Source of the DNA: Veillonellales bacterium
GTDB taxonomy: Bacteria > Bacillota > Negativicutes > JAAYSF01
Assembly (NCBI GenBank): GCA_039680175.1
Contig: JBDKTO010000117.1
Span: forward strand, 47,278-111,277
Reading direction: 5' to 3'
Length of the DNA stretch: 64,000 nt
A program made the translations under genes and the position numbers. Each line of letters starts with the position of its first letter. The stretch's first letter is position 1. Under the pieces are notes generated by a model. That model ran no database searches. It had not been told where the DNA came from and worked only from the letters and a program-made list of their open reading frames with translations. Positions 1 through 64,000 of the stretch are shown here, piece after piece.

Positions 1-592
1 ACATCAATTAAGAAATTATGTTCCATAATGGTAAAAGCCGACATGGAGCGTGCGCAACGAGATTTGCTGTGCAAACAGAATGGTTTTAAAGTTAGAAAGT
101 ATTCTTGACCTGTTTGGGGAATTTTAGTCAGTGGCTCAGGGGGAGAGCCACAAAGAAATCAGTGGCTCTCAATAAATCCATCAATACGGTGGACAGGTGT
201 TAATGCGTCCTTTCTCTTACGTTATAGACGCTTCCCCGCCAAATAGTAAATAGTATGATGCAAGATTCCATGAACAATTCTATCGAGGATTGCCAGAGAT
301 AGGATTTCCTGCAATTCGACGATTCCGTCCGTCTGACGCGAATGTGAACGATAGTAGTAGATGCGTTTTTATGACTCACATCAACAATCTCAATCAGATT
401 CTTGGTTTCATTGTTGCTTAAGTGAACAATAAACAACTTATTAAGGATCACTAGTTTAATCTTTTTGTATTAATCACGAGAGGGCTACGTTTTGTGCGTT
501 TAAGAAAAGTATGAACGTATATCTGATGACACTTTCGGAGGCAGTCAGGGGTACAAAGTTACAAATTTAATAATGGAAAGATTTACAAATTA

Positions 593-1915
593 GTGGTTGA
601 TATATTTTCAGCTGATGAGTCAGACTTTGATAGGGGAAATAAACACATGGTGAGTTATGCAAATATAAAAAAAACGAGTTATCATAATAAAGAGTCTCTT
701 TTATATCGGATATGTAATAGTATGGTCGCAACTAGTGCAATTATTCTCTTTTTTCTTATGATGTTTTCTCCCCGAACTAACCTGTTAGCGAAGGTGCCAT
801 TTTTACTTTTTATTTTAATTTCAAGGTCACTTATTATTATCCAAACTGGAAGAATTAAGATCAACACTAAAGTTTTTTTGTGGGCTTTGATTTATGTAAG
901 TTTCGGTGCTTTATGGGGCGCATATGGATTGGTCAATTCTAAAGAATATGCAATTGATTTTTTGCGCTTAAATATAATATGGGTAATTTTTTATATGTTT
1001 TTTGTCTTAATTATTTCAAAACCAGAACATATTAAAATGGCTCAAAAAGTTATGATTTGGGCTTCATTAGCTATAGCACTATATAATATTAATTATGTTT
1101 TATACGGTATGGGTTACTTGCATATACCTCAATTAATTGATTTAGATATGGGACAGGCAGTAGGATTACATGCTGGATATGTGCAACTTACTGCTCATAA
1201 TATAGGGAGCCTGATGTTCTTATTCCCATTTCTCTTTAGTGGAATGGCGATTACACGGGGTGGATATTTTGCGGGAGTACCTAAGTGGTTTTTGACTTTA
1301 GTATTAATCATGTGTTTGATCACAGTATTTCTATCAGGAAGAAGAATGTTGTGGTTAATAACTATAATAGCTCCATTATTATATTTTGGCATTATTGAAT
1401 TTGGAACTAAAAGTATTGCTAAGTTTAAGTTTAAACAAGTATTACCTTTGTTTATTGTAGGTATTATAATCGTTTTGGGGCAGTACTTGTTTTTTGAAAC
1501 GGGAGGATGGGACTTAGATAATTTTATAGAACGGCTTACTTTTTCTGGAGAACAGGCGCAAGGATATGATTACCGTATAAATAGTATTGACAGTTTAATG
1601 AATGATATGCGGGACTGTTTGTTTTTTGGTACAGGTGGCGGAAGCCCTGCGTTTGAGGTAACATTTATGCAGGTCTTTCACGAAACTGGAATTATAGGAT
1701 TACCTATATTTATAGGCCTTTTCCTTTGGGTTTATTTTCAGATATTTAGGCTTATAAAACAAAAAAAAGGAAACATAGAGCAAGGAATACCGTTGCTGAT
1801 AGGTGGCATTTGTTTCTTTTTAGGAATGTTTTCCAATCCGTACTATAGTTCTTTTGATTTTATGTGGAGTCTATTTTTGCCACTGGCTTATGTAAATGTA
1901 TATTTGCGGGGATGA
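593..1915 (+). CDS. O-antigen ligase/polymerase (Wzy-like) family polytopic membrane protein
   Basis: 440 aa, extremely hydrophobic with ~10+ predicted TM segments and a periplasmic-loop-like middle region. First gene of an AT-rich glycosyltransferase cluster. The family call comes from composition and context only. Confidence 0.45.
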   Translation: MVDIFSADESDFDRGNKHMVSYANIKKTSYHNKESLLYRICNSMVATSAIILFFLMMFSPRTNLLAKVPFLLFILISRSLIIIQTGRIKINTKVFLWALIYVSFGALWGAYGLVNSKEYAIDFLRLNIIWVIFYMFFVLIISKPEHIKMAQKVMIWASLAIALYNINYVLYGMGYLHIPQLIDLDMGQAVGLHAGYVQLTAHNIGSLMFLFPFLFSGMAITRGGYFAGVPKWFLTLVLIMCLITVFLSGRRMLWLITIIAPLLYFGIIEFGTKSIAKFKFKQVLPLFIVGIIIVLGQYLFFETGGWDLDNFIERLTFSGEQAQGYDYRINSIDSLMNDMRDCLFFGTGGGSPAFEVTFMQVFHETGIIGLPIFIGLFLWVYFQIFRLIKQKKGNIEQGIPLLIGGICFFLGMFSNPYYSSFDFMWSLFLPLAYVNVYLRG

Positions 1916-2008
1916 AGTCGTTTTTGCTGTAGAAAAAGTATCCGTATGGTTTGCGACAACTCTCTTGACAGCTACCGAAGGGGATCATGATATAGGAGTA
2001 TTAGAATT

Positions 2009-2899
2009 ATGAGAATGGATAATTGGCAATTAAAGCGTGAGTCAGTGTGCGCTATTATAATCTCTTATGATGGTGGAAATACAATTATTGAAACTATAAA
2101 TGCAATTAGAGATCAAGTTGACTATATAATAATCATAGATAATAATTCTAATACTTGGACTAAGGAAGTTTTAAGATTATTTTCTGATGATGAAAATATT
2201 GAAATAATTTATAATAGTGATAATTTTGGAATTGCATACGCATTAAACCAAGGAGTTTTATTTTCTTATCAACGTGGTTTTAAATGGGTGCTAACAATGG
2301 ATCAAGATAGCATAGCCGAGGAAAACATGGTTTCTGAAATGCTAAATTGTGCATTGATTTGCCAAGATAACGTAGTTTCTATATCGCCTACCATTGTATG
2401 TAATGACGAAAAATCAAGCGAGTTCTTTATGACGATGTCCCCAAAATATGAAGAACGATTAACGGTTATAACTTCTGGGAACTTGGTTAAAACGAAGATG
2501 TATGAAATGATTGGTGGTTATAATGAGAATTTATTTATTGATTCTGTAGATTTCGACTTCTGTTTGCGTTTGCAAAAGAGTGGGTATAAAATAGCAAGAT
2601 GTACTACTGCACGGTTATTCCATTCATTAGGAAGAACTGAAAAGATGAATATACTGGGCATAAACATATCAATAATTGTTCATTCACCACTAAGAAAGTA
2701 TTATATTATGCGTAATCATATATATATGCTTAAAAGATATTTTGTATCATTTCCTATATTTTGTATAAAACAGCATATTGGTGTTCTGTTTTTGATAATT
2801 AAAATTATACTTTTCGAAAAAGCAAAAATGCAAAGTTTGAAATATATATTTATAGGTTTATTCCATGGTTTAAATAATAGATACGGTATTTATAGATAA
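2009..2899 (+). CDS. Glycosyltransferase family 2 (rhamnosyltransferase-like)
   Basis: N-terminal GT-A fold signature (IIIDNNS, DQD-type acidic motif, TMDQD). 296 aa. Lies in the polysaccharide cluster. Confidence 0.6.
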   Translation: MRMDNWQLKRESVCAIIISYDGGNTIIETINAIRDQVDYIIIIDNNSNTWTKEVLRLFSDDENIEIIYNSDNFGIAYALNQGVLFSYQRGFKWVLTMDQDSIAEENMVSEMLNCALICQDNVVSISPTIVCNDEKSSEFFMTMSPKYEERLTVITSGNLVKTKMYEMIGGYNENLFIDSVDFDFCLRLQKSGYKIARCTTARLFHSLGRTEKMNILGINISIIVHSPLRKYYIMRNHIYMLKRYFVSFPIFCIKQHIGVLFLIIKIILFEKAKMQSLKYIFIGLFHGLNNRYGIYR

Positions 2900-2918
2900 A
2901 TATATTGGAGAAAACATA

Positions 2919-3731
2919 ATGAAAAATTATTACTTTATTTGTGTTAATTTTAATAATGCACATTTTACGATAAAGTTTGTTGAAAGCATTAATCGTTTAA
3001 AAATCAATTCTGGTAATATTCATATTATTATAGTTGATAATGATTCTACAGAAGAGGATTATAAAAATTTAGTTGAATCATTTGAATCAGTCAATAATAT
3101 CAATTTGTTAAGAAATAAAGAAAATGTTGGATATTTTAAAGCACTAAACATTGGTATTTGCAGTGTTGATGATAAAGATAATAGTTTTTTTATCATTGGT
3201 AATAATGATATCCAGTTTAAGGATGATTTTCTTATTAAGTTAGACCAAATTGTATACAATAATGATGTTTTAGCAATAGCGCCAAATATAATAACAGCAA
3301 ATGGTTATCATCAAAACCCACACTGTGTTACCAGAGTATCAACTTTCAGGAAAATGGCTTATCGACTATATTTTACTAATTATTATTTAGGACGGTTTTT
3401 GTATTGGTTAGCTACAAAGCACAAAAAAATAAAAGGGAATAAGGACAATGCATTGTATGACAAGCATTGCTATATCTATATGGGAATAGGTGCGAGTTAT
3501 GTTTTAACAGAACATTTCTTTAAGTTTTATACGAAACTTGACGACCGAGTGTTCTTGTGGGGAGAGGAAGCGCTACTCGCAGGTCAATTAAGTGCCGTAG
3601 GAGGGAAGTTACTTTATAATCCTAATATAATTGTATATCATGCTGAAAATAGTAGCGTAAAAAAAATACCGTCTAGAGAGACATATGAAATTACTAGAAA
3701 ATCTTATAAAATTTATTCTAAGTATTTGTAG
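2919..3731 (+). CDS. Glycosyltransferase family 2
   Basis: IIVDNDS and GNND-type motifs typical of GT-A enzymes. 270 aa. Tightly packed in the same cluster. Confidence 0.55.
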   Translation: MKNYYFICVNFNNAHFTIKFVESINRLKINSGNIHIIIVDNDSTEEDYKNLVESFESVNNINLLRNKENVGYFKALNIGICSVDDKDNSFFIIGNNDIQFKDDFLIKLDQIVYNNDVLAIAPNIITANGYHQNPHCVTRVSTFRKMAYRLYFTNYYLGRFLYWLATKHKKIKGNKDNALYDKHCYIYMGIGASYVLTEHFFKFYTKLDDRVFLWGEEALLAGQLSAVGGKLLYNPNIIVYHAENSSVKKIPSRETYEITRKSYKIYSKYL

Positions 3732-3761
3732 TGTATTGACGAGGGGTGGAACCAAACAGTA

Positions 3762-4628
3762 ATGAGAATTTTGATTACAGCTAAAAAAAGCTATGTTGGT
3801 TTGAGTTTGAAAACATGGTTAGGACAATGGCCTAACAAATATAGAGTCGATACGATGTCCTCACGAAATGACGAATGGCGTAATATAGACTTTTCTCAAT
3901 ATGATGTGCTTTTTCATGTAGCCGCTTTTGTGCATAAAAAAGAAGAAGCGAAAATGGAAGGGAATTATTATAAAGTCAACAGAGATTTAACGATTAGTCT
4001 TGCGAGAAAAGCCAAACAATCTGGGGTAAAACAATTTATTTTTATGAGTACTGTAGCCGTATATGGACTTGTTGGTAAAGTCAAGGAAAATATTGTGATA
4101 AATAAAGATACACCTTGTTTGCCAACTACTTTTTATGGAAAAAGCAAATTGCAAGCAGAAAAGGAGCTAGAAAAATTAAATGACAAATGTTTCCATGTGG
4201 CGATTATTAGATCTCCAATGATTTATGGACCAAATTGTCCAGGGAATTATAATCGTTTAAAAAAGTTTGTGATGCATGTTCCTGTATTTCCGCAAATAAA
4301 CAATCAAAGAAGTATGATTTTTATAGATAATTTATCAGAATTTATTAGGTTATTAGTGATTAATAATGAATATGGATTATTTTTTCCCCAAAATAAAGAG
4401 TATGTAAATACTTCTGAAATGGTGAGGTTAATAATGCAAGAAAAATCAAAAAGAATATATTTCTCTAGAATAATAGCTTTTGGAATGAACATTGAAAAGT
4501 ACATAAGTATATGGAATAAAGTCTTTGGTAATTTAGTTATTGATCATCAATTATCATCCTATAAAAATGTAGAATATTGCGTTGCTGATTTTGAGCAATC
4601 TATAAAGATTTGCGAAACTAAACTATAA
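3762..4628 (+). CDS. NAD-dependent epimerase/dehydratase family protein (short-chain, CapN-like)
   Basis: Rossmann-like N-terminus and a YGKSK catalytic YxxxK motif. 288 aa. Adjacent to the L-FucNAc genes. Confidence 0.5.
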   Translation: MRILITAKKSYVGLSLKTWLGQWPNKYRVDTMSSRNDEWRNIDFSQYDVLFHVAAFVHKKEEAKMEGNYYKVNRDLTISLARKAKQSGVKQFIFMSTVAVYGLVGKVKENIVINKDTPCLPTTFYGKSKLQAEKELEKLNDKCFHVAIIRSPMIYGPNCPGNYNRLKKFVMHVPVFPQINNQRSMIFIDNLSEFIRLLVINNEYGLFFPQNKEYVNTSEMVRLIMQEKSKRIYFSRIIAFGMNIEKYISIWNKVFGNLVIDHQLSSYKNVEYCVADFEQSIKICETKL

Positions 4629-4643
4629 AAATTAGGTGCTAAT

Positions 4644-5894
4644 GTGAAAAAAGATATATTGATAATGTGTCAATATTTTTATCCGGAATATGTTTCGTCT
4701 GCTACTTTACCTACGGAGTTGGCGGAGGATTTAGTTATGGATGGATTAACGGTAGATGTATTATGTGGTTATCCTAAAGAATACTATGATGGTAAAAATA
4801 TACCTAGAAATGAACGATATAACGGTATAAATATACATAGGGTTAAATATACTCGATTTAACAATAAAAATAAGATTGGCCGCATAACCAACTTCTGCTC
4901 TTTTTTTATTGCAATATTAATGAGATCTTTTAACTTATTTAAATATAAATGCATTTTAGTATATTCTAATCCTCCATTATTGCCGTTAATACCATATGTT
5001 GTTTCTCGTCTTTCTAAAGTGAAATTTGTTTTTGTAGCATTTGATTTATATCCAGATAATGCTCTGGTCATGCGGGCAATAAAAAAAGGCGGCATAATTG
5101 AAAAAATAATGCATTTTATCAATAAAAAAGTCTACAAATATGCTGATAGTGTAGTTGCCATTGGTACTGAGATGAAACAGTATATGATAAGTCATGGAAT
5201 TGCTATTAATCCAGAAATAATTAATATTATTCCAAACTGGTACAGCGAAGAGAAACTTTCAAGCCCAATTCTTATCAGCGATGAATTTAGAAGATTAAGG
5301 GAAAAATGGCCTTTTATCGTATTATACAGTGGAAATATGGGCGCTTGCCAGGATATGGAAACCATTTTAAAAACTGTGTCTCGGTTTAAGAATAATGAAA
5401 ATATTTTTTTTATATTTACTGGTCATGGAAACAAATTGGAATATGTTAAGAGATATATAAATATCAATGGCATAAATAATGCAAAGGTATATGGCTTCTT
5501 ATTAGGAACTGACTATAGTGATGTATTAAATATTGCAGATGTTTGTTTGGTGAGTCTTGAAAAGGGCATTGAGGGTCTAGGTGTTCCAAGCAAAACATAT
5601 GGATATTTCGCTGCCGGGAAGCCAGTATTAGCGATAATGTCATATGAAACTGATATAGTTAAGAATTTGAATGAATATAACGCAGGTGGAAGTGTTCTAC
5701 AAACGGATGTTGATGGTTTTGAAAATTTAATTTGGAGATTCATGGAAAATAAAGAACTAGTTAGAATATGTGGAGAAAACGCAAAGGCCGTATTCCATGC
5801 TTTATATGATAGACAAATATGTACAGATATGTATTATAAATTAATTACGAGAATAATTAATGAGACAGAGGAAGGTGACATAAGAGATGTTTAA
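4644..5894 (+). CDS. Glycosyltransferase family 4 (WbuB-like putative L-FucNAc transferase)
   Basis: 416 aa GT-B fold with a C-terminal EX7E-like region. GTG start. Located immediately upstream of fnlABC, as in L-FucNAc O-antigen and capsule loci. Confidence 0.55.
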   Translation: MKKDILIMCQYFYPEYVSSATLPTELAEDLVMDGLTVDVLCGYPKEYYDGKNIPRNERYNGINIHRVKYTRFNNKNKIGRITNFCSFFIAILMRSFNLFKYKCILVYSNPPLLPLIPYVVSRLSKVKFVFVAFDLYPDNALVMRAIKKGGIIEKIMHFINKKVYKYADSVVAIGTEMKQYMISHGIAINPEIINIIPNWYSEEKLSSPILISDEFRRLREKWPFIVLYSGNMGACQDMETILKTVSRFKNNENIFFIFTGHGNKLEYVKRYININGINNAKVYGFLLGTDYSDVLNIADVCLVSLEKGIEGLGVPSKTYGYFAAGKPVLAIMSYETDIVKNLNEYNAGGSVLQTDVDGFENLIWRFMENKELVRICGENAKAVFHALYDRQICTDMYYKLITRIINETEEGDIRDV

Positions 5895-6933
5895 AGATAA
5901 AACACTACTAATCACAGGCGGTACCGGTTCCTTCGGACATGCTGTAATGAAAAGATTCATCAATACAAAAATTAAAGAGATCCGCATCTTTTCTAGAGAT
6001 GAAAAAAAACAAGATGATATGAGAAAGCAATATAAAAATGACAAACTGAAATTTTATATAGGGGATGTAAGGGATATAGCCAGTGTAAAAAATGCTATGC
6101 ATGGTGTGGATTACATATTCCATGCAGCTGCGTTAAAGCAGGTGCCATCATGTGAATTCTTCCCTCTGGAAGCGGTCAAAACTAATGTATTGGGCACTGA
6201 CAATGTGCTTACAGCGGCGATTGAATGCGGAGTAAAAAAAGTAATATGTCTTTCAACAGATAAAGCTGCTTATCCTATCAATGCTATGGGAATTTCTAAA
6301 GCCATGATGGAGAAAGTTTTTGTGGCAAAGGCAAGAACAGTGTCACCGGATAAAACTCTTATTTGCGGTACCCGATATGGAAATGTAATGGCATCGCGTG
6401 GTTCGGTTATCCCGCTTTTTATCGAACAAATAAAAAACGGACAACCTCTGACGGTGACGGATCCGAATATGACTCGATTCCTGATGAGTCTTGAAGAGGC
6501 TGTAGAACTGGTAGTTTTTGCATTTGAACATGCAGAAGCTGGGGATATTATGGTGCAAAAATCGCCGGCATCTACTATCGGCGATTTAGCACAAGCAATA
6601 AAAGAGTTATTTCATGCAGATAATGAAATTAAAATTATTGGCACTCGTCATGGCGAAAAGCTATATGAAACTCTTCTTACCAAGGAAGAATATATCCGCG
6701 CTGAAGATTTGGGTGGATTTTTTAGAGTGCCTGCCGATAAAAGAGATCTTAATTATGATAAGTACTTTGTTGAGGGAAATCAAAAACTGTCTACTGAGCA
6801 AGAATACAATTCACATACTACTCAAATTCTGAACGTGGCGCAGATTAAAGAGAAATTGTTAGAGCTAGATTATGTAAAAGAAGAATTAGAAATAATATCT
6901 GTGATAAATGAAGCTGCTGCAACTAAAAAATAG
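5887..6933 (+). CDS. fnlA: UDP-N-acetylglucosamine 4,6-dehydratase/5-epimerase (FnlA/CapE/WbjB)
   Basis: The N-terminus MFKDKTLLITGGTGSFG is the hallmark of the CapE/FnlA family. An extended SDR fold follows, with the YxxxK region (GISKAMMEK). 348 aa. Confidence 0.85.
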   Translation: MFKDKTLLITGGTGSFGHAVMKRFINTKIKEIRIFSRDEKKQDDMRKQYKNDKLKFYIGDVRDIASVKNAMHGVDYIFHAAALKQVPSCEFFPLEAVKTNVLGTDNVLTAAIECGVKKVICLSTDKAAYPINAMGISKAMMEKVFVAKARTVSPDKTLICGTRYGNVMASRGSVIPLFIEQIKNGQPLTVTDPNMTRFLMSLEEAVELVVFAFEHAEAGDIMVQKSPASTIGDLAQAIKELFHADNEIKIIGTRHGEKLYETLLTKEEYIRAEDLGGFFRVPADKRDLNYDKYFVEGNQKLSTEQEYNSHTTQILNVAQIKEKLLELDYVKEELEIISVINEAAATKK

Positions 6934-6966
6934 CTCAAATCATAATTAGAAAGGAATTGGCAGAAC

Positions 6967-8076
6967 ATGCAGATATTAGTTACCGGGGCGAAAGGTTTTG
7001 TTGGTAAGAATCTTATAGTTGAATTAAAGAATAAAGGCTATACGGATATTTTTGAGTTTGATATAGATACTGAAAAAAATTTTCTCGAGGAGTACACTAA
7101 AAAATGCGAATTTGTCTTCCATTTAGCTGGTGTGAATAGACCCATAGATGAAAAAGAGTTTATGAAAGGCAATTTTGGGTTTACATCTGACCTATTAGAA
7201 TTACTGAAAAAGCATCAGAATAAAGCACCGATACTGATTACTTCATCCATTCAAGCGGAAAAAGATAATCCATATGGCAGGAGTAAGAAAGCCGGAGAAG
7301 ATTTATTGCTACAATATAGTAAAGAAACAGGTGCTAAGGTATTAGTGTATAGACTTCCGAACTTATTTGGTAAGTGGAGTAAACCTAACTATAATACAGT
7401 GGTAGCAACCTATTGCCATAATATTGCAAGAGATTTAGATATACAAATTCATAATCCTGAGGCGGAACTTACTTTATGCTATATTGATGATGTGTTAGAT
7501 GAATTTATAAGAGCATTAGAAGGTAAGGCAACGGCTAGAGATGGATATTGTTTTGTACCTGTTCAGCATCATATAAAGCTCGGAGAATTAGCAGAAAAAA
7601 TAAGAAGTTTTAAGCAAACGAGAATAGACTTAAATATTCCCAATATGCAAGATGAACTCACAAAAAAGCTATATAGTACCTATTTAAGTTTTTTACCGGA
7701 AACGGAGTTTTCTTATGAATTAAAAATGAATTGCGATCATCGGGGTTCTTTTACCGAATTTATTCGGACGACTGATAGAGGGCAAGTTTCCATTAATGTT
7801 TCAAAGCCTGGAATTACAAAGGGGAATCATTGGCATCATACCAAAAATGAAAAATTTATGGTAGTTAGTGGCAACGGGCTTATTAGATTTAGAAAAATAA
7901 ATTCACAAGAAATAATAGAATATAGAGTTAGCGGTGAAAAGTTAGAAGTTGTAGATATTCCAACGGGTTATACCCATTCCATTGTTAATGTTGGCAGCTG
8001 TGATTTAGTGACGATTATGTGGGCGAATGAATGCTTTAATAAAGATAGACCGGACACATACTATTTGGAGGTTTAG
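6967..8076 (+). CDS. fnlB: Bifunctional reductase/epimerase of UDP-L-FucNAc synthesis (FnlB/CapF/WbjC)
   Basis: 369 aa. N-terminal Rossmann fold (VTGAKGFVGKNL) plus a C-terminal cupin-like domain, matching CapF architecture. Lies between the fnlA-like and fnlC-like genes. Confidence 0.75.
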   Translation: MQILVTGAKGFVGKNLIVELKNKGYTDIFEFDIDTEKNFLEEYTKKCEFVFHLAGVNRPIDEKEFMKGNFGFTSDLLELLKKHQNKAPILITSSIQAEKDNPYGRSKKAGEDLLLQYSKETGAKVLVYRLPNLFGKWSKPNYNTVVATYCHNIARDLDIQIHNPEAELTLCYIDDVLDEFIRALEGKATARDGYCFVPVQHHIKLGELAEKIRSFKQTRIDLNIPNMQDELTKKLYSTYLSFLPETEFSYELKMNCDHRGSFTEFIRTTDRGQVSINVSKPGITKGNHWHHTKNEKFMVVSGNGLIRFRKINSQEIIEYRVSGEKLEVVDIPTGYTHSIVNVGSCDLVTIMWANECFNKDRPDTYYLEV

Positions 8077-8078
8077 AA

Positions 8079-9209
8079 TTGATGAATAAAATGAGGGTAA
8101 TGACTATAGTTGGGACACGACCTGAAATAATCAGGTTATCTGAGGTTATTCGAGCTTGTGATAGATACTTTGATCATATTTTAGTACACACGGGACAGAA
8201 CTGGGACTATAGTTTGAATGATGTATTTTTTAAAGAGCTTGAATTAAGAGAGCCAGATCATTATCTAAATGCCGTTGGAGAGCATTTGGGTGATACTATG
8301 GGCAATATTATTGGGAAGTCCTATGAAATACTATCAAAAGAAAAGCCGGATGCTTTACTTATTCTCGGGGATACAAATTCTGCGCTAAGTGCAATATCAG
8401 CTAAACGTCTAAAAATACCAATATTTCATATGGAAGCAGGCAATCGGTGTTTTGATCAAAACGTACCTGAAGAAATAAATAGAAAGATTGTGGATCATAT
8501 ATCGGATGTTAACTTACCATATACGGAACATAGCAGAAGATATTTACTATCCGAAGGTATAAGAAAAGAGCATATTTATGTTACAGGTTCACCTATGACT
8601 GAAGTATTACACAAGAATATGCATAAGATAGAGCAGAGTAAAATATTAAAAGAACTTGGCTTAGAAACAGGTGAATATATTTTAGTTTCTGCCCATAGAG
8701 AGGAAAATATTGATAATGAGAAAAATTTTTTCTCACTAATGAATGCTATTAATGAGATCGCTGAGAAATATCAAATGCCGGTAATTTATTCTACTCACCC
8801 AAGAAGCAAAAACACGATTGAAAAAAGAAGGTTTAAATTCCATCCTTTAGTTAGAAATCTAAAACCCTTTGGTTTTTTTGATTATAATCAACTTCAGGTT
8901 AATGCTTATTGTGTTCTTTCTGATAGCGGAACAGTTCCTGAAGAAGCGTCAATATTAGGGTTCCCTGCTGTATCCATTAGAACTTCCACAGAACGCCCGG
9001 AAGCATTGGATAAAGGGGCAATTATTCTTGGCGGAATAAAGAAAGAGGATGTATTACAGTCAGTTGAACTATGTAGAAGTATGTGGGAAAACAAGGAGCA
9101 AGTTCTCCCGGTCACAGACTATATAGATACTAATGTGTCAGTAAAGGTAATCAAAATAATTCAAAGCTATACAAAGATAGTGAATAGAGTAATATGGGCA
9201 AAAGAATAA
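8079..9209 (+). CDS. fnlC: UDP-N-acetylglucosamine 2-epimerase, non-hydrolysing (FnlC/CapG/WbjD)
   Basis: N-terminal MTIVGTRPEIIRL and the overall 376-aa length are typical of the WecB/CapG family. It completes the three-gene L-FucNAc pathway. Confidence 0.8.
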   Translation: MMNKMRVMTIVGTRPEIIRLSEVIRACDRYFDHILVHTGQNWDYSLNDVFFKELELREPDHYLNAVGEHLGDTMGNIIGKSYEILSKEKPDALLILGDTNSALSAISAKRLKIPIFHMEAGNRCFDQNVPEEINRKIVDHISDVNLPYTEHSRRYLLSEGIRKEHIYVTGSPMTEVLHKNMHKIEQSKILKELGLETGEYILVSAHREENIDNEKNFFSLMNAINEIAEKYQMPVIYSTHPRSKNTIEKRRFKFHPLVRNLKPFGFFDYNQLQVNAYCVLSDSGTVPEEASILGFPAVSIRTSTERPEALDKGAIILGGIKKEDVLQSVELCRSMWENKEQVLPVTDYIDTNVSVKVIKIIQSYTKIVNRVIWAKE

Positions 9210-9447
9210 GCTTATCTGAGGGTTTTGTATTATTCGCGGAGTGGGTTTATCCCGATGTAGCCGCTAACTTCCTTTGACCATGCCGTGTTCAGCGGTTTTG
9301 TCCATCACAGGCTAAAATTGCTCTCTTGCATTGTCACTTACCCCGGTATATAATTCCCAGTAAATAACTGGTGCCGGGGTGAAATAGTAAAGCCACGCTG
9401 CGAGTGCCCTGAATAAGTTCTCGTAACGTGGCTGACTACAAATAACA

Positions 9448-9588
9448 ATGGTCATACTATCACGTTATGAGATAAAGTTCAATCCAAATCACATATTTTT
9501 TGTTACCAGTAAGGATTTTCCCATCTGCCCTTGTTGCGGTAAAACGCTTTCCGGCTATGACCATCATCCTCGCATGGCTCGGCTCTGA
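9448..9588 (+). other. Small ORF with a CPCCG-type zinc-ribbon motif; possible remnant of a transposase N-terminus (coordinates approximate)
   Basis: 46-codon ORF MVILSRYEIKFNPNHIFFVTSKDFPICPCCGKTLSGYDHHPRMARL at the start of the repeat junkyard. The family is not identified. Confidence 0.2.
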
Positions 9589-9669
9589 TGTGGTATCAAG
9601 GTTCAGTTTCTTGCGGAAGCAGTGGGACGCTCATTTTGCTCCGTCTATGATAAGATATTTATCAGGCTG

Positions 9670-11022
9670 TTATCGAAAAGCAGCTGGATGAGTTGAAAAA
9701 GATCGCTGCGATTGTGTTGACTCGGTAAACATAGATAGCTTTTCCACTGCATACAGCGGTAGGCTTAGCAGCCAATCTTCCTTTTTATAATCGGCCATTG
9801 ATGTGCGTATCGACAGTTTGGGCCGGAATTTTTCATAATACGTTTTTAGACTCTTTGCCTTTAAATTTGTTTCAGCCTTGACTTCGATGGGAATGACGTT
9901 ACTGCCATTATCCGCTGCAAAGTCGATTTCCGCAGTACCGCGGTTATTTGTCCAGTAATATGTGTCCAGTCCTTTGATCGTTTTTAGCTGTTGCAATACG
10001 TATTGTTCGGTAAGCGCACCTTTGAATTCCTTAAAAAGTTCGTTACCATCCAAAAGGGTGCTTTGATTAAGGCGTACCATGCAAGAAAGCAGTCCTACAT
10101 CCAACAGAAACAGCTTAAAGGCTTTCACATCTTCATAAGCCTTTAGTGGAACAGCCGGTGCAGTCACACGATGTACTTTATGCACCAGGCCGCAGTCGGT
10201 CAGCCAGAGCAGTGCCAATTCGTATTCCTTGGCTCTGGCGCCATTTCTGATCAGTCCATAGATAAATTTTTTATTCTCTTTGGCGAGCTGAGCGGGGATA
10301 CTGTTCCAGAGCATTCTAATTCTGGGTACGGTTTCATTAGGCGCGTGTTTGGAAAAGTCCTGCTCGTAAGCTGCAAGAATGCGCTGTTGTATCTCGCGTG
10401 CTTCGTTAAAATCTTTATTTTCGGAAAAATGCAGTACCGCTTCCGGCATTCCACCAACATAGTAATAATATTTGAGAATGTCTATATATGTCTGTCTGAA
10501 GGCAGTTACCATGTCAAAGTCGCCATGCTGCAGCAGCTCTGCATACTGTTCATGTCCCATTGCCATCAAAAATTCAGTGAAACTGAGCGGGTATAAATCA
10601 AGGAATTCCACTTTACCGACAGGAAAAGATGTACCGCCATGCAGTGCCACACCCAACAGGGATCCGGCGCATATGATCTGATATTCCGGGGCATTCTCAT
10701 TAAAGTATTTCAGAGAAGTCAGCGCTTGCGGCACTTCTTGTATTTCATCAAAAATCAGCAGTGTATTGGCAGGGTCAATTTTTTGGCCGGAATAAAGTTC
10801 CAGTCCGGTTACAATGCGTCCGATATCCAAGTCGGATGAAAACAGATCCTTCATCCGCCGATTGTTGTCAAAGCTGATATAAACAGTTTTAGCAAAAGCA
10901 AGTTTTCCGAACTCTTTCATTAGCCAGGTTTTTCCAACTTGTCTTGCTCCACGGATAATCAGCGGTTTTTTATTTCGTTTTGCTTTCCACTTAGTAAGCT
11001 CTTCCATTGCTGTTCTATACAT
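9670..11022 (-). CDS. AAA+ ATPase (DUF4143-type ATP-binding protein)
   Basis: Walker A GARQVGKT near the N-terminus and Walker B LLIFDEIQ. 450 aa, with the C-terminal DUF4143-like region typical of this widespread family. Confidence 0.7.
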   Translation of the reverse strand: MYRTAMEELTKWKAKRNKKPLIIRGARQVGKTWLMKEFGKLAFAKTVYISFDNNRRMKDLFSSDLDIGRIVTGLELYSGQKIDPANTLLIFDEIQEVPQALTSLKYFNENAPEYQIICAGSLLGVALHGGTSFPVGKVEFLDLYPLSFTEFLMAMGHEQYAELLQHGDFDMVTAFRQTYIDILKYYYYVGGMPEAVLHFSENKDFNEAREIQQRILAAYEQDFSKHAPNETVPRIRMLWNSIPAQLAKENKKFIYGLIRNGARAKEYELALLWLTDCGLVHKVHRVTAPAVPLKAYEDVKAFKLFLLDVGLLSCMVRLNQSTLLDGNELFKEFKGALTEQYVLQQLKTIKGLDTYYWTNNRGTAEIDFAADNGSNVIPIEVKAETNLKAKSLKTYYEKFRPKLSIRTSMADYKKEDWLLSLPLYAVEKLSMFTESTQSQRSFSTHPAAFR

Positions 11023-11258
11023 GATGCATCACTCCATAAGAACAGTATAACATGGCAAAAACAAAAAATACAACGAAAATATGTATAATAAGAACATTTT
11101 TTCGAACTAAAAAAATAAAGCAGAGATGTAAGTCCATCAAATGCAGTGCCATTAAGATGCCACCTTGATAATGACAGCTCTAAAAGGCACACAAGGCAGC
11201 AACGAGAGATTGCTTCGCTGCGCTCGCAATGACAGGTTGAAGAATCAGGGACGTTTTT

Positions 11259-11483
11259 TTGCTTCTTTTTCCCACAGGCTGCCGGTTGTTTTGTCCTGAA
11301 TTTGTCCGTGAATTTTGGTATGCTGCGGCGCTGGGTAACAGTAGGGGGGATCATTGTTATAATAAGGCCGAAGGCAGCAGAGAAACGGCAAAGCGGCTGT
11401 TGGACATGGGAATGTCGGTTTCTGATATTACCAAAGCAACTGGTTTGTCTGAGACGGAAGTCCATCAAATGCAGTGCCATTAA
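11259..11483 (+). pseudogene. Orphan C-terminal module of the Rpn-family nuclease (the same ~45 aa as the end of the 13230..14066 protein)
   Basis: The translation ends ...GDHCYNKAEGSRETAKRLLDMGMSVSDITKATGLSETEVHQMQCH. The C-terminus of the Rpn-like protein reads GNRETAKRLLDMGMSVSDIAKATGLSETEVRQLQCH. A third copy lies at ~15650-15745. Confidence 0.5.
11265..11380 (+). repeat. Repeated promoter-like leader module, copy 1. Other copies lie at ~14862-14910 (partial), ~15555-15655 and ~15890-15995.
   Basis: Near-identical stretch caggctgccggttgttttg...gaattttggtatgctgcggcgctgggtaaca...cattgttataataagg containing a TATAAT box. It precedes orphan copies of the Rpn C-terminal module. Confidence 0.5.
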
Positions 11484-11619
11484 GACGCCACCTTGATAAT
11501 GACAGCTCTAAAAGGCACACAAGGCAGCAACGAGAGATTGCTTCGCTGCGCTCGCAATGACAGGTTGAAGAATCAGGGACGTTTTTTTGCTTCTTTTGAA
11601 AATAGGGGAGCCTATTCCT

Positions 11620-11730
11620 TTCGTTAGGCTGCCGGTTGTGTTGCTTGCTGGGTTTAGGGTATAATAAAAGTGGAATATCGTATTGTATACTCAGCATAAT
11701 GGAAGAGGCAGGTGGGTTTTGCGTGAAACC
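11620..11730 (+). repeat. Second repeated leader module (TATAAT-containing), copy 1. Copy 2 lies at ~14995-15105.
   Basis: aggctgccggttgtgttgcttgctgggtttagggtataataaaagtggaatatcgtattgtatactcagcataatggaagaggcaggtgggttttgcgtgaaacc is repeated with few mismatches upstream of both copies of the small MEEAGGF protein gene. Confidence 0.5.
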
Positions 11731-11950
11731 GACAGTAGAATTTGCCAAGGCTATGGGGAAAACCAGAGAAAAGGTAAATGCAGCCGCTCAAAATGGTATT
11801 ATATTAGAGAAATCCCCGAGAATTCGGTTTCGGAGTGAAAGTGAGAAAGCGGCACTGTGCCGATCTGTTATTTTTACTGTTGAACAAGCGAAGCGATCCG
11901 GGAGGCTGCATAAATCGGGAAAAGGTTATGTACTATCATGGAAGAACTAA
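11636..11950 (+). CDS. Small hypothetical protein (copy 1 of a duplicated gene). The true start is probably the internal MEEAGGF near 11699.
   Basis: Roughly 90% identical at protein level to ORF 15041..15322. The function is unknown. Confidence 0.45.
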   Translation: MCCLLGLGYNKSGISYCILSIMEEAGGFCVKPTVEFAKAMGKTREKVNAAAQNGIILEKSPRIRFRSESEKAALCRSVIFTVEQAKRSGRLHKSGKGYVLSWKN

Positions 11951-12530
11951 AAAAGCGGCTAAAAGGATGTATAAATATTCAAGATAGCTTACAACAAATG
12001 ACAGCCGCCGGTATAGTGAGCCAGGCTTTTAAAAAATATAATCTTATTCCGGCTGTCGTAGGAGGGCTGGCGGTGGAATTTTATACATTGTCTAATTACC
12101 TAACCAGGGATATAGATATGGTGATTCCCGGAGACCAATATGCAAATGAGGTAATGATCGAACTCGGCTTTAGTAAAAGGGGCAGTACTTGGATTTTTTC
12201 GGACGATCCTACCATAATGTTGACTTTCCCGGAAGTCCTTTAGGTGGTTCGTGGGATAAAGTTTTACCGGTTGAACTTGACTCCGGTGACATTGTCTATG
12301 TTATTTCGATTGAAGATATTATAGTGGATCGAATCTTAGCTGTGAAATATTGGGGCGATTCGGAAGAGTGGGCGCAATATATGATGGCGGCTCATTATGA
12401 CGACATAGATTGGGAGTATTGTTTTAAAAGGGCAGATAAAGAGCTTTGCTTGGATGGTTTAGAAAAAATGAAAAAATGGTCAGCAGAACACCGTGAGGCA
12501 TTCTATTGCGGGCAAGTAGAGAAAAAATGA
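11938..12530 (+). pseudogene. Nucleotidyltransferase-like gene disrupted by a frameshift near 12220-12245
   Basis: Two overlapping ORFs, 11938..12243 and 12189..12530, read continuously if a 1-nt frameshift is allowed (..LTFPEVL* versus ..DFPGSPLGGSWDKV). The first part carries a GG..DID minimal-nucleotidyltransferase motif (VVGGLAVEF...TRDIDMV). Confidence 0.5.
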
Positions 12531-12560
12531 GTAAAATATGTAATTGACAGGAGATAATAC

Positions 12561-13106
12561 ATGGATAATATCAGTCTAAGAGATTTAAAAAAACATTTAA
12601 CGACAGTGCCCTTTGATGAAATGGTCGCGGATATAATCACTTTATATAAGGACATTCCGGCAGTCAGAGAATATTATCTCATAAAGTTATGTCCTGCTGC
12701 CGAAATTACTCTATTGGAAAAATACAAAAAAATTATTGAAAATGAGTTTTTTCCTAATAGAGGTTTTGGCAAGGCGCGAGCTTCAGTTGTCAGAAAAGCA
12801 ATTAGTGACTTCAAAAAAATTGCCAAGTCGCCATACAATATAGTTGATTTATTATTTTTCCACGTTTCAATAGGAGTAGACTTTACCAATTCATATGGCG
12901 ATATTGACGATGTATTTTACGCAAGCTTAGGAAACAGTTTTGAACAGGCATTAAAATATGGCTTTAAACATGGTATAGCCGACGAAATTAGGAAAAGCGC
13001 AAAAATAGTACTAGAAAAATGCCAAGGATTCGGCTGGGGGTTTAGCGACGTTATTGATGATATTTATTATACATATTACGATTCTTATGAAGAAGATAAC
13101 GATTAA
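12561..13106 (+). CDS. Hypothetical protein (AT-rich, acidic C-terminus)
   Basis: 181 aa with no recognisable motif. It is followed directly by a copy of the GGGACGTACATTTTGCT hairpin. Confidence 0.5.
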   Translation: MDNISLRDLKKHLTTVPFDEMVADIITLYKDIPAVREYYLIKLCPAAEITLLEKYKKIIENEFFPNRGFGKARASVVRKAISDFKKIAKSPYNIVDLLFFHVSIGVDFTNSYGDIDDVFYASLGNSFEQALKYGFKHGIADEIRKSAKIVLEKCQGFGWGFSDVIDDIYYTYYDSYEEDND

Positions 13107-13113
13107 GGTTTAG

Positions 13114-13140
13114 AAAGCATAGGGACGTATATTTTGCTTC
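13114..13140 (+). terminator. Conserved hairpin aagcaTAGGGACGTAtATTTTGCTT (member of a 5-copy family)
   Basis: Stem aagca/tgctt with a conserved loop, placed immediately 3' of a + strand stop codon and followed by a U-rich run. Confidence 0.4.
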
Positions 13141-13229
13141 TCTTATGGGGACAATTATCTATCGTCAGAAGAGGAGACTGTATTTTTTTCAAATATCTGG
13201 TATACTAAAAATACAAGGGAGGAATACGA

Positions 13230-14066
13230 ATGGAATGGAATCTGAACCGAATCAACGACTATTTGTTTAAGTGGGTATTTGGCCGTGAGGAAAATAAAGA
13301 AATTTTGCTCAGCTTTCTGAACTCCGTATTGTCTCCCAGCGGGCAGGACGAATTAGCGGACATTATGCTGGCGGAACGGGAATTGGATCCGGAGCATATT
13401 GCCGATAAAATGTCGCGACTGGATATTTTAGGCAAGGGAAACGACGGCAGCATCATTAATATCGAAGTGCAAATTGCCAATCAGTATGACATAGATAAAC
13501 GGACACTGTATTACTGGGCAAAGCTGTACCAGGGACAGATGCAGAAAGGGCAGAGGTATAAAGAACTCTCCCGCACCATTACCGTTAATGTACTAAACTT
13601 TGCTTTTCTGCCGAAGGAAGAGAAGTATCATAGTATGTTTGCCCTGTATGAGACGGAGACAGGGTACCGATTAAACCGGGATTTGGAGATTCATTTTTTG
13701 GAACTGTCAAAATGGAAACAGCTGCAGGTGCCGCCGCGAACGCGGCTGGATAAGTGGCTGATGTATCTATCGAATGCCAATCCGGAGGAAATGGAGGAGA
13801 TAGCTATGAGCGAACCAGCGATTCGCAAGGCGTTAAGTGCAGAGGAAATCTTTTTAAAGCAGGATAAAGAAAGATATTTGTACGAGATGAGAGAGAAAGC
13901 CATATTGGATCATATTTCCGCCATTAGCGGTGCGGAAGAAAAAGGAAGAGCCGAAGGAAACAGGGAAACGGCAAAGCGGCTATTGGACATGGGAATGTCG
14001 GTTTCTGATATTGCCAAAGCAACGGGGTTGTCTGAGACGGAAGTCCGTCAGCTGCAGTGTCATTGA
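13230..14066 (+). CDS. Rpn-family recombination-promoting nuclease / putative transposase (PD-(D/E)XK; YhgA-like)
   Basis: 278 aa. The N-terminal region MEWNLNRINDYLFKWVFGREENKEILLSFLNSVL...LDILGKGNDGSIINIEVQ is characteristic of the Rpn/YhgA-like (TIGR01784-type) family. Good RBS (agggagg). Fragments of its C-terminus are scattered nearby. Confidence 0.7.
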   Translation: MEWNLNRINDYLFKWVFGREENKEILLSFLNSVLSPSGQDELADIMLAERELDPEHIADKMSRLDILGKGNDGSIINIEVQIANQYDIDKRTLYYWAKLYQGQMQKGQRYKELSRTITVNVLNFAFLPKEEKYHSMFALYETETGYRLNRDLEIHFLELSKWKQLQVPPRTRLDKWLMYLSNANPEEMEEIAMSEPAIRKALSAEEIFLKQDKERYLYEMREKAILDHISAISGAEEKGRAEGNRETAKRLLDMGMSVSDIAKATGLSETEVRQLQCH

Positions 14067-14244
14067 AACGTCGCTGTTGGAATCATCGGGGGCGGGCGCT
14101 TTTTTGCTTCGTTTGTGATCCAAAGAAACTATTTTTTCGTCAGGCTGCCGGTTTTGTGCTTAGCCGGTCAGGGTATAGCGGAAGCAGATGAAGAAGAAGG
14201 GGTATGGCAGGCATTACTGCGGATCGCCGGAGAGTGAGCAGGGG

Positions 14245-14345
14245 AACACACACCCCGCCCTAACGGGCACCCCCACTCTGTATAATTCGACTGGCGAAAC
14301 TCAAAAAGCAGAGTTTCGAGTCTCATCTATCTTTCTAGAGGGGAT
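14245..14345 (+). repeat. MITE-like composite dispersed repeat with ACACCCCGCC / GGCGGGGTGT-type termini, copy 1
   Basis: acaccccgccctaacgggcacccccactctgtataattcgactggcgaaactcaaaaagcagagtttcgagtctcatctatctttctagagggga recurs at ~38408-38562, ~47850-47948 and ~50213-50460. Partial copies lie at ~25878-25930, ~41455-41580 and ~47606-47660. Confidence 0.6.
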
Positions 14346-14790
14346 TATGTGGGAAGCAGTGGGACGTTCTTTTTGCTCCGCCTATGATAAGATATTTATC
14401 AGGCCGTAAGCGAAAAGCAGCTGGATGAGTTGAAAAAGCTCGCTGCGATTGTGCTGACTCGGTAAACATGTATAGCTTCTCCACTGCATACAGCGGCAGG
14501 TTCAGCAGCCAATCTTCCTTTTTATAATCGGCCATTGATGCGCGTATCGATAGTTTGGGCCGGAATTTTTCATAATACGTTTTTAGACTCTTTGCCTTCA
14601 AATTTGTTTCGGCTTTGACTTCGATGGGGATGATTTCACTGCCATTATCCGCTGCAAAGCTTAAAGGCTTTCATATCTTCATAAGCCTTTAGTGGAACAG
14701 CCGGTGCAGTCACACGATGTACTTTATGCACCAGGCTGCAGTCGGTAACATAGTAATAATATTTGAGAATGTCTAAACAAAAAATACAAC
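14335..14790 (-). pseudogene. Decayed partial duplicate of the DUF4143 AAA+ ATPase gene
   Basis: Nucleotide stretches 14341-14640, 14641-14740 and 14741-14830 are near-identical to parts of 9590-11100, with internal deletions. The 88-aa ORF matches the ATPase C-terminus (KAKSLKTYYEKFRPKLSIR...). Confidence 0.65.
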
Positions 14791-15040
14791 GGAAATATGT
14801 ATAATACGTACATTTTTTCGAACTAAAAAATTTAAAGCAGTAGGGACGATTTCAGGCTGCCGGGGGTTTTGCCTCGGAATACCCGTGAATTTTGGTATGC
14901 TGTGGCGCTGGGGAAATCAAGAAAGAAATAACGCCCCTTCAAGCAACGGGGACGCTGTTTTTGTTTCTTGATTGATAGAGTATTTATTCTTTCGGCAGGC
15001 TGCCGGTTGTTTTGCTTGCCGGGTTTAGGGTATAATAAAA

Positions 15041-15322
15041 ATGGAATATCCGTATTGTATGTTCAGCATAATGGAAGAGGCAGGTGGGTTTTGCATGAAA
15101 CCGGCAATAGAGTTTGCAAAGGCTATTGGGAAAACCAGAGAAAAGGTAAATGCAGCAGCTCAAAATGGTATTATATTAGAGAAATCCCCAAGGGTTCGGT
15201 TTCGGAACGAAAGTGAGAAAGCGGCACTGTGCCGATCTGTTGTTTTTACTGTTGAACAAGCGAAGCGATCCGGGAGGCTGCATAAATCGGGAAAAGGTTA
15301 TGTATTATCATGGAAGAATTAA
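15041..15322 (+). CDS. Small hypothetical protein (copy 2 of a duplicated gene). It is followed by a truncated nucleotidyltransferase start (MEELKKRLKGCI*).
   Basis: Near-identical to 11636..11950. The downstream partner gene is truncated after 12 codons at ~15310-15348. Confidence 0.4.
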   Translation: MEYPYCMFSIMEEAGGFCMKPAIEFAKAIGKTREKVNAAAQNGIILEKSPRVRFRNESEKAALCRSVVFTVEQAKRSGRLHKSGKGYVLSWKN

Positions 15323-16017
15323 AAAAGCGGCTAAAAGGATGTATATAAAAAGCATAGGGACGTACATTTTGCTTCTCCTATAGAAATAATTATCTATCGA
15401 GACGGAAGTTCGTCAGATGCAGTGCCATTAAGACGCCACCTTGATAATGATAGCTCTAAAAGGCACACAAGGCAGCAACGAGAGATTGCTTCGCTGGCGC
15501 TCGCAATGACAGGCTGAAGAATCAGGGACATTCTTTACTCCTTTTATGTATGGTTCCCAGGCTGCCGGTTGTTTTGTTCTGAAATTGCCGGTGAATTCTG
15601 GTATGCTGCGGTGCCGGGTGACAATAGGTGGATCATTGTTATAATAAAGCCGAAGGCAGCAGGGAAACGGCAAAGCGGCTGCTGGACATGGGGATGTCGG
15701 TGTCTGATGTTGCCAAAGCAACGGGGTTGTCTTAGACGGAAGTTCGTCGATGCAGTGCCATTAAGACTCTGCTTGATAATGACAGCTTCTAAAAGGCACA
15801 AGGCAGCAACGAGAGATTGCTTCGCTGGCGCTCGCAATGACAGGCTGAAGAATCAGGGATGTTCCTTTTGTTTCCTCCATGTATGGTTTCCGCTTTTTTA
15901 CAGGCTGCCGGTTTTTTTGTCTGAATTTGTTCGTGAATTTTGGTATGCTGCGGTGTCGGGTGACAATAGGGTGGATCATTGTTATAATAAGGATAAAGAG
16001 GAAAAGAGGCGAAGCCT

Positions 16018-16452
16018 ATGGGTGCCAATCTGGCTGGAAAGAAGCGTAACGACAGGCTGCTGCAAGTATTAACCCCTTTTTTGTTGTCCAGAACGGAGAT
16101 TCAGTTTGCCTGGTTATTTGGATCGTATGCCACGGGGCGGAATACGGCATCCAGTGATATCGATATTGCTATTTTTGTTAACGATCTGAGACTATTGGGT
16201 GATACGGATTGGTATCTTGGCTTGAAATCAGATTTAATGGCTTTGACACATAAAGAAATCGATTTGATACTTTTGAACAATGCGAAGCCGTTGATGAAAC
16301 ATGCGGCTAATATGAAAAAAATAGTTTTACTGGCTCGTGATCCGTTGTTTGAGGCGGAATATGCGTTATCGGTCATTAAAGAATATAATGATGTGCGGTA
16401 TTGGGCGCAGCTTTCCCGGCAGCGCTTACTAGGAGGAGCGAAGCATGGTTAA
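16018..16452 (+). CDS. mntA: Minimal nucleotidyltransferase (MNT) antitoxin of a HepT/MNT type VII toxin-antitoxin pair
   Basis: GS-x10-DID motif (FGSYATGRNTASSDIDIAIF). 144 aa. Overlaps the downstream HEPN gene by 8 nt. Confidence 0.7.
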   Translation: MGANLAGKKRNDRLLQVLTPFLLSRTEIQFAWLFGSYATGRNTASSDIDIAIFVNDLRLLGDTDWYLGLKSDLMALTHKEIDLILLNNAKPLMKHAANMKKIVLLARDPLFEAEYALSVIKEYNDVRYWAQLSRQRLLGGAKHG

Positions 16453-16858
16453 GCATGATATTGTAGAACGGAAGTTGTGCCAAATTCAAAAATCTTTGGA
16501 AAAGATTTTGCTTTACCGTTCTTTGTCTTATGAGGAGTTTGTTAATCACGCAGTTGCCAGAGATGTGGTCGAATACAATCTTTTTATTATTATTAATTCC
16601 ATGATTGATATTGTAAATCATATTGTGACTGATGATGAATTGGGAGAAGTAGACATGCTGGCAGATGGATTTCGTATTTTAGAGACTTATGGATATTGGG
16701 ACAAAGAGCAAGCAAGCATATATACTAAAATGGTTGCTTTTCGTAATATGATTGCTCATCAGTATGCTGATATTGGCGCTCATGTAGTGTATGATGTTTT
16801 GCAGCATAAACTTGAAGGTGTTGAAAATTTCAACCGGCAGATTAGTGATAAATTGTAG
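16445..16858 (+). CDS. hepT: HepT-like HEPN toxin (DUF86)
   Basis: R-x4-H-x-Y motif present (FRNMIAHQY). 137 aa. Translationally coupled to the MNT gene. Confidence 0.7.
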   Translation: MVKHDIVERKLCQIQKSLEKILLYRSLSYEEFVNHAVARDVVEYNLFIIINSMIDIVNHIVTDDELGEVDMLADGFRILETYGYWDKEQASIYTKMVAFRNMIAHQYADIGAHVVYDVLQHKLEGVENFNRQISDKL

Positions 16859-16940
16859 ACGCGGTGAGGAGGGAAGCAGTGGGGACGTTATTCTCGCTTC
16901 GCTTGCGATGGGGAGTGTTGCTGCTCACAGGTAAAATCGA

Positions 16941-16968
16941 AGCGTGAGGGACGTACATTTTGCTCCTT
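16941..16968 (+). terminator. Conserved hairpin aagcgTGAGGGACGTACATTTTGCT (family member). A degenerate second copy lies at ~16875-16905.
   Basis: Same conserved loop GGGACGTACATTTT. Lies 3' of hepT. Confidence 0.35.
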
Positions 16969-17008
16969 CTATTTGTAAGGAAACCTCATTTCTTACAGGA
17001 GGCGTGTC

Positions 17009-17212
17009 ATGACCGAATATGATGTAACGATAAGCAGTGAAGAACAATTCGTTTTACAAGCGTTGGATAGTATTGTTAACAAAGTAGACCAAGAGTATAA
17101 TAAAAAAGAACATGTGTCCCTTTCCGACTTAAACGGCAGGCTGAAAATGGATGAGGTCATGGTCCTTAATTCGGCTTCAAACCAGCCAAAGAAGTTGTCA
17201 AAAGCGATTTAA
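17009..17212 (+). CDS. Small hypothetical protein
   Basis: 67 aa. Good RBS (aggagg) 8 nt upstream. Confidence 0.35.
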   Translation: MTEYDVTISSEEQFVLQALDSIVNKVDQEYNKKEHVSLSDLNGRLKMDEVMVLNSASNQPKKLSKAI

Positions 17213-17239
17213 GCAGAAGCAGAGGGAGAAGAGGGAGTT

Positions 17240-18115
17240 ATGGCGATAAAAAAGGGAATTATTTTGGCCGGGGGGTCGGGTACCCGGCTGTATCCGGTTA
17301 CGAAGTCGATTAGTAAGCAGTTGATGCCTGTATTTGACAAACCGATGGTATATTACCCGCTGTCGACGCTAATGCTGGCTGGGATTCAGGATATTCTGGT
17401 CATTACGACGCCTCAGGATCAGGCAAGTTTTCAACAGTTATTGGGGTCAGGCGATCAGTGGGGGATTAATTTGTCGTATGCGGTCCAGCCTAGCCCGGAT
17501 GGTTTGGCTCAGGCATTTATTATTGGGGAGTCCTTTATTGATGGGGCCGGATGCGCTTTGGTTTTGGGGGATAATATTTTTTATGGGTACGGATTTAGCG
17601 AAAAGCTGCAAAAGGCGAGGCAGCAGGAGCAGGGGGCTACGGTTTTTGCTTATTGGGTGAAGGACCCGGAACGGTATGGGGTGGTAGAGTTTGATGCAGC
17701 CGGAAAAGCTGTGAGCCTGGCAGAAAAACCGGTTAAGCCGAAGTCCAATTATGCGGTTACAGGGTTGTATTTTTATGACAGCCAAGTGGTGGAATTGGCG
17801 AAAATGGTGAAACCGTCTACCCGGGGGGAACTGGAAATCACTGATTTAAACCGGCTGTATTTGGAGCGGGATACACTTCGGGTAGAGACGCTGGGCCGGG
17901 GTTATGCCTGGCTGGATACGGGAACACATGAGTCTCTGCTGCAGGCTTCCGATTATATCGCGACGATTCAGGAGCGGCAGGGCCTGATGGTGGCCTGCCC
18001 GGAGGAAATTGCTTACCGAATGGGGTATATTTCCCGGAAGCAGCTGGCAGCTCAGGGTGATGTGATGAAGAAGAACGGCTATGGCAGGTATTTGCTGCGG
18101 ATTGCCGGGGAGTGA
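17240..18115 (+). CDS. rfbA: Glucose-1-phosphate thymidylyltransferase
   Basis: N-terminus [17 protein letters not shown] is the classic RmlA motif. 291 aa. Confidence 0.9.
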
Positions 18116-18153
18116 GCGGGGGACGGACAAAGGGGAATTTTAGCTGATAAGGT

Positions 18154-18726
18154 ATGGAGTTGATGGATATGAATATAGTAGAAACAAAATTGCCGGGGGT
18201 ATTGATTGTTGAAACCAGGGCTTTTGGTGATGAACGGGGTTTTTTTAAGGAAACTTGGCGGCAGGAGCGGTACGAGGCGCTGGGCATAAAGGGGCCGTTT
18301 GTCCAGGATAATTTATCGTATTCCACTCGCGGGGTGCTTCGGGGGCTGCATTATCAGAATCCGCATTCTCAGGGGAAATTGGTATCAGTGGTGCTGGGGG
18401 CAGTATTTGATGCGGCGGTGGATATTCGGGTGGGTTCGCCGACCTTTGGCCAGTGGACCGGGGTGGAGCTTTCCGGTGACAATCATCGTCAATTCTGGAT
18501 TCCGTCCGGATTTGCCCATGGTTTTTGTGTGTTGAGCGATACTGTATATTTTACTTATAAATGCACGGATGTTTATACGCCTTCGGCGGAAGGCGGGATC
18601 ATCTGGAATGATCCGGATATCGGGATTCAGTGGCCGGTCGAGGCCGGGGTGCTTTCGGATAAGGATCAGGTGTATCCGAGATTAAAGGATATAGCAGCGG
18701 ATAAGCTGCCCGTATATAGGGGATAA
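18154..18726 (+). CDS. rfbC: dTDP-4-dehydrorhamnose 3,5-epimerase
   Basis: RmlC cupin motifs (RGLHYQ, FWIPSGFAHGF). ~185 aa. The start is possibly at the internal Met near 18163-18169. Confidence 0.85.
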   Translation: MELMDMNIVETKLPGVLIVETRAFGDERGFFKETWRQERYEALGIKGPFVQDNLSYSTRGVLRGLHYQNPHSQGKLVSVVLGAVFDAAVDIRVGSPTFGQWTGVELSGDNHRQFWIPSGFAHGFCVLSDTVYFTYKCTDVYTPSAEGGIIWNDPDIGIQWPVEAGVLSDKDQVYPRLKDIAADKLPVYRG

Positions 18727-18909
18727 TGGGGGGCGGCTTTTGAACCGCCCTACCATCTATAGTGAAGCAATCTTAGGAACAATACAGAGTATCATGAAAA
18801 AGAATGCGGGAGGCTCTACAGATCGCCGCGTCGCTATCGCTCCTCGCGATGACAAAATTGTTGAAAAATCATTAGTTCGTTAGTTATAGCGGCGGAAGGA
18901 TGATAGGAT

Positions 18910-19734
18910 ATGAAAATTTTGGTAACCGGTGCTAATGGCCAGCTGGGCCGGGAAGTGGCACGGCAGGGAAAGGAATATGAGCTGATACTGACGGATGCGG
19001 ATACACTCGACATTACCGATGGAGCGGCAGTGAAAAGGTGTATGCGGGACAGTAAGCCGGACGCGGTGATTCATTGTGCGGCCTATACCAATGTGGACAA
19101 GGCGGAGACGGATGAAGACGGCGCTTTCCGGGTGAATGTTGTCGGTGCTCGGAATCTGGCGGCCGGTTGTTTGGCTACCGGAGCGCGGATGGTGTATGTG
19201 AGTACCGACTATGTGTTTGACGGGGCGGGAAATCGGGCCTACCGTGAATTCGATGCGGTTAATCCACAGACGGTATATGGCCGGACGAAATGGCAGGGAG
19301 AAGAGATGGTGCGGCATTTGCTGGGGCAGCATTATATTGTCAGGACCGCTTGGCTGTATGGTGAGGGAAATAATTTTGTCGCCACGATGCTGAGACTGGC
19401 AAATGAGCAGGATGCGCTGCGTGTTGTGGCGGATCAGATTGGGTCGCCCACATCTACCGTGGATTTGGCGAGGGTGATTTTTAAATTGCTGTCGACAGAC
19501 GGTTATGGGACATATCATGCCACTTGTCAGGGGCATTGTTCCTGGTATGATTTTGCCTGTGAAATCTTCCGGCAGGCAGGGAAAAAGGTCAAAGTCGAAC
19601 CGGTAACGACAGCGGAATTTCCCCGTCCGGCCAAGCGACCGGCTTATTCCGTACTGGACAATTACATGCTCCGAATGACGGTGGGTGATCCGGTCAGGGG
19701 ATGGCAGGAGGCGCTCCGGGCTTATTTGAAGTGA
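18910..19734 (+). CDS. rfbD: dTDP-4-dehydrorhamnose reductase
   Basis: MKILVTGANGQLG Rossmann N-terminus with the RmlD-like length (274 aa) and YxxxK region. Confidence 0.85.
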   Translation: MKILVTGANGQLGREVARQGKEYELILTDADTLDITDGAAVKRCMRDSKPDAVIHCAAYTNVDKAETDEDGAFRVNVVGARNLAAGCLATGARMVYVSTDYVFDGAGNRAYREFDAVNPQTVYGRTKWQGEEMVRHLLGQHYIVRTAWLYGEGNNFVATMLRLANEQDALRVVADQIGSPTSTVDLARVIFKLLSTDGYGTYHATCQGHCSWYDFACEIFRQAGKKVKVEPVTTAEFPRPAKRPAYSVLDNYMLRMTVGDPVRGWQEALRAYLK

Positions 19735-19767
19735 AGCTGGCAGGAGACGACGGAGGTTAAAAGTATA

Positions 19768-20850
19768 ATGCAGAGGGAGAGAAAAAATCGTATGCAAACT
19801 ATTCTTGTTACCGGCGGAGCCGGGTTTATCGGCAGCAATTTTATTCATATTGCCTTACAGGAGCCGGCTATTCGTATTCTGAATCTGGACAAGCTTACAT
19901 ATGCGGGAAATTTGGATTCACTCACAGCTGTGGAACATGATCCCCGCTATACTTTTATTCAGGGGGATATTTGTGATCAAACATTAGTAGAGAATCTTTT
20001 TGCCAAATATCAGCCGGATGCTATCGTTCATTTTGCTGCCGAGTCTCATGTGGATCGATCGATTGACGGGCCGGCAGCTTTTATTCGGACGAATATTAAC
20101 GGGACGTTTTCGCTGCTGGAAGCAGCCAAAAGCTATTGGCGGGATTTGACGGCGAAGAAAAAAGACAAGTTTCGCTTTTTGCATGTTTCTACCGATGAAG
20201 TGTACGGCTCCTTAGGAGAGACCGGCTTTTTTACGGAAGAAACGCCTTATGCGCCGAATTCTCCCTATTCCGCTTCTAAGGCTTCATCGGATCATCTGGT
20301 GCGGGCTTACTATCATACCTATGGGCTGCCGGTATTGCTGACCAATTGTTCCAATAATTACGGCCCTTACCAGTTCCCGGAGAAGCTGATTCCCTTGATG
20401 ATTCTCAACGCGCTGGAGGGAAAGCCGCTGCCTGTTTACGGCAATGGGCAGAATGTGCGGGACTGGCTGTATGTGGAGGATCATTGCCGGGCTATTCTTA
20501 GGGTTTTGGCAGCGGGGAAAGCGGGAGAGAAGTATAATATCGGCGGACATAATGAAAAAAAGAATCTGGATATTGTCCATGGGTTGTGTGATATATTGGA
20601 TGAGAAGCAGCCTCGCAGTGACGGAAAGTCTTACCGGGAGCAGATTGCTTATGTGAAGGATCGTCCCGGGCATGATCTGCGGTATGCGATCGATGCGTCG
20701 AAGATCCGGCGTGAGTTGGGCTGGGTGCCGGCGGAGACATTTGCGACCGGGATTGTGAAGACGGTGGAGTGGTATTTGGCTAATCGGGAATGGTGTCGGC
20801 GGGTGACGGACGGGAGCTACCGGCGGGAACGGCTGGGGGTTGATGCGTAG
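19768..20850 (+). CDS. rfbB: dTDP-glucose 4,6-dehydratase
   Basis: [14 protein letters not shown] and a [15 protein letters not shown] catalytic region. 360 aa (perhaps starting at the internal MQTIL). Confidence 0.9.
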
Positions 20851-20852
20851 TT

Positions 20853-21605
20853 ATGCTTTATTTTTTAAAATTTGCCGCCAGCTTTTTGTTGCCGCCGGGT
20901 ATTTTTATTTTAATGCTGCTGCTGGTCGTTTTCTTGCTTAAAAAACGCCGGGGGTATGTACATAAAGGGCTGTGCTTGATTATTGTTCTTTTTTATATTT
21001 TTTCCACCGGCTATGTGGGAGATTGTTTGCTCCAGACACTGGAGGCAAGGCATGTGCCGCCGGCAGAGGTTTCCGGTGACGTGATCATCATGCTGGGCGG
21101 CGGGGCTACTTTGGATACGCCGGATATAGACGGGCCGGGGCATTTGTCCGGCAGTGCGGCCAATCGGCTGCTGACGGCCGCCAGGCTGCAGCGCAGGCTG
21201 GGGGTGCCGGTTATTGTATCCGGTGGTCAGGTGTTTGAGGATTCCGGCCGGGAAGCGGTTATTGCCCGGCGGATTTTACTGGGACTGGGGATACCGGAAG
21301 AACAGATCCTGGTGGAGGATACCAGCCTGAACACTACCCAGAATGCGGTGAATGTAAAGAAAATTCTGGGCGAAAGGGGATTCCGGCAGCCGATTCTGGT
21401 GACGTCGGCGTTTCATATGGAACGGTCGATATTGAATTTTGCCAAACAAGGGGTAAGGGCAGAGGCTTATCCGGCGGATTATCTGGTCAGTACAACCCCC
21501 GGGCTGTATGCGAATAATTTTGTTCCGTCGGCGGACGGACTGCGGAGTTCGGCGATTTTTTTCCGGGAATGGCTGGGAATCTGGGCGCTGCGGGTGAGAC
21601 AATAG
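20853..21605 (+). CDS. YdcF/SanA-like DUF218 family membrane-associated protein
   Basis: N-terminal TM segment plus a DUF218-like core (PVIVSGG...ILVTSAFHMERS). 250 aa. Confidence 0.6.
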   Translation: MLYFLKFAASFLLPPGIFILMLLLVVFLLKKRRGYVHKGLCLIIVLFYIFSTGYVGDCLLQTLEARHVPPAEVSGDVIIMLGGGATLDTPDIDGPGHLSGSAANRLLTAARLQRRLGVPVIVSGGQVFEDSGREAVIARRILLGLGIPEEQILVEDTSLNTTQNAVNVKKILGERGFRQPILVTSAFHMERSILNFAKQGVRAEAYPADYLVSTTPGLYANNFVPSADGLRSSAIFFREWLGIWALRVRQ

Positions 21606-21610
21606 GCGCA

Positions 21611-21644
21611 AAAAGCAGGGGGGACGTACATTTTGCTTTTTAGT
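21611..21644 (+). terminator. Conserved hairpin aaagcaGGGGGGACGTACATTTTGCTTTTT (family member), 3' of the rml-DUF218 operon
   Basis: Stem aaagca/tgcttt with the conserved loop and a T-run. Plausible intrinsic terminator. Confidence 0.5.
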
Positions 21645-21889
21645 CGCTTAATGTGCCCGGCGTCAGGTTAAATGAAGGGATAATTTACGGTTAGGCACAG
21701 CGGGAGAAGCTGTTCTTTTTATTTTGACTGAACAGGAAATATTTATTAAATAGAGAATTTCTATAAGTATAATCTGCTAAAATTTTCTTGCGTTGTCATT
21801 GTAAGGCTGAGAAAGTAATTTTAGGCGTACAGGTTTTTCTTTCTTGCTAATGACAGCAGCCACTTCAATGAAAAGGAGCTGCGAATTGA

Positions 21890-23272
21890 ATGAAGGTAAT
21901 TATTTTGGCCGGCGGCGGCGGAACCCGGTTATTCCCATTGTCCAGGGCGTGCTTTCCCAAGCAGTTTCTGCAGATTGACCAGGGAAAATCTCTGCTGGTT
22001 CAGACAGTGGAACGGTTTAAGCTCCTGGTAAAAGCGGCTGATCTGGTGATTGTGACTAATCAGGCGTATTTTCATCATGTAAAGACCGAGCTGGCAGCCT
22101 GTGGGGCGGCAGAGGCTCATATCCTGCTGGAACCGGTGGGGCGGAATACGGCTCCGGCCATTGCGCTGGCAGCCCGGTATTGCCTGGATGAGCTGGGGGC
22201 GGGCCGTGACGAAGTGTTGTTTGTGACGCCTTCCGATCATATTATCAAGCCGGTGGAATCTTTTGTCCGGTCGGTACGTCAGGCGGCGGCTCTGGCAGTT
22301 CGGGACAAGGTGGTAACTTTCGGCATTCAGCCGGATAAACCGGAGACGGGATATGGCTATATTCAGGCCGGTAAGGCTATAGAAATCGGTTATGAGGTCG
22401 AATCTTTTAAGGAAAAACCGGATCAGGCGACGGCAGAGGAGTACCTGGCAGCAGGAAATTATTATTGGAACTCAGGCATGTTTGCGTTTACGGTTGGCTG
22501 TGTTATGGAGGAGCTTCAATCGTATCAGCCTGAGATTTATCAGTTAGCCATGGCGCCCCTGGCGGATGTTTTGGCACATTTTTCCGAGATGCCTACTATC
22601 TCTATCGATTATGCGGTGGCGGAAAAATCCAGGCGGACGGCGATTATTCCTTTCGCCGCTTATTGGAATGATATTGGGTCCTGGGATGCCATTTATGAAG
22701 TGCTGGGAAAGGATGAGGCGGGGAATGCCCTGCAGGGGGACTGTCTCCCCATTGATTGCACCAACAGTCTGATGCTGGGCCGCAGCCGGTTGATTGCCGG
22801 TATCGGGCTGGAGGATGTACTCGTTGTGGAGACGGATGATGTTATTCTGGTGGCGAAGAAAGGCGAGTCCCAGAAGGTCAAGGATCTGGTTGGCGAATTA
22901 AAGGCCCGGGGACGGCGGGAGGCCAGTGAGCAGACGACTATGTACCGGCCCTGGGGCAGCTATACGGTGCTGGGAGAAGGGCCGGGCTACAAGATGAAGA
23001 AGATCGTGGTCAATCCCGGCGAGCAGCTGAGTCTGCAACTGCATTATCACCGCAGCGAGCACTGGATTGTCATCGGCGGAACAGCCAAGGTGACCGTAGG
23101 CGACAGGGTGCAGATGGTTCATGAGAATGAGAGTATTTTTGTGCCCCAGACGACTAAGCACCGGCTGGAGAATCCGGGAAAGATTCCTTTGGCGATTATT
23201 GAAGTCCAGAACGGCAGTTATTTAGGGGAAGACGATATTGTCCGGTTTGAAGATATTTATGGCAGAGCCTAA
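21890..23272 (+). CDS. manC: Mannose-1-phosphate guanylyltransferase / mannose-6-phosphate isomerase (bifunctional ManC/CpsB type)
   Basis: N-terminal IILAGGGGTRLFPLSR nucleotidyltransferase motif plus a C-terminal cupin (HYHRSEHWIVIGGTAKVTVGD). 460 aa. Confidence 0.85.
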   Translation: MKVIILAGGGGTRLFPLSRACFPKQFLQIDQGKSLLVQTVERFKLLVKAADLVIVTNQAYFHHVKTELAACGAAEAHILLEPVGRNTAPAIALAARYCLDELGAGRDEVLFVTPSDHIIKPVESFVRSVRQAAALAVRDKVVTFGIQPDKPETGYGYIQAGKAIEIGYEVESFKEKPDQATAEEYLAAGNYYWNSGMFAFTVGCVMEELQSYQPEIYQLAMAPLADVLAHFSEMPTISIDYAVAEKSRRTAIIPFAAYWNDIGSWDAIYEVLGKDEAGNALQGDCLPIDCTNSLMLGRSRLIAGIGLEDVLVVETDDVILVAKKGESQKVKDLVGELKARGRREASEQTTMYRPWGSYTVLGEGPGYKMKKIVVNPGEQLSLQLHYHRSEHWIVIGGTAKVTVGDRVQMVHENESIFVPQTTKHRLENPGKIPLAIIEVQNGSYLGEDDIVRFEDIYGRA

Positions 23273-23306
23273 GGAAGCGGACTAAAAAATCAGGGAAAAA
23301 AGGAGC

Positions 23307-24902
23307 TTGTTTATGAATTTGCGAGTATTAAGTTCGACGGTAGCGTTAGGTCTGATCCTTGCCGCAGTGCCGGCAGTGTATGCTCAGGACAATCCGGGCG
23401 GCGGGGGGGCGAGCCGTGTGCCTTATCAGGATCAGCTATCCGGCAATGTTCCTCTCGACAGCTATGTGTATGATTATCTGGATAAGCTGGACGGTTTGGG
23501 ATATTTGCGCCAGATGCAGACCGGAACGAAGCCTTATACCCGGATGCAGGTGGCAGGCTGGGTTGTTCAGATGGATCGGCTGGCAGCACAAAAACAGGAG
23601 ATGGCGCCTTATGCCAAGTCTTTGCTGCGGGAACTGAAGACAGAATTTAAAAATGAACTGGCGGTTTTGAACGGGACGGCCCGGCCCGGCGGTTTGGCGC
23701 TGCGGGAAATTCAGTTTGAGGAAAATTTTTACCATGGCGGTACTGTTTCACAGAAGCCCTGGACGAAGTCTACCTATCAGCCCCTGAATGTGAATAATGA
23801 CGGCTATAAATATGGCAGGAACGCTAATGAGATGCTGTCCCTGCGGCTGGAAGGCAGTCTGGGAGAGCACTTGATGCTGAGTGTGACGCCGCGGACGGAT
23901 TACAATAGTACGGATGACAGCAAAACTACCGTTGAATCGGGGTATATCAAGACCAATATTAATAATCTGTCGATTCAGATTGGGAAAGACGCCAACAGCT
24001 GGGGCCAGGGGGTTAGGAGCCACCTGACTTATTCCAACAATGCCGAGCCGATGACGTCGATCAGATTGTCTAATATAGAACCAATGAAAATCAAGCATGG
24101 GTATTTCAAATTTTTGCGGGAGTCGAATACTACCTTTACGTATGCGAGGATGGAAGGAAACCGGTCTGATGTGCCGCATCCTTCTTTTGTCGCCTGGCGC
24201 AAGGACTTCACGCCAAGTGACAACTTTACCTTTGCTTTGGAACACGCGTCGATTATCGGGGGCCTGGGTCATGCTTTGAGCGGTTCCGATTATTATCGCT
24301 TGCTAACAGGCAGGAATGCCGGCAACTGTTCATCTCCTAATACCATCGATGAATGGAATACTCAGGCCGGCGGTGATTTCCGCTGGCGGCTGCCTCACCT
24401 GAATGGAATCCAGGTTTACGGTGAGTTTTATGGGGAAGACCGGCACCGGTATATTCTGTATTATCCTTACCGGTTTGCCGAGATCATGGGTGTGTATATT
24501 CCCCGTTTGACTAGGGATGGAAGCTGGGATGCTACTTTGGAAGTGCATCACACTGATCCCTGTTGGTATATGCATGGAACGTATACCGACGGCTGGGTGT
24601 TCAAAGGCAATATTATCGGGGATGCAATTGGCAATCATGCCAAAAGCTATTATGCGAAAGTGACTCACTATCAGGATAACGGTTCCCAGTTGTCTTTTAA
24701 TCTGGAACAGGTGAAGATGGAGTATGAAAGCCCCGAATCGCAAAAATTTAATTCCGCCTGGGCCAATTACCGGACAAAGCTGGATCAGGATATGTTTATG
24801 GATTTGACGGCGGGAGTGTCGCATATTGATAATTTTAACTTTTTGTCCGGGGAGAATAAACGGAACTATAAAGTAGGGCTGGGGATTACGAAACGCTATT
24901 AA
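23307..24902 (+). CDS. Secreted outer-membrane protein, possibly a Wzi-like capsule assembly protein
   Basis: Signal peptide (LGLILAAVPAVYAQ). 531 aa, with aromatic-rich beta-strand-like repeats and a C-terminal ..GLGITKRY. The Wzi assignment is tentative and rests on size, N-terminal helical region and context. Confidence 0.4.
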   Translation: MFMNLRVLSSTVALGLILAAVPAVYAQDNPGGGGASRVPYQDQLSGNVPLDSYVYDYLDKLDGLGYLRQMQTGTKPYTRMQVAGWVVQMDRLAAQKQEMAPYAKSLLRELKTEFKNELAVLNGTARPGGLALREIQFEENFYHGGTVSQKPWTKSTYQPLNVNNDGYKYGRNANEMLSLRLEGSLGEHLMLSVTPRTDYNSTDDSKTTVESGYIKTNINNLSIQIGKDANSWGQGVRSHLTYSNNAEPMTSIRLSNIEPMKIKHGYFKFLRESNTTFTYARMEGNRSDVPHPSFVAWRKDFTPSDNFTFALEHASIIGGLGHALSGSDYYRLLTGRNAGNCSSPNTIDEWNTQAGGDFRWRLPHLNGIQVYGEFYGEDRHRYILYYPYRFAEIMGVYIPRLTRDGSWDATLEVHHTDPCWYMHGTYTDGWVFKGNIIGDAIGNHAKSYYAKVTHYQDNGSQLSFNLEQVKMEYESPESQKFNSAWANYRTKLDQDMFMDLTAGVSHIDNFNFLSGENKRNYKVGLGITKRY

Positions 24903-24949
24903 GCCTGGCTGTGTATCCCGGATTTTTCCATACAGAAAGGTGTGGTCCG

Positions 24950-25909
24950 ATGCAAAAGCAGAAGATTCGTAAGGCGATTATTCCCGCGGCAGGGCTTGGC
25001 ACGAGGTTTCTTCCGGCGACGAAGGCTCAGCCGAAGGAAATGCTGCCGATTGTGGATAAGCCGGCCATTCAGTTTATTATTGAGGAAGCCATTCAGTCGG
25101 GAATTGAGGAGATCTTGATTATTACCGGCCGGAACAAGCGGGCGATTGAGGACCATTTCGACCGGGCCGTGGAACTGGAGCTGACTCTGAAGCAACAGGG
25201 AAAATATGATTTGCTGGGATTGGTGCAGGAGATAGCGGATGTGACCATTCACTATATCCGGCAGAAAGAAGCGAAAGGGCTGGGACATGCTGTGCTTTGC
25301 GCCAGGCAGTTCGTGGGGGATGAGCCTTTTGCCGTACTGCTGGGCGATGATATTGTGGATGCCAAGGTGCCTTGCCTGCGGCAGCTGATGGATGTGTATG
25401 AGGACTGCGGCGGCAGTGTGCTGGGAGTACAGGAGGTTCCTCAGGACAGGGTCAGCAGTTATGGAATTGTGAAGCCCAGACCGGTAAAGGAGAATCTGTG
25501 GCAGGCGGAGGATCTGGTGGAAAAACCGGCGGTGGAGGAAGCTCCTTCCCGGCTGGCGGTTCTGGGCCGCTATATTATTGAGCCGGAGATTTTTCCCCTG
25601 CTGGAAGATACGCCGCCGGGACGGGGCGGGGAGATCCAGTTGACGGACGCACTGAGGCGGCTGGCGGCGGATAGACCGGTGTATGCTTTTTGTTTTGACG
25701 GACGAAGGTATGATATTGGCGATAAGCAGGGGTATCTGGAGGCGACGGTGGAGTATGCGCTGAAGCGGCCGGAGCTCAGGGACAAGTTTTTGCGGTATTT
25801 GCTGAAGACGGTGGGTACGCTGGCCAGTCCGGAGGCGGCAGCGGCGGCGACGGAAGACGGACCGGGGACGCCACCCCCCGTCGCTTCGCGCCACCCCCAC
25901 TCTGTATAA
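24950..25909 (+). CDS. galU: UTP--glucose-1-phosphate uridylyltransferase
   Basis: KAIIPAAGLGTRFLPATKAQPKEMLPIVDKP is the canonical GalU N-terminus. The start is placed at the internal Met with RBS gaaaggtg. The ORF reads through into a downstream repeat element, so the true C-terminus may be shorter. Confidence 0.85.
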   Translation: MQKQKIRKAIIPAAGLGTRFLPATKAQPKEMLPIVDKPAIQFIIEEAIQSGIEEILIITGRNKRAIEDHFDRAVELELTLKQQGKYDLLGLVQEIADVTIHYIRQKEAKGLGHAVLCARQFVGDEPFAVLLGDDIVDAKVPCLRQLMDVYEDCGGSVLGVQEVPQDRVSSYGIVKPRPVKENLWQAEDLVEKPAVEEAPSRLAVLGRYIIEPEIFPLLEDTPPGRGGEIQLTDALRRLAADRPVYAFCFDGRRYDIGDKQGYLEATVEYALKRPELRDKFLRYLLKTVGTLASPEAAAAATEDGPGTPPPVASRHPHSV

Positions 25910-26023
25910 TTCGATTAGCGACACAGAGTATCATGAAAGAGCATCGGGGGAGGCTCCAGAGATCGCCGCGTCGCTATCGCTCCTCGCGATGACAGAATTC
26001 AGTGCTATGCACCAAGTACGACG

Positions 26024-26066
26024 TACCAAGTACCATGAGCTATGAGCTATGAGCTATGAGCTATGC
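26024..26066. repeat. Heptanucleotide tandem repeat (ATGAGCT)n
   Basis: ccatgagctatgagctatgagctatgagctatgcgccatgcgcc. Related arrays lie at ~42949-43008, ~47173-47245 and ~52579-52632. Confidence 0.7.
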
Positions 26067-26120
26067 GCCATGCGCCGAATCTCCGCGTTATCCGAGAGAC
26101 TAATCCATAGGAGGCTGACG

Positions 26121-27107
26121 ATGAATGTATTGATTACCGGGGGGGCCGGGTATATTGGGTCCCATACGGTGCGGGAGTTAATGAAGCGTGCTTCGGTTGT
26201 GGTGTATGACAATCTGTCCAAAGGCCACCGGGAGTCGGTGCCGGCGGGGGTGGACTTTGTTCAGGGAGATATCCGGGACAAGAAGCTGCTGACCGGGGTA
26301 TTGCGGCAGTACGGCATTGAGGCGGTAGTGCATTTCGCCGCCGACAGTCTGGTCGGGGAGTCGATGCGGCAGCCGTCGAAATATTACCATAACAATGTGG
26401 CGGCAACGCTGGAACTGTTGGATGCAATGACGGAATGCGGCGTGAAAAAAGTTGTGTTTTCTTCTACGGCGGCTGTTTACGGCCAGCCGGAGATTTGGCC
26501 GATTAGCGAGGAAACGGCGACGGCGCCGACGAATGTGTATGGCCGGACGAAGCTGGTGATTGAGGGGATGCTGGCCGATTTTGCCATGGCTTACGGCCTC
26601 CGCTATGTGTCTTTGCGCTATTTTAATGCTGCCGGAGCGCTGGCAGGCGGGGCGATCGGGGAAGACCACGAGCCGGAAACTCATTTGATTCCGCTGATTC
26701 TGCAGACGGCCCTGGGGCAGCGGGATGGGATCAGCGTTTTTGGCGCAGACTATGAAACACCGGACGGGACTTGCGTCCGGGACTATGTTCATGTGACGGA
26801 TCTGGCGGCGGCTCATGTGCTGGCGTTGCAGCATCTGGCAGCCGGGGGAGATTCCCGGGTATACAATCTTGGCTCGGAGACGGGATTCAGTGTCCGGCAG
26901 GTGATTGACCGGGCGAAAGCGATTACGGAAGTTGATTTTCCGGTGCGGCAGGCGGCCAGAAGGGACGGCGATCCGGCAGTGCTGGTGGCTTCGGCGGCGA
27001 AGATTCGCCGGGAATTGGGCTGGAAGCCGGTACAGAGCGATCTGTCGTCGATTCTTCGCAGTGCCTGGATTTGGCAGCAGGGACATCCGGCGGGATATAG
27101 CAGGTAA
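26121..27107 (+). CDS. galE: UDP-glucose 4-epimerase
   Basis: MNVLITGGAGYIGSHT start with a YGRTK catalytic motif. ~328 aa from the internal start. Confidence 0.85.
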   Translation: MNVLITGGAGYIGSHTVRELMKRASVVVYDNLSKGHRESVPAGVDFVQGDIRDKKLLTGVLRQYGIEAVVHFAADSLVGESMRQPSKYYHNNVAATLELLDAMTECGVKKVVFSSTAAVYGQPEIWPISEETATAPTNVYGRTKLVIEGMLADFAMAYGLRYVSLRYFNAAGALAGGAIGEDHEPETHLIPLILQTALGQRDGISVFGADYETPDGTCVRDYVHVTDLAAAHVLALQHLAAGGDSRVYNLGSETGFSVRQVIDRAKAITEVDFPVRQAARRDGDPAVLVASAAKIRRELGWKPVQSDLSSILRSAWIWQQGHPAGYSR

Positions 27108-27137
27108 GCTTCATTTGAGATAGGGAGGTCGCAGCAA

Positions 27138-28502
27138 TTGGAAAAGTTTAAGCGGAATGCGTTCAAGGCCTATGATATCCGGGGCAAGGTGCCGGGCGAG
27201 CTGAATGAGGCAATGGCTTACCGGATTGGCCGGGCTTATGTGGAGATTTTCAAGGTAAAGAAGGTGGCTGTGGGACGGGACATCCGGCTGTCCGGTCCGG
27301 TTCTGCGGGATGCTTTGGTTAACGGACTGACGGAGGCCGGCTGTGATGTGGTGGATATCGGCGTCTGCGGTACGGAAATGATCTATTTTACCACGGCTCA
27401 TTTCAAGCTGGACGGGGGCATCATGATTACCGCCAGCCACAATCCCCAGGATTATAACGGCATGAAGCTGGTGCGGGAAGGCTCCCGGCCGATCAGTGCC
27501 GACAGCGGGCTGAAGGAGATCGAGGAACGGGTGGTGACCGGGGAGTTTCCCGCCGGGGCTGCCGGGCAGCCCCGGGGGCAGGTCACAAAACGGGACATTA
27601 TGGATGAGTATATTCAGCATTTGCTGACTTATATCGATATTGACAGTCTGAAGCCTTTCAAAGTGGTGGTGAACGCCGGCAACGGCTGCGCCGGTCCGAT
27701 TTTGGATCAGCTGGAACGGTTTCTGCCTTTTAAATTCATTAAACTCAATCATGAGCCGGACGGGACGTTTCCTCATGGCGTACCCAATCCCCTGCTGGTG
27801 GAAAACCGGGATGCCACGGCGAAGGTGGTGCGGGAGCAGGGAGCGGCTGCGGGAATTGCCTGGGACGGCGATTTTGACCGCTGTTTCCTGTTTGATGAAC
27901 AGGGCGGCTTTATTGAAGGCTATTATCTGGTGGGATTTTTGGCTCAAGCCTTTTTGCGGAGAGCTCCCGGGTCTAAGATTATTCACGATCCCCGGCTGAC
28001 CTGGAATACGATTGAGGTGGTTAAGGCAGCCGGCGGCATTCCGGTGCAGTCGAAGAGCGGCCACTCTTTTATGAAAGAAACGCTGCGGCGGGTGGATGCG
28101 GTATACGGCGGCGAGGTGTCGGCCCATCACTTTTTCCGCGATTTTTCCTAGTGCGACAGCGGCATGATTCCCTGGCTGCTGGTACTGGAGATCATGAGCC
28201 AAGGCGGCAAGCCGCTGTCGGTGCTGATGCAGGAACGGATGGCCTGTTATCCGATCAGCGGGGAAATTAATAGTACGGTGGCCAATCCGCAGGCGATAGT
28301 AGAGCAGATGGAGGAGAAATTTGCCAAGGGTGCGGTTTCCGTGGAGCATATTGACGGACTGAGTGTGGAGTTTGACACCTGGCGGTTCAATGTGCGGCTG
28401 TCCAATACGGAGCCGGTGCTGCGGCTGAATGTGGAGACGAAATGCGATCCAAAATTGCTGCAGCAGAAGACGGAGGAACTATTGGCGTTTATTCGGAGGT
28501 AG
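27138..28502 (+). pseudogene. manB: Phosphomannomutase/phosphoglucomutase (ManB/CpsG-like) interrupted by a single in-frame TAG at 28149..28151
   Basis: Active-site TASHNPQDYNGMK. ..[14 protein letters not shown] is followed in the same frame by [11 protein letters not shown]. In intact PMMs this region reads [16 protein letters not shown], so the TAG replaces a conserved Tyr codon. TTG start. Confidence 0.75.
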
Positions 28503-28544
28503 AAAAGCATTTTGCGGGATTGTTTGCGGGAGGTCAGGCGCTGA

Positions 28545-30029
28545 ATGAATGATCAGGATTTGCGGCCGATTGTGGAGGTCAGTTATTTAAGCACGGACAA
28601 CACCTGGCGGTACCGGGCTATTTTGCGGTACTGCTTTCTCCAGCATGAGCGTTTGCGCCACTATGTGTATCCGGAAGAGATTTATCAGGATTTGCGGCAA
28701 AACAGTTTTTTTGCCGAATACAGCGAGGACCAGCTGCAGCAGGATTTAAAGCAGCTGGTGGAGTGGAAGAATTTGATTCCCCGGCAGGAAACGGGACGGG
28801 TTCATACGATTGAGGACTTTAAGCGAAAAAAGTTTCGCTATCAATGTACGCCCTACACGATTGAAATTGAACGGATGGTGAATAAGCTGGCCCAGCTGGG
28901 GGGCGGCTTTGGCGGCGGTTCTCTGGAGGTTACGCTGTTTGAGCGGCTGCTATCATCGCTGGTGCGGCTGCTGGAGCAGGGAATGACTCTGGAGGCGGGG
29001 GAACTGAATCAGACGTGGGAAGATTTGTACGGCTATTTTCGCGACATGGTGCAGAATGCTTCCGATTATCTGGCGCATTTGAAAAGCGACAAGGTGGAGG
29101 AGCACATGATGACGGAGGCGTTTGTCGCGTATAAGAATGCGTTTACCCAGTATTTGCAGAATTTTATTTTGAGTATGCAGCGGACTTCTTTTAAAATCGA
29201 GGGGGCGCTGAAAAAGGCTTCGCCGGAGCTGGCAGCCGGGATCGCCGGGAGGCTGGCGGATTACCAGCTGAGCATTCCCCGGATGGAGCCCCAACCCGGA
29301 CGGGAAGAGTGGCAGGAAAGCTATCAGGATAAATACCGCAGTCTGTCCGAGTGGTTTTTGGGGCGGGGAAATCATCCCAGCGAACTGATCACGCTGCAGA
29401 ATGAGACGACGGAAACAATCAGGCGGATTACCCGGTTTGCCCAGCGGGTGGGGGAGAGACGGCAGGCGTTCCGCAGCCGGCGTCATGATTATCTGCATTT
29501 GGCCGGCTGGTTTGCCGGTCTGCCGGCAGTGGGGGAATGCCATCAGCTGTCGTCGCTCTTATTCGGCATTGCCCATACCCGCCATTTTTACGGCGAACCC
29601 CGGCTCAGCGAGGATATGGACAGTTTGGTGTGGGACGAAGCGCCGACAGTGGTGACGGTGACGCCGCGGGTCGCAGGCTACCGGGAGAAGAGCCGGCCGG
29701 GGGCGGTGGTTGACCGGACGGCGGAAAAGCGGGCCGCTTTGCAGGAGTATATTGCCGGTCAGCGGCAGAAGGAAGCGTTGCTTGAGGGGTTAATCTGCAA
29801 TCAGCGGATTGTATTGGCCGATTTGCCGGAAGTGGATCCCTTTGTCCGCAAAACGCTGCTGGTGTGGATTACCCGCTGCATGCAAAATAAGGAGCGGCGG
29901 ATTCAGACTGAGACCGGGCGAAGCATCCGGCTGCTGGACGGCGTCAGGGGCAGCCGGACTGTGCTGCGCAGTACGGACGGCGAACTGGAGATGCCGAATT
30001 ATATTTTAGAATTCAGCGGTGCCCGGTAA
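28545..30029 (+). CDS. jetA: Wadjet JetA-like / MksF-like kleisin-type subunit (DUF3375 / TIGR02677-type)
   Basis: 494 aa. It is the first of four co-oriented, overlapping genes ending in a >1400-aa SMC-like ATPase and a Toprim protein. Glycine-rich linker GGGFGGGS. Size and position fit JetA. The family was not verified by search. Confidence 0.6.
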   Translation: MNDQDLRPIVEVSYLSTDNTWRYRAILRYCFLQHERLRHYVYPEEIYQDLRQNSFFAEYSEDQLQQDLKQLVEWKNLIPRQETGRVHTIEDFKRKKFRYQCTPYTIEIERMVNKLAQLGGGFGGGSLEVTLFERLLSSLVRLLEQGMTLEAGELNQTWEDLYGYFRDMVQNASDYLAHLKSDKVEEHMMTEAFVAYKNAFTQYLQNFILSMQRTSFKIEGALKKASPELAAGIAGRLADYQLSIPRMEPQPGREEWQESYQDKYRSLSEWFLGRGNHPSELITLQNETTETIRRITRFAQRVGERRQAFRSRRHDYLHLAGWFAGLPAVGECHQLSSLLFGIAHTRHFYGEPRLSEDMDSLVWDEAPTVVTVTPRVAGYREKSRPGAVVDRTAEKRAALQEYIAGQRQKEALLEGLICNQRIVLADLPEVDPFVRKTLLVWITRCMQNKERRIQTETGRSIRLLDGVRGSRTVLRSTDGELEMPNYILEFSGAR

Positions 30030-30051
30030 ACAGAAAAGTGTGGAGGATGTT

Positions 30052-31254
30052 ATGGCGCAGGACAATCTGGTTTCGCTGCAGGCTGATCCGGAAGATATCA
30101 GAGAAGCAACGACGTTACTATTGGAAAATTATTGGATTCTCCGGGAGGAACAGCCGGAGCAGTATCAGCTGATCCGCCGTTATGAACCGGCGTTAAGACG
30201 GTATTTTTTTGAAAAATGCGGCTGGCGGCTGATTCAAAATCCTCAGTTCTACAAGCTGGAAAAAATTCCGGATCAGCCCCAGGCCTGGATGGGAATTGAA
30301 AGTTTTCAGCAACCCAGGGATTATTCGCTGCTGTGCTGCCTGCTGGCTTTTTTGGAAGAAAAGGCGGTAGAGGAGCAATTTTTGCTCAGTGAGCTGTGTG
30401 AAAGCATTTTGGCTTTCTATCCTCACGAGGCGGGGGACGGCGGCAGGCTGAACTGGGAAAATTATGAGCATCGCCGGTCGCTGGTCCGGGTCCTTGCCTT
30501 TGCGGCGGAAGCCGGACTGCTGCGGCTGGTGGATGGAGACAGCGAGCAGTTTGCGATGCGCCGGGAGGGGGAAGCCTTGTATGAGGTGACTCTGTTGGCG
30601 CGTTATTTTTTACGTTCCTATCCGAAAGATTTGCAGCAGTACGACAGCATGCAATCGCTGCAGGCCGCCGAGCTTTCCGACGACGAGGCTGCTACGGGGA
30701 CGGGGCGCCGGAACCGGATTTACCGGCAGCTGCTGCTGACGGCGGCGTATAACGGCGACGACGCCCGGCCGGAAGATTTCGCCTATTTACGGAATATGCA
30801 GCGGCGGCTGCGGGAGGAACTGGAGAATACGACCGGTCTGCAGTTTGAACTGTACAAGGATTGCGCTATGCTGACAAGCCCGGAACGGACCGGCTGGGGC
30901 CGGCAGATTTTTCCGGCTTATCGCAGCGGGATTCATGCCGTGGTTTTGCATTTTGCGGCACTGTACCGCCGGCAGCGGCAGAAAAAAGAGGCGCCGGACA
31001 GTCTGAGCGCCGTGGAATTCGAGGGTTTGGCGGCGGAATGCCGCCGGGAGTATGGGTCGGGCTGGACGAAGGAATACCGGGAGCTGCCGCTGGGCAGACT
31101 GGCTGCCACTGTGCTGGCGGAGCTGGTGGAGTGGAATATGGCGGTAACCGACAGGGAAACCGGACTGATTCAATTCCGACCGGCGCTGGGACGGCTGCAG
31201 GGGCAGTATCCGACGGATTATCAGGGCAAGAGCCGGGAGGGGAAAAGCAGATGA
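30052..31254 (+). CDS. jetB: Wadjet JetB-like / MksE-like subunit (DUF4194 / TIGR02678-type)
   Basis: ~400 aa. A strong RBS (ggagg) lies 7 nt upstream of the ATG at 30052. Its stop TGA overlaps the jetC ATG (ATGA at 31251-31254). Confidence 0.55.
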   Translation: MAQDNLVSLQADPEDIREATTLLLENYWILREEQPEQYQLIRRYEPALRRYFFEKCGWRLIQNPQFYKLEKIPDQPQAWMGIESFQQPRDYSLLCCLLAFLEEKAVEEQFLLSELCESILAFYPHEAGDGGRLNWENYEHRRSLVRVLAFAAEAGLLRLVDGDSEQFAMRREGEALYEVTLLARYFLRSYPKDLQQYDSMQSLQAAELSDDEAATGTGRRNRIYRQLLLTAAYNGDDARPEDFAYLRNMQRRLREELENTTGLQFELYKDCAMLTSPERTGWGRQIFPAYRSGIHAVVLHFAALYRRQRQKKEAPDSLSAVEFEGLAAECRREYGSGWTKEYRELPLGRLAATVLAELVEWNMAVTDRETGLIQFRPALGRLQGQYPTDYQGKSREGKSR

Positions 31255-34200
31255 GGAACAAATGGCAGATGAACCGGGCCGGTGTGCTGAATTACTGGTA
31301 TTATGATGAGGAAGAATTTGATTTTGCCGATGGACGGCTGCTGCTGCGAGGCAGCAACGGATCGGGAAAATCGGTGACGATGCAAAGCTTGATTACGGTG
31401 CTGCTTGACGGGGTCAAGAGTCCGGACCGTTTGGACAGCTTTGGTTCCCGTTCCCGGCGGATGGAGGATTATCTGCTGGGGGAAAAGGAAATCGTCAACC
31501 GGGATGAGCGTACCGGCTATCTGTATCTGGAGTACAAGCGGCAGCAGACGGATCAATATGTGACCACCGGTATCGGTCTTCACGCCCGGCGCGGCGGCAC
31601 CGTTGATTTTTGGGGCTTTGTCATTACCGACAACCGGCGTATCGGCCGGGATTTCTGGCTGTATAAGCGGGAGATGAATCCGGAAGACGGCTCCCCCCAG
31701 CGCATCCCTTTTACCCGGGCCGAGCTGGAACGGGCCGTCGGCTCCGGCGGACAGGTGGTGCGGTCGCAGAAGGACTATATGGAACTGGTGAACCGGCATG
31801 TATTCGGGTTCGAGAATTTGGAGCAGTATCAGGAACTGATGAAGCTTCTCATTCAGCTGCGCAGTCCGAAATTGTCTAAGGATTTTAAGCCCAGTGTTAT
31901 TTATGAAATTTTAAATGAATCGCTGCCGTCTTTGTCGGATGAAGAATTGCGTCCGTTGTCGGATACGATTGAAAGCATGGAGCGGATCAAGCTTCAGATC
32001 GAGCAAATGGAACGGGATCGCCAGGCTTTGAACCGGTTGTGCCGCCAGTATGACGGATATAACGAGTATGTGCTGGCGGAAAAGGCGGACTTGGCGCAAA
32101 AAGCCGAACGGCGGCACAGCCGGCTGGAACGGGAGGGCAAAGAACTGGCGGAAGGACTAGCGGAAGCAGCCGGACTGCTGACGGAACAGCGGCGGAGTCA
32201 GGCGGAGCTGGAACGGGAGCTGGCAGTTCTGGAAGTGGAAAAGGCGGAACTGGAGAAGCATGATGTATTTCAGGTGGAGCAGCAAAAGCAGGCCAAGGAA
32301 CAGCAGCTGATCCAGCTGGAGGGTGAGCAGAAAAACCGGGAAGAGAAATTGGCGGAGCGGCAAAAGGGAGAGCGGGAAGAACGGCAGCTGGTTTTGGAAT
32401 ATGAAGGACAGCGGGAAACCTTCCGGCAGGGAATGGAAGAACAGCTGGAAGACATGGCTGCTTTGGCGGCGGAAGCTGATTTCAGCGATCATGAGTTGTT
32501 GGCGCGGGATTTTGCCGTTCAGCCGGCAAAGGTTTCTTTCGGGGGATGGCGGCAAAATTCCCAATCCCATGTAGCAAGGCTGGAAGCGGGGCTGCAGGTG
32601 CTGCGTCGGCAGCGGGAAGCCCGGCTGCGCCGCGACCGGATTGAACAGGAACTGGGGGAGGAACGGCGACTGCTCGACGAATACCGGGGCGAACATCGTA
32701 AGCTGGAGCAGCGGTTTCTGGAGGTCCGGGAGCAGCTGTTGGCCGATGTGTACAGCTGGCAGCAGCGTTATGACGCTGATTTGCCGCTGGAGAAGGAAGA
32801 ACTGCGGCAGATTGCCCAGGGCATTCAGGGATTGTATGAAGGACGGCTGTGGAGCGATGTGCAGGCGCCGCTGGATACAGCTTACGGGCGGCAGGTCGAC
32901 CGGCTGAACCAGGAACTGGGTTTAAACGGAGCCCGGCTGCGCCAGCTGGAGGAACAGGAACAGGGTCTGCAGCAGGAACTGCAATCCTGGCGGGATCAGC
33001 GGGATCCGGAGCCGGAGCGGCTGCCGGATGTGGAGGCGACCCGCCGGCTGCTGACGGAAAAACAGGTCCCTTTCGTGCCTTTTTATGCGGCTGTCGAATT
33101 TGATTCCAGGGTGACGCCGGCCATGCGGGAGCGTCTGGAAGCGGCACTGACCGATATGGGGCTGCTGGATGCTTTGATTGTTCCGGCCGGCCGGCTGCCG
33201 GAACTTTCCGGACTGGAGGCTTACGGTTCGGTGTTTTATCCGGATCCCCAGATTATGACTGCCACGCTGGCGGATTATCTGCAGCCGACTCCGCCGGTAG
33301 ACGGGAAGGTGTCGGCGGCGGATATTGATGAGGTTCTGCGGAGCATTTTGATTGACGACTGCCGGCCGGGGACAGGGCCGGCGGCGAATGGCAGCAGCCA
33401 GCCGGTGCTTTCGGCTGACAGCGGCGATTACCGGTTGAACCTCGTCAGCGGTCGGGCGTCCCGCCGCCAGTCGGCGGTCTATATCGGCAGGCAGGCCCGT
33501 CAGGAATACCGGCGCCGGCAGATGGCTGAGCTGGAGGAAAAGCTACGGGAAACGGCGCTGGCTGTGGAAGAGGTTCATGGGAAAATGCAGCTGCTGCGAA
33601 GCCGTCAGGAGAAAAATCGCCAGGCCAGGGAAGACTTTCCGGCAGAAACGGAAATCCGGGAGATTTTTCATAACAAGCAGGCGGTGACCGCGAATATTGT
33701 CCGGCAGGAACAGCGGGTCAATGTAGTGGACGGGCGGCTGCGGGAAGTTACCGGTGAAGTGCTGTCTTTGCGGCAGGAGTGGCAGAAGGTCAGCGACGGG
33801 CTGAAGCTGCCGGCGGATGAATCCGGTTATGAAGGCGCGGTGTCGGTGATGCGGCAGTATCAGCAGAGTCTCCATGAGCTGGAATTGAGCCGGCAGGGAT
33901 TTTTGAACAGCAGCGATAATGCCCGGCAATGCGGCCGACGGCTGGCGGATTTGTCCGCCGAGGTGGACGGATTGAAAGGCGAACTGCTGGTGCAGGAAGG
34001 CCGGCTGCAGACGATCCGGCTGGAAATTGACCGGCTGGAAAGCCGGATGCGGGAGATGGGAGCGGAAGAACTGCGGGAGCGTGTTCGGTTTGTGGCCAAA
34101 CGGCTGAAGGAAATACCGGCAGCGGTCAAAGAACTGATTGCCGCTGCTGCCAAACTGGAAGGCGATATTCGCCTCCAGGAAAGCCGCAAGCTGGAAGTGG

Positions 34201-35480
34201 CGGCTAAGACTCAGTTTGTCGGACAGCTGATTGTCTGCTGGCAGCAGCTGCTGAAGCAGGAATTGCAGCTGGGTTTGGTTTATCCGCCGGACGAGACGAC
34301 TGACAGCGGCGGGATCCTTCGCGACAAGGGCGGCTGGCTGAAGCCTGACAAACCGGACCGCATCAGCCTGACGGATCGGATCAGCAAAAGCTTTGCGGTG
34401 GAAAATAATGTGCTGATGGAATACCGGATGCAGCTGGAGCCGCTGACTGTTGAAATTAAGGCTGTACCGGTTTTGCCGGAAAATAGGGAGGAAGACGACG
34501 GACTGGCCGCCGATCTGGAAAAGCTGCGGGAGAAATCGCATCGTCTGGTGATTACTCTGGATTACGACGGACGGCGGCAGAATCCTTATCAACTGCAGCA
34601 GGTTTTGAACCGGCAAATTGAGGAGCAAAAGGCGATTTTGTCCGATAAGGACAAGGAATTGTATGAAGAAGTGATTATGAACAGTATCGGCCGGATTATC
34701 AGCCGCCGCATCCGTTCGGCTCAGCAATGGGTAGAGAAAATGAACAAACTGATGCAGCAGCGGGACAATTCCAGCGGATTGAAGTTTAAACTGGAGTGGA
34801 AAGCGCGGACCGCGGACCGGGATGAGGAACTGGATACGCAGGATTTGGTGCGGCTGCTGCATGCCGATCCGGCGGTTCTAAAGGAAGAGGATTTAGCGAA
34901 AATGGTGAGCCACTTTCAGTCCCGCATCCAGCAGGCCAAGCAGGCCAGCGAAGGAGCAGCCGGGGAAGCCGAGGCCACTTTTCAGCAGGCCGTCCGGCAG
35001 CTGCTGGATTATCGCCTCTGGTTCCAATTTAAGCTGCAGTATACCCAGGTAAATTTGAACTGGCGGGAACTGAGCGATAAGGTATTTTTCAAGTTCAGCG
35101 GCGGTGAAAAAGCCATGGCCATGTATATTCCCCTATTTTCAGCCGCTTATTCCCGTTATCAGGAGGCCGGTCCGGACGCGCCGTATATTATTACTTTGGA
35201 TGAAGCCTTTGCCGGGGTGGATGAAAACAATATCCGGGATACTTTTGCCTTAGTGGAGCAGTTAGGGTTTAATTATATTATGAATTCCCAGGCGTTGTGG
35301 GGAGATTATGATGTGGTGCCGTCTTTGGCGGTTTGCGAGCTGATTCGCCCCCAGAATGCGCCTTATGTTACGGTGGTGCGGTATCACTGGAACGGGTCGG
35401 TGCGGACACTGCAGGCAGCCGGCGAGGCGGAACAGGCTGCTTCTTCGGTGGTGGCCGCCGCCCGGCAGGGGGAACAATGA
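31251..35480 (+). CDS. jetC: Wadjet JetC-like / MksB-like SMC-family ATPase
   Basis: 1409 aa from the ATG at 31251. The ORF-track start at 30861 lies inside jetB and is rejected. Walker A GSNGSGKS (aa 34-41). Two long E/Q/R/L-rich coiled-coil arms. C-terminal ABC signature FSGGEKAMAMYIPLF and Walker B YIITLDEAFAGVDE. Confidence 0.8.
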   Translation: MRNKWQMNRAGVLNYWYYDEEEFDFADGRLLLRGSNGSGKSVTMQSLITVLLDGVKSPDRLDSFGSRSRRMEDYLLGEKEIVNRDERTGYLYLEYKRQQTDQYVTTGIGLHARRGGTVDFWGFVITDNRRIGRDFWLYKREMNPEDGSPQRIPFTRAELERAVGSGGQVVRSQKDYMELVNRHVFGFENLEQYQELMKLLIQLRSPKLSKDFKPSVIYEILNESLPSLSDEELRPLSDTIESMERIKLQIEQMERDRQALNRLCRQYDGYNEYVLAEKADLAQKAERRHSRLEREGKELAEGLAEAAGLLTEQRRSQAELERELAVLEVEKAELEKHDVFQVEQQKQAKEQQLIQLEGEQKNREEKLAERQKGEREERQLVLEYEGQRETFRQGMEEQLEDMAALAAEADFSDHELLARDFAVQPAKVSFGGWRQNSQSHVARLEAGLQVLRRQREARLRRDRIEQELGEERRLLDEYRGEHRKLEQRFLEVREQLLADVYSWQQRYDADLPLEKEELRQIAQGIQGLYEGRLWSDVQAPLDTAYGRQVDRLNQELGLNGARLRQLEEQEQGLQQELQSWRDQRDPEPERLPDVEATRRLLTEKQVPFVPFYAAVEFDSRVTPAMRERLEAALTDMGLLDALIVPAGRLPELSGLEAYGSVFYPDPQIMTATLADYLQPTPPVDGKVSAADIDEVLRSILIDDCRPGTGPAANGSSQPVLSADSGDYRLNLVSGRASRRQSAVYIGRQARQEYRRRQMAELEEKLRETALAVEEVHGKMQLLRSRQEKNRQAREDFPAETEIREIFHNKQAVTANIVRQEQRVNVVDGRLREVTGEVLSLRQEWQKVSDGLKLPADESGYEGAVSVMRQYQQSLHELELSRQGFLNSSDNARQCGRRLADLSAEVDGLKGELLVQEGRLQTIRLEIDRLESRMREMGAEELRERVRFVAKRLKEIPAAVKELIAAAAKLEGDIRLQESRKLEVAAKTQFVGQLIVCWQQLLKQELQLGLVYPPDETTDSGGILRDKGGWLKPDKPDRISLTDRISKSFAVENNVLMEYRMQLEPLTVEIKAVPVLPENREEDDGLAADLEKLREKSHRLVITLDYDGRRQNPYQLQQVLNRQIEEQKAILSDKDKELYEEVIMNSIGRIISRRIRSAQQWVEKMNKLMQQRDNSSGLKFKLEWKARTADRDEELDTQDLVRLLHADPAVLKEEDLAKMVSHFQSRIQQAKQASEGAAGEAEATFQQAVRQLLDYRLWFQFKLQYTQVNLNWRELSDKVFFKFSGGEKAMAMYIPLFSAAYSRYQEAGPDAPYIITLDEAFAGVDENNIRDTFALVEQLGFNYIMNSQALWGDYDVVPSLAVCELIRPQNAPYVTVVRYHWNGSVRTLQAAGEAEQAASSVVAAARQGEQ

Positions 35481-36853
35481 GCGGAAAGAAGCCGCAGGAC
35501 CTACTGCTGGCCGAGGCGGCGGACTACTTTCATTCCCATTCCGGCCTGGAGCGCCTCCTGGCCGGAATGACGGAAAAGTACCGTACGCTGGGCCGGCTGG
35601 CGGGAGTCGTGGTATTGACCGGAGTCAGCAGGGAAGAAAAGACAGCTTTGGAGTCTTTTTTTCGCCGGGTGCTGCCGGCAGGCAGTCTGCGGATTTCCGC
35701 CGAAAAGTTTAAAACCGCCTTGGCGGAAACCCGGTTCGGCGGTTTGGACCCCTTGGCGGTACTGGCGGCCTGGCAGGGAGAACCCCTTGTCAGCCGCCGG
35801 GAGAAGCAGGAGCAGGCAGAGAGCCGGCGGCGCCGGGCGTTGACAGCATTGTTGGCTAAGTTTTCTCAGCCTTTTTGCCAGGCTTGGCTGAAAGGGGCGC
35901 TGGACCGGGAAGAAGGTACAAGACGGGTGCAGACGGCCTTTCGCCGCGATCCCCGTCGGTTTATGGAGAATATGTCAGTGGCGCTGCGGGCTATGGCCGG
36001 GTTGCCGGAAGAATATCGGCGGCTGCCGGTATTTTCCCGGGAAATATGCGGCAATCCCCACGGCCTGGATATTGACGGTGAGGCCGGGAAACTGCTGTTG
36101 GAAGGACTGGCATATATCCGCCGGTCAAGGCAGGAAGAGTGCGACAGCTCCTTTTGCACCGGCGACGGCGGCGAATCGCCGGAGAGACTGTCGGCTATTG
36201 AAGTAATTACGGAACTGTTGTATCATTTTCGGCTGCTGAGGGATGATTTGCTGAATTTTGTGACTTGCATCGGTTTGGCCGCTGATGACCGGCGGGGAGA
36301 GATCGTCTACTGGCGCCGGGCGGTTCAGGCCGGTGCGCCGCTGAATCTGCCCCTGCGGGAGGTAGTGCGGGCGGTAAAAATTTATCCGGCGGCAGCCGGG
36401 CGAGAGAACGATGCTGGTTATGAGGTGCTGGTGGTGGAAAATTCCGGAGTATTTTCGGCCCTGCTGGATGAAAAAGGCGGGGACGGCAGCTGGGGGGGAA
36501 AACCGCTGGTTTGTCTCCACGGTCAGCCGAAGCTGGCTTCCTGGGCTCTGCTGGATCGTCTTGCCGGCAGCGGTGCGCTGCTGCGCTATGCCGGCGATTT
36601 TGATCCGGAAGGGCTGCAGATTGCCCAGAAATTACTGCGGCGGTATGCCGGCCGGGCCGGTCTTTGGCGCATGACGGCGGCGGATTACCGGGAGGCCGGT
36701 CCGTCTGAACCCATCGGCCGGGGCCGGCTGAACAAATTACGGTCTGTTGTCCTGCCGGAACTGGCGCCGCTGTGTCAGCTGATGGAGCAGACGGGCCTGG
36801 CGGCTTATCAGGAGGGATTGCTGGCAAAGCTGGCCGCGGATATAGAACTTTAA
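35477..36853 (+). CDS. jetD: Wadjet JetD-like / MksG-like protein with a C-terminal Toprim-like domain (DUF3323+DUF2220-type)
   Basis: 458 aa. ATGA overlap with the jetC stop. The C-terminal region has Toprim-like acidic motifs (LVVENSGVF ... AGDFDPEGLQIA). Confidence 0.65.
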   Translation: MSGKKPQDLLLAEAADYFHSHSGLERLLAGMTEKYRTLGRLAGVVVLTGVSREEKTALESFFRRVLPAGSLRISAEKFKTALAETRFGGLDPLAVLAAWQGEPLVSRREKQEQAESRRRRALTALLAKFSQPFCQAWLKGALDREEGTRRVQTAFRRDPRRFMENMSVALRAMAGLPEEYRRLPVFSREICGNPHGLDIDGEAGKLLLEGLAYIRRSRQEECDSSFCTGDGGESPERLSAIEVITELLYHFRLLRDDLLNFVTCIGLAADDRRGEIVYWRRAVQAGAPLNLPLREVVRAVKIYPAAAGRENDAGYEVLVVENSGVFSALLDEKGGDGSWGGKPLVCLHGQPKLASWALLDRLAGSGALLRYAGDFDPEGLQIAQKLLRRYAGRAGLWRMTAADYREAGPSEPIGRGRLNKLRSVVLPELAPLCQLMEQTGLAAYQEGLLAKLAADIEL

Positions 36854-36859
36854 AAATAG

Positions 36860-38386
36860 GTGCAGATGGGAGCGACTGACATGACAAAACAGAGTAATTT
36901 CCTTAAACTGGAGTCTGGTTTTTGTTTTGACTATACCAACCTGTTTGGCGAGCAAAAAGTGACGGCCGGGGATGTTAACGAGCTGGCCGGCCGGCTGGAA
37001 CAGGCTCATCAGGCAGTCTGCCGGATGCGGGATACAGGTGAGGTCAGGGGGCATCGGTCGAAAGACGGTACGGCGGAAAAAGTGCTGTTTACTCAGTTGC
37101 CTTATATTGCCGACGGACAGTTGAATTCCCCGGCTTCCCTGGAACGGCTGAAGAATTTCGGTCGCTCCCTGCGCTGCCGGGCGGATGCGGTGGTGTCTTT
37201 TGGTATCGGCGGGTCCTATTTGGGCAATAAGGTTTTATTTGATGTTCACTGCGGTGAGTTTTGGAACAGTAAGACGGCTGAGGAACGGGACGGCTATCCT
37301 AAGCTGTATTTCAGCGGCAATAATATTGATCCTCGGCGGACGGGGGATTTGGTGGAGCAATTGGTGCGGGAAGCGAAGAGAAAGGACAACACACCCCACC
37401 CGGCAGGTACCCCTCTTGCTAGAGTGGATTGTAAACAGCCTTATAAGGTTACTTTGATTGTGATTTCCAAATCCGGGTCGACATTGGATACGATGTCGAA
37501 TTTTCTGGTGGTGTATGATGCGCTGCAAAAGCAGGCGCCGCTGATTGAAGTCGAGGTTGCGGCGGTGACGGATCCGGCGGCGGGGGAAAAGGCGACGCTG
37601 CTAAAAAAATTGGCTGGCGAGCAGGGATGGCGGACTTTCAGCGTGCCGGACGGCGTCGGCGGGCGGTTCAGTATATTTTCCGAAGTGGGGCTGATTACGG
37701 CGGCTTGCATCGGCTTTGACATGGACGGCTTTTTGGCCGGAGCCCGGAATATGGATGAAGTCTGTCAGACCGGGGATGTGTGGCGCAATCCGGCGATGCT
37801 GAATGCGGCGCTGAAATATCTGGCAGCGGCCAAGTACGGGCGGAATATTGAGGTATTTATGCCTTATGGTGATTATCTGAAGTCAGTGGCTGAGTGGTAT
37901 GTCCAGCTGCTGGCGGAATCTCTGGGAAAGCGAACCGATCGTGAGGGCAGGGACGTGTTTTACGGCCGGACGCCGATTGTGGCGGTCGGGACAACGGATA
38001 TGCATGCTCAGACCCAGCAGCATCAGGACGGCAAGCGAGATAAAGTGGTGCAGTTTGTCAGGGTGGCACAGTGGGAAAAAGACCCGGTGATTCCCAATTT
38101 GTATCCCCGGGTGGAGAAACTGGCCGATATGGCGGGAATTACTCTGGGTCAGGCACTGGAAGTCGCCCGGGAAGCCAACGCCGGGGCGCTGGCGGGCGAC
38201 GGACGGTTTAACGCCGTGTTTACACTGCCGCAGCTTACGGCTTATCATCTGGGAGAATTGCTGTATCTGCTGGCACTGTCGGTGGCTTACGAAGGGGAAC
38301 TTGCCAATGTGGATGCTTTCGACCAACCGGGAGTGGAGGCCTATAAGCGGCTGATGGGGCCAAGACTGAGAGCGCTAAAGAGTTAA
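36860..38386 (+). CDS. pgi: Glucose-6-phosphate isomerase
   Basis: PGI signatures GIGGSYLG, ISKSGSTLDT and DGVGGRFSIFSEVG. ~500 aa. Starts 7-28 nt after the jetD stop. Confidence 0.8.
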   Translation: MQMGATDMTKQSNFLKLESGFCFDYTNLFGEQKVTAGDVNELAGRLEQAHQAVCRMRDTGEVRGHRSKDGTAEKVLFTQLPYIADGQLNSPASLERLKNFGRSLRCRADAVVSFGIGGSYLGNKVLFDVHCGEFWNSKTAEERDGYPKLYFSGNNIDPRRTGDLVEQLVREAKRKDNTPHPAGTPLARVDCKQPYKVTLIVISKSGSTLDTMSNFLVVYDALQKQAPLIEVEVAAVTDPAAGEKATLLKKLAGEQGWRTFSVPDGVGGRFSIFSEVGLITAACIGFDMDGFLAGARNMDEVCQTGDVWRNPAMLNAALKYLAAAKYGRNIEVFMPYGDYLKSVAEWYVQLLAESLGKRTDREGRDVFYGRTPIVAVGTTDMHAQTQQHQDGKRDKVVQFVRVAQWEKDPVIPNLYPRVEKLADMAGITLGQALEVAREANAGALAGDGRFNAVFTLPQLTAYHLGELLYLLALSVAYEGELANVDAFDQPGVEAYKRLMGPRLRALKS

Positions 38387-38407
38387 GACGAAAAGGCGGA
38401 CAAGGAG

Positions 38408-38562
38408 ACACACCCCGCCCTGCGGACGATTTGCCTGTTCTGTATAATTCGGCTAACGAAACCAAAAGATGGTTTCGAGTCTTATCTATTTTTCTAATGG
38501 GGAATAGGCGGTCTTAAAATCCCCTCTAAAAAGAGGGGTGGCGCGTTAGCGACGGGGTGTGT
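38408..38562 (+). repeat. MITE-like composite dispersed repeat, full-length copy with ACACACCCCGCC...GGCGGGGTGTGT termini
   Basis: Contains internal hairpins (cgaaaccaaaagatggtttcg; cccctctaaaaagagggg). Same family as 14245-14345. Confidence 0.6.
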
Positions 38563-38755
38563 ACAGCGTGAGTTCTGCGATTTTTTCTACATTCCGAGCA
38601 TAATAATTCGCTTTGCATAACTCGACTTAGCGGGAGCATATAAAATATAAATTTGAGTGTACCAAAAAAATCCTGTCAGCCAGTGACAGGATTTTTACAT
38701 AAGATGTAGAAAAAGTTACTCTACGGTAGAAATAAATGACAATGGAGTTATTGTT

Positions 38756-39337
38756 ATGAAGATAGCCGAATACTGGGACAAGTTTACATCGCGGGAAAGA
38801 CGGCTGATTCTTCTTGGGGTCGGAGTTGCAGCCATTGTGGGAATTTACGGCTTATGGAATTCCCGTGTGGCTGTGGCGCCGATGCCGCCGATGATGCCTG
38901 TCCGCGCTGATGGCGGCGCAGCGGTTAGCCAGCCGGCGATGCCTCAGGGGTATTCGCCGCCGCTTCAGGGAAACGGTGAGTTGAGAGATCCTTTTGCTAT
39001 CCCGCCGGGGTATCAGGACAAAGAGCAATCTGCCAATACAGCTGCTTTGGGCGGATCGGCTGCTAAGGCGGAAAATCGTTTTTCCGGTTCTTCGGCTGCT
39101 GCCAGCCGGAGAACTGCCGACTCTTCCACGGCTAAACAGCAGGCTGCGCTGCCGGTGCTGACCGGTGTCGGCGGGGCGGATAACCGGCGGGTGGCGCTGA
39201 TCCAGTATGGCGGCAGGGCCCAGCCTTATGAGACCGGAGAAATGATTGGTTCCAGCTATCAATTATTGGCCGTTTATGATAGTTCCGCTACATTATGGGG
39301 ACCGAACGGAAAACTTGTACTGACGTTGGGAAGGTGA
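38756..39337 (+). CDS. PilP-like pilus/secretin-associated protein (tentative)
   Basis: N-terminal TM/lipoprotein-like anchor, a Pro/Ala/Ser-rich linker with an RDPF motif, and a C-terminal beta-domain (VALIQYGG...YQLLAVYD). Immediately upstream of the secretin. Confidence 0.45.
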   Translation: MKIAEYWDKFTSRERRLILLGVGVAAIVGIYGLWNSRVAVAPMPPMMPVRADGGAAVSQPAMPQGYSPPLQGNGELRDPFAIPPGYQDKEQSANTAALGGSAAKAENRFSGSSAAASRRTADSSTAKQQAALPVLTGVGGADNRRVALIQYGGRAQPYETGEMIGSSYQLLAVYDSSATLWGPNGKLVLTLGR

Positions 39338-39342
39338 TAGTA

Positions 39343-40626
39343 ATGCATGGCAGAAAGCTATCTGTTTCGCTGCTGCTTGTATTGGTGATGCTGTGTGTTG
39401 CCCCCCCGGCAGCCTGGGCGGCCAATCCGCTGGTAAGCTTGAATGTGGTGGACGAGGATATCGGTCCGGTGCTGCATACTTTAGCCAGACTCGGCGGCAT
39501 GAATGTGGTGATTGATGAATCGGTATCCGGCAAGGTAACGCTTGAATTGAACAATATTCCCTTTGAAACGGCTATGGATATCGTGACTAAAATTAAAGGC
39601 CTCAGTTATCAAAAAATCGGCAATGTCGTTGTGGTGGGGCCGGCGGAGAAAATGAATAAAGGATTCGGCGATATTCATATATTCAAAATTCAGTATGCCA
39701 ATGCGGCCGATGCGGCCAGCTTAATCAGTGTAGCGCTGAAGGACAGTCAGACAGCTTCTTCCCAGCCGTCGGGTCAGTCTGCCCAGGGACAGCAGCAGGG
39801 GCAGAATTCTCAGTCCCAGCAGGGACAAAATATCAGCACCCGGATCCGGGTGGATGATGTGACCAATTCCATTGTCTTTATCGGCTCTCCCGGGGAAGTG
39901 GAGCAAATCCGGAAAATTTTGCTGGAAATCGATGTTCCCTGTCAGCAGGTATCCCTGGAGGCGGAAGTGCTGTCGCTGAATAAAACGGCTACTAAGGACC
40001 TGGGAATAGACTGGACCTGGACATCTACCAGTACCCGCTCCACCGATACGTCGTCCGACAACTCTTCCAGTAGTTCTTCCAACAATTCCTCCAATATTCA
40101 AACAAGTTTCGGGCGGACTTTTAATTACCAGGCAACGGTAAAAGCGTTGATAACCCATGGCGATGCTACCGTACTGTCCAAACCGAAAATTACTACTATC
40201 AACGGTAAGGAAGCTATCATCAATATTGGCGACGAAGTGCCGATCGCTTCCACTACGACTTCCAATAATATCACCACGACTTCTTATACCTATCGAACAG
40301 CAGGCATTATTTTAAAGTACACTCCCCGGATCAGTGCCGACGGCGATATTACGGCTGTTGTCCATACGGAAGTCAGTGCGCCGGTTTATGTGACGGATTT
40401 AAAGGCTTATAAGTTTACCAACCGCTCGGCGGATACCCAGGTGCGGCTGAAAGACGGTGAAACCATGGTAATTGGCGGCCTGATTGGTAAAGATGAATCC
40501 GATTCCGTCAGTAAGATTCCTTTTTTAGCGAATTTGCCTTTAGTGGGTAAATTATTTCAAAGCCATGATAAATCCAAGAACGAAACTGAAGTCGTTATCT
40601 TTTTAACGGCCCGGATTGTGAAATAA
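39343..40626 (+). CDS. pilQ: Type IV pilus / type II secretion secretin (PilQ/GspD family)
   Basis: Signal peptide (LLLVLVMLCVAPPAAWA). N0-like domain, then an S/Q/T-rich low-complexity insert, then the C-terminal secretin motif VIGGLIGKDESDSVSKIPFLANLPLVGKLF. Implies an outer membrane. Confidence 0.8.
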   Translation: MHGRKLSVSLLLVLVMLCVAPPAAWAANPLVSLNVVDEDIGPVLHTLARLGGMNVVIDESVSGKVTLELNNIPFETAMDIVTKIKGLSYQKIGNVVVVGPAEKMNKGFGDIHIFKIQYANAADAASLISVALKDSQTASSQPSGQSAQGQQQGQNSQSQQGQNISTRIRVDDVTNSIVFIGSPGEVEQIRKILLEIDVPCQQVSLEAEVLSLNKTATKDLGIDWTWTSTSTRSTDTSSDNSSSSSSNNSSNIQTSFGRTFNYQATVKALITHGDATVLSKPKITTINGKEAIINIGDEVPIASTTTSNNITTTSYTYRTAGIILKYTPRISADGDITAVVHTEVSAPVYVTDLKAYKFTNRSADTQVRLKDGETMVIGGLIGKDESDSVSKIPFLANLPLVGKLFQSHDKSKNETEVVIFLTARIVK

Positions 40627-40644
40627 CCAAGGAGGTGAAAAGTC

Positions 40645-41316
40645 GTGCCGATTAAAATACTGATTGCAGACGATCACGCGCTGCTGCGTGAGGGAATTAA
40701 AAATGTATTGGAACTGGAACACGACTTTATTGTGATCGGGGAGGCGGCAGACGGGGAGGAAACTCTGCAGAAAGTCGCCGAATTGGATCCGGATGTGCTT
40801 TTGCTTGATATTAATATGCCGCATTACAATGGGCTGGAGGTTATTAAAAAGCTGCAAAGCACCCGGCCGGATACGAAGGTAATTGTTCTTACGATTCATG
40901 ATGACGAAAGCTATGTACTGGAAGTCGTCAAGTCCGGTGCTGTCGGCTATCTTCTGAAAGATATTGAGCCGGGGATGCTGGTTAAGGCCATTCGCAAGGT
41001 ATATGAAGGCGAGTCATTTATTTACCCGACGCTGGCTACAAAATTGTTTGGTGAGCTTAACCGCCAGGAAGAGAAAAAACAGGAAAAAACTAAATTGCAG
41101 GAACGCCGGAAAGAAGACCGGCTGACTTACCGGGAGATTGAGGTGCTGGAGCTGATTTGCCAGGGAATGAGCAATCAGGCCATTGCCGAGAAATTATTTT
41201 TAAGCGAGAAAACAGTCAAGAATCATCTTACGAATATTTTTCGCAAAATTAATGTCGCCGATCGCACCCAGGCAGTGTTGTACGCGCTGAAAAATAAGAT
41301 TGTGGAACTGGGATAG
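40645..41316 (+). CDS. Two-component response regulator, NarL/FixJ (LuxR HTH) family, DegU-like
   Basis: Receiver domain (ILIADDH, DVLLLDINMP with the phospho-acceptor Asp) plus a C-terminal LuxR-type HTH (EIEVLELICQGMSNQAIAEKLFLSEKTVKNHL). GTG start. Confidence 0.8.
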   Translation: MPIKILIADDHALLREGIKNVLELEHDFIVIGEAADGEETLQKVAELDPDVLLLDINMPHYNGLEVIKKLQSTRPDTKVIVLTIHDDESYVLEVVKSGAVGYLLKDIEPGMLVKAIRKVYEGESFIYPTLATKLFGELNRQEEKKQEKTKLQERRKEDRLTYREIEVLELICQGMSNQAIAEKLFLSEKTVKNHLTNIFRKINVADRTQAVLYALKNKIVELG

Positions 41317-41644
41317 GGGAGAGGACGGCGCGGGGATCGAAGGACTTTGCGCGGTCCACCGGAGTGTCATTGCGAGCGGCAGCGAAGCAATCTCCTTGCT
41401 GCTAATGCTAAAATTTTTTGTCAGCGAAACCGTCCCCGGTGATATTTGGTAAAATCCCCTCTAGAAAGATAAGTGAGACTCGAAACCACGCCTTTTGGTT
41501 TCGTCAGCCGAACTTATGCAAAGCTAGAAAAGATGCGAAACTCTGCTTTTTGAGTTTCGCTAGTCGAATTATGCAATGAATTCGTAACATCTAGCTATAT
41601 TATCGCATATAGTATCCTATCCCAGGCAAAGGGGGTAGGATATT

Positions 41645-42118
41645 TTGTGCTTTTCCTATATGGCCAGTGTGGTTATGGTAGCGTTGGCGCTTTATGGGGC
41701 CTGGCTGCTGGTCCGGGATGTATGGGAATTGTTTCTGGCACCGGAATTGATGCCGCTGCCCAGCGTCAGTTTTCTCATTGGTGTACGGAACGGGGAGCAG
41801 GAGATCGAAGACTTAATCCGTTATTTAGGACGGGAAATAGAGGCCGCCGGCCTGGCTTGCGATGTGGTCGTGGTTGATTATGATTCGGAGGATCTTACGC
41901 CGCTGATTTTAACCCGACTGGCTGAGCAGCTGCCTTTTTTGCAGTTGTTTCGACTAAGCGGCGGCCACCGGACTTTAGCCGACGGACTGCCCTTGTGCCG
42001 GGGAGAAGTCATTCATGTCTTGGAACTGGGGACTCGTCTCAGTGCCGAACAATTTAGGGCGGCGGTGCGCAGACTGCTGCGGCAGGATCAGCGGGAAGCG
42101 GCCTTGCTCCGGGAATAG
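41645..42118 (+). CDS. Hypothetical membrane-anchored protein
   Basis: 157 aa with one N-terminal TM helix. No recognisable motif. Confidence 0.35.
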   Translation: MCFSYMASVVMVALALYGAWLLVRDVWELFLAPELMPLPSVSFLIGVRNGEQEIEDLIRYLGREIEAAGLACDVVVVDYDSEDLTPLILTRLAEQLPFLQLFRLSGGHRTLADGLPLCRGEVIHVLELGTRLSAEQFRAAVRRLLRQDQREAALLRE

Positions 42119-42224
42119 AGAATAGGATCAATTTAGGTGTCGGGTTTAGAAAGGAAAGTTTGTAATTAATAAAAATCTTTTAGCCAAGGGCCATGAGCTA
42201 TGAGCCAAGTGCCGAAAAGACTTG

Positions 42225-42803
42225 CTAGCGGCGGTTCTTACTGGCAAGAAAATGGCAGGCAATATCAATTAGTTTGTGGATCAGAGGGATAAGTTCCCCG
42301 TAATCGGCCTGACTTTCCCGCAGGGTGATACCGGTGGGAGCGGGGGTATCGGAAATCGCCAGGCGGGCGTGCTGCAGCTGCCTGATGACAGTTGCTCTTG
42401 CCCAGAGAACGGGAATCTCGGTACCTCCGGCTAACGTAATGGCCGATTGAAACGGCGGGTTGCTACATTTTTGCACATTGTTTACCGCATGATAATTAAC
42501 ATAACCGGTGCTGGTATCGCCGGCAATGCGCGGCCTTCGCACTTTGACCGGACAAAGGACAAGTCCGGGAGATAAGGGCAGCGGTGTTAGAATTACCCGC
42601 TGGGTGGTCCGGGTGACATGCTGTTTTAAAGCGATAAGATCGGTAGACCGGCTCAGGGCAATACGGCGAATAACGGTGTGTACTTTTGTGGCGTTGGTGC
42701 GGCTTTGGCCATCGGTTGTAATAATGGTGGTGGCGTCGCCGGTGGAAGAGTAGCAGGGCAGAATGGCGGCAATAGAATCCGGTGCAGGGATTTGTTCGGA
42801 CAT
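42225..42803 (-). CDS. Hypothetical protein
   Basis: 192 aa. A GGAG-containing RBS lies upstream and there is no competing ORF on the + strand. The function is unrecognised. Confidence 0.35.
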   Translation of the reverse strand: MSEQIPAPDSIAAILPCYSSTGDATTIITTDGQSRTNATKVHTVIRRIALSRSTDLIALKQHVTRTTQRVILTPLPLSPGLVLCPVKVRRPRIAGDTSTGYVNYHAVNNVQKCSNPPFQSAITLAGGTEIPVLWARATVIRQLQHARLAISDTPAPTGITLRESQADYGELIPLIHKLIDIACHFLASKNRR

Positions 42804-43035
42804 AATATTTGGCAGTCTCCTTTCAAAGTTGTAAATGCAAGAACAATGCAGAACATATGTTTGATATATTATCTATATAGTAACAAAATTTCCTGCTAAT
42901 GGCAATAGAAAAATGAGAACGGATTTGGCGATGGGCAGAAAACCAAGGCGCATGGCTCATGGCTCATGGCTCATAGCGCATGGCTTATAGCGCATGGCTC
43001 ATAGCCAAGTATTAGCACAGAATACCCTATTACTC

Positions 43036-43124
43036 TGTCATCGCGAGGCGTCAGCCGCGGCGATCTCAAAGGAGGAAAGAGGCGATAGAGGCCGGGAGAT
43101 TGCTTCGCTGCCGCTCGCAATTAC
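43036..43124. repeat. ~90-bp dispersed element with terminal inverted repeats TGTCATYGCGAG / CTCGCAATKACA. This is the long version. Other copies lie at 46783-46877 and 59504-59593.
   Basis: tgtcatcgcgaggcgtcagccgcggcgatctcaaa...gagattgcttcgctgccgctcgcaattaca. Short half-copies (gagattgcttcgctg[cg]gctcgcaatgacag) lie at ~11203-11236, ~11527-11560, ~15478-15513, ~15808-15843, ~18822-18867, ~25959-26003, ~41356-41395 and ~45300-45345. Confidence 0.65.
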
Positions 43125-43215
43125 AAATCCAAGTCCTCAGTCCCCAGTCCCCAGTGCCAGGTGCCAAGTTCCAAGTCCCAAGTCCCCAGTTCCAAGTTCC
43201 AAGTGCCAGTCTCTG
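43125..43215. repeat. Heptanucleotide tandem repeat array, consensus CCMRGTN (STRR-like)
   Basis: ccaagtc ctcagtc cccagtc cccagtg ccaggtg ccaagtt ccaagtc ccaagtc cccagtt ccaagtt ccaagtg: 11-12 contiguous units of period 7. Confidence 0.75.
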
Positions 43216-43291
43216 CGCTTCGATTTGCGGATGATTTTGCCGGAAGGTATAATATTGTCAGAATGTTGATGGGAAATATCGAGGTGAAAAT

Positions 43292-45184
43292 ATGGGAGTT
43301 TTACGGATTGACGGCTTGACGAAAGCTTTTGGGATAGAAACATTATTTTCCAATGTGAGTTTTGAACTTCGGCGGGGCGATAAAGTGGGACTGATCGGCG
43401 GCAATGGCGCTGGCAAGACGACGCTGCTGAAGTGCTTGCTGGGAATGGAGCGGACGGACGGCGGTCAGGTGGCTATGCCGGCAGGGGAGACCATCGGTTA
43501 TGTGGAGCAGGATGCCGGGCTGGGCCGGGGGACCCTGTATGAGGAACTTTGCAGTGCTTATCAGGATGTAATCAATTGGCAGAAACAAATGCGGCAGCTG
43601 GAAAAGACAATTGCCGCCGAGCAGGATGAAACGGTGCTGGCCGAACTGATGAAAGAATACGGCAGGCTGGTGGAAAATTTTGAAAGGGGCGGCGGGTACG
43701 AATATGAGAATAGCGTACGCCGGGTCGCTTTTGGGCTGGGCTTTACCGATGAGGACTTCAGCCGGGATTTAGACACGTTTTCCGGCGGACAAAAGACGCG
43801 GATTTGTTTGGCCAGGGCATTGATACGCCAACCGGATTTTTTATTTCTCGATGAGCCGACGAATCATCTGGATATCAGCATGGTGGAATGGCTGGAGGAT
43901 TTTCTTGCCGGTTATCCGGGGGGAGTCTTGATTATTTCTCATGACCGTTATTTTTTGGACAAGGTAGCCGGACGGATACTGGAGCTGGAAGGCGGCACAG
44001 TGACTTGCTACGCCGGCAACTATAGCGATTATTTGGGGCAGAAGGCCGAGCGGCTGGCAGCCATGGAAAACGCTTATGAGAAGCAGCAGGCTTTTATTGC
44101 AAAAACCGAGGCTTTTGTTGACCGCTACCGGGCCGGGGTGAAATCCAAGCAGGCCAGGGGGCGGGAGAAACGGCTGGGGCGGATGGAACGGATCGTGCTG
44201 CCGGCTGCCGGTGCCCGGTTTGATTATTTTGCCTTTAATCCGCCGGGGGAATGTGCCGAGCGGGTGGCCGAGCTGGAGGAGGTTTCGGCCGCTTATGGTC
44301 AGCGGATTATTTTTGAACATCTTTCCCTGTTGATCCGGAAGGGCGACGGGGTGGCTCTCATCGGACCGAACGGAGCCGGCAAGACGACGCTGCTGAAACT
44401 GCTGACCGGAGATTTGCCGCCGACAGCCGGTCGGGTAAAACTGGGCAGCCGGGTGAAGGTAGGTTACTTTTCTCAGGAGCATGAAGGCCTGAATCCCGGC
44501 AATCGCATCCTGGATGAACTGAATCAGGAATTCGGCTTAAGCGAGGAGCGATCCCGGCATTATTTAGGGGCCTTTTTGTTCCGGGGGGATGATGTGCTCA
44601 AGTTGATCGGCGATTTAAGCGGCGGGGAAAAAGCCCGCCTGGCTTTGCTTAAGCTGATGCTGACCGGAGCAAATTTTATCATTCTGGATGAACCGACCAA
44701 TCATTTGGACATTCCCGCCAAGGAAGCGGTGGAAGAAGCCATTATGAGTTTCCCCGGCACTTTTTTAACCGTGTCTCATGACCGGTATTTTTTGGACAAG
44801 GTGGCCAACTGCGTGCTGGAGCTTTCAGCGGGAAAACTGGTGGAATACACCGGCAACTACAGCTACTATCGGGAGAAAAAGCTGGCAGAGGGAAAAGCGG
44901 CAGCTGCCGTGAAAGAGGCCGCACCCCACACCGCGGCCGGAGGAAAGAAGTCTCAGCAGCAGCGGCAGCCTCGCAGGCAGGATACGGAGCGGCGGCAGAA
45001 AAAGCTGGAGGGAGAAATCGCCTGCTTTGAGGCGGAGGTCGCCGAACTGGAACGGCGGCTCAATGATCCGGCCAGCCACACAGATCCCTCCGCCAGCTGG
45101 GAACTGGCAGAGGAGTACCGGCAGCGCCAGGCCGAGCTGTCGGAGAAGTATGATGAGTGGATGGCGCTGGGAGAAGAGGAGTGA
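43292..45184 (+). CDS. ABC-F family ATPase (two tandem ABC domains, no TM domain; ribosome-associated type)
   Basis: Two Walker A motifs (GGNGAGKTT, GPNGAGKTT). Two signatures (FSGGQKTRI, LSGGEKARL). Two Walker B (FLFLDEPTNHLD, FIILDEPTNHLD). C-terminal charged coiled-coil tail. 630 aa. Confidence 0.85.
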   Translation: MGVLRIDGLTKAFGIETLFSNVSFELRRGDKVGLIGGNGAGKTTLLKCLLGMERTDGGQVAMPAGETIGYVEQDAGLGRGTLYEELCSAYQDVINWQKQMRQLEKTIAAEQDETVLAELMKEYGRLVENFERGGGYEYENSVRRVAFGLGFTDEDFSRDLDTFSGGQKTRICLARALIRQPDFLFLDEPTNHLDISMVEWLEDFLAGYPGGVLIISHDRYFLDKVAGRILELEGGTVTCYAGNYSDYLGQKAERLAAMENAYEKQQAFIAKTEAFVDRYRAGVKSKQARGREKRLGRMERIVLPAAGARFDYFAFNPPGECAERVAELEEVSAAYGQRIIFEHLSLLIRKGDGVALIGPNGAGKTTLLKLLTGDLPPTAGRVKLGSRVKVGYFSQEHEGLNPGNRILDELNQEFGLSEERSRHYLGAFLFRGDDVLKLIGDLSGGEKARLALLKLMLTGANFIILDEPTNHLDIPAKEAVEEAIMSFPGTFLTVSHDRYFLDKVANCVLELSAGKLVEYTGNYSYYREKKLAEGKAAAAVKEAAPHTAAGGKKSQQQRQPRRQDTERRQKKLEGEIACFEAEVAELERRLNDPASHTDPSASWELAEEYRQRQAELSEKYDEWMALGEEE

Positions 45185-45220
45185 CGGGGCGCATAGCAGG
45201 GGGATAGGGACGAAAGAATG

Positions 45221-45281
45221 GGACTTGGGACTTGGGACTTGGAATTCAGTTCCCATTACTAAGTTCCAAGTTCCGCTTTTT
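45221..45281 (+). terminator. Probable intrinsic terminator built from inverted heptamer repeats (gggacttgggacttgg ... ccaagttccaagttcc + TTTTT)
   Basis: Imperfect inverted repeat of the CCAAGTN units followed by a T-run, directly after the ABC-F stop. Confidence 0.45.
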
Positions 45282-45659
45282 CTGTCCCTAGCTTCTCCTG
45301 CTTGTCAGCGCGAGGAGCGATAGCGACGCGGCGATCTGTGGAGCCTCCCAGATGCTCTTTCACGCTACTCTATGTAATTCTTTCATGCTCGTTGCGAGAG
45401 ATAGCGAAGTAAGCTAACGCTTTTTTGTCAATCATTACCTTGATGTCACCCACGGCTATCATCGCCTCGCGATGACAACCCATCCTGCAGCCAGCAGCTC
45501 ACAGTCCGCAGCTTATGGCTCACGGCCAATAACCAGTAGTTTTAGCCGACTAACGTGATGAGTCACGCTGAGCCGGCTTTTGTTTTTCCTTTTTTGGCAT
45601 GGTACAGTACAACCAGCGCGAATATCGAGGGACCGGTTCCTCACAACAGGTGAGGGAAA

Positions 45660-46247
45660 ATGGAATTAGTGGATTTAGTACAGCAAGCGCAGGCGGGGGA
45701 TGAAGCTGCATTTACCACCATTTGCCGTCGGTTCGAAGGACTGGTTAAAAAGCAGGCTCGTCAGCCCCATTTGCGGACTATTGCCGAAGATGCGGAGGCG
45801 GAAGCCTGGCTGGCGGTGGTTCAGGCGGTTAAGACATACCGGCCGTCAGTGGGAGTGCCGGTGGCCGGATATATTGAAAGCAAGATAAAATACGCCTTGT
45901 GGAATCTGTTTAAGTGTCAGCGGCGGAACTGGCAGCGGGAAGTGCTGTTATCCGACAGGGAGGATCGGAAAGAAGGCGGACTGAGTCTGGAACTGATACC
46001 GGATTCCCGGAATGTAGCGCAGGAAGCGGAGAATCACTGGCTTGAACGGGAAATGCGTCAGGCCATTGAGGAACTGCCGGTGCGTCAGCGGCAGGTTGTG
46101 GTGCTGGCGCTGCTGGGCGACAGCAGTCTTACCGCCCTGGCCCGGCAGCTGGATGTTACGGTACAGGCGGTACACAATTTGAAACAGCGGGGCTTGACCC
46201 GTTTAAAACGGCGGTTCAGCGGAATGTATGAGAGTGAAAGGGGGTGA
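45660..46247 (+). CDS. Sigma-70 family RNA polymerase sigma factor (small; SigO/YvrI-like by context)
   Basis: Region-2-like segment (AEAWLAVVQAVKTYRP) and a region-4 HTH (LTALARQLDVTVQAVHNLKQRGLTRLKRR). 195 aa. Followed by DUF1659, DUF2922 and YvrJ-type small proteins. Confidence 0.7.
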   Translation: MELVDLVQQAQAGDEAAFTTICRRFEGLVKKQARQPHLRTIAEDAEAEAWLAVVQAVKTYRPSVGVPVAGYIESKIKYALWNLFKCQRRNWQREVLLSDREDRKEGGLSLELIPDSRNVAQEAENHWLEREMRQAIEELPVRQRQVVVLALLGDSSLTALARQLDVTVQAVHNLKQRGLTRLKRRFSGMYESERG

Positions 46248-46251
46248 GACA

Positions 46252-46476
46252 ATGGCAGTAAATAAAGTAGCCCAAAGCACCCGGCTGGTTGTGAAAGTGC
46301 AGACTGGAACAAATGCCGCAGGTAATCCGGTTTATCGTCAGCGCAGCTTTACCAATACTAAAGCCAGTGCCGCCGACAGCGACGTGTACGCCATCGGCCA
46401 GGGCCTGGGCAGTCTGCAGAAGTACCCGGTAATCAGCATTTCCCGTTTGGACGAAAACACTCTGGTGAATCAGTAA
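46252..46476 (+). CDS. DUF1659-type small protein
   Basis: ~75 aa starting MAVNKVAQSTRLVVKVQTGTNAAGNPVYRQRSF. Typical member of the DUF1659/DUF2922 pair found in sporulating Firmicutes. Confidence 0.5.
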   Translation: MAVNKVAQSTRLVVKVQTGTNAAGNPVYRQRSFTNTKASAADSDVYAIGQGLGSLQKYPVISISRLDENTLVNQ

Positions 46477-46511
46477 GAAAGGAATAATTGGCAGGAAAGG
46501 AGGAATCTGAT

Positions 46512-46724
46512 ATGGTAAAAACACTGGAATTGGTTTTCCGCAACCAAAGCGGCAAAGAAGTGACGATCAACCTGGCCGACCCCCGGGATGACGTTACCCA
46601 GGCTCAGGCAAAAACCGTGATGCAGGATATCCTGACAAAGAATGTTTTTAGCACCAAAGGCGGCGATCTGGCACAAATCGTCGACGCCCGCGTTCGCACC
46701 CGCGAAGCAGTATCCCTGGCGTAA
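46512..46724 (+). CDS. DUF2922-type small protein
   Basis: ~70 aa starting MVKTLELVFRNQSGKEVTINLADPRDDVT. Partner of the DUF1659 protein. Confidence 0.5.
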   Translation: MVKTLELVFRNQSGKEVTINLADPRDDVTQAQAKTVMQDILTKNVFSTKGGDLAQIVDARVRTREAVSLA

Positions 46725-46934
46725 AGGGGCTGTGAGCCTAGGGCGATGAGCCATGGGCTATTGGTTAGGCGCTTTCTCAGAGTTGTCATTTGCGAGGCGT
46801 CAGCCGCGGCGATCTCAAAACGGCAAGCGGCAGCCTGGAACCGGGAGATTGCTTCGCTGCGGCTCGCAATGACAGAATTTAGAGCCGAATGCCTTAAGCC
46901 AACAGCCAATCGCCCCCAAAAGGAGGTAACCGCT

Positions 46935-47078
46935 ATGGATCAATTGCTTGGTTATGCGGCCAATTATGGTTTTCCCATGATGATTTCCGTATACTTACTG
47001 GTACGCATCGAAGGGAAGCTGGAACAGCTGGCTGCCAGTATCAATGAACTGAGCAAAGTAATAGCTGAAAAATTGTAA
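46935..47078 (+). CDS. YvrJ-family small protein
   Basis: 47 aa MDQLLGYAANYGFPMMISVYLLVRIEGKLEQLAASINELSKVIAEKL. The upstream part of the ORF-track ORF (from 46746) is a repeat element, so the internal start is used. Confidence 0.5.
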   Translation: MDQLLGYAANYGFPMMISVYLLVRIEGKLEQLAASINELSKVIAEKL

Positions 47079-47254
47079 CGAAGAAAGCATCAGAGCCTGT
47101 GTCAGGTTCTGATGCTTTTCTGTTTAGGACTATAATATTTTATTCCTTTCGCCAAGTACTAACTATCAACTGCCAAGTGCCATGAGCTATGAGCTATGAG
47201 CTATGAGCTATGAGCTATGAGCTATGAGCCATGAGCCATGAGCCAAAAAACGCG

Positions 47255-47515
47255 CTAGCGGCTTGTCTTATCTTTTGTGTCCAGTTGTTCCAGGGCCTGG
47301 GCTAGCTGATCCGGGCAGGACGTGTCCTTTAGACCGCAGCAAATGCCTCGCAGCCGTTTGATGACTTCCGGGACAGGCATGCCTTCCACTAGTCGGCTGA
47401 TGCCCTGTAAATTACCGGGGCAGCCGGAAATAAAGGTCACGTTTTTGACCATTCCGTTGTCAATTTCGAATTTGATTTCTTTGGAGCAAACGCCGGAAGT
47501 CGTGTAATGATTCAT
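47255..47515 (-). CDS. TSCPD-domain small protein (TIGR03905-like)
   Basis: 86 aa with the cysteine pairs CxxC...TSCPD (GICCGLKDTSCPDQLAQAL). Confidence 0.6.
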   Translation of the reverse strand: MNHYTTSGVCSKEIKFEIDNGMVKNVTFISGCPGNLQGISRLVEGMPVPEVIKRLRGICCGLKDTSCPDQLAQALEQLDTKDKTSR

Positions 47516-47849
47516 GTTGGGTTATCCTTTCTTGAGGTAAATGGAAAACTTTATTACTATTCGACAATCTTTGCATTTTTCCTGTTGGCACGGGCGGGAA
47601 GGGAGACAGACGGACACACCCCGCCCTTCGTGCCATTCCCCTCTTTTTAGAGGGGAATGGCACGACTTGAATCCTGGATTCCCGGAAATACATAACGAGG
47701 TGGCTTCAACCCCTTGTCATTGCTAAAAACTGGCATCGTTATGTATTTTTTACTCATAACGATGTACTTGCTATATCAAAATACCGGAAAGTCTTGACTT
47801 TGCCGAACATTTTAGAAAACTTCGATATGAGTAAGCGGGAATCCAGGTT

Positions 47850-47948
47850 GAATCCCCTCTAGAAAGATAGATGAGACTCGAAACCGCGCCTTTCGGTTTC
47901 GTTAGTCGAATTATACAGAGTGGGGGTGGCGCGTAGCGACGGGGTGTG
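47850..47948 (-). repeat. MITE-like composite repeat (inverted orientation relative to the 14245 copy)
   Basis: cccctctagaaagatagatgagactcgaaaccgcgcctttcggtttcgttagtcgaattatacagagtgggggtggcgcgtagcgacggggtgtgt. Confidence 0.55.
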
Positions 47949-48049
47949 TAAATCTCTGCCCGCTTTGCAGGATTTACGTCTGCCTTTTACGAATAATGGA
48001 ATGATAACAAGCGCCGCTCTTGGTGGTGGTTGTAAAGGAGTGGCAGTGA

Positions 48050-50206
48050 ATGGAACGGTTAGAAGGAACGGTGGAAACAATTACCTTTCAAAACGAAGAC
48101 GGCAGTTTTACGGTTTTTAAACTGAAGCCTTCGCAAGAATGCGGCCCGGTGGCGGTAGTGGGCAATATGCCGGCGCCGCTGGTGGGGGAGCAGCTGGAGT
48201 TAAACGGCGACTGGGTAGAGCACGCCCGCTTCGGCCGGCAGTTTAAGGCTGTATCCTGCCGGCGGATTGCTCCCACCAGCCTGAAAGGCATCGAGCGATT
48301 TTTAGCTTCCGGGATTATCAAAGGAATTGGGCCGGCGACAGCCGCCCGGCTGGTCAGGCATTTTGGCCAGGAAACCCTGGAGGTTATTGAATATAAACCG
48401 CACCGGCTGGCGGAAGTAGACGGGATCGGCACGAAAAAAGCGGATATAATCCACCGATCCTACAGTGAGCATGCCGAAATGCGGGAAGTGATGCTGTTTT
48501 TGGAAGCCCACGGCGTTACCGGCGCTTACGCCGCTAAAATTTTTGCCCAATACGGTTCTATGGCCATTGAGGTGCTGCAGCAAAATCCTTATCGTCTGGC
48601 AGAGGAAGTCAACGGTATCGGGTTTCGGACTGCAGATCAAATTGCTTTATCTTTGGGGATGGATCGCAATCGCAACGAACGGATTGTCGCCGGAATTGAT
48701 TTTGCACTGCTCAATATTGCCCAGGCCGGCCACTGCTGTGTACCGGAGGATATATTGGTGCAGGAAGCGGCAAAACTGCTGCTGGCAGACCGGCTGGAAG
48801 TCGCCCGTCACGTATCGGAACTTTTGAAGGCGAATCAGTTGTTTGTGGAAGACTGCCACGGCATGACACTGATCTATCCCCGCTATTTATATTATGCGGA
48901 GAAACAGGTGGCAGAGCGCTTGCTGCGTTTAAAAGACCGGGCCAAGGCGGCAAAGGACAGTGATTTTGATACCATTGTGGCAGCCTGGGAGGCAACAGCC
49001 GGTATCACTTTGGCGGCTGCTCAGCATCAGGCTATGGTTTCCGCCCTGACGCATGGCGTTCTGGCTCTTACCGGCGGACCGGGAACCGGAAAAACGACGG
49101 TCGTCAAGGGAATATTGGCGGTACTGGAACAGCAGGGCTTCAAGATTCTCCTGGGGGCGCCAACCGGCCGGGCGGCGAAACGGTTAAGCGAGGCCACCGG
49201 GCGGGAAGCAGTGACGATTCACCGTCTGCTGGAATCTACCGGCGGGGTGGAAGGGGCTCCGGTATTTCTCCGCAACGAAGAGGAGCCGCTGGATGCCGAT
49301 GTGGTCATCGTTGACGAAGTGTCGATGATGGATATTGTATTGATGAATTATTTCTTGCGGGCGGTGCCTGACGGCTGCCGGGTGGTGCTGGTGGGAGATG
49401 TGGATCAGCTGCCGGCAGTGGGTCCGGGATCGGTGTTGAAAGATATTCTGCGGTCGGAAACGGTGCCTGTGGTACGGCTTACGGAAGTGTTCCGCCAAGC
49501 GGGAGAGAGCATGATCGTCGTCAATGCTCACCGCATCAATCGGGGAATGCAGCCGGACTGCAGCAGCAGCTTGGACTTTCAGTTCCGGGAAATCAGTTCC
49601 AGCGAAGAAGTGGCCCGGGCGATTGTAAGGCTGTGCAAGGACGAATTGGCGGAAGAGGGATTTGATGCTTGGCGGGATGTCCAGGTGCTGTCGCCTATGC
49701 ACCGGCTGGACTGCGGCGTGGAAAACCTGAACAAATTGCTGCAGCAGGCGTTGAATCCGGCTGTTGAGGGAAAAGCAGCCGTCAGCGGAACCGGTCAGAC
49801 ATTGCGGGAAGGCGATAAGGTGATGCAGATCCGCAACAATTATAGCAAAGGCGTGTTTAACGGCGATATCGGCTTTATTTACCGGATTGATGAAGGCGTG
49901 GTAGTGGTACGTTATCCTGACAATGATGTGCCCTATGAAAAAAAGGAACTGGACGAACTGCATCTGGCCTATGCCATGAGTGTCCACAAAAGTCAGGGCA
50001 GCGAGTATTCCGTAGTGGTCATGCCCCTGATTCCCGGTCATCATATAATGCTGCAGCGGAATCTCTTGTATACGGCGGTAACCAGAGCCAAAGAACGGGT
50101 GGTACTGTTGGGTACAAAAGCGGCGCTGAATACTGCTCTTGCCAACGACCGGACCCGGAGACGCTACTCTCTCCTGGCCGACCGCCTGCGGGGAGAGTGG
50201 CTGTAG
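48050..50206 (+). CDS. recD2: RecD2-type SF1B ATP-dependent DNA helicase
   Basis: 718 aa. N-terminal OB/HhH region, Walker A LTGGPGTGKTT, Walker B VVIVDEVSMMD, and C-terminal SH3-like and helicase motifs (YAMSVHKSQGSE). Confidence 0.85.
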   Translation: MERLEGTVETITFQNEDGSFTVFKLKPSQECGPVAVVGNMPAPLVGEQLELNGDWVEHARFGRQFKAVSCRRIAPTSLKGIERFLASGIIKGIGPATAARLVRHFGQETLEVIEYKPHRLAEVDGIGTKKADIIHRSYSEHAEMREVMLFLEAHGVTGAYAAKIFAQYGSMAIEVLQQNPYRLAEEVNGIGFRTADQIALSLGMDRNRNERIVAGIDFALLNIAQAGHCCVPEDILVQEAAKLLLADRLEVARHVSELLKANQLFVEDCHGMTLIYPRYLYYAEKQVAERLLRLKDRAKAAKDSDFDTIVAAWEATAGITLAAAQHQAMVSALTHGVLALTGGPGTGKTTVVKGILAVLEQQGFKILLGAPTGRAAKRLSEATGREAVTIHRLLESTGGVEGAPVFLRNEEEPLDADVVIVDEVSMMDIVLMNYFLRAVPDGCRVVLVGDVDQLPAVGPGSVLKDILRSETVPVVRLTEVFRQAGESMIVVNAHRINRGMQPDCSSSLDFQFREISSSEEVARAIVRLCKDELAEEGFDAWRDVQVLSPMHRLDCGVENLNKLLQQALNPAVEGKAAVSGTGQTLREGDKVMQIRNNYSKGVFNGDIGFIYRIDEGVVVVRYPDNDVPYEKKELDELHLAYAMSVHKSQGSEYSVVVMPLIPGHHIMLQRNLLYTAVTRAKERVVLLGTKAALNTALANDRTRRRYSLLADRLRGEWL

Positions 50207-50212
50207 GGAAAG

Positions 50213-50460
50213 GGCGGGGGACGTAACACACCCCGCCCTACGGGAACCCCCACTCTGTATAATTCGACTTACGAAACCGAAAGGCGCGGGTTCGAGTCTC
50301 ATCTATCTTTCTAGAGGGGACTACACCCCCTCTACACTGTATAGTTCGACTGACGAAACCGAAGTGCGTAATTTGGAGTTTTATTTATCTTTCTAAGGGG
50401 AATAGGCAGGGGGATAAATCCCCTCTAAAAAGAGGGGTGGCGCGAAGCGACGGGGTGTGT
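50213..50460 (+). repeat. Tandem/nested copies of the MITE-like composite repeat
   Basis: Two consecutive ..cactctgtataattcgact.acgaaacc...tctatctttcta..gggga units, then the cccctctaaaaagaggggtggcgcgaagcgacggggtgtgt end. Confidence 0.55.
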
Positions 50461-50541
50461 AAAATGTCTATCTACTATAATCGTGTGCCGGTACGTGGTT
50501 GTGCGTGAGAGCGCGGGAACGAACAAGAAGGGGGGCTCGCG

Positions 50542-51201
50542 GTGCTTAATCAATGGTGGGGGGCATTGCTGGATTTGGTATATCCGCCGAAATGTCCGGT
50601 GTGCCGCAGCAGGGTGGACTGCCATGGGGCGTGGTGCCAGAAGTGTATGACCGGTATTATTGCGCCGCGGGAGATTAATCTGCTGATTCATCATCTGGGG
50701 GCGCTGGACGGCTGTCAGGCGGTGTGCGCATATACCGGCGGAATCAAGCGGCTGATCCATGACATGAAGTTTCGTCATGCCGGAAACCGTGCCGTCTATC
50801 TGACCTGGTTATTGGAACAGAGCGGCGGCTGGCAGCTGCCGAAGGAGATTGAACTGGTAATACCGGTGCCGCTGCATGACAAACGTTTAAACGAACGCGG
50901 GTTTAATCAAACAGAACGCATCTTTCGAAATTGGGTCAGACAAAAGAATTTATTGTGGCTTGACAACTGCCTGATTCGACAAAGAGCGACGATGCCGCAA
51001 TGGCAGCTTAACCTGGCCGCCCGCCGGGCTAATATAAAAGGCGCGTTTTCAGTAACGTGCCCGGAGTGTGTTCAGGGAAAACATATTTTATTAGTGGATG
51101 ATATTGTGACAACAGGCATTACCATGAACGAATGCGCCCGAGTGCTGAAGCGGGCCGGCGCCGTTCAGGTCCGGGCTCTGGCTTTGGCCAGCGGGGCTTG
51201 A
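50542..51201 (+). CDS. comFC: ComF family protein (ComFC-like phosphoribosyltransferase-fold competence protein)
   Basis: N-terminal zinc-finger CPVCRSRVDCHGAWCQKC and a C-terminal PRTase motif ILLVDDIVTTGITMNE. 219 aa. Confidence 0.8.
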   Translation: MLNQWWGALLDLVYPPKCPVCRSRVDCHGAWCQKCMTGIIAPREINLLIHHLGALDGCQAVCAYTGGIKRLIHDMKFRHAGNRAVYLTWLLEQSGGWQLPKEIELVIPVPLHDKRLNERGFNQTERIFRNWVRQKNLLWLDNCLIRQRATMPQWQLNLAARRANIKGAFSVTCPECVQGKHILLVDDIVTTGITMNECARVLKRAGAVQVRALALASGA

Positions 51202-51297
51202 TAAAAAAATTTTAAAAAGTAAAAAGAACACTTGTTCTATACGAGAGCTTATGATATAATTATTTTAAAGACAACCCATTCTTGATAAAGGGGTGTA

Positions 51298-51792
51298 TTG
51301 CGGATGACGGATGAGAACGTAAAACTTATTTTAGAAAAACTGGATTTTATTGCTGCCGATGTATCCGGATTGAAGACCGACGTATTGGAACTGAAAATGG
51401 ATGTATCCGGATTGAAGAATGACGTATCGGAGCTGAAAACGGATGTATCCGGATTGAAGAGTGATGTATCGGAGCTGAAAACGGATGTATCCGGATTGAA
51501 GAGTGACGTATCGGAGCTGAAAACGGACGTATCCGGATTAAAGACTGATGTATCCGGATTGAAAGGAGATATTTTAGGCCTCAAAGAGGATGTCGTGAGG
51601 CTGGATGGAAAAATTGATCATTTTGTCGCCGAACAGCAAAAAGATGTTGTGGTTTTGCTGAATATTATGAACACAAAACTGGATAAACAGTCCGAAATAT
51701 TAAAGATACTTTCCACCCGTTCCATAGAACAGGAAGCGGATATTGCTCTTTTAAAAAAGTTTAAAGAAAAGCTAAAAACAGAATGCGCTTAG
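51298..51792 (+). CDS. Tandem-heptad-repeat protein (DVSGLKT/DVSELKT x ~11). Hypothetical.
   Basis: 164 aa. Nucleotides 51355-51590 are near-perfect 21/42-nt tandem repeats. The opposite-strand ORF 51249..51584 is a shadow of the same repeats. The C-terminal LDGKIDHF..LKK tail resembles that of ORF 53118..53516. Confidence 0.5.
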   Translation: MRMTDENVKLILEKLDFIAADVSGLKTDVLELKMDVSGLKNDVSELKTDVSGLKSDVSELKTDVSGLKSDVSELKTDVSGLKTDVSGLKGDILGLKEDVVRLDGKIDHFVAEQQKDVVVLLNIMNTKLDKQSEILKILSTRSIEQEADIALLKKFKEKLKTECA

Positions 51793-51821
51793 CTGCATTC
51801 TGTTTTTATATGATGAAAATA

Positions 51822-52433
51822 TTAGCCTAACGCTTCAATAAACGCTTTGACCACATCCTGGTCAAAAGCCGTTCCTGACAGGCTTAAGAGTTCCCGTTCC
51901 GCTTCTTCCTTGGTTTTTACCCAGTGCTCGGTACAAGGATTGATATAGCGGTCATAGTGGTTGACGACAGAAATAATACGAGCGCCAAGGGGAATGTTTA
52001 CTCCTTTAAGTCGTTTTGGATAGCCCTTGCCGTCCCAGCGTTCGTGGTGATAACGGATATAGGGAATGATTTCCTGGCAGGAAGCGATATTTTCCAGCAT
52101 GCAGCTGCCTGCGTTGCAATGGTTTTTATATACGCTCTTTTCCCGGGTGGAGAAGTAGGGGATTTTCGCCAGTACGGCATTCGGTACGGTAAGATGGCCG
52201 ACATCGTGAAGCAGGGCACCTACCCGGATCCGTTCAATTTCGCTCCGGGGAAGACGCATTTTAGCAGCAACACTCACAGCATAATTTGCAACCTGCTGGC
52301 TGTGCAAGTGCAATTTTGAATTTTTCAATTCAATCAGGTGCATAAGAGTGGCGATTACATTGTTCAACGTTTCGGTTTCACTGGTATAAGCTTCAGGATC
52401 TTGCATAAGTGTCAGCATAGACATGACCAACAA
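51822..52433 (-). CDS. HD-GYP domain phosphohydrolase (putative c-di-GMP phosphodiesterase)
   Basis: HD motif (GALLHDVGH) and the HD-GYP signature HHERWDGKGYP. 203 aa. Confidence 0.8.
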   Translation of the reverse strand: MLVMSMLTLMQDPEAYTSETETLNNVIATLMHLIELKNSKLHLHSQQVANYAVSVAAKMRLPRSEIERIRVGALLHDVGHLTVPNAVLAKIPYFSTREKSVYKNHCNAGSCMLENIASCQEIIPYIRYHHERWDGKGYPKRLKGVNIPLGARIISVVNHYDRYINPCTEHWVKTKEEAERELLSLSGTAFDQDVVKAFIEALG

Positions 52434-52578
52434 ACGCCTTTCGTCATAAAATCACGTATTATTTAAGGTTAGCCATAAAACAACATAATCCTGCCGGGAG
52501 ATTAAAAAAATATATATTTTCCCTAAAAGACAACAAAAATTCTGGCAATTAGTCGGACAATATTAGTATAATAGAGAT

Positions 52579-52632
52579 GGGCTGTGGGCTGTGGGCTGTG
52601 GGCTGTGGGCCAAGTGCCAAGTGCCAATCGCC
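52579..52632. repeat. Heptanucleotide tandem repeats (GGGCTGT)x4 followed by (GCCAAGT)x2-3
   Basis: gggctgtgggctgtgggctgtgggctgtgggccaagtgccaagtgccaatcgcc, directly upstream of the yvyF-like gene. Confidence 0.7.
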
Positions 52633-52661
52633 AATATTACTTCACACGGGAGGAATTCATC

Positions 52662-53066
52662 ATGGGTTTGAAAAATTGTCCGGAATGCGGCCGGTTGTTT
52701 GTTGATAATCTTACGGGAATGTGTATTGATTGCTATAAACAGGTGGAAGAGGATGAGTTAACGGTAGCGAATTATCTGCGGGAAGTGCGGAAAGCATCCC
52801 TGGAGCAAATCCATGAGGCCACTGGTGTAAAGGAAAAAATCATTTTGCGGATGATCAGACGGGGCCGCATTACCAGCGATTTCTACGTTACCTATCCCTG
52901 CGAAACCTGCGGTGCTCCCATCCATGAAGGTCGGGTATGTCCGGCTTGCAGCAAGAATATTCTGGATCAGGTACACGCTGACAAGGAAAAACCGCCACAG
53001 AAGAACAAACTGAATACATTGAATGCGGAACGGATGTACCAGGAGAGAGTGCGGAATAAAAATTAG
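52662..53066 (+). CDS. Flagellar operon zinc-ribbon protein (YvyF/TIGR03826-like)
   Basis: Two CxxC pairs (CPECG...CIDC and CETCG...CPAC). ~135 aa from the internal Met. Position upstream of flgM matches Bacillus yvyF. Confidence 0.55.
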   Translation: MGLKNCPECGRLFVDNLTGMCIDCYKQVEEDELTVANYLREVRKASLEQIHEATGVKEKIILRMIRRGRITSDFYVTYPCETCGAPIHEGRVCPACSKNILDQVHADKEKPPQKNKLNTLNAERMYQERVRNKN

Positions 53067-53117
53067 CTTTGGCACTGGGGCGAAAAAAGAACAAGCGCAA
53101 AAGGAGGGAGTGGGGCT

Positions 53118-53516
53118 GTGGAAGAATTGCTAAAACAGCTCATTGCAGGGCAAAAGCAAATTTTAGGGCGGATGGACCACATTGAAAAAGAGCAAATTGA
53201 TGTAAAACAGGCAGTCGTTCGTCTTGAAAAAGAGCAAACCGATACAAAACAGGCAGTCGTTCGTATTGAGAAAGAGCAGAGCGATACAAAACAGGCAATG
53301 GCCCGTATGGAAAAAGAGCAAGCTGATATAAAACAGGCAGTCGTTCGCATGGAAAATCAGCATGGTGAAAAATTAGCGGCGCTTTATGATGCCCGCGAAG
53401 TCCAATTGGACGTCAATGAGCGAATTTTTGACAGCCTAAACCGGATTGAAGGAAAAATAGACCGGATTTCTCTAAAGGTATCATCCCACGAAACCTTGCT
53501 CAAAAAAGTAAAATAA
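53118..53516 (+). CDS. Tandem-repeat coiled-coil protein (EKEQxDxKQAVVR x4). Hypothetical.
   Basis: 132 aa with 39-nt tandem repeats. GTG start. The opposite-strand ORFs (53063..53350, 53163..53363) are repeat shadows. Confidence 0.45.
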   Translation: MEELLKQLIAGQKQILGRMDHIEKEQIDVKQAVVRLEKEQTDTKQAVVRIEKEQSDTKQAMARMEKEQADIKQAVVRMENQHGEKLAALYDAREVQLDVNERIFDSLNRIEGKIDRISLKVSSHETLLKKVK

Positions 53517-53667
53517 CCAAAACGGCAGATAAAATACTGAGCAAATCCGCTGAAAATACCGCTGAAAATAAAAATTTTAAAAATATTTCATGGCAGGGGT
53601 TAATATCCCTGCCATTTTTGTCGATAGTAATAACAGAGAAGTATCTGAAGTGCGCGAGGTGTTTAAA

Positions 53668-53961
53668 ATGAATGTGAACCAAATTAAAAATGTCATGAAA
53701 GTGTATGGCGAACAAACTAAAACGGCGAAAACCGCAGGCACGGGAAAAACAAGTCCAACCCAGAAAAAAGACGAAGTCATTCTGTCTCCCCAGGCTCAGG
53801 AATTCGGTCAGGTTCTGCAGTCGATTAAAGGCTTGCCTGATGTGCGGGAAGCGAAAGTAGCGGAACTCAGCCAAAAAATTAGTGACAATACCTATCAGAT
53901 TCCTGCTAAAGACGTCGCCGAAAAAATGATCAGCCAGGTAAAAGCGGATCGCAATCGTTAG
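53668..53961 (+). CDS. flgM: Anti-sigma-28 factor FlgM
   Basis: 97 aa from the internal Met. The C-terminal VREAKVAELSQKISDNTYQIPAKDVAEKM matches the FlgM sigma-28-binding helix. Confidence 0.75.
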   Translation: MNVNQIKNVMKVYGEQTKTAKTAGTGKTSPTQKKDEVILSPQAQEFGQVLQSIKGLPDVREAKVAELSQKISDNTYQIPAKDVAEKMISQVKADRNR

Positions 53962-53972
53962 GAGAGGCCAAT

Positions 53973-54473
53973 GTGAAAGAAATATGGACAAAATTGCAAA
54001 ACGTATTAAATGAGATGCTGGAATTCTATCAGACTCTTTTAGCCGTCAGCCGAAAAAAAAGAGCTGTTTTGGTATCCGGTAAAGCCAGGGAACTGGAAGC
54101 CGTCACGAAGGAAGAAGAAATTCTTATCCTTCAGGCCGGGAAACTGGAAAGCCGGAGAGAAAAAATCATTGTGGAAATTGCTGTCGGCTATGGATTAAAT
54201 ACGGAAGAAATTACTTTTGCCAAGATTAAGGAACTTGCCGATGAAACTGACGCGGCTCAGCTGGAACAGCTGGCAAAAAGTCTGGAAGCGGTCGTCGCTG
54301 AAATCAAGCAGCTCAATCAGGTGAACACCAAATTGATTCAGCAGTCGCTGCGGTTTATTCAATATAATATCAACATTTTGACCCAAAACACCTCAGGCCC
54401 AACCTATGAGCCTCAGGGCAAGACAACAGAACAGACAGGCCAAGGACGGAACCTGTTTGACAGGAAAGCCTAA
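53973..54473 (+). CDS. flgN: FlgN-family flagellar export chaperone
   Basis: 166 aa helical protein between flgM and flgK. GTG start with an aggagagg RBS. Confidence 0.65.
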   Translation: MKEIWTKLQNVLNEMLEFYQTLLAVSRKKRAVLVSGKARELEAVTKEEEILILQAGKLESRREKIIVEIAVGYGLNTEEITFAKIKELADETDAAQLEQLAKSLEAVVAEIKQLNQVNTKLIQQSLRFIQYNINILTQNTSGPTYEPQGKTTEQTGQGRNLFDRKA

Positions 54474-54496
54474 ATACAAATGGAGTTGAGAAAACA

Positions 54497-56305
54497 ATGA
54501 GTTCAACCTTCGGCGGTTTGAATACCGCAATGCTTGGTTTATACGCCCAGCGGGCATCCTTAAATACAGTCGGGCACAATGTTGCGAATTCCAGTACCGA
54601 CGGCTATTCCCGGCAAAGCGTGAATTTGACGGCGATCAGCGGCCCGGATATTTACGGAAGCGGTGGAACGTACCAGACCGGAGGCGGCGTTACCGTTACC
54701 TCGGTTACCAGGGCACGGGATTTTTATATCGACCGGCAGATGTGGCAGGAATCTTCCACATTAAGCTATAGTCAGTCCAAGCAGAGTTCCCTGGAGAAAA
54801 TTCAGGACGTTTTCAGCGAACCTTCCACTACCGGTGTGCAATCTGTTTTAAATAAATTCTGGAGCTCCTGGCAGTCGCTGGCCACGAACGCTTCCGATTC
54901 CGGCACCCGGATGGAAGTGCGGGAACAGGGCGCGGCGCTGGTTAATGCCATTAAACAGGCTGATCAGAAATTGACCGATATGGTCGGCGATATCAACTTC
55001 CAAATTGATACGAAAGTTGACACGATGAATCAGATTTCTTCTGGGATCTACAGCTTGAATAAACAGATATCCAATATTGAACTTGGCGGCGCTGATCATG
55101 CCAATGACCTGCGGGATCAGCGGGATTTGCTGGTGGATCAATTATCGGCAATCACTAGTGTCTCGGTCAATGAAGATCAATACGGCAATTACAAAATCAG
55201 AGCCGGCAACGTGGAATTGGTAAGCAGTACAGGTTATACCAAGCTGGCTACGACTTCGGACGATTCTGATCCCACCTATGGATATCAGACGAAAAATGTA
55301 GTCGTTGCCGGAGATACGCCCAAGCCGGTAACCTTCACCGACGGAGCAATCAGAGCTCTGGTGGATTCCCGGGACTCTACGACGACCGGTGTAAAGGCGT
55401 ACATGAACCAACTGGACAATATCAGCAAATTTTTGCTCCAGGATTTTAATACCGTTCACCAAGCGGGATATGGAGCGGATAATCAGAGCGGACGAAATTT
55501 CTTCGGCAAGGACAGTGGGACTAACTATATCACCTCACCAGTGGCTGACGGCAAATGGGTGAATGAATTAAAGGTCAACCCGGATTTGTATGATCCCGCC
55601 GGCGGCCTTGATAAAATCGCTGCAAAGACCGCTATTAATGCGATTGCTGTTACCCAAAGCAACCAAACCGGCAGCGGCGCGGCTACTGTGAAGACAACCG
55701 GGACGTATACGGGGGGAACCACGGCAACGCCTGTCACAGTAAAAATTATGTCCACGGATATTTCCAATAATGTAACCGGAATTCAGTATTCCACCGATAA
55801 CGGGAAGACATGGAGTGCTACTATTGGTAATAATGGCAATGCCGGCTCGTTTACGATACCGGCACCGCCGGCGACAACCATCAATGGGTTAACCGTTACA
55901 GTGGACATAGCGGCTAACGCCAAAAATGCAGCAAATGATACCTATACCTTTTCTTTATCCAGCGGCAACAACGCCAGCGGCGATAACGCGCTGAAGCTGT
56001 CCAACCGGCTGACAAGCGATCCGTCTGTCACGCTGGGGAATGCCTCTTTAGCTGATTACTATTCTTCCAATATTGGGGCATTGGGCATCAACACCCAGGA
56101 TGTTCAGCGGCAGACGGCCAATCAGCAAACTCAGGTCGATCAGATTACCAACTGGCGGGAACAGGATTCCGGGGTTAACATGGATGAAGAAATGGCCAAC
56201 ATGATCCGCTTTCAACAAGGCTACAATTCGGCCGCCAGAATTTTGACGACCATGGATGAAATGTTGGATAAATTAATTAACGGTACCGGCACTGTCGGCC
56301 GATAG
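54497..56305 (+). CDS. flgK: Flagellar hook-associated protein 1 (FlgK)
   Basis: N-terminal FGGLNTAMLGLYAQRASLNTVGHNVANSSTDGYSRQ and C-terminal QQGYNSAARILTTMDEMLDKLIN are canonical FlgK termini. 602 aa. Confidence 0.9.
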   Translation: MSSTFGGLNTAMLGLYAQRASLNTVGHNVANSSTDGYSRQSVNLTAISGPDIYGSGGTYQTGGGVTVTSVTRARDFYIDRQMWQESSTLSYSQSKQSSLEKIQDVFSEPSTTGVQSVLNKFWSSWQSLATNASDSGTRMEVREQGAALVNAIKQADQKLTDMVGDINFQIDTKVDTMNQISSGIYSLNKQISNIELGGADHANDLRDQRDLLVDQLSAITSVSVNEDQYGNYKIRAGNVELVSSTGYTKLATTSDDSDPTYGYQTKNVVVAGDTPKPVTFTDGAIRALVDSRDSTTTGVKAYMNQLDNISKFLLQDFNTVHQAGYGADNQSGRNFFGKDSGTNYITSPVADGKWVNELKVNPDLYDPAGGLDKIAAKTAINAIAVTQSNQTGSGAATVKTTGTYTGGTTATPVTVKIMSTDISNNVTGIQYSTDNGKTWSATIGNNGNAGSFTIPAPPATTINGLTVTVDIAANAKNAANDTYTFSLSSGNNASGDNALKLSNRLTSDPSVTLGNASLADYYSSNIGALGINTQDVQRQTANQQTQVDQITNWREQDSGVNMDEEMANMIRFQQGYNSAARILTTMDEMLDKLINGTGTVGR

Positions 56306-56318
56306 GAGGTAAGCGGAT

Positions 56319-57242
56319 ATGCGGATAACGAATCATATGATGACCTACAATTATTTGAGCAGTCTCAATAAATCCCTGGAACGGCAGAACTCTCTCACGG
56401 AAAAGCTGTCGGACGGCCTGGAAATTCACCGTCCTTCGGATGATCCCGTTAAAGTTGTGCGGAGCTTAAAGTTTCACAGCAGTCTGAACGCGAATGACCA
56501 GTATATCCAGAATGCGAAGGACGCTCAGTCCTGGATGACCATGAGTGATAATTCCATGCAGGATTTGAGTTCCATCATGACGGAAATTAAAGGAAAAGTT
56601 GTTGAAGCCAGCAACTCCAATCCCCAGGATGCGCTTCAAGCAATCGGGGCTTCCGTTGATAATATGATCAATCAAATGGTCAATATTGGCAATACTAAAA
56701 TCGGCGAACGCTATATTTTTGCCGGGCAGAACGATCAAACAGCGCCTTTTGTCCGCAATGGCGACGTGATTACCTATAGCGGCGACGACACCAAGATTTC
56801 CATGCCGATTCAGCCCGGTGTAGCCACTCCCACTCAGGACAGCATCAACTTGACCGGGCAGGAGGTGTTTGGCGCCGCCGATCCGGTAACCGGAACGCCA
56901 AAAATTCTGCAGGATTTAATTGATATCAAAAATCATTTGATGTCAGGGACTACGGGAGATCAGAAATGGCTTTCGGACACGGGGCTGGATAATCTGGCTA
57001 AGGATCAGTCCCAGATGCTGCAATCCCATACCGCTCTTGGCACCCGGATGGCTACCTATAACATGGCCCAGGATATGCTGGACGGTAACAATACAATCAT
57101 TAGCCAGCAAGTAGCCGGCAATGAGGGACTGGATGTTCCGAAAGCGATTACCGATTACAAAACTAACGAAAGCGTCTATAAAATGGCACTGCAAATCGGC
57201 GCCAATATCTTGCCGCTATCTCTGGCGGACTTCTTAAAGTAA
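56319..57242 (+). CDS. flgL: Flagellar hook-associated protein 3 (FlgL)
   Basis: N-terminal MRITNHMM...LSSLNKSLERQNSLTEKLSDG and C-terminal flagellin-like helices. 307 aa. Confidence 0.85.
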   Translation: MRITNHMMTYNYLSSLNKSLERQNSLTEKLSDGLEIHRPSDDPVKVVRSLKFHSSLNANDQYIQNAKDAQSWMTMSDNSMQDLSSIMTEIKGKVVEASNSNPQDALQAIGASVDNMINQMVNIGNTKIGERYIFAGQNDQTAPFVRNGDVITYSGDDTKISMPIQPGVATPTQDSINLTGQEVFGAADPVTGTPKILQDLIDIKNHLMSGTTGDQKWLSDTGLDNLAKDQSQMLQSHTALGTRMATYNMAQDMLDGNNTIISQQVAGNEGLDVPKAITDYKTNESVYKMALQIGANILPLSLADFLK

Positions 57243-57243
57243 G

Positions 57244-57801
57244 GTGATGGCTATGCTTAGGCTTACCATATCCTCGCAGCCCATTAAACTGGAATACACC
57301 TCGCAAAATGCCCAGCTAGACCAGCAGACAATTCTGCCAAAACTGCAGCTGGAGACAACGCCGGCAACGGTGGAGATTCATCAGTCTCAGGGCGAACTGA
57401 CGATTGATCAGACGCCCTGCCGCTATTCCATCGGTCTGAAAAATATCAGCGATTTTTCCCGGGATATCGCCAACCAAGGCAAGCAGGCCGTTTTGGATAC
57501 TATCGGCTCCATCGCCGAAGACGGCGACCGGATGGGCGCCATTGAGAACAAGGGGGACTCTATTGCCCAAATGGCGGCCGACTCCACGATCGAAGAGCCG
57601 CCGGGCATTACTCTCGTTCCCATCGACGCTCCGATCATCCGCTACGAGGCCAACCCCGTCCAATTCAATCCCACCCCAGGAAAAATCAACTACTTCGTTG
57701 AGCCCGGAACCGTCAATGGCGATTATCATCCGGGCTCTGTTGATTTTCGCATCACCCAGTATCCCAGCGTTCAGATCGGGGTAGTGGATGTGAACGCGTA
57801 G
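57244..57801 (+). CDS. DUF6470-type (YviE-like) protein of the flagellar late operon
   Basis: 185 aa. Its position between flgL and fliW matches B. subtilis yviE. Confidence 0.5.
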   Translation: MMAMLRLTISSQPIKLEYTSQNAQLDQQTILPKLQLETTPATVEIHQSQGELTIDQTPCRYSIGLKNISDFSRDIANQGKQAVLDTIGSIAEDGDRMGAIENKGDSIAQMAADSTIEEPPGITLVPIDAPIIRYEANPVQFNPTPGKINYFVEPGTVNGDYHPGSVDFRITQYPSVQIGVVDVNA

Positions 57802-57985
57802 CGGGCGGGACGGAGAGCGGAACTTAGCACTTGGGACTTGGAATGAGGGGAGAGGGACGGGGACGGAGTGCGGAATTTGGGACTGGGAACGTTAAGAGAT
57901 TTGGAATTGGAAGCTGGATTTTAAGAAGCTTGGCTTTCCCGGAAAGAACTTTCCCATCATTAAAGAGAAGAGGGAATATGTGTTT

Positions 57986-58357
57986 ATGGCTGAGTTACAT
58001 GGATTCAGGGACCTTCGTGTGTGGCAGGATGCTATGAAATTAGCAGTCGATGTGGTCAAACTTGCAGACAAACTACCAAGGCAGGAACTGCATGGGCTAA
58101 GCTTGCAAATCCGTCGAAGCGCGGTTTCGGTTCCATCCAACATTGCCGAGGGGTGGGGCAGAAAGAGGGATAAAGAATTTTGTTATTTTATTGATATTGC
58201 TTATGGAAGTCTGTGTGAAGTAGAGACACAATTAGAATTAGCTTTGCGTTGTTATGGGATGGAAATTAATGATATAATAATCCAGTGTAATGGTATACAA
58301 AAACAGCTTCGGGCTTTGCGAAAAAAGATTGAGGAACGAGTACAGGGAAAGGGGTAA
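57986..58357 (+). CDS. Four-helix-bundle protein (rRNA-intervening-sequence-type, TIGR02436-like)
   Basis: MAELHGFRDLRVWQDAMKLAVDV...SNIAEGWGRKRDKEFCYFIDIAYGSLCEVETQLELAL is typical of this widely inserted family. Flanked on both sides by inverted heptamer-repeat arrays. Confidence 0.7.
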   Translation: MAELHGFRDLRVWQDAMKLAVDVVKLADKLPRQELHGLSLQIRRSAVSVPSNIAEGWGRKRDKEFCYFIDIAYGSLCEVETQLELALRCYGMEINDIIIQCNGIQKQLRALRKKIEERVQGKG

Positions 58358-58713
58358 TGAGAAGTTGGCACTTGGGACCTGAAAATTGGAAATTGGTAAG
58401 GAGAGACGGTGCGAAGAGTTGGAACTTGGCACCTGGCAAGAAGAAACGGGTATTAAGGACTGGGGACTGCACTTAGCATTTGGCACCTGGGACTTGGTAA
58501 GAATTCTAAGTGCGAAATACTAAGCACCGGCCGGGCCACTCAGTGTGTTCTTTCGTTTTTCGTGTTTCCCCAAGTTCCAAGTCCTAAGTACCAAATTCCG
58601 CTTTTTCCCCGTTCCACTCTTTCCTTCGTTCCCCTTCCAAGTCCCCATTACCAAGTTCCAAGTCCCGTTTTCCCCCAAGTCCCCATTACCAATCCCGAAT
58701 AGGAGGCCTACCC

Positions 58714-59172
58714 ATGCTTATTCACTCTACCCGCTTCGGCGACATTGACGTTCCCGCAGAACAAATACTTCAGTTTCCTCATGGAATACCCGGTTTTCCG
58801 GCGGAAAAGGTTTTTGCTTATCTGGTACGGGACAAGAAAAGTCCTTTTTCTTTTTTACAGTCAGCTTCCGATCCGAATCTGACTTTTTTATTGGCGGAAC
58901 CGTTTACTTTTTTCAATGATTATGAATTTGCGCTTGATGACGGAATTGCTCAGGAAATGGGGTTGTCGGAGGAAAATCCGCCTCAGATTTTTACCATGGC
59001 GACGCTGAAAGGCAAGCTGGAAGACATGACGGTGAATCTCTTGGCGCCACTAGTCATCAACACCAAGGAGCGCACCGGCAGGCAAATCATTCTGGATCGG
59101 TCCCAGTATTCAACCCGCCAGAAATTATTTCCCAACGGCTTGCCCCAGCAAGCTGCCAAAGGGGGTAAATAA
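58714..59172 (+). CDS. fliW: Flagellar assembly factor FliW
   Basis: MLIHSTRFGDIDVPAEQILQFPHGIPGFP is the canonical FliW N-terminus. 152 aa. Confidence 0.9.
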   Translation: MLIHSTRFGDIDVPAEQILQFPHGIPGFPAEKVFAYLVRDKKSPFSFLQSASDPNLTFLLAEPFTFFNDYEFALDDGIAQEMGLSEENPPQIFTMATLKGKLEDMTVNLLAPLVINTKERTGRQIILDRSQYSTRQKLFPNGLPQQAAKGGK

Positions 59173-59173
59173 G

Positions 59174-59410
59174 ATGCTGGCACTTACTCGCAAGACCGGT
59201 GAACGGATTGTCGTCGGCGATAACGTGGTTATTACCATTTTCGATATCAAAGGCGATAGCGTCCGCTTGTCCATTGAAGCTCCCAAAGAAGTGAAAGTCT
59301 ACCGCGGCGAACTCTTCGACGCCATCGCCGCCGAGAATAAGCAGGCCGCCGTCCTGAATGACCTGGAAGGACTGGCGGGGATTAAGAGACGGGATGAGAG
59401 CGGGACTTAG
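59174..59410 (+). CDS. csrA: Carbon storage regulator CsrA
   Basis: MLALTRKTGERIVVGDNVVITIFDIKGDSVRLSIEAPKEVKVYRGEL. 78 aa. Confidence 0.9.
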   Translation: MLALTRKTGERIVVGDNVVITIFDIKGDSVRLSIEAPKEVKVYRGELFDAIAAENKQAAVLNDLEGLAGIKRRDESGT

Positions 59411-59437
59411 TATTGGGGACTGGGAAATTGGAAATTA

Positions 59438-59492
59438 GGACTTGGGACTTGGAATTCAGTTTCCATTACCAAGTTCCAAGTCCCGCTTTTTT
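59438..59492 (+). terminator. Probable intrinsic terminator after csrA, formed by inverted heptamer repeats (ggacttgggacttgg ... ccaagttccaagtcc + TTTTTT)
   Basis: 15-nt arms with one mismatch, a 16-nt loop and a T-run. Confidence 0.5.
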
Positions 59493-59771
59493 CAGTCTCC
59501 TGCTTGTCATCGCGAGGCGTAAGCCGCGGCGATCTCAAAGCCGGAGAGGCGTCAGGAAGAGCGAGATTGCTTCGCTGCCGCTCGCAATGACAGAATATTC
59601 ATTCAAGTCCCCACTGCCAAGTCCCAAGAGCTCTTTACCGCCTTATTCCAAGTGCCAATTACCAAGTCCCATCTTCCCGTTCCCCCCCCAAGTTCCAAGT
59701 CCCCATTACCAAGTTCCGTTTCCCTCGTCCCCCCATTTCCAAGTGCCAAAAAAAAAATCCCCGTTCCCTCT

Positions 59772-59798
59772 TAAGTTTTCTGTCGAACCATCCGATAT
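59772..59798 (+). promoter_or_regulatory. Putative sigma-28 (SigD/FliA) promoter of the flagellin gene
   Basis: TAAG-N15-tCCGATAT matches the consensus TAAA-N15-GCCGATAT. ~115 nt upstream of the flagellin ATG, which has RBS aaggaggag. Confidence 0.55.
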
Positions 59799-59912
59799 AT
59801 AGGTTGTACATGTCAAATAGCTCACTTTCCCGAACCGGCCGGAGGGAAAGCTGAGCGTAAGGCAAAATAAGCCGGGCAAGGACGCCCGGTAATACTCAAG
59901 GAGGAGAACTTT

Positions 59913-62345
59913 ATGATTATTAACACCAATATGGCGGCTCTGAATACCACTCGTCAGTTGGGTATTAATGAAAAGAATACCCAGAGTTCTTTGGCAAAAT
60001 TGTCTTCCGGTCTTCGCATCAACAGCGCGGCTGACGATGCAGCCGGTCTGGCGATTTCCGAAAAAATGCGGGGCCAGATTCGCGGTTTGAACCAAGCTTC
60101 GGCTAACGCTCAGAATGGTATCTCGATGGTATCCACCGCCGAAGCCAACCTGAACGAAACGACCAGCATTCTTCAGAGAATGAAAGAACTGGCTACCAAC
60201 GCAGCCAGTGACACCAATACTCCGGACGACCGGGATGCTATGCAGAAGGAAATGAACCAGTTGACTTCTGAAATCAACCGGATCGGCAATACCGCTGAGT
60301 TCAATACCCAGAAATTATTGAATGGCGGCGGCGTGGAAACCCAGCTTACGGTTAATACCGTTAAAGCCGGCGCAGCAGCAGGTAATTTTGATGGCGCGGG
60401 CGCATTTACCAGGGTGGCAGTCGGTTCAGGAACGGCCGCAGTTACTAGTGCAGTCACTGTTGACGGAACGAATACCGTTACGGTTACTTCGGGTGCTGCG
60501 AACGGAGCTACAGCAAATGCTTACTCTATCAAATTTGATTCCGCTAGTAGCGGCAGTACAACTGCAAGTGTTCAGGGAAGCGTTATTACTGTACATTTAG
60601 ATAAAACGAACGCTGCTATCGCGGCTGCTGACATCCAAACGGCACTGACTGGACTTACTGTACCCGGTTTAGACGCGAGTAAATTTACAGTAGCTGTTAG
60701 TGCGGCTGTCGACGGCACAAAAGCAATTACTAGTGCTGTTACTGGGTTAGGATCCGGTACTGCAGGTATATCTGCTGCCACAGCTCTTGTTGCTGCCGAT
60801 AATGCCTACACGATGCCCATAACTACAATAACTGCAGGTGTTCAAGGCAATGCGTCGGTATGGGATTCCGGTGCTGTTACTGCGTTAGGCAACGGGGCAA
60901 GCGGAACAGTTACTTTTAATGGTGTAACGGTATCGATTAACAGTTCTGCTTCAGGTGCGGTCGGTCCGTCTGCGACTGATGGAAGAACCGCAAGCGTAAC
61001 TGTCGCTGATGGTTCTACTGCCGATCAGACTGCTGCTGCGATTGTAAGTGCATTCAATGCGGCCAAAGCATACGGTGGTAGTGAACTAAAGGACTTTACT
61101 TTTACTACTAACGGAAGCCAATTCAAGATTACGGATACGTTTGCCAACGGCGCAACGAACAATGCTTTAAACATTACAACTTCTGGTGTAACACTTACCG
61201 GTGGTGCCAAAGTAGCTGGTGTAACGGAAGTTAGAGGTAAATACACTGTCGCAATCGATAAAGCCTTTGAAGCAGCGGGCATGAGCATCAATATTGATGG
61301 ACAAACGTTTACTACGGTGGCTTCCGGAGCTAAGGCTTCTGCTCAGCAGATTAACGTTGGAACGGATGTACATCAACAAGCTTTAGAATTGGCTCAGGCA
61401 ATGAATGCCAATGCCACTATAAGCTCTCGCTTTGATGCGACTGTAGATGATGCAGGAAAGATTACTTTGACTGAGAAAACGGGGCAAGCTTTCAATACTG
61501 CGTTGGCAAGCGGCTATGTAGTAGGGAACAAAGCTATGGCAGGTATTGCTGACTTCACTGTTGATACTCCCGTTGCAGTTGGTGGAAAATATGAGATTGA
61601 CGGCGTAAAGATTGCAGTAACGGATGATGCTAGTGATTCCAGAATTGCTCAGGGTACTGCCGTTCTGTATAATGCCGACAAAGCGACGCAAACCCAGAAC
61701 TTGATGCAGGCGATTACTGCCAATGCTAGCTTAAATACCAAATATACTGCTACCGCCTCTTCCAATACCATTACGTTGACCCAGAAAACCGGTCAGGAAT
61801 CAATGGTGAAAGCAGCCGCACTGACAGGCACGAATGCCAACGATGGCTTCACGGCTACCTTCCAAATCGGTGCCAATACCGGACAGACTATGATTGTTGA
61901 TATGTCCGATATGCGTTCACTGGCACTGGGAATCTCCGGCACGACTGCTGGTGCAACTCTCACTGCTAAGAATGGCGCTCAGGCTAATCTGACCCAGATA
62001 AAGACGGCTTCCAATGGTTCCGATAACAATAATGTGGAGTATTCCCTTGATCTGTCTACCGCTTCCAAAGCAACGGCAGCCATCAGTATTATTGACGATG
62101 CTACTGCTAAGGTTTCGGCAGAACGGGCTAAATTGGGTGCCTACCAGAACCGTCTGGAACACACCATTAACAACTTGCAGTCTTCTTCGCAGAACATCAC
62201 CAGTGCTGAAGCCAGCATCCGCGATGTAGATATGGCTTCGGAAATGACCAATTTCCAGAAAAACAACATTCTCCAACAGGCTGCACAAGCCATGCTGGCC
62301 CAAGCCAACCAACAGGGCCAGGGCGTACTGCAATTACTGAGATAA
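59913..62345 (+). CDS. fliC: Flagellin (unusually long, 810 aa, with a large hypervariable central domain)
   Basis: Canonical D0/D1 N-terminus (MIINTNMAALNTTRQLGIN...LSSGLRINSAADDAAGLAISEKMRGQIRGL) and C-terminus (LGAYQNRLEHTINNLQ...ILQQAAQAMLAQANQQGQGVLQLLR). The ~550-aa A/T/G/S/V-rich middle region has internal duplications. Confidence 0.9.
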   Translation: MIINTNMAALNTTRQLGINEKNTQSSLAKLSSGLRINSAADDAAGLAISEKMRGQIRGLNQASANAQNGISMVSTAEANLNETTSILQRMKELATNAASDTNTPDDRDAMQKEMNQLTSEINRIGNTAEFNTQKLLNGGGVETQLTVNTVKAGAAAGNFDGAGAFTRVAVGSGTAAVTSAVTVDGTNTVTVTSGAANGATANAYSIKFDSASSGSTTASVQGSVITVHLDKTNAAIAAADIQTALTGLTVPGLDASKFTVAVSAAVDGTKAITSAVTGLGSGTAGISAATALVAADNAYTMPITTITAGVQGNASVWDSGAVTALGNGASGTVTFNGVTVSINSSASGAVGPSATDGRTASVTVADGSTADQTAAAIVSAFNAAKAYGGSELKDFTFTTNGSQFKITDTFANGATNNALNITTSGVTLTGGAKVAGVTEVRGKYTVAIDKAFEAAGMSINIDGQTFTTVASGAKASAQQINVGTDVHQQALELAQAMNANATISSRFDATVDDAGKITLTEKTGQAFNTALASGYVVGNKAMAGIADFTVDTPVAVGGKYEIDGVKIAVTDDASDSRIAQGTAVLYNADKATQTQNLMQAITANASLNTKYTATASSNTITLTQKTGQESMVKAAALTGTNANDGFTATFQIGANTGQTMIVDMSDMRSLALGISGTTAGATLTAKNGAQANLTQIKTASNGSDNNNVEYSLDLSTASKATAAISIIDDATAKVSAERAKLGAYQNRLEHTINNLQSSSQNITSAEASIRDVDMASEMTNFQKNNILQQAAQAMLAQANQQGQGVLQLLR

Positions 62346-62392
62346 TTGGATTTATGTTGAGCTAGCCAGTTAATAAAGGTTTCTTTGAACGG

Positions 62393-62427
62393 GAGCCAGG
62401 GACGCTTGTCTCTGGCTCTTGTTTTAG
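62393..62427 (+). terminator. Intrinsic terminator after the flagellin gene
   Basis: gagccagggacgcttgtctctggctc hairpin followed by ttgttttag. Confidence 0.55.
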
Positions 62428-62654
62428 TTACAGGTACTGAGCGGGTACTTGGTACTTGGCACCTGGAACTTGGGGGAGGGCGGGTACTGGAGTGGTAATG
62501 GGCACTTGGCACTTGGAGCTTGGCAGGGGAACGGGCGTATGTGCCGTTGGTGCGTGATGATGCGCTCCGTTCTTCCCCAAGTCCCTATTTCTAAGTTCCA
62601 AGTTCCCATTACCAAGTGCCAACTACCAAAACTACAACTAGGAGAGTGTTTCCT

Positions 62655-63899
62655 ATGGCAAAAATGCGAACAATCCTGCAGCCTCAGTACGTAGCGAAGT
62701 TCCGGTGCATCGGTCCGGCCTGCGAAGACAGCTGTTGTATTGGCTGGCAAGTACCGATTGATAAAACGACTTACCAAAAGTATCGTAAATGTGCTGATGA
62801 AAAATTGCGCTCGCAGATGGATGACAAAGTGACCCGCAATCGCGGCGCCAATATGGCGGATGATAATTATGCCAAAGTAAAACTCAATGATGATAATTCC
62901 TGCCCGTTTATCGATAGCGACCGGCTCTGCGCGATTCAGCGACAGTTGGGCGAGGAATGGCTGTCCCTTACTTGTGCCACCTATCCCCGTATTACGAATA
63001 AAGTGAATGGAACATTAGAAAGGTCAATGACTTTATCTTGTCCGGAAGCTGCTCGGCTGGCATTACTGACCACCGGATTGATGGAGTTTGATCAGTTGGA
63101 AGAATCCGACAGTATTCGGTATAACCCGGAAAAAAACATCGATACCGATGATATTAAACTTGCGGCGAAGCCGCAAAGATATCTCTGGGAGCTGCGTATC
63201 TTTATAATCACACTCCTGCAGAATCGCGTTTATCCTCTTTGGCAGCGCCTTGTCGTCCTCGGGCTGTTTTGCAATCAGCTTACCGAACTTGTCGGTAATG
63301 GCAAAGTACATGATATTCCGATGCTCATCGGTACGTATCTGAACCGTTTGGAACAAGGCGATATCCTCAGCAATATGGAGGCGATCCCCGAAAAGCAGAC
63401 GATTCAGATGGAACTATTGAAAGAATTAGCCGATGAACGGTTTGCTACCGGTATAATTAGCCCCCGCTTTTTGGCGTATTTTGCTGAATTTCTGCAGGGA
63501 ATTCAGTATATGGAGGCTGCTGGCAAAGCGGAGATCGGCGTTCGTTATGCCGAGGCTTATGAACGGTATTATCAGCCGTTTATGGAACAACATGAATATA
63601 TACTGGAAAACTATCTGGTTAATTATGTATTTAAAAATCTATTCCCCTTTGAGGGAGAGAAGCATATTTTTGATAATTTTATGCTGCTTGTTGTGCATTA
63701 TGCGATGATAAAGATGATGCTTATAGGTATGTCCGGGTTCCATAAGGATAAATTCGGCATGGATCAAGTGCTGAATCTGATTCAGTCTTTCGTCAAAGTT
63801 GTCGAGCATAGTCCCTCTTATTTGAAGAAAGTGTGTGATTTGCTTAAAGCCAATCAGATGAATACTCTGCCGTATATGACGATACTGATCAAGAATTAA
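62655..63899 (+). CDS. fliB: FliB-family flagellin lysine-N-methylase (putative)
   Basis: Cysteine-rich N-terminus (FRCIGPACEDSCCIGWQVPIDKTTYQKY...SCPFIDSDRLCAIQ) typical of flagellin lysine-N-methylases. Immediately downstream of the flagellin. ~414 aa from the internal start. Confidence 0.55.
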   Translation: MAKMRTILQPQYVAKFRCIGPACEDSCCIGWQVPIDKTTYQKYRKCADEKLRSQMDDKVTRNRGANMADDNYAKVKLNDDNSCPFIDSDRLCAIQRQLGEEWLSLTCATYPRITNKVNGTLERSMTLSCPEAARLALLTTGLMEFDQLEESDSIRYNPEKNIDTDDIKLAAKPQRYLWELRIFIITLLQNRVYPLWQRLVVLGLFCNQLTELVGNGKVHDIPMLIGTYLNRLEQGDILSNMEAIPEKQTIQMELLKELADERFATGIISPRFLAYFAEFLQGIQYMEAAGKAEIGVRYAEAYERYYQPFMEQHEYILENYLVNYVFKNLFPFEGEKHIFDNFMLLVVHYAMIKMMLIGMSGFHKDKFGMDQVLNLIQSFVKVVEHSPSYLKKVCDLLKANQMNTLPYMTILIKN

Positions 63900-63908
63900 C
63901 GGGTGAGA

Positions 63909-64000
63909 AAATGAATGTGTATAATGACCCTGCCCACGAGATTGTCTATCATATTCTGGGTTTATTGCCAACCATCGAGGCGGCTTTGACGCATATGGTG
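63909..64000 (+). CDS. 5' end of an unidentified gene (partial; runs off the window)
   Basis: ATG with an upstream gggtgag RBS. The open frame continues to the window end. Confidence 0.3.

Follow-up and report, generated by a model that had tools for sequence, protein, structure and literature searches.

Tandem heptanucleotide arrays crowd the intergenic DNA of this Negativicute, and we read them, with moderate confidence, as the arms of palindromic insertion elements of the 23S rRNA intervening-sequence (IVS) class, lying in intergenic or intra-operon DNA and accompanied by ORF-less derivatives. This reading is preferred because such arrays bracket a PF05635 gene in several bacterial phyla. 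The 64,000-nt stretch of DNA analyzed here (the window) belongs to a MAG labeled “Veillonellales bacterium” at NCBI, whose closest relatives are Negativicutes. Its identified genes include ABC-F, sigma/YvrJ, FlgM/N/K/L, DUF6470 (yviE), FliW, CsrA, flagellin, and YvyF, which bears out the earlier description of the gene content as not cyanobacterial. Rfam at gathering thresholds gives zero matches in the whole window, to rRNA or otherwise.

Period-7 tandem arrays, first noticed in the sequence-only reading, are called by Tandem Repeats Finder (TRF) at nine stretches of the window (26011-26065, 42947-43005, 43129-43208, 45219-45242, 47182-47243, 52578-52627, 58570-58663, 59688-59717, and 62444-62629). 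Three more sites listed there (57815-57930, 58365-58500, and 59405-59485) escape TRF because of their degeneracy and are recovered by a phased-motif scan at 57822-57887, 58363-58497, and 59405-59481. Period 7 is the sole enriched tandem period: among lags 3 to 14, windows in which 24 or more of 28 positions self-match occur at lag 7 (116 positions) and lag 14 (61 positions) and at no other lag. Phased matches to CCAAGT/ACTTGG/ATGAGC/GCTCAT number 105, versus 20 ± 7 in shuffles. The arrays are confined almost wholly to intergenic regions: within 24911-63899, where intergenic DNA makes up 14%, 673 of the 675 lag-7 array bases fall between genes. Arrays are all but missing from the first 25 kb, a low-GC polysaccharide island (32 lag-7 array bases). 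The unit families are CCAAGTN (the complement of GNACTTG), ATGAGCY (the complement of GCKCATR), and GGGCTGT. Their polarity is constant, with G-type arrays after stop codons and C-type arrays before starts in every co-directional intergenic region.

Complementary arrays lie on both sides of an inserted four-helix-bundle gene. That arrays flank this gene was already noted in the sequence-only reading and becomes the central clue. The features of this locus are as follows.

57815-57930, plus strand: 5' arm, degenerate G-type arrays of GNACTTG units interleaved with GGGGAGAGGGACGG-type purine runs, starting 14 nt past the DUF6470 stop (phased-motif scan; MFE fold).
57986-58357, plus strand: PF05635/TIGR02436 four-helix-bundle (“23S rRNA intervening sequence protein”) gene, 123 aa (Pfam, 3.2e-32; TIGR02436, 3.9e-32).
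58363-58497, plus strand: inner G-type arrays, downstream of the PF05635 gene (phased-motif scan; fold).
58560-58700, plus strand: 3' arm, C-type arrays (CCAAGTN), ending 13 nt before the fliW ATG (TRF; folds; homology to relative L005 restarts at 58701).

The encoded protein has a single PDB match, 2GSC (XCC0516), at 8e-19. In the MFE fold of the cassette, 57803-57887 pairs with 58560-58700 around the PF05635 ORF. The layout is that of an IVS, with the ORF inside complementary stem-forming termini and heptamers (57822-57887) upstream of it. In relatives L006 and L007, the DUF6470-fliW interval contains neither the PF05635 gene nor arrays.

The IVS of Coxiella burnetii has two or three GACAGAT repeats, variable among strains, before its S23p ORF; its termini form a 28-bp stem, and RNase III makes the 5' cut at the first repeat (PMC4990558). 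Excision of IVSs by RNase III is also described for Salmonella and Leptospira (PMC4990558). The window cassette shares with the ORF-bearing 23S rRNA IVSs (Coxiella burnetii and Leptospira) the S23p/PF05635 family and the stem-forming complementary termini, and with that of Coxiella also the tandem heptamers just upstream of the ORF and their strain-variable copy number. It differs in its location between protein-coding genes of a flagellar operon (DUF6470 and fliW) instead of helix 9, 25, or 45 of 23S rRNA, in its much longer, degenerate arms with interleaved purine/pyrimidine runs, and in the many ORF-less copies alongside. Cleavage by RNase III is known from the rRNA IVSs of other organisms only, while the window element is known from its sequence.

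A full element would consist of a G-rich array (5' arm), the PF05635 ORF, and a complementary C-rich array (3' arm), and one such element appears to be present in the window (57815-58700), inserted between DUF6470 and fliW. ORF-less versions would be the hairpins of G-type array, short loop, and C-type array after ABC-F, csrA, and flagellin, as well as the single arrays beside promoters. Once transcribed, the arms could pair into a long stem that, by analogy with the Coxiella IVS, would probably be cut by RNase III or act as a structural insulator, so that the insert could sit inside operons. Copies without an ORF but with a terminal T-run would double as intrinsic terminators. Change would proceed by slipped-strand gain or loss of entire units and by complete replacement, and only the period, the G-then-C polarity, and the complementarity of the arms, not the unit sequence, would be conserved.

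Bracketing of PF05635 genes by complementary arrays holds generally across several bacterial phyla. At 13 of 18 curated loci, which include Negativicutes, cyanobacterial plasmids, and Gemmatimonadota, the inverted complementarity of the flanks is above the 95th percentile of 118 control ORFs (p = 9e-5). Inverted-complementary flanks with z ≥ 4 are also found at 44 of 64 unselected metagenomic loci, where lag 7 scores best in 48 upstream and 40 downstream flanks and lag 8 in 10 and 11, respectively. Strong periodicity is seen in 28 of these 64 upstream flanks versus 15 of 635 control windows from the same contigs (2.4%), an approximately 18-fold difference (Fisher p = 9e-22). The units differ at almost every locus, and around the PF05635 gene of Pseudanabaena (L022) the arrays are direct, not inverted. 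A tblastn search of 50,697 phage records finds no PF05635 homologue and so gives no evidence for phage carriage. Mismatches in the arms, used to tell RNA-level from DNA-level pairing, are G.U in 37 cases and A.C in 26 (p = 0.2); this asymmetry is nonsignificant at any stringency and gives no significant sign of RNA-level selection on pairing.

A rather unlikely alternative is that the arrays are passive heptanucleotide microsatellites, grown by replication slippage with a polymerase-favored period of 7 in tolerant intergenic DNA, where PF05635 genes merely land or survive, with no function or element identity. The low frequency of periodic control windows speaks against it, as does the near-restriction of arrays to the PF05635 gene in replicons that have few of them. 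All three period-7 arrays in 50 kb of the plasmid pANA02 of Anabaena sp. 90 flank its four-helix-bundle gene, and none flanks the DGR gene avd; the sole strong lag-7 segment in 20 kb of Lucifera is likewise at the PF05635 gene. Nor would slippage alone be expected to produce the constant G-5'/C-3' polarity and the complementarity of the arms, as at locus L096, for example, where a variant unit in one arm has its counterpart at the corresponding position of the other. In favor of slippage are the unconstrained unit sequence, the many arrays that have no partner, and the over-representation of heptamer SSRs in many bacteria, for which a slippage hypothesis has been published (as cited in PMC4692102).

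Two intergenic regions, before and after the ABC-F gene, contain the following features.

42947-43005, plus strand: GCKCATR array (GGCTCAT/AGCGCAT, 8 units), the left part of a 353-nt stretch at 42928-43280 (TRF; blastn against relative L026).
43036-43125, plus strand: palindromic element of ~90 nt (TGTCATCGCGAGG...CTCGCAATTACA) between two arrays (fold, -34.8 kcal/mol; repeat families D16/D17).
43129-43208, plus strand: CCAAGTN array, 11.4 copies, at the site singled out in the sequence-only reading, ending just upstream of the ABC-F promoter (TRF, 82% matches, consensus CCAAGTC).
45220-45281, plus strand: inverted heptamer pair, 36 nt past the ABC-F stop, with a (GGGACTT)x3 arm, an AATTCAG loop, and an AAGTTCC-type arm followed by GCTTTTT; terminator-like (fold, sequence).
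45303-45478, plus strand: extended relative of the palindromic element (TGTCAGCGCGAGG...CCTCGCGATGACA), with degenerate period-7 sequence beyond it to ~45535 (sequence; blastn gap against L026).
45541-45590, plus strand: ancestral ABC-F terminator (AGCCGACTAACG...GAGCCGGCTTTTGTTTTT), conserved with L026 (blastn, sequence).

Comparison of strains at these sites, called for in the sequence-only reading, shows that the arrays are not invariant. The 43129-43208 array has 11 units in the window and 5 in the 99%-identical strain L028, a clean 42-nt (6x7) indel (alignment A1), which is a change by whole units of the kind that slippage predicts. In the syntenic relative L026 (82 to 88% nucleotide identity), the 353-nt stretch corresponds to only 56 nt, and the arrays are absent (blastn). 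Downstream of ABC-F, the window has a 366-nt insertion relative to L026 (45178-45543), which contains the heptamer hairpin, the long palindromic element, and the degenerate period-7 stretch.

Inverted pairs followed by T-runs had been noted after ABC-F, csrA, and yviE and taken for probable intrinsic terminators. The stable stem-loop with a T-run past the stop codon, the form of a Rho-independent terminator, is found at two sites, right after ABC-F (45220-45281; -57.5 kcal/mol, z = -6.26) and csrA (59405-59492; -41.6 kcal/mol, z = -5.2). After yviE/DUF6470, the arrays are on the G strand only and pair only with the C-strand arrays beyond the inserted gene. The proposal that the inverted pairs are the genes' own terminators, recruited and kept for termination, draws on the two hairpins just named and is nevertheless improbable. 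An ordinary terminator follows ABC-F in L026, and the window keeps its equivalent (~45541-45590) downstream of the 366-nt insertion, which makes the ABC-F array an insertion and not a native terminator. Similarly, the conventional terminator of flagellin lies upstream of its arrays. Other arrays are promoter-proximal or operon-internal (DUF6470-fliW, lptA-lptB, and cas6-cas4), where termination would be harmful. A simple terminator scan, which misses the long array hairpins, gives 30 sites versus 22 ± 6, with no clear enrichment.

The remaining ORF-less sites of the window are listed here.

26011-26075, plus strand: C-type array upstream of galE, CCAAGTA units followed by ATGAGCT x4.4 and then ATGCGCC x2 (TRF; lag-7 scan; epimerase Pfam).
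46726-46919, plus strand: degenerate array, palindromic element (46783-46875), and second degenerate array, upstream of yvrJ (fold, -45.7 kcal/mol, z = -3.8).
47152-47243, plus strand: CCAAGT units, then ATGAGCY x9, in the gap separating the convergent genes yvrJ and TSCPD, with no hairpin partner (TRF, ATGAGCT x8.9, 98%; fold z = -0.9).
52578-52632, plus strand: TGGGCTG x4.7 merging into GCCAAGT x2.7, upstream of yvyF (TRF; YvyF NCBIfam).
59405-59492, plus strand: inverted heptamer pair overlapping the csrA stop, followed by GCTTTTTT; terminator-like (fold).
59504-59593, plus strand: third full copy of the ~90-nt palindromic element (fold).
59600-59760, plus strand: C-type arrays that stop at the conserved promoter region of flagellin; L005 homology restarts at 59766 (TRF, phased-motif scan).
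62444-62629, plus strand: long inverted pair of G-type (62444-62525) and C-type (62577-62629) arrays, 3' of flagellin's own conventional terminator (~62386-62424) (TRF; fold, -96.8 kcal/mol, z = -3.9).

The hairpins at 45220 and 59405 have the AATTCAG loop and the layout of the arms in common, and the ~90-nt element is present in at least three copies. The ATGAGCT x9 array at 47182 and the array at 26011 have no complementary partner and no significant fold (z = -0.9 and -0.7, respectively). The analysis identified no signature of mobility, such as a transposase or a target-site duplication. Upstream of yvrJ, the L026 counterpart is no more than a 4-unit array (GGGCTGTGAGCTATGAGCTAAAAGCCA), compared with longer arrays plus an inserted palindromic element in the window, a difference that speaks for slippage. 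That ORF-less arrays derive from, or spread with, PF05635 cassettes is inferred, and it has against it that most arrays (~10 of 12 sites in the window and 7 of 9 on a Nostoc plasmid segment) do not adjoin a PF05635 gene.

Several arrays are located upstream of genes, and changes in unit number had been suggested to alter promoter spacing. This suggestion finds no support: the arrays end upstream of the ABC-F -35 box and, before flagellin, upstream of its conserved sigma-28-type promoter region, and the ABC-F promoter core is the same in the two strains that differ by the 42-nt indel. The same data make it highly improbable that the arrays tune adjacent promoters as phase-variation (contingency) or G-quadruplex repeats, despite their upstream position at several genes, their copy-number polymorphism, and the demonstration that the GGGAATC repeats of Xanthomonas form G-quadruplexes (PMC4692102). 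Contingency repeats lie in a reading frame or between -35 and -10, whereas no array in the window is coding or within the spacer. A G-quadruplex would take at least four consecutive units with G3 tracts, whereas the longest such run is (GGGACTT)x3 at 45220, and most units (GCACTTG, GAACTTG, GTACTTG, ATGAGCT, and GCGCATA) have no G3 tracts, so G-quadruplexes were rejected. A CRISPR-like array was also considered and discarded, given the period of 7 and the lack of unique spacers.

The arrays change fast, as is best seen in relative L005 (~96% identical). Its coding DNA is 94 to 97% identical to that of the window, and yet none of the four intergenic regions can be aligned. L005, too, has arrays in the corresponding regions, but they consist of another unit (GCKCATR, not GNACTTG), so that unit replacement, like insertion, is observed. 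The L005 allele of the PF05635 (IVP) protein is only 66% identical to that of the window, and the csrA hairpin is absent. A contig search with FliW returns only distant relatives (38 to 64%), which have no arrays.

The arrays might instead be DNA- or RNA-binding platforms for a repeat-reading protein, either the PF05635 pentamer or CsrA, through the GGA in GGGACTT. Besides the co-occurrence of PF05635 genes and arrays, this possibility has in its favor that a four-helix-bundle relative, the DGR protein Avd, binds nucleic acid. Recent cyanobacterial work also still postulates a protein partner that interacts with the heptamers (bioRxiv 10.1101/2022.06.06.494920). We nonetheless consider it quite improbable. 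PF05635 proteins that are 70 to 81% identical are accompanied by arrays without common 7-mers, and no sequence-specific code is visible; covariation of protein and unit is trivially positive (rho = 0.07, driven by likely orthologues), and a recognition code was rejected for now. As for CsrA, the ATGAGCT and GCKCATR units have no GGA, and the arrays occur genome-wide, beyond the csrA regulon; a CsrA decoy was discarded on the same grounds, the arrays not being confined to the csrA neighborhood.

In cyanobacteria, heptanucleotide arrays have been known since ~1990; those of Xanthomonas and Beggiatoaceae were recognized later. To our knowledge, they have no accepted origin, partner, or function. 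The window arrays had been compared to the STRR1 repeat, CCCCA(A/G)T, of heterocystous cyanobacteria. They are indeed of the STRR kind, being head-to-tail period-7 repeats in non-coding DNA with several unit families per genome, as in Calothrix, Nostoc, and Anabaena (GGGGA(T/C)T in the STRR1 type), and thus represent an expansion of such arrays in a Negativicute. The resemblance to the STRR1 unit itself is superficial, because the unit is free to vary, each locus having its own and L005 using GCKCATR at corresponding sites. Apart from the difference in host, the main units in the window are GNACTTG/CCAAGTN and GCKCATR/ATGAGCY, and CCCCAGT accounts for only 3 of the 11 units of the 43129-43208 array, the consensus of which is CCAAGTC. 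On cyanobacterial plasmids, as in the window, PF05635 genes are bracketed by heptamer arrays, a link between STRRs and PF05635 that we did not find in the searchable literature. Small dispersed repeats of Nostoc (21 to 27 nt) were reportedly found nested in heptamer arrays by Elhai et al. in 2008. The palindromic element of the window is likewise always embedded in heptamer arrays but is longer (~90 nt), unrelated in sequence, and from a different phylum.

The GGGAATC repeats of Xanthomonas (Rehm et al. 2015, PMC4692102) are also intergenic heptamer arrays. They form 70 to 75 convergent inverted pairs, and their length and sequence vary between close species while the single or paired type is kept (PMC4692102). 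Their units are uniform and G4-competent, whereas those of the window are heterogeneous and mostly not. At Xanthomonas XCC0516, a PF05635 gene located just after accB, a GGGAATC array overlaps the gene start. The TAACTGA direct repeats of Beggiatoaceae, Cyanobacteria, and Bacteroidetes (MacGregor 2015, PMC4679880) are mostly intergenic as well, near start codons and with a patchy spread across phyla. In contrast to the window arrays, they have one fixed unit, and inverted sets are very rare among them (1 of 170; PMC4679880), and no PF05635 link is reported for them. The DGR accessory protein Avd belongs to the same four-helix-bundle superfamily as the window protein, and the Pfam PF05635 literature connects the two (PMC10053308). 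No reverse transcriptase, template repeat, or variable repeat adjoins the PF05635 gene of the window, and avd of the pANA02 DGR, unlike that gene, has no heptamer arrays.

The order of G-rich array, PF05635, and complementary C-rich array, reproducible across phyla, matches the only experimentally dissected case, the rRNA IVS of Coxiella. It joins three literatures, those on STRRs and heptamer SSRs, on rRNA intervening sequences, and on the “four helix bundle protein” family, and opens a new way to approach the cyanobacterial STRR repeats, which have long lacked an explanation. A more speculative extension, which we regard as possible but doubtful, is that PF05635 genes with inverted heptamer arms form an unrecognized pan-bacterial selfish cassette, one entity with the ORF-bearing 23S rRNA IVSs, and that STRRs, the Xanthomonas repeats, and the arrays of this Negativicute are its ORF-less derivatives or were seeded by it. 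If so, the PF05635 protein would be the missing trans-acting partner, for example by promoting the formation or spread of arrays or by protecting or processing the stem. The arrays mark hypervariable intergenic sites and might find use in strain typing. The array sites are also break points of short-read assemblies.

Tandem Repeats Finder detects period-7 arrays at nearly all sites of the window where the sequence-only reading had placed them. A scan of lags 3 to 14 finds strongly self-matching windows at 116 positions for lag 7 and at 61 for its multiple, lag 14, with none at other lags. Phased matches to the main hexamers (105, versus 20 +/- 7 in shuffles) also reveal degenerate arrays missed by Tandem Repeats Finder, at 57822-57887, 58363-58497, and 59405-59481; the presence of heptamer tandem arrays is confirmed. 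Segment 24911-63899 is only 14% intergenic on a gene map combining ORFs with Pfam/NCBIfam matches, yet 673 of its 675 array bases fall between genes. Essentially no heptamer arrays are found in the first 25 kb, where a polysaccharide island of low GC content lies.

Array upstream of the ABC-F gene and dispersed repeats of the window
43129-43208, 11.4 copies of CCAAGTC with 82% matches (Tandem Repeats Finder)
43036-43125, 46783-46875, and 59504-59593, the three full copies of a ~90-nt palindromic element
15466-15536 and 15797-15867, half copies of this element
45303-45478, a longer relative of this element
14230-14347, 25872-25930, 38390-38563, 41455-41524, 47596-47658, 47853-47950, 50208-50323, and 50334-50462, a second dispersed repeat family

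The palindromic element (TGTCATCGCGAGGCG...GAGATTGCTTCGCTGCCGCTCGCAATGACA) always has heptamer arrays on both sides. It has no Rfam match and was not found in the other loci compared, except where the contig L028, which stems from a sister sequencing run, ends. The second family (...ACACACCCCGCCCT.CGG...TCTGTATAATTCGACT..CGAAAC..GGTTCGAGTCTCATCTATCTTTCTAGAGGGGA...) is intergenic, often located directly 3' of stop codons, and common to the window and its relative L005 (GCA_039683075.1), which carries many copies.

The arrays comprise two main unit families, each in both orientations, GNACTTG/CCAAGTN and GCKCATR/ATGAGCY, with GGGCTGT as an additional short run, and they merge into one another (e.g., GCCAAGT GCCATGA GCTATGA). 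Relative to plus-strand genes, their polarity is consistent: G-type arrays lie behind stop codons, whereas those of C-type lie ahead of the next start. Thus, convergent inverted pairs are found in the intergenic regions of ABC-F/sigma, PF05635 gene/fliW, csrA/flagellin, and flagellin/fliB. Two compact pairs that fold very strongly, each with a T-run at its end, follow ABC-F (-57.5 kcal/mol, z -6.3) and csrA (-41.6 kcal/mol, z -5.2); their common loop, AATTCAG, indicates that these hairpins are copies of one another. Larger inverted pairs also fold (62425-62650, -96.8 kcal/mol, z -3.9), and the partnerless arrays, ATGAGCT x9 at 47182 and the one at 26011, show no significant fold.

The host is a Negativicute whose closest records are MAGs labeled "Veillonellales bacterium," followed by Lucifera, Sporomusa, and allies. 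Two relatives (L026 and L027) share the gene order of the window from galE to comFC, with 82 to 88% nucleotide identity, and lack the arrays. In the window, 42928-43280 (array, palindromic element, and the CCAAGTC array) replaces 56 nt of L026, and 45178-45543 has been inserted between the stop codon of ABC-F and an ordinary terminator (~45541-45590) that is conserved in both genomes. At 46726-46919, the window has an array, the palindromic element, and another array, versus only a 4-unit array in L026. Unit number, which the sequence-only reading suggested comparing between related strains, is polymorphic: the CCAAGTC array has 11 units in the window versus 5 in the short-read contig L028, whose ABC-F gene is 99% identical, the difference being a clean 42-nt (6x7) gap within near-identical sequence. 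Short-read contigs of the same organism from sister runs, L028 (2,050 nt) and L008 (5,048 nt), break off at the arrays and the palindromic element or close by. Assemblies are therefore fragmented by these repeats, and caution is needed with array lengths derived from such contigs.

L005 is 94 to 97% identical to the window in DUF6470 (yviE), fliW-csrA, and fliB, and all intergenic stretches between them are unalignable. Those of L005 contain period-7 arrays in the same G-then-C layout, with GCKCATR rather than GNACTTG units; four adjacent intergenic regions differ jointly in unit family; a small CCAAGT remnant persists beside the flagellin promoter. No arrays were found in the more distant relatives L001 to L004, L006, and L007; in L006 and L007, DUF6470 leads directly to fliW across a 42-nt gap. 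As these comparisons show, the arrays are neither invariant nor absent elsewhere, and the alignments indicate that they are recent, inserted, and unstable.

The ORF at 57986-58357, between DUF6470 and fliW, belongs to PF05635/TIGR02436 ("23S rRNA intervening sequence protein," a four-helix-bundle protein); its sole PDB match is 2GSC, XCC0516 of Xanthomonas. This gene is absent in L006 and L007. L005 has one at the same site with only 66% protein identity and neighboring genes at ~96% nucleotide identity, which implies cassette replacement. The layout in both genomes is G arrays, ORF, G arrays, and C arrays, and in the minimum free energy fold of 57802-58713 the G-rich region at the 5' side and the C-rich region at the 3' side pair with each other, enclosing the ORF.

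Close homologues in other Negativicutes lie within operons (lptA-lptB and hldE-heptosyltransferase), each enclosed by an inverted pair of period-7 arrays whose unit is different every time.

PF05635 flanks in other Negativicutes (upstream / downstream)
Lucifera, GGCTCAA... / ...TGAGCC
L012, AAGTRGN / CCACTTN
L013, AAGTATG / CATACTT, closing stem fold z -4.7

Among 72,556 plasmids, tblastn identified 22 records with PF05635 genes, all but one (21/22) cyanobacterial; the 50,697 phage records searched contained no homologues. In nine of the 12 plasmid loci inspected, the gene is preceded by a G-rich array and followed by the complementary one, the period being 7 or 8 and the units including GACAGGT, GGGAGTR, GGGAACA, GGGTGTA, GGGAAAA, and AAGGCAG. 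Of these, Gemmatirosa, Picosynechococcus, and Leptolyngbya have flanks with a period of 8 or an irregular one, and the host sites of the group include cas6-cas4, cas10-cmr3, nrd genes, and conjugation genes. One other locus has a downstream array only, with an adjoining transposase, and in another (Pseudanabaena) the arrays are direct. Complementarity of the inverted flanks exceeds the 95th percentile of controls in 13 of 18 PF05635 loci (118 control ORFs; Mann-Whitney p=9e-5).

An unselected test used 80 metagenomic loci found by a conserved peptide, 64 of them with usable flanks. Inverted flanks with z>=4 were seen in 44 of the 64; lag 7 fitted best for 48 upstream and 40 downstream flanks, and lag 8 for 10 and 11, respectively. 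Strong upstream periodicity was found in 28/64 loci versus 15/635 control windows taken from these contigs (odds ratio 32, p=9e-22). Almost without exception, G outnumbers C in the upstream arm and C outnumbers G in the downstream one. In 50 kb of the Anabaena sp. 90 plasmid pANA02, the only three period-7 arrays all flank the four-helix-bundle gene, and the avd gene of its diversity-generating retroelement has none. Such genes are flanked by 2 of 4 arrays in Geminocystis and by 2 of 9 in a Nostoc plasmid segment, where the rest are ORF-less pairs or singles; like the window, this segment is array-rich, with many ORF-less arrays. The arrays are regular flanks of PF05635 genes.

CRISPR-Cas operons of cyanobacterial plasmids also harbor cassettes (L014/L109 from pANA02, L021, and L022): in two genera, type I-D operons have one between cas6 and cas4, and in type III-B one lies between cas10 and cmr3. 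This pattern suggests either repeated use of an insertion site or a functional connection with cas operons. A metagenomic locus (L056, Ga0102812_10005295) has a perfect (GGTACTT)x4 upstream of its PF05635 gene, the unit seen at 62444-62460 of the window; the protein is only 46% identical to that of the window, and the shared unit may reflect convergence or a common array lineage.

Heptamer arrays are known from Calothrix and Nostoc (the short tandemly repeated repetitive sequences, STRR), Xanthomonas, Beggiatoaceae, cyanobacteria, and Bacteroidetes (TAACTGA) (PMC4692102, PMC4679880); neither paper mentions PF05635 genes. Xanthomonas has 70 to 75 convergent inverted pairs, conserved in position and varying in length and sequence between species, and according to the supplement (PMC4692102), a GGGAATC array located 6 nt downstream of accB overlaps the beginning of XCC0516, the crystallized PF05635 family member. 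In the Coxiella 23S rRNA intervening sequence (IVS), two or three GACAGAT heptamers, their number strain dependent, precede the S23p ORF; the terminal stem is 28 bp, and RNase III makes its 5' cut at the first repeat (PMC4990558). This architecture is that of the cassettes, placed in rRNA. The window arrays are a Negativicute instance of an already known kind. The proposed likeness to STRR holds for the type of array and not for the identity of the unit. No general statement of an array-PF05635 link was found in open-access papers and preprints, and the cross-phylum cassette architecture appears to be previously unstated; it makes the old STRR question accessible to experiment.

The arrays are inserted, hypervariable, strictly noncoding, and polar, many of them are complementary, and the G-rich arm is consistently placed 5' of the PF05635 ORF. 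In the transcript, the arms would pair into a long stem that either insulates the inserted DNA or, like that of rRNA IVSs, undergoes RNase III cleavage; this would explain the persistence of cassettes within operons. The arrays would lengthen and shorten via slippage and be overwritten by other unit families. Loci whose proteins are 70 to 81% identical have arrays with zero 7-mers in common, which argues for a structural rather than a sequence-specific role; the unit itself appears unconstrained. G.U and A.C mismatches between the arms were compared as a test of RNA-level selection, and G.U is not significantly in excess. ORF-less pairs with T-runs would terminate transcription as a by-product: the suggested use as terminators fits the ABC-F and csrA hairpins, likely as a side effect, and does not account for their origin. 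The proposal that the arrays set promoter spacing found no support.

In-frame 42-nt (14-residue) tandem repeats at 51358-51563 and 53181-53356 lie in small coiled-coil genes (51298-51792, LPP-like, and 53118-53516) adjoining the flagellar late genes. The flagellin (59913-62345) is unusually long (810 aa) and 85% identical to that of L005, with neighboring genes at 94 to 97%; it is followed by the flagellin lysine-N-methylase FliB (62616-63899). The window lacks genes that L005 has between csrA and flagellin, namely a coiled-coil ORF, a ParE-type toxin, and a small ORF next to the toxin. The polysaccharide/O-antigen-type island (1-25000, 29 to 45% GC) encodes glycosyltransferases, GDP-mannose enzymes, Wzi, a PDDEXK_2 transposase, and a DUF4143 ATPase, and has its own 120- to 300-nt internal repeats (9615-9914/14352-14651 and 11679-11973/15051-15345) and promoter-like repeats at 11289, 15572, and 15914. 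Compared with the syntenic L026, the window has 8.3 kb (28498-36836) inserted precisely between the PGM and PGI genes, and this insertion is a complete type II Wadjet system (jetA2-jetB2-jetC2-jetD2, 28545-36853).

Follow-up and report, generated by a model that had tools for sequence, protein, structure and literature searches.

The closest studied relative of the proteins considered here is Tcar0761 of Thermosinus carboxydivorans (PDB 5APZ), a trimeric coiled coil that is related to the stalks of DUF3782 proteins and lacks their endonuclease (Hartmann et al., 2016, eLife 5:e11861; PMC4786415). The endonuclease-less family was noted in that study on structural grounds, with no function assigned, and a β-layer motif, [aliphatic]-A-T-K-[polar]-[D/E], was described at nonad or hexad spacing; the paper is silent on genomic context and phage association. 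Tcar0761 consists of coiled coil only, with long heptad segments on either side of a tandem-repeated middle that is made of 14 MATKDDIAN nonads, and its host belongs to the Sporomusaceae, as does the DNA analyzed here.

A second point of comparison is the cultured temperate Clostridium tetani phage phiCT453A, which carries two genes of this kind, the adjoining paralogs phiCT453A_02 and phiCT453A_03, each with its own repeats. They reside inside the lysogeny module, which comprises a repressor, an ImmA-like protease and an integrase, and lie between the latter two. The product of phiCT453A_02 is built in three parts, namely MENEKIFELIEKM, three 11-aa repeats, and VIRIENDHGKKLEALFDGY...KHKEVIIKRIK. 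Lysogeny accessory genes more generally (“morons,” and the sie genes of lactococcal and streptococcal phages) sit between the repressor and the integrase, and the known Sie proteins are membrane-anchored or lipoproteins.

Here we describe two genes, X and Y, in a window of 64,000 nucleotides from a Veillonellales bacterium, to which all coordinates refer. Y shares the three-part build of phiCT453A_02, and the proximity of X and Y to one another recalls the adjoining phage pair. Unlike the phage copies, X and Y have no lysogeny partners, and their repeat units are different. The first-pass annotation took such proteins to be undescribed, a view that needs some qualification given the structural work on Tcar0761.

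Architecture of genes X and Y

Gene X (51304..51792, forward strand) encodes a protein of 162 aa that is identical to the NCBI protein P0001, in which translation starts at the ATG at 51304; an alternative TTG is found at 51298. The protein comprises an N-terminal helix (MTDENVKLILEKL), a heptad array and a C-terminal module (VAEQQKDVVVLLNIMNTKLDKQSEILKILSTRSIEQEADIALLKK). The array (51358..51609, forward strand) contains 12 units of 21 nt, of which 11 are good heptads of the form D[VI][SL][GE]LKx and the last is degenerate; as read from the sequence, V occupies position a and L position d. The ORF that was first proposed, at 51298-51792 with about 11 heptads, is genuine. Its periods of 21 and 42 nt are recovered by TRF as well. 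G-type and E-type heptads alternate, so that the true unit is 42 nt, and at this period TRF reports 4.7 copies with 92% matches. The same peptide is written with different serine codons in X (TCC/TCG) and in protein P0002 (AGT), and hence the two arrays expanded independently.

X appears to be equipped with its own expression signals. A putative promoter (51232..51260, forward strand) consists of TTGTTC, a 17-nt spacer and TATAAT, with an extended −10 element (TGATATAAT, 51252-51260); it was missed by a consensus scan because its −35 hexamer agrees at only three of six positions. At the other end of the gene is an inverted repeat (51773..51808) with perfect 14-bp stems (100% complementary) and an 8-nt loop, bordered by runs of A and of T, which could serve as a bidirectional terminator for X and the convergent HD-GYP gene.

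Gene Y (53118..53516, forward strand) begins with a GTG behind an AAGGAGG ribosome-binding site and encodes 132 aa, identical to the NCBI protein P0121. Its N-terminal MEELLKQLI is followed by four 14-aa repeats and a conserved module (VRMENQHGEKLAALYDAREVQLDVNERIFDSLNRIEGKIDRISLKVSSHETLLKKVK). The array (53181..53348, forward strand) is made of four 42-nt units ([ILM]EKEQxDxKQA[VM][VA]R), and a fifth, diverged unit extends into the conserved module. The position of Y and the count of four repeats agree with the first-pass annotation, but the unit is 14 aa or 42 nt (xEKEQxDxKQAVVR) rather than 39 nt. Nor are the repeats near-perfect at the nucleotide level, as had been claimed, since TRF (period 42, 4.2 copies) finds 81% matches.

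AlphaFold2 predicts a single continuous helix for each protein, spanning residues 3-161 of X (pLDDT 95.8) and residues 2-131 of Y (pLDDT 94.2). X, Y and their relatives differ from the known Sie proteins in having no hydrophobic segment; the maximum 19-residue hydropathy is 0.84 for X and 0.11 for Y. Both proteins also lack the β-layer motif (MATKDD) of Tcar0761, and their middles are canonical heptads, so plain α-helical rather than α/β coiled coils are to be expected. Relatives with solved structures are limited to 5APZ (Tcar0761) and 6H9L, both of them trimeric coiled coils. The X-type profile (see below) matches them at E = 4e-3 and 1e-3, respectively, with a weak likeness that does not extend beyond the repeats. 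By analogy with Tcar0761, X and Y may form parallel trimeric rods.

Several other identities were considered and rejected. The Braun lipoprotein Lpp is trimeric and, like X, a heptad coiled coil whose core residues are small or aliphatic; X also exceeds the cut-off of the Lpp leucine zipper family PF04728 (46.5 bits versus 29.1). However, this match derives from three short repeat-driven stretches, the N-terminus of X (MTDENVKLILEKLD) has neither a leader nor a lipobox cysteine, and its C-terminus (...KTECA) does not end in the lysine by which Lpp is attached to murein. X is likewise not a DUF3782-type stalk joined to a PD-(D/E)XK endonuclease, as it ends 67 residues past the heptads with a helical module. 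Hemolysin XhlA (PF10779) is matched by relatives at sub-threshold levels only (E = 0.006-0.7), and X and Y have no hydrophobic segment. Comparison with the anti-phage defense proteins of PADLOC-DB 2.0 returned only weak matches to SMC-like coiled-coil regions (JetC, LmuB, PbeC, DruC).

Position of X and Y within the flagellar locus

The genes surrounding X and Y in the window encode ComFC, YvyF (TIGR03826), FlgM, FlgN, FlgK, FlgL, DUF6470/YviE, FliW, CsrA and flagellin. For comparison, we used nine related Sporomusaceae loci (L010-L018), which derive from Propionispora, at least six Pelosinus and one Negativicutes MAG. The gene order common to all nine is RecD2-like, ComFC, HD-GYP (reverse strand), YvyF, FlgM, FlgN, FlgK and FlgL, and none of these loci contains a homolog of X or Y. 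X and Y therefore entered intergenic gaps independently, each as a lineage-specific insertion of one gene, in keeping with the earlier description of both ORFs as extra relative to a Bacillus-like order. In the related loci, the corresponding gaps measure 0-190 nt (ComFC/HD-GYP) and about 100 nt (YvyF/FlgM). The insertions have the lowest GC3 of the locus (0.43 for X and 0.40 for Y, compared to 0.47-0.67 for their neighbors except hag). No direct or inverted repeats that could account for insertion were found flanking either gene. Also, no HTH repressor, ImmA or integrase gene adjoins X or Y, marking both as orphan copies.

Other sequences have also settled here. The ComFC/HD-GYP gap of L015 and L010 is occupied by MITE-like filler, and the locus in the window is heavily colonized by additional repeats and by a 23S-IVS four-helix-bundle gene. 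Within the yvyF 5′ leader, two heptamer microsatellites, (TGGGCTG) x4.7 and (GCCAAGT) x2.7, lie at 52578..52627 (forward strand) and are missing in relatives.

Between X and yvyF is a gene for a stand-alone HD-GYP c-di-GMP phosphodiesterase (51822..52433, reverse strand; 203 aa; PF13487 HD_5, 8.4e-31), which also matches the phosphodiesterase region of the NosR family (3.7e-41). Intact HD (LLHDVGH) and HHERWDGKGYP motifs in its translation are consistent with the predicted phosphodiesterase role. The gene does lie antisense between X and Y as first reported, but it was not inserted there together with them: an ortholog with 77-80% identity occupies the same position between ComFC and YvyF in eight of the nine related loci (L010-L012 and L014-L018; L013 begins at yvyF). 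Judging from this distribution, it is an old, conserved Sporomusaceae resident of the locus, ancestral, family-wide and separate from X and Y.

The zinc-ribbon protein gene yvyF of the flagellar region (52662..53066, forward strand; 134 aa; TIGR03826, 2.3e-29) has orthologs in all nine loci. The stretch between yvyF and Y contains no predicted terminator, and yvyF would be the upstream gene of a yvyF-Y transcription unit. Beyond Y is a terminator-like hairpin (53590-53615) that overlaps a σ28-like flgM promoter, consisting of TTAA, a 16-nt spacer and GTCGATAG (together 53590..53627, forward strand). This element is nearly invariant in the nine Sporomusaceae loci, where it directly follows yvyF about 25-35 nt past the stop codon; in the window it is instead situated 3′ of Y and forms the downstream boundary of the Y insertion. 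The start of flgM in the ORF list (53590) is too early, as it places the hairpin and promoter inside the gene. The actual start is the ATG at 53668, which follows a conserved GAGGTG ribosome-binding site. So corrected, flgM (53668..53961, forward strand; PF04316, 7e-17) encodes an anti-σ28 factor of 97 aa, and the FlgM proteins of relatives have 97-99 aa.

Relationship of X and Y to a superfamily of helical proteins

A similar (L/I)(D/E)GKID tail had been taken as a sign that X and Y may be paralogs differing only in the repeat module. Direct comparison does not bear out the shared tail: pairwise similarity is not significant (BLASTP E = 1.9; tail-only phmmer E = 0.3-0.7), and the RIEGKID of Y and the RLDGKID of X are out of register in the profile alignment, so that the motif is not a homologous position. 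When repeat-less X-type and Y-type profiles are compared using hhalign, on the other hand, they align with a probability of 97.4% (E = 9.6e-12), colinear across 78 columns, whereas the reversed control gives P = 0.037. The C-terminal modules alone score a probability of 17.6% (P = 0.0014). On the strength of these profile comparisons, X and Y are members of two subfamilies within one superfamily; the proposed relationship holds at superfamily level, but the C-terminal modules come from distinct subfamilies.

HMMs that were built for each subfamily without the window protein recover X at 6.8e-21 and Y at 6.1e-36. The consensus of the X-type C-terminal module, AEQQKDV...KLDKQxEILKILSxRSIEQEAEI..LKK, is recognizable in X, as is that of the Y-type module, VRxENxxGxKLxALFDAREVQxDVNERIxxxLNRIExKxDRhxLK...K, in Y. 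Both subfamilies are linked by an N-terminal helix, M-T/E/D-N-E-E/K-F-Q-x-L-V-L-E-x-L or the variant MEELLKQLL. The N-terminus of Y resembles those of P0122, P0123, P0124, P0130 and P0133, and that of X is a diverged form. Homologs of Y number 18 (80-145 aa) and have the C-terminal module in common, most of them without repeats; homologs of the X tail are P0140-P0155 (84-150 aa), including P0140, P0141 and P0143. Another set of proteins (P0003, P0076, P0077, P0082 and P0085) is longer, displays 61-74% identity to X over the heptads only and carries an extra C-terminal domain, the type of which a Pfam search did not confirm.

The pattern that emerges is one of small, predicted all-helical proteins that have an N-terminal motif in common, a middle that varies and is often tandem-repeated, and one of two kinds of C-terminal module. 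Unlike repeat units occupy the same middle position across members. The ATK β-layer motif is present in P0123, P0128, P0143, P0144, P0147 and P0148; many X-type and Y-type members have a single nMATKxD motif at the place of the Tcar0761 repeats, and the X-type protein P0144 has seven ATKDDIANM units. The suggestion that repeat number varies is supported by near-identical DVSxLK proteins of other organisms with lengths of 208, 215, 222 and 229 aa, which differ by heptad steps and indicate that whole in-frame repeats are gained and lost in such arrays. The superfamily has no counterpart in Pfam, NCBIfam or PADLOC, and no significant solved homologs beyond generic coiled coils. Its PHROG counterparts are phrog_15901, which matches Y at 2.6e-7 and relatives at 1e-7 (P0123, P0125 and P0131 are also matched), and, for the N-terminal helix, phrog_25353.

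Genomic contexts of the relatives

The usual home of the superfamily is the lysogeny module of temperate Firmicutes phages, directly downstream of the CI/XRE repressor gene and often followed by an ImmA-type metalloprotease and an integrase. Y-type genes come immediately 3′ of a gene for an HTH_3/CI-like repressor in L002/L028, L003, L019-L022, L029, L030, L032 and L033, at a spacing that ranges from −8 to 116 nt; L031 has a gene for a fused HTH-M78 protein in this upstream position. In L030 and L032, the gene after the Y-type one encodes a Peptidase_M78 (ImmA/IrrE) or similar metalloprotease, and the next ORF in L033 (72 aa) has an HExxH-like motif only, with no Pfam match. An integrase or serine recombinase is encoded within 1-3 kb of Y-type genes. 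Phage contig L032 contains an X-type and a Y-type paralog that share one N-terminus.

The evidence for a phage context is thus strong for the Y type and thin for the X type, which is represented by the lysogeny-module paralog in L032 and by a non-lysogeny phage contig, L037. The remaining X-type contexts are chromosomal, namely capsule loci and a tandem pair by a flagellin gene in Pueribacillus, and leave some room for a link to surface structures.

The relatives share both place and orientation with lysogeny accessory genes, and expression in the lysogen is therefore expected. X itself resembles a moron cassette, with a putative promoter, an ORF, a putative terminator and a GC content below that of its flanks.

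Discussion

The best overall explanation, to which we give somewhat better than even credence, is that X and Y are stray copies of a coiled-coil family characteristic of mobile elements such as temperate phages, inserted singly into a conserved late-flagellar locus. Each protein would be one long α-helix of roughly 20-24 nm, several copies of which most likely form a parallel homo-oligomeric rod. The conserved ends of the protein, namely the N-terminal helix and the last 50-60 residues, would bind partners, and the middle would be a spacer in which whole in-frame repeats come and go, altering rod length with the register kept. The repeats in question are heptads in X, pairs of heptads in Y and nonads, 11-mers or others in relatives. 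In its usual home, the gene is probably co-transcribed with a CI/ImmR-like repressor and so would be expressed in the lysogen, where the family may modulate an ImmR/ImmA-type immunity switch or act as a superinfection or defense factor. In the window, X would be a self-contained cassette in the convergent ComFC/HD-GYP gap, and Y would be expressed as part of the yvyF transcript, ahead of the conserved terminator and the promoter of flgM.

A related reading holds that the two genes are neutral hitch-hikers, recently derived from phages, functionless in their present setting and bound to decay within permissive gaps. Their lineage specificity and low GC3 fit this idea, as do the gaps that are variable or filled with MITE-like junk in relatives (L015 and L010), the repeats and the 23S-IVS gene that crowd the locus, and the separation of both genes from the usual repressor and protease partners. 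Still, we consider this reading unlikely. Both ORFs are intact and have good ribosome-binding sites, the C-terminal modules show no damage (HMM E = 1e-21 and 1e-36), and X retains promoter-like and terminator-like sites. Moreover, the repeats are in frame, and most differences between the G-type and E-type units of X are synonymous, which suggests selection on the peptide.

The first-pass annotation suggested that X and Y could be regulators or FlgM/FliW-like export substrates. In this view they would be cytoplasmic proteins that serve the late flagellar pathway as regulators or as cargo of type-III export, acting like FlgM, FliW or FlgN and recruited beside flgM owing to a joint function. Y is apparently co-transcribed with yvyF and lies immediately upstream of the flgM promoter, with X about 1.8 kb upstream of flgM; elsewhere, the X-type tandem pair of Pueribacillus sp. 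YX66 is divergent from the flagellin gene and near GGDEF-EAL and MCP genes, and the Y-type unit of L019 adjoins cheW and an MCP gene. Such neighbors are nevertheless expected by chance among the roughly 12 contexts, by our own estimate, which is not a computed value, given how numerous motility, chemotaxis and c-di-GMP genes are. None of the nine related flagellar loci includes X or Y, nor does the gene order of B. subtilis; the nearest homologs of the two reside in phage lysogeny modules, and both are predicted to be fully helical, with no disordered N-terminal export signal. Searches of Pfam and NCBIfam detected no FlgM (PF04316), FlgN (PF05130), FliW, FliS or FliT domain in either protein. 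We therefore find this role quite improbable, and X and Y are probably not flagellar components or dedicated flagellar regulators.

Slightly less credible again, and offered as speculation, is a scheme in which the superfamily is a third component of the ImmR/ImmA switch or a lysogen-expressed defense factor whose rod length is under arms-race selection, and in which the orphans X and Y have been domesticated and tied to surface structures that serve as phage receptors. The Pueribacillus pair beside flagellin and the X-type genes in capsule loci are hints of such a link, and X and Y could possibly modulate flagellar gene expression or assembly against flagellotropic phages. Finally, the notion that the ORFs are artefacts, repeat DNA that is open by chance in one frame, is effectively refuted: such DNA is indeed open in several frames here, as seen from antisense ORFs that are clearly by-products, one of 111 aa at 51249-51584 and others over the Y array (53063-53350, 53140-53298 and 53163-53363), but independent family profiles that leave out the window proteins match both X and Y outside the repeats (1e-21 and 1e-36), both ORFs have Shine-Dalgarno sites, an identical Y protein was called in a separate, independent sequencing run (L001), and homologs without any repeats exist.

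For flagellar biology, the outcome is mostly negative: the extra genes do not add to the set of conserved flagellar components, and the HD-GYP gene is a stable part of the comF-yvyF-flgM region in Sporomusaceae. The locus illustrates how single “moron-like” genes and repeats colonize the gaps of a core operon with its conserved regulatory elements undisturbed. The more useful product is the definition of a widespread, unannotated single-helix superfamily, without a Pfam family, whose middle expands repeatedly and independently into tandem repeats of varied unit length. Were the function of these rods in the lysogen to be found, X and Y would illustrate how a host chromosome captures them.

Two lineage-specific genes in a late flagellar locus

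The window, which derives from a Veillonellales (Negativicutes) metagenome-assembled genome, contains two intact lineage-specific genes, X and Y, within its late flagellar locus. Gene X (51304-51792, + strand) has an ATG start, with an in-frame TTG at 51298, and encodes a 162-aa protein identical to NCBI protein P0001 (tag ABFC84_18885). The protein comprises a short N-terminal helix, a heptad array (nt 51358-51609) and a 67-residue tail without repeats. Eleven good heptads of the form D-V/I-S/L-G/E-L-K-x and a degenerate twelfth make up the array, in which Gly-type units alternate with Glu-type units; Tandem Repeats Finder assigns it a period of 21 and also one of 42, with 92% matches. An extended -10 promoter-like site (TGATATAAT, 51252-51260, + strand) and a perfect 14-bp hairpin at the 3′ end (51773-51808) accompany the gene. 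Gene Y (53118-53516, + strand; 132 aa; identical to NCBI protein P0121, tag ABFC84_18900) starts with GTG after AAGGAGG and carries four units of 14 aa or 42 nt, [ILM]EKEQxDxKQAVVR, at 53181-53348 (81% matching), one codon longer per unit than the 39 nt and 13 residues originally reported. GC3 is the lowest in the locus for these two genes (0.43 for X and 0.40 for Y). The first-pass annotation was thus largely right, with details corrected: both open reading frames are genuine, and the neighbors that it listed, namely ComFC, YvyF (TIGR03826), FlgM, FlgN, FlgK, FlgL, DUF6470/YviE, FliW, CsrA and flagellin, are all confirmed.

Scanning of the YvyF protein against species-representative genomes yielded nine related Sporomusaceae loci, from Propionispora, several Pelosinus and one Negativicutes MAG. 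These share the order RecD2-like helicase, ComFC, HD-GYP (on the opposite strand), YvyF, FlgM, FlgN, FlgK and FlgL, and an open reading frame matching X or Y occurs in none of the nine, which bears out the description of both as extra genes. The corresponding gaps measure 0-190 nt between ComFC and HD-GYP and about 100 nt between YvyF and FlgM. X occupies the convergent ComFC/HD-GYP gap, which is filled by unrelated sequence in some relatives.

The predicted stand-alone HD-GYP phosphodiesterase encoded between X and yvyF (51822-52433, - strand; PF13487, 8e-31), whose HD and HHERWDGKGYP motifs are intact, had also been regarded as an insertion. This does not hold, as the gene sits at the same place, between comFC and yvyF, in related loci (L010-L012 and L014-L018), with 77-80% identity among them. 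Because no other protein of the locus is conserved so well, those of the flanking flagellar genes included, the HD-GYP protein is an ancestral Sporomusaceae feature. Judged from sequence, this conservation suggests a fixed c-di-GMP input beside the late flagellar operon in this family.

A near-invariant element, TGGCAGGGrTTAAnnTCCCkGCCnTTTTTrTCGATA, lies 25-35 nt 3′ of yvyF in the relatives and forms a hairpin that overlaps a sigma-28-like promoter (TTAA-N16-GTCGATA); the copy in the window is at 53590-53627 (+ strand). Together with a GAGGTG ribosome-binding site ahead of flgM, it is found in all nine Sporomusaceae loci. The true start of flgM is the ATG at 53668, which gives a protein of 97 aa, and the 123-aa reading frame listed from 53590 is over-extended. 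Since Y sits between the yvyF stop codon and the 53590-53627 element, it was inserted at the end of the yvyF transcription unit, and the stretch from yvyF to Y contains no predicted terminator. On the flanks of X and Y, direct repeats, inverted repeats and target-site duplications were sought; only A/T-rich chance matches came up, and no transposon-like mechanism was identified.

X and Y are divergent members of one superfamily

Database searches with whole X return over 1,200 proteins that carry DVSxLK arrays in a wide range of architectures, among them membrane-anchored proteins, proteins with an extra C-terminal domain, and 216-230-aa proteins of gut Eubacteriales. The heptads dominate these searches, and the matches were rejected as orthologues because nearly all are heptad-driven and their architectures are unrelated. 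At the end of the long DVSxLK proteins, no Pfam match to a PD-(D/E)XK nuclease was found. The non-repeated parts of X and Y are more informative queries. For Y, 18 homologues of 80-145 aa were recovered, most of them without any repeats, which have in common the C-terminal module VRxENxxGxKLxALFDAREVQxDVNERIxxxLNRIExKxDRhxLK...K. Homologues of the X tail are 84-150 aa long (P0140 and P0141, to which exhaustive searching adds P0142-P0155) and follow the consensus MTNEEFQxLVLEKL, a variable middle, and LPTREELxxxVAEQQKDVxAMLxxxxxKLDKQAEILKILSSRSIEQEAEIxVLKK. Hidden Markov models built without the window proteins recover X (6.8e-21) and Y (6.1e-36) and match no other protein of the window.

It had been proposed that X and Y are paralogues with a shared tail. 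The likeness of RLDGKID to RIEGKID is not a homologous alignment. Pairwise BLASTP of X and Y is not significant (E = 1.9), and tail-only phmmer lends the shared tail no support. The X-type and Y-type C-terminal modules alone align weakly in hhalign (P = 0.0014, probability 17.6%), whereas full-length profiles of repeat-less members of the two types are colinear over 78 columns (97.4% probability, E = 9.6e-12; reversed control, P = 0.037). The link between X and Y is drawn from these full-length family profiles only. The paralogue idea therefore stands at the level of the superfamily, but two distinct kinds of tail are involved. Both types begin with a common N-terminal motif, and on one phage contig (L032) an X-type paralogue occurs with two of the Y type, the N-termini of all three being identical.

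Scans of X and Y against Pfam, NCBIfam, PHROGs and PADLOC gave generic coiled-coil matches only, except for phrog_15901, a family of unknown function that matches Y and its relatives. An above-threshold Pfam match of X to Lpp was dropped, as X has no lipoprotein features. Elsewhere in the window, the last ~47 residues (MDQLLGYAANYGFPMMISVYLLVRIEGKLEQLAASINELSKVIAEKL) of the product of 46746-47078 (+ strand) resemble a YvrJ-type small protein in which a short coiled coil comes after a hydrophobic helix; these residues have the RIEGKL motif in common with Y-type proteins, but the HMM scores are marginal (E about 0.3-1).

AlphaFold2 models each protein as one unbroken helix, spanning residues 3-161 of X (pLDDT 95.8) and 2-131 of Y (pLDDT 94.2). 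Neither contains a hydrophobic segment, and the heptads of X place Val at position a and Leu at position d. PDB sequence searches gave nothing significant past GCN4 fusion constructs, and among solved sequences the X-type profile touches only 6H9L and 5APZ. The latter is a fragment of Tcar0761 from Thermosinus carboxydivorans (Sporomusaceae), which was used to define trimeric alpha/beta coiled coils of MATKDDIAN nonads and for which no function was given (Hartmann et al., 2016; PMC4786415). A single copy of the Tcar0761-type motif MATKxD is present in many relatives of X and Y, whereas X and Y themselves lack it. X and Y are placed as additional members in this family, which had already been noticed on structural grounds.

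Repeat expansion in the middle segment

The middle segment of the superfamily is a hotspot of independent tandem expansions. It holds heptads in X, P0105, P0112 and P0146, 14-mers in Y, seven copies of the nonad ATKDDIANM in P0144, 7-residue MDSRFNE-type units in P0129 and L033, and 11-mers (EKMYIDLKGSQ) in phage phiCT453A_02. Near-identical DVSxLK proteins of other organisms measure 208, 215, 222 and 229 aa, that is, exact heptad steps. Serine codons are TCC or TCG in X and AGT in its best repeat match, P0002, so the arrays expanded separately, with the peptide under selection. Searches turned up one allele each of X and Y: apart from the window, a single sample (L001) contains the locus, with 100% identity over 1,179 nt, and a metagenome scan with the X tail recovered one partial relative (L034) and no second strain of the organism.

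Several further repeats lie in the window. The yvyF 5′ leader (52578-52627) contains heptamer microsatellites, (TGGGCTG) x4.7 and (GCCAAGT) x2.7, 3′ of a conserved TATAAT, which occur in none of the related loci. Their CCAAGT is also a motif of dispersed repeats further downstream, which are rich in GGGACTTGGAACTTGG and CCAAGTTCCAAGTCCC in both orientations (57812-57897, 58346-58493, 58568-58714 and 59395-59751). These repeats generate long spurious reading frames and occupy the csrA-flagellin gap and the intergenic stretches next to a 23S-rRNA-intervening-sequence four-helix-bundle gene (57980-58357; PF05635, 3e-32), an insertion that separates yviE/DUF6470 from fliW. On either side of the RecD2-like helicase gene (47846-47952 and 50215-50465) lie an 82-nt inverted repeat, 94% complementary and with a second, 77% copy in tandem, and the 30-mer GGGGTGGCGCGaAGCGACGGGGTGTGTAAA (97%), most of which (GGGGTGGCGCGAAGCGACGGGGTGTGT) recurs in the ComFC/HD-GYP gap of Pelosinus baikalensis (L015, 3002-3206). 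The 82-nt repeat and the 30-mer look like a MITE-like element family that is shared across Sporomusaceae. An Rfam scan of the whole window and a tRNA scan near the 82-nt repeats both returned nothing.

Genomic settings of the relatives

Y-type genes immediately follow, on the same strand, an HTH_3/CI-like repressor gene that faces a divergent Cro-like gene; the spacing ranges from an 8-nt overlap to 116 nt. Two Sporomusaceae prophages or integrative elements show this arrangement, as do a RadC-HTH unit found on four contigs and each of the six viral contigs retrieved from IMG/VR. Within 1-3 kb there is a gene for an integrase or serine recombinase. A Peptidase_M78 (ImmA/IrrE) or related metalloprotease gene is found 3′ of the Y-type gene in L030 and L032; in L031 the upstream gene encodes a fused HTH-M78 protein, so that the protease domain is joined to the HTH, and in L033 a short downstream reading frame has an HExxH-like motif only. 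In the cultured Clostridium tetani phage phiCT453A, two family genes lie between an ImmA-like protease gene and an integrase gene.

Two further associations were observed. On two viral contigs (L029 5672-6739 and L030 5788-6873), a 355-361-aa protein with a type I restriction HsdR N-terminal (nuclease-like) domain, assigned by Pfam for L030 and by close sequence similarity for L029, is encoded 3′ of the Y-type gene, either directly or after the ImmA-like protease gene, which recalls the DUF3782 architecture of Hartmann et al., in which a coiled coil is fused to an endonuclease. A three-gene unit on L019-L022 consists of RadC/JAB (- strand), a 73-aa XRE HTH (+ strand) and the Y-type gene (+ strand), and seems tandemly repeated in L020 (JGI 3300057010 contig); its recurrence suggests a small mobile or duplicating module.

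X-type settings are fewer and mixed compared with those of the Y type, and include the lysogeny module of L032, the middle of an 81-kb viral contig, capsule loci and, in Pueribacillus sp. YX66 (L035 4538-5630), two tandem paralogues next to a flagellin gene. This last pair (133 and 209 aa, rich in heptads of the SxxNGLKSE type) is divergent from the flagellin gene, with a GGDEF-EAL protein and an MCP encoded nearby, and places the family beside motility genes for a second time, independently.

Possible roles of X and Y

The first-pass annotation had envisaged a flagellar role for X and Y, for which we find no evidence of work in assembly or regulation. Motility or c-di-GMP genes do neighbor family members in L004, L019 and L035; because these genomes carry many such genes, a family link was rejected as the neighborhoods are compatible with chance. 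A literature search on ImmA/ImmR with a coiled coil, or on yvyF with flgM, found nothing relevant to X or Y. The earlier interpretation was thus partly right, in that X and Y are real, extra and distantly related, and wrong in its claim on HD-GYP.

X and Y belong to a phage-associated family of single-helix proteins. They would form parallel homo-oligomeric rods, trimers by analogy with Tcar0761, whose conserved ends may bind partners and whose length would be set by repeat number. In phages, the family protein would be made with the repressor and so act in the lysogen, where its target would be either the ImmR/ImmA switch or phages arriving from outside. In the genome studied here, X would represent an autonomous cassette, and Y would be read through from yvyF.

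Follow-up and report, generated by a model that had tools for sequence, protein, structure and literature searches.

A Veillonellales filament module with an 810-aa flagellin, two duplicated pairs of outer modules and an adjoining fliB gene

The 810-aa flagellin encoded in this window, by which we mean the whole 64,000-nucleotide stretch of DNA analysed, carries between its standard termini an insert of ~490 aa that is made of four beta/alpha modules arising from two tandem duplications (X1/X2 and Y1/Y2), and its gene is followed on the same strand by a homologue of fliB, the flagellin lysine-N-methylase gene. Very probably, the region is the filament module of a Veillonellales (Negativicutes) flagellar regulon, in which FliB would methylate the 810-aa flagellin and FliW and CsrA would gate its translation. 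The features discussed are the following, with L003 denoting a syntenic Veillonellales MAG:

58714-59172: FliW (PF02623), directly upstream of the flagellin region
59174-59410: CsrA (PF02599), directly upstream of the flagellin region
59772..59798, + strand: sigma-D/sigma-28-type promoter candidate, TAAG-N15-TCCGATAT, 114 nt upstream of the flagellin ATG
59872..59906, + strand: leader of the flagellin mRNA, containing two GGA sites of CsrA type (fold and conservation)
59913..62345, + strand: flagellin gene, 810 aa (Pfam Flagellin_N and Flagellin_C)
60333..61217, + strand: X1 (aa 141-298) and X2 (aa 299-435), outer modules that vary within the family and stem from an older duplication (hhalign)
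61218..61808, + strand: Y1 (aa 436-537) and Y2 (aa 538-632), outer modules that form a conserved tandem duplication (hhalign, Smith-Waterman, AlphaFold)
62391..62425, + strand: hairpin and U tract resembling an intrinsic terminator, 46 nt after the flagellin stop (fold)
62433..62637, + strand: inverted arrays of 7-nt repeats, ACTTGGN then NCCAAGT (repeat families D1-D4; inverted pairs I13, I17 and I23)
62655..63899, + strand: fliB, flagellin lysine-N-methylase homologue, 414 aa (NF038110, PF27117, CX4CX3CC, conserved RBS and start)
63911..64000, + strand: start of a DUF8042 gene, of which 30 codons fall within the window (match to an L003 protein)

The setting is a flagellar late-gene cluster with FlgN, FlgK, FlgL, DUF6470, FliW and CsrA encoded upstream of the flagellin, the gene order being flgN-flgK-flgL-DUF6470-(four-helix-bundle gene)-fliW-csrA, then the sigma-D-type promoter candidate, flagellin, the terminator-like hairpin, fliB and DUF8042; past the window end, the order was read from L003, where FlaG, FliD and FliS lie downstream of the flagellin. 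The first-pass annotation had described canonical D0/D1 termini around a centre rich in A, T, G, S and V, and both statements hold: Flagellin_N (PF00669) matches aa 3-138 (E 7e-43, 146.5 bits against a Pfam cut-off of 26.6), Flagellin_C (PF00700) matches aa 724-809 (E 5.9e-28, 97.5 bits against 23), and the central 583 aa contain 18.7% A, 15.1% T, 10.5% G, 8.4% V and 8.4% S. The score for the NCBIfam flagellin Hag subfamily, 274 bits, falls under the full-length cut-off because of the insert. Two other parts of that description did not survive. The protein had been called giant, a term used for flagellins of >1000 aa (Thomson et al. 2018; PMC6248924), and at 810 aa it is large rather than giant; its lysines had been called few and the methylation targets hence perhaps specific, while the 24 Lys in 583 aa (4.1%, K:R 24:6) sit within the 2.8-7.0% found across the family. 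An enzymatic or adhesin-type insert was rejected, as no such fold is present in it, and the insert has no HExxH metalloprotease domain of the flagellinolysin kind.

The protein encoded next was assigned beforehand to the FliB family, an assignment that was left for a profile search to decide, and the NCBIfam FliB equivalog NF038110 matches it with 349.4 bits against a cut-off of 85 (E 3e-104) over profile positions 1-372 of 373. The identical NCBI protein (P0032) carries a precomputed PF27117 (FliB_C) label; the Pfam copy that we searched predates PF27117 and PF26154 and gave no FliB or DUF8042 match, and NCBIfam and precomputed Pfam labels were used. The Cys-rich N-terminus reported earlier is also there, as C-x4-C-x3-CC (C18, C23, C27 and C28 in the 414-aa numbering, invariant in 15 homologues), and C83, C92, C107 and C129 bring the invariant cysteines to eight. 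In Salmonella FliB, CX4CX3CC binds a [4Fe-4S] cluster, and eight conserved Cys have likewise been reported (PMC8598068). The open reading frame listed earlier is real, but its start moves from GTG 62616, which sits within a repeat element and was rejected, to ATG 62655, which is preceded by AGGAG at 62640 and gives the 414-aa product annotated by NCBI; this RBS and start are conserved in L003. The start lies 310 nt 3' of the flagellin stop. Searches of PDB sequences with the FliB and DUF8042 profiles returned nothing meaningful.

FliB loci number at least 537 in GTDB species, and we surveyed 80 loci from other genomes. A flagellin gene lies directly upstream of fliB on the same strand in 29 and within 8 kb in 8 further loci, while the remaining 43, mostly Acidobacteriota MAGs as titled, have no flagellin within 8 kb, so that the FliB family may have other substrates; in loci with Bacillota-type titles, fliB mostly comes immediately 3' of the flagellin gene. 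The flagellins directly upstream range from 257 to 1060 aa, with 12 of the 29 at <=302 aa, and fliB is therefore not tied to large flagellins; we rejected a specificity of FliB for these, and the lack of specificity for flagellins with outer domains bears on which surfaces are methylated. The order flagellin-fliB-DUF8042 is kept in L003, where the central region of the flagellin is 80% identical. No fliB adjoins the related flagellins of D. meridiei, C. thailandense and one ENA contig, and therefore this type of flagellin does not need FliB. In a Gracilibacillus family member, DUF8042 is retained, fliB is not detectable and a transposase occupies the gap. Cultured relatives such as Sporomusa ovata, Anaeromusa and Paenibacillus eucommiae also have the flagellin-fliB pair. 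The pairing is common in Firmicutes, and both proteins already bear these names in NCBI in a Veillonellales MAG (the flagellin as an identical entry, "MAG: flagellin [Veillonellales bacterium]", P0001), which makes the finding correct but ordinary and of little import beyond correct annotation.

As to function, the standard D0/D1 core would polymerise into the filament, with the four modules predicted on its surface, and by analogy with Salmonella, the most likely role of FliB is to methylate exposed flagellin lysines at their epsilon-amino groups in the cytoplasm, before export, which would give a more hydrophobic filament surface; both the methylation of the 810-aa flagellin and this effect are what we infer. 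The system most alike is FliC/FljB-FliB of Salmonella enterica, which shares the NCBIfam equivalog, CX4CX3CC, the eight conserved cysteines, the adjoining fliB and flagellin genes, and an abundance of A, G, T, V, S and D around the lysines of exposed outer domains. The methylated lysines of Salmonella are found in the exposed D2/D3 domains amid small residues (A, G, T, V, S) and Asp (PMC7181671), and since the composition of the insert matches this context, we counted it in favour of FliB methylating the 810-aa flagellin. Unlike in Salmonella, the host, represented by an environmental MAG, is a Negativicute and not an enteric pathogen, the flagellin has four outer modules instead of D2/D3, and there is an extra DUF8042 partner gene; Salmonella FliB is a [4Fe-4S]/SAM-dependent enzyme, which the homologue here resembles in profile and motif. 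The literature that we found covers Enterobacteriaceae and Clostridium predictions, with no experimental FliB work in Bacillota or Negativicutes. The flagellar variable regions of C. butyricum and C. beijerinckii are also alike in being Bacillota loci with fliB beside flagellin genes, and flagellin methylation was predicted there from annotation (PMC13317340). So far, the lysine methylation of flagellin has been studied in enteric bacteria only; it is probably widespread among anaerobic Firmicutes as well, where conditions would suit an oxygen-sensitive Fe-S methylase.

A different modification may also be considered, namely O-glycosylation of the flagellin on Ser/Thr, as in other Firmicutes, either as the main modification or as an additional one, with FliB methylation in a minor or accessory role. 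Ser and Thr make up 23.5% of the central region, glycosyltransferase genes follow the flagellin-family members of C. thailandense and the ENA contig, and in Clostridium, glycosylation genes often accompany fliB in the flagellar loci (PMC13317340). In contrast, the window has no glycosyltransferase or nonulosonic-acid gene beside the flagellin or fliB, and there is none in the 10 kb downstream in L003 (fliB, DUF8042, antitoxin, flaG, fliD, fliS); the sugar genes at 19768-27107 adjoin the capsule-assembly gene wzi, ~33 kb off. We thus hold predominant or additional glycosylation to be unlikely, and it would in any case be compatible with methylation.

The gap between the two genes bears on the expression of fliB. 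The hairpin at 62391..62425, which keeps its stem and U tract in L003, is absent from the list of a consensus scan and may act as a terminator, judging by its fold and position. Behind it, 62433..62637 folds into a ~190-nt hairpin that ends at the fliB ribosome-binding site (-135.8 kcal/mol, z -5.4), and at the same position L003 has inverted arrays of another heptamer (CATAGCN/ATGAGCY). With these two hairpins before fliB, co-transcription with the flagellin gene is not assured, and fliB would be expressed by read-through or from a promoter of its own; the scan identified no fliB promoter. It is conceivable, then, that fliB is decoupled from this flagellin, being poorly expressed behind the hairpins or acting on another flagellin or protein, and the 43 FliB loci without a nearby flagellin, together with the Gracilibacillus locus that has no detectable fliB, speak for it. 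Against it, the fliB frame is intact with all motif cysteines and has a conserved start behind a good RBS, the gene order is kept in two MAGs despite flagellin outer regions at 68-74%, and fliB usually follows the flagellin gene immediately in Bacillota-type-titled loci; we regard decoupling as improbable, more so than glycosylation, and retain FliB methylation of the 810-aa flagellin as our reading. Heptamer-repeat hairpins fill intergenic gaps; Rfam has no match in the window, and a search of the literature turned up nothing relevant on STRR-like heptamer repeats in organisms other than cyanobacteria.

The duplications were scored by windowed Smith-Waterman with shuffles and by hhalign on sub-alignments, BLASTP of the flagellin against its own sequence having returned the identity match alone. 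Y1 and Y2 (aa 436-530 against 538-632) align over 86 columns with an hhalign probability of 99% (E 5.4e-18), and their Smith-Waterman score of 83, against a shuffle mean of 40.4 (sd 7.3, z 5.9), was reached by 0 of 1000 shuffles; in the AlphaFold model of aa 299-632 (pLDDT 89), both show the same order of strands and helices. X1 and X2 align at aa 173-232 with 314-367 (92.7%, E 4e-7) and at aa 233-264 with 369-401 (77.9%). That the repeats are merely a compositional artefact of an Ala/Thr/Gly-rich low-complexity region finds some support in the strong bias of the central composition and in aa 141-260, which score no better than shuffles against the rest of the centre (z 1.5, 78 of 1000 reaching the score), but for Y1/Y2 it is refuted by the shuffles and the profile-profile comparison, the X1/X2 alignment opposes it as well, and we give it next to no credence. 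The internally duplicated hypervariable domain announced by the first-pass annotation is accordingly right about the duplication, within which its two peptides fall (aa 500-525 and 604-628, inside Y1/Y2), and wrong about the variability, because the duplicated Y1/Y2 is conserved and the variable part is aa 141-435 only; its repeated VT(V/L)T/S motif is weak, with exact matches at aa 189, 338 and 426 and ITLT at 517 and 620. The four modules are predicted to share the ordinary outer-domain fold of flagellin, FliD and phage-sheath proteins. The Geovibrio thiophilus flagellin (PDB 9au6, 792 aa), from a different phylum, is unlike this one (20% identity, TM-score 0.23), and its duplicate is inserted within a loop, in contrast to the tandem duplications described here.

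The two pairs evolve at different rates. Within the family (Negativicutes, Clostridia and Bacilli), Y1-Y2 (aa 436-632) is 50-89% identical, similar to D0/D1, a range that omits the two most distant members of alignment A1. X1 and X2 are 74% and 68% identical to the relative P0002, whose termini are 100% identical; aa 141-435 show 19-54% identity to the other family members, and X1 is absent from those of 640-680 aa. Such quick divergence of X1-X2 between close relatives would fit a surface that is antigenic and exposed. For Y1-Y2, conservation on a par with the core probably reflects packing against neighbouring subunits, a view for which conservation is the sole basis, the full-length model having a pTM of 0.47. 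A search with the Y modules found 67 cluster representatives (50% identity) among 1.84 billion proteins at E<=1e-3; seven of the nine matches checked are flagellins, and more distant relatives are up to 1431 aa long. This gives a domain map for a rare family of large flagellins, with a fast-evolving distal module pair and a duplicated pair conserved like the filament core.

Upstream of the gene, 59772..59798 is a plausible sigma-D-type flagellin promoter, the identical 27-mer being found at the same distance (-141) in L003; the B. subtilis sigma-D consensus is TAAA-N15-GCCGATAT. In the leader (fold z -4.1), the hairpin CCGGGC-AAGGAC-GCCCGG at 59872-59889 holds AAGGAC in its loop, and the Shine-Dalgarno AAGGAGGAG at 59898-59906 carries a second GGA. 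The GGA sites are conserved in four family loci, with a CAAGGA hairpin at ~-44 and TCAAGGAGG at the SD also upstream of the family members in D. meridiei, C. thailandense and G. oryzae. The genes and sites of a FliW-CsrA-flagellin partner switch are therefore all present (fliW, csrA and two GGA sites, one overlapping the SD), and this switch probably gates flagellin translation through the two leader sites. The arrangement is like that of Bacillus subtilis Hag-FliW-CsrA in its fliW and csrA directly upstream, GGA hairpin, GGA-containing SD and sigma-D-like promoter; the Veillonellales circuit is deduced from sequence. The B. subtilis Hag has ~300 aa and neither outer domains nor an accompanying fliB.

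Lastly, we suggest, quite tentatively, that FliB of Bacillota works with DUF8042, a small helical protein encoded directly before or after fliB, which might serve as a chaperone, as an adaptor for the substrate or as a factor required for presenting flagellin to the oxygen-sensitive Fe-S methylase. If so, DUF8042 would be a new component of flagellin methylation, not prompted by the Salmonella work, and it stands as a candidate partner gene of fliB. NCBIfam has no match for DUF8042; the translation in the window, MNVYNDPAHEIVYHILGLLPTIEAALTHMV, matches the protein that follows fliB in L003, and DUF8042 homologues adjoin fliB in 16 of 81 loci and lie within 4 kb in 3 more.

The last 4 kb of the window hold two + strand ORFs, at 59913-62345 and, as first listed, at 62616-63899, in which a FliB-family methylase adjoins a large flagellin with duplicated modules, and this main interpretation of the first-pass annotation stands. 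Both ORFs are real, but the GTG at 62616 taken as the start of fliB was wrong: it falls within a repeat element and was replaced by the ATG at 62655, which is preceded by AGGAG at 62640. This ribosome-binding site and start are kept in a related MAG, while the sequence upstream of them diverges.

59772-59798: sigma-D-like promoter candidate TAAG-N15-TCCGATAT, inferred, identical in L003 (a locus of a closely related Veillonellales MAG)
59872-59889: predicted leader hairpin of the flagellin with AAGGAC in the loop
59913-62345, + strand: flagellin ORF, 810 aa
62391-62425: conserved terminator-like hairpin, 3' of the flagellin stop
62433-62637: predicted hairpin, about 190 nt long and built from inverted arrays of heptamers, ending at the fliB ribosome-binding site (-135.8 kcal/mol, z -5.4)
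62655-63899, + strand: fliB, 414 aa, corrected start ATG 62655
63911-64000 (8349-8729 in L003): start of the DUF8042 gene, cut by the window end; helical protein of about 125 aa

The flagellin carries Pfam Flagellin_N at aa 3-138 (E 7e-43) and Flagellin_C at aa 724-809 (E 6e-28), and its central 583 aa are indeed rich in A, T, G, V and S. It had been called giant, a term defined for flagellins of >1000 aa (PMC6248924), and with 810 aa it is large only. FliB has no match in the local Pfam copy; its proposed family membership was borne out by the NCBIfam equivalog NF038110, “flagellin lysine-N-methylase” (349.4 bits against a cut-off of 85, E 3e-104), which it matches over profile positions 1-372 of 373. 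Across a 15-member alignment, C18, C23, C27 and C28 (CX4CX3CC) are invariant, and likewise C83, C92, C107 and C129; no solved structure is related to FliB by sequence. NCBI already holds identical proteins as “MAG: flagellin [Veillonellales bacterium]” (P0001) and [quoted passage not shown] (P0032, annotated at 414 aa), so that public annotation names both correctly, and both belong to known kinds.

The two peptides first quoted as repeats map to aa 500-525 and 604-628, and the internal duplication around them is real, given that local alignment (score 83 vs. a shuffle mean of 40.4, z 5.9, reached by 0 of 1000 shuffles) agrees with the comparison of profiles cut as segments from the 25-member flagellin family alignment (aa 436-530 vs. 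538-632, 99% probability, E 5.4e-18). The same comparison revealed a second duplication, aa 173-232 vs. 314-367 (92.7%, E 4e-7), continued by aa 233-264 vs. 369-401 (77.9%), which is the older of the two. Four modules thus make up the insert. AlphaFold models individual modules confidently (pLDDT 89 for aa 299-632), but the full-length model (pLDDT 76) has a pTM of 0.47, so its inter-domain geometry is unreliable.

Flagellin segments, with identity to the closest relative, P0002, and to more distant members (ranges omit P0025 and P0030, the two most divergent sequences of alignment A1)
N terminus: 100%; 69-78%
X1, aa 141-298: 74%; 19-37%, but 62% in member P0003, and absent from the 640-680-aa members
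X2, aa 299-435: 68%; 28-54%
Y1, aa 436-537: 89%; 48-75%
Y2, aa 538-632: 88%; 51-84%
Conserved segment returning into the core, aa 633-723: 97%
C terminus: 100%

From these identities, X1-X2 is the variable part of the flagellin, and presumably antigenic, whereas the duplicated pair Y1-Y2, previously described as hypervariable, is conserved as strongly as the core. Searching with the central region alone retrieved about 25 flagellins of 640-843 aa (41-80% identity) from Desulfosporosinus, Clostridium thailandense, Gracilibacillus, Ureibacillus, Schinkia and Heliobacteriaceae. When 1.84 billion proteins were scanned in full by HMMER with Y1-Y2, only 67 cluster representatives matched; seven of the nine matches checked are flagellins, and some of the matching proteins contain as many as 8 such stretches and are up to 1431 aa long.

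As to the methylation targets, the central region has 24 lysines in 583 aa (4.1%; K:R 24:6), within the family span of 2.8% to 7.0%; with 11 in 197 aa, Y1/Y2 is somewhat richer in them than X1/X2, with 9 in 295 aa. Lysines are thus not scarce, contrary to what had been argued in favour of specific targets. In Salmonella, methylation occurs on lysines of the exposed D2/D3 domains, which follow no strict consensus and stand amid small residues and Asp (PMC7181671), surroundings that equal the composition of the whole insert here; a special target specificity of FliB on this flagellin is unsupported.

The suggested link of FliB to flagellin size was contradicted by its gene neighbourhoods. FliB homologues are numerous, with 2528 matches at E<=1e-5; in GTDB species genomes, at least 537 stretches were confirmed. 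Hosts include Sporomusa, Pelosinus, Paenibacillus, Brevibacillus, Bacillus, Clostridium, Desulfosporosinus and also Acidobacteriota. Among 80 fetched FliB loci, 29 have a same-strand flagellin gene immediately upstream, encoding 257-1060 aa (<=302 aa in 12), and a further 8 have one within 8 kb; the other 43, by record title mostly Acidobacteriota MAGs, have none within 8 kb. Therefore, the flagellin-fliB order is common and not tied to large flagellins. Predicted fliB genes had already been noted in Clostridium flagellar loci (PMC13317340). In Paenibacillus sp. S-38 (L079, NZ_CP187970.1), two fliB copies are interspersed among seven tandem genes for 275-aa flagellins, and P. caseinilyticus (L065) has two fliB copies and two genes for flagellins of 310 and 275 aa; FliB is therefore also paired with flagellins without any outer domains. 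Within the flagellin family itself, the D. meridiei member has no adjacent fliB, with FlaG next instead, and neither do the C. thailandense and ENA contig members, where glycosyltransferases are next; flagellin-fliB-DUF8042 is kept only in L003.

The least ordinary leads are DUF8042 as a recurrent fliB neighbour and the heptamer-repeat hairpins. Of 81 loci, 7 have DUF8042 immediately after fliB, 9 have it immediately before (in some cases separating fliB from the flagellin gene) and another 3 have it within 4 kb, all with Bacillota-type record titles. DUF8042 has no structurally or functionally characterised relatives, and it may be a FliB partner that has gone unrecognised. In Gracilibacillus oryzae, the stretch downstream of the 841-aa family member (L006 8606-11455), where no fliB was detected, contains an unassigned 195-aa ORF, Y2-transposase fragments, a DUF8042 gene and a 78-aa flagellin-N fragment, as if a transposon had disrupted a methylation module.

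The heptamers are 7-nt tandem or near-tandem repeats, often inverted, in gaps between the listed ORFs (42947-43208, 45219-45271, 47152-47251, 52578-52635, 57812-57900, 58346-58714, 59391-59760 and 62433-62637; also 26035-26065). Their units are CCAAGTN or its complement ACTTGGN, and also ATGAGCY, GGCTCAT and TGGGCTG; CCAAGTNCCAAGT with <=1 mismatch occurs 32 times vs. 0.2 expected. Inverted arrays bracket a gene or form long hairpins. L003 also has such arrays, built from another unit where they separate the flagellin gene from fliB, and the loci checked in Desulfosporosinus, Pelosinus and Sporomusa yielded none. They resemble cyanobacterial STRR heptamers, had no Rfam match, and a literature search found nothing on them. 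One inverted pair (arms 57816-57851 and 58567-58602, 81% complementary) brackets a gene inserted between DUF6470 and fliW:

57980-58357 (within 57802-58715): four-helix-bundle gene of the “23S rRNA intervening sequence protein” family (PF05635, E 3e-32; TIGR02436)

The predicted fold is a long stem around this ORF, like an rRNA intervening sequence; L003 carries the gene at the same place, and D. meridiei and Gracilibacillus are without it.

Directly upstream of the flagellin gene lie fliW and csrA. The flagellin Shine-Dalgarno sequence is AAGGAGGAG, and at four other loci family members are likewise preceded by both GGA sites of the leader. Together, these features would fit the B. subtilis Hag-FliW-CsrA circuit.

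Elsewhere in the window, 28545-36853 holds four consecutive genes, DUF2397, DUF2398, an SMC/SbcC-like ATPase (a 1539-aa ORF as listed) and DUF3323+DUF2399, presumably the JetA-JetB-JetC-JetD set of the Wadjet anti-plasmid defence system. Two in-frame 42-nt (14-aa) tandem repeat arrays were also seen, at 51358-51563 and 53181-53356, in the following genes, the second just upstream of a probable flgM:

51298-51792: Lpp-like coiled-coil lipoprotein gene (PF04728), with the first array
53118-53516: small coiled-coil ORF with repeats of EKEQxDxKQAVVR, with the second array
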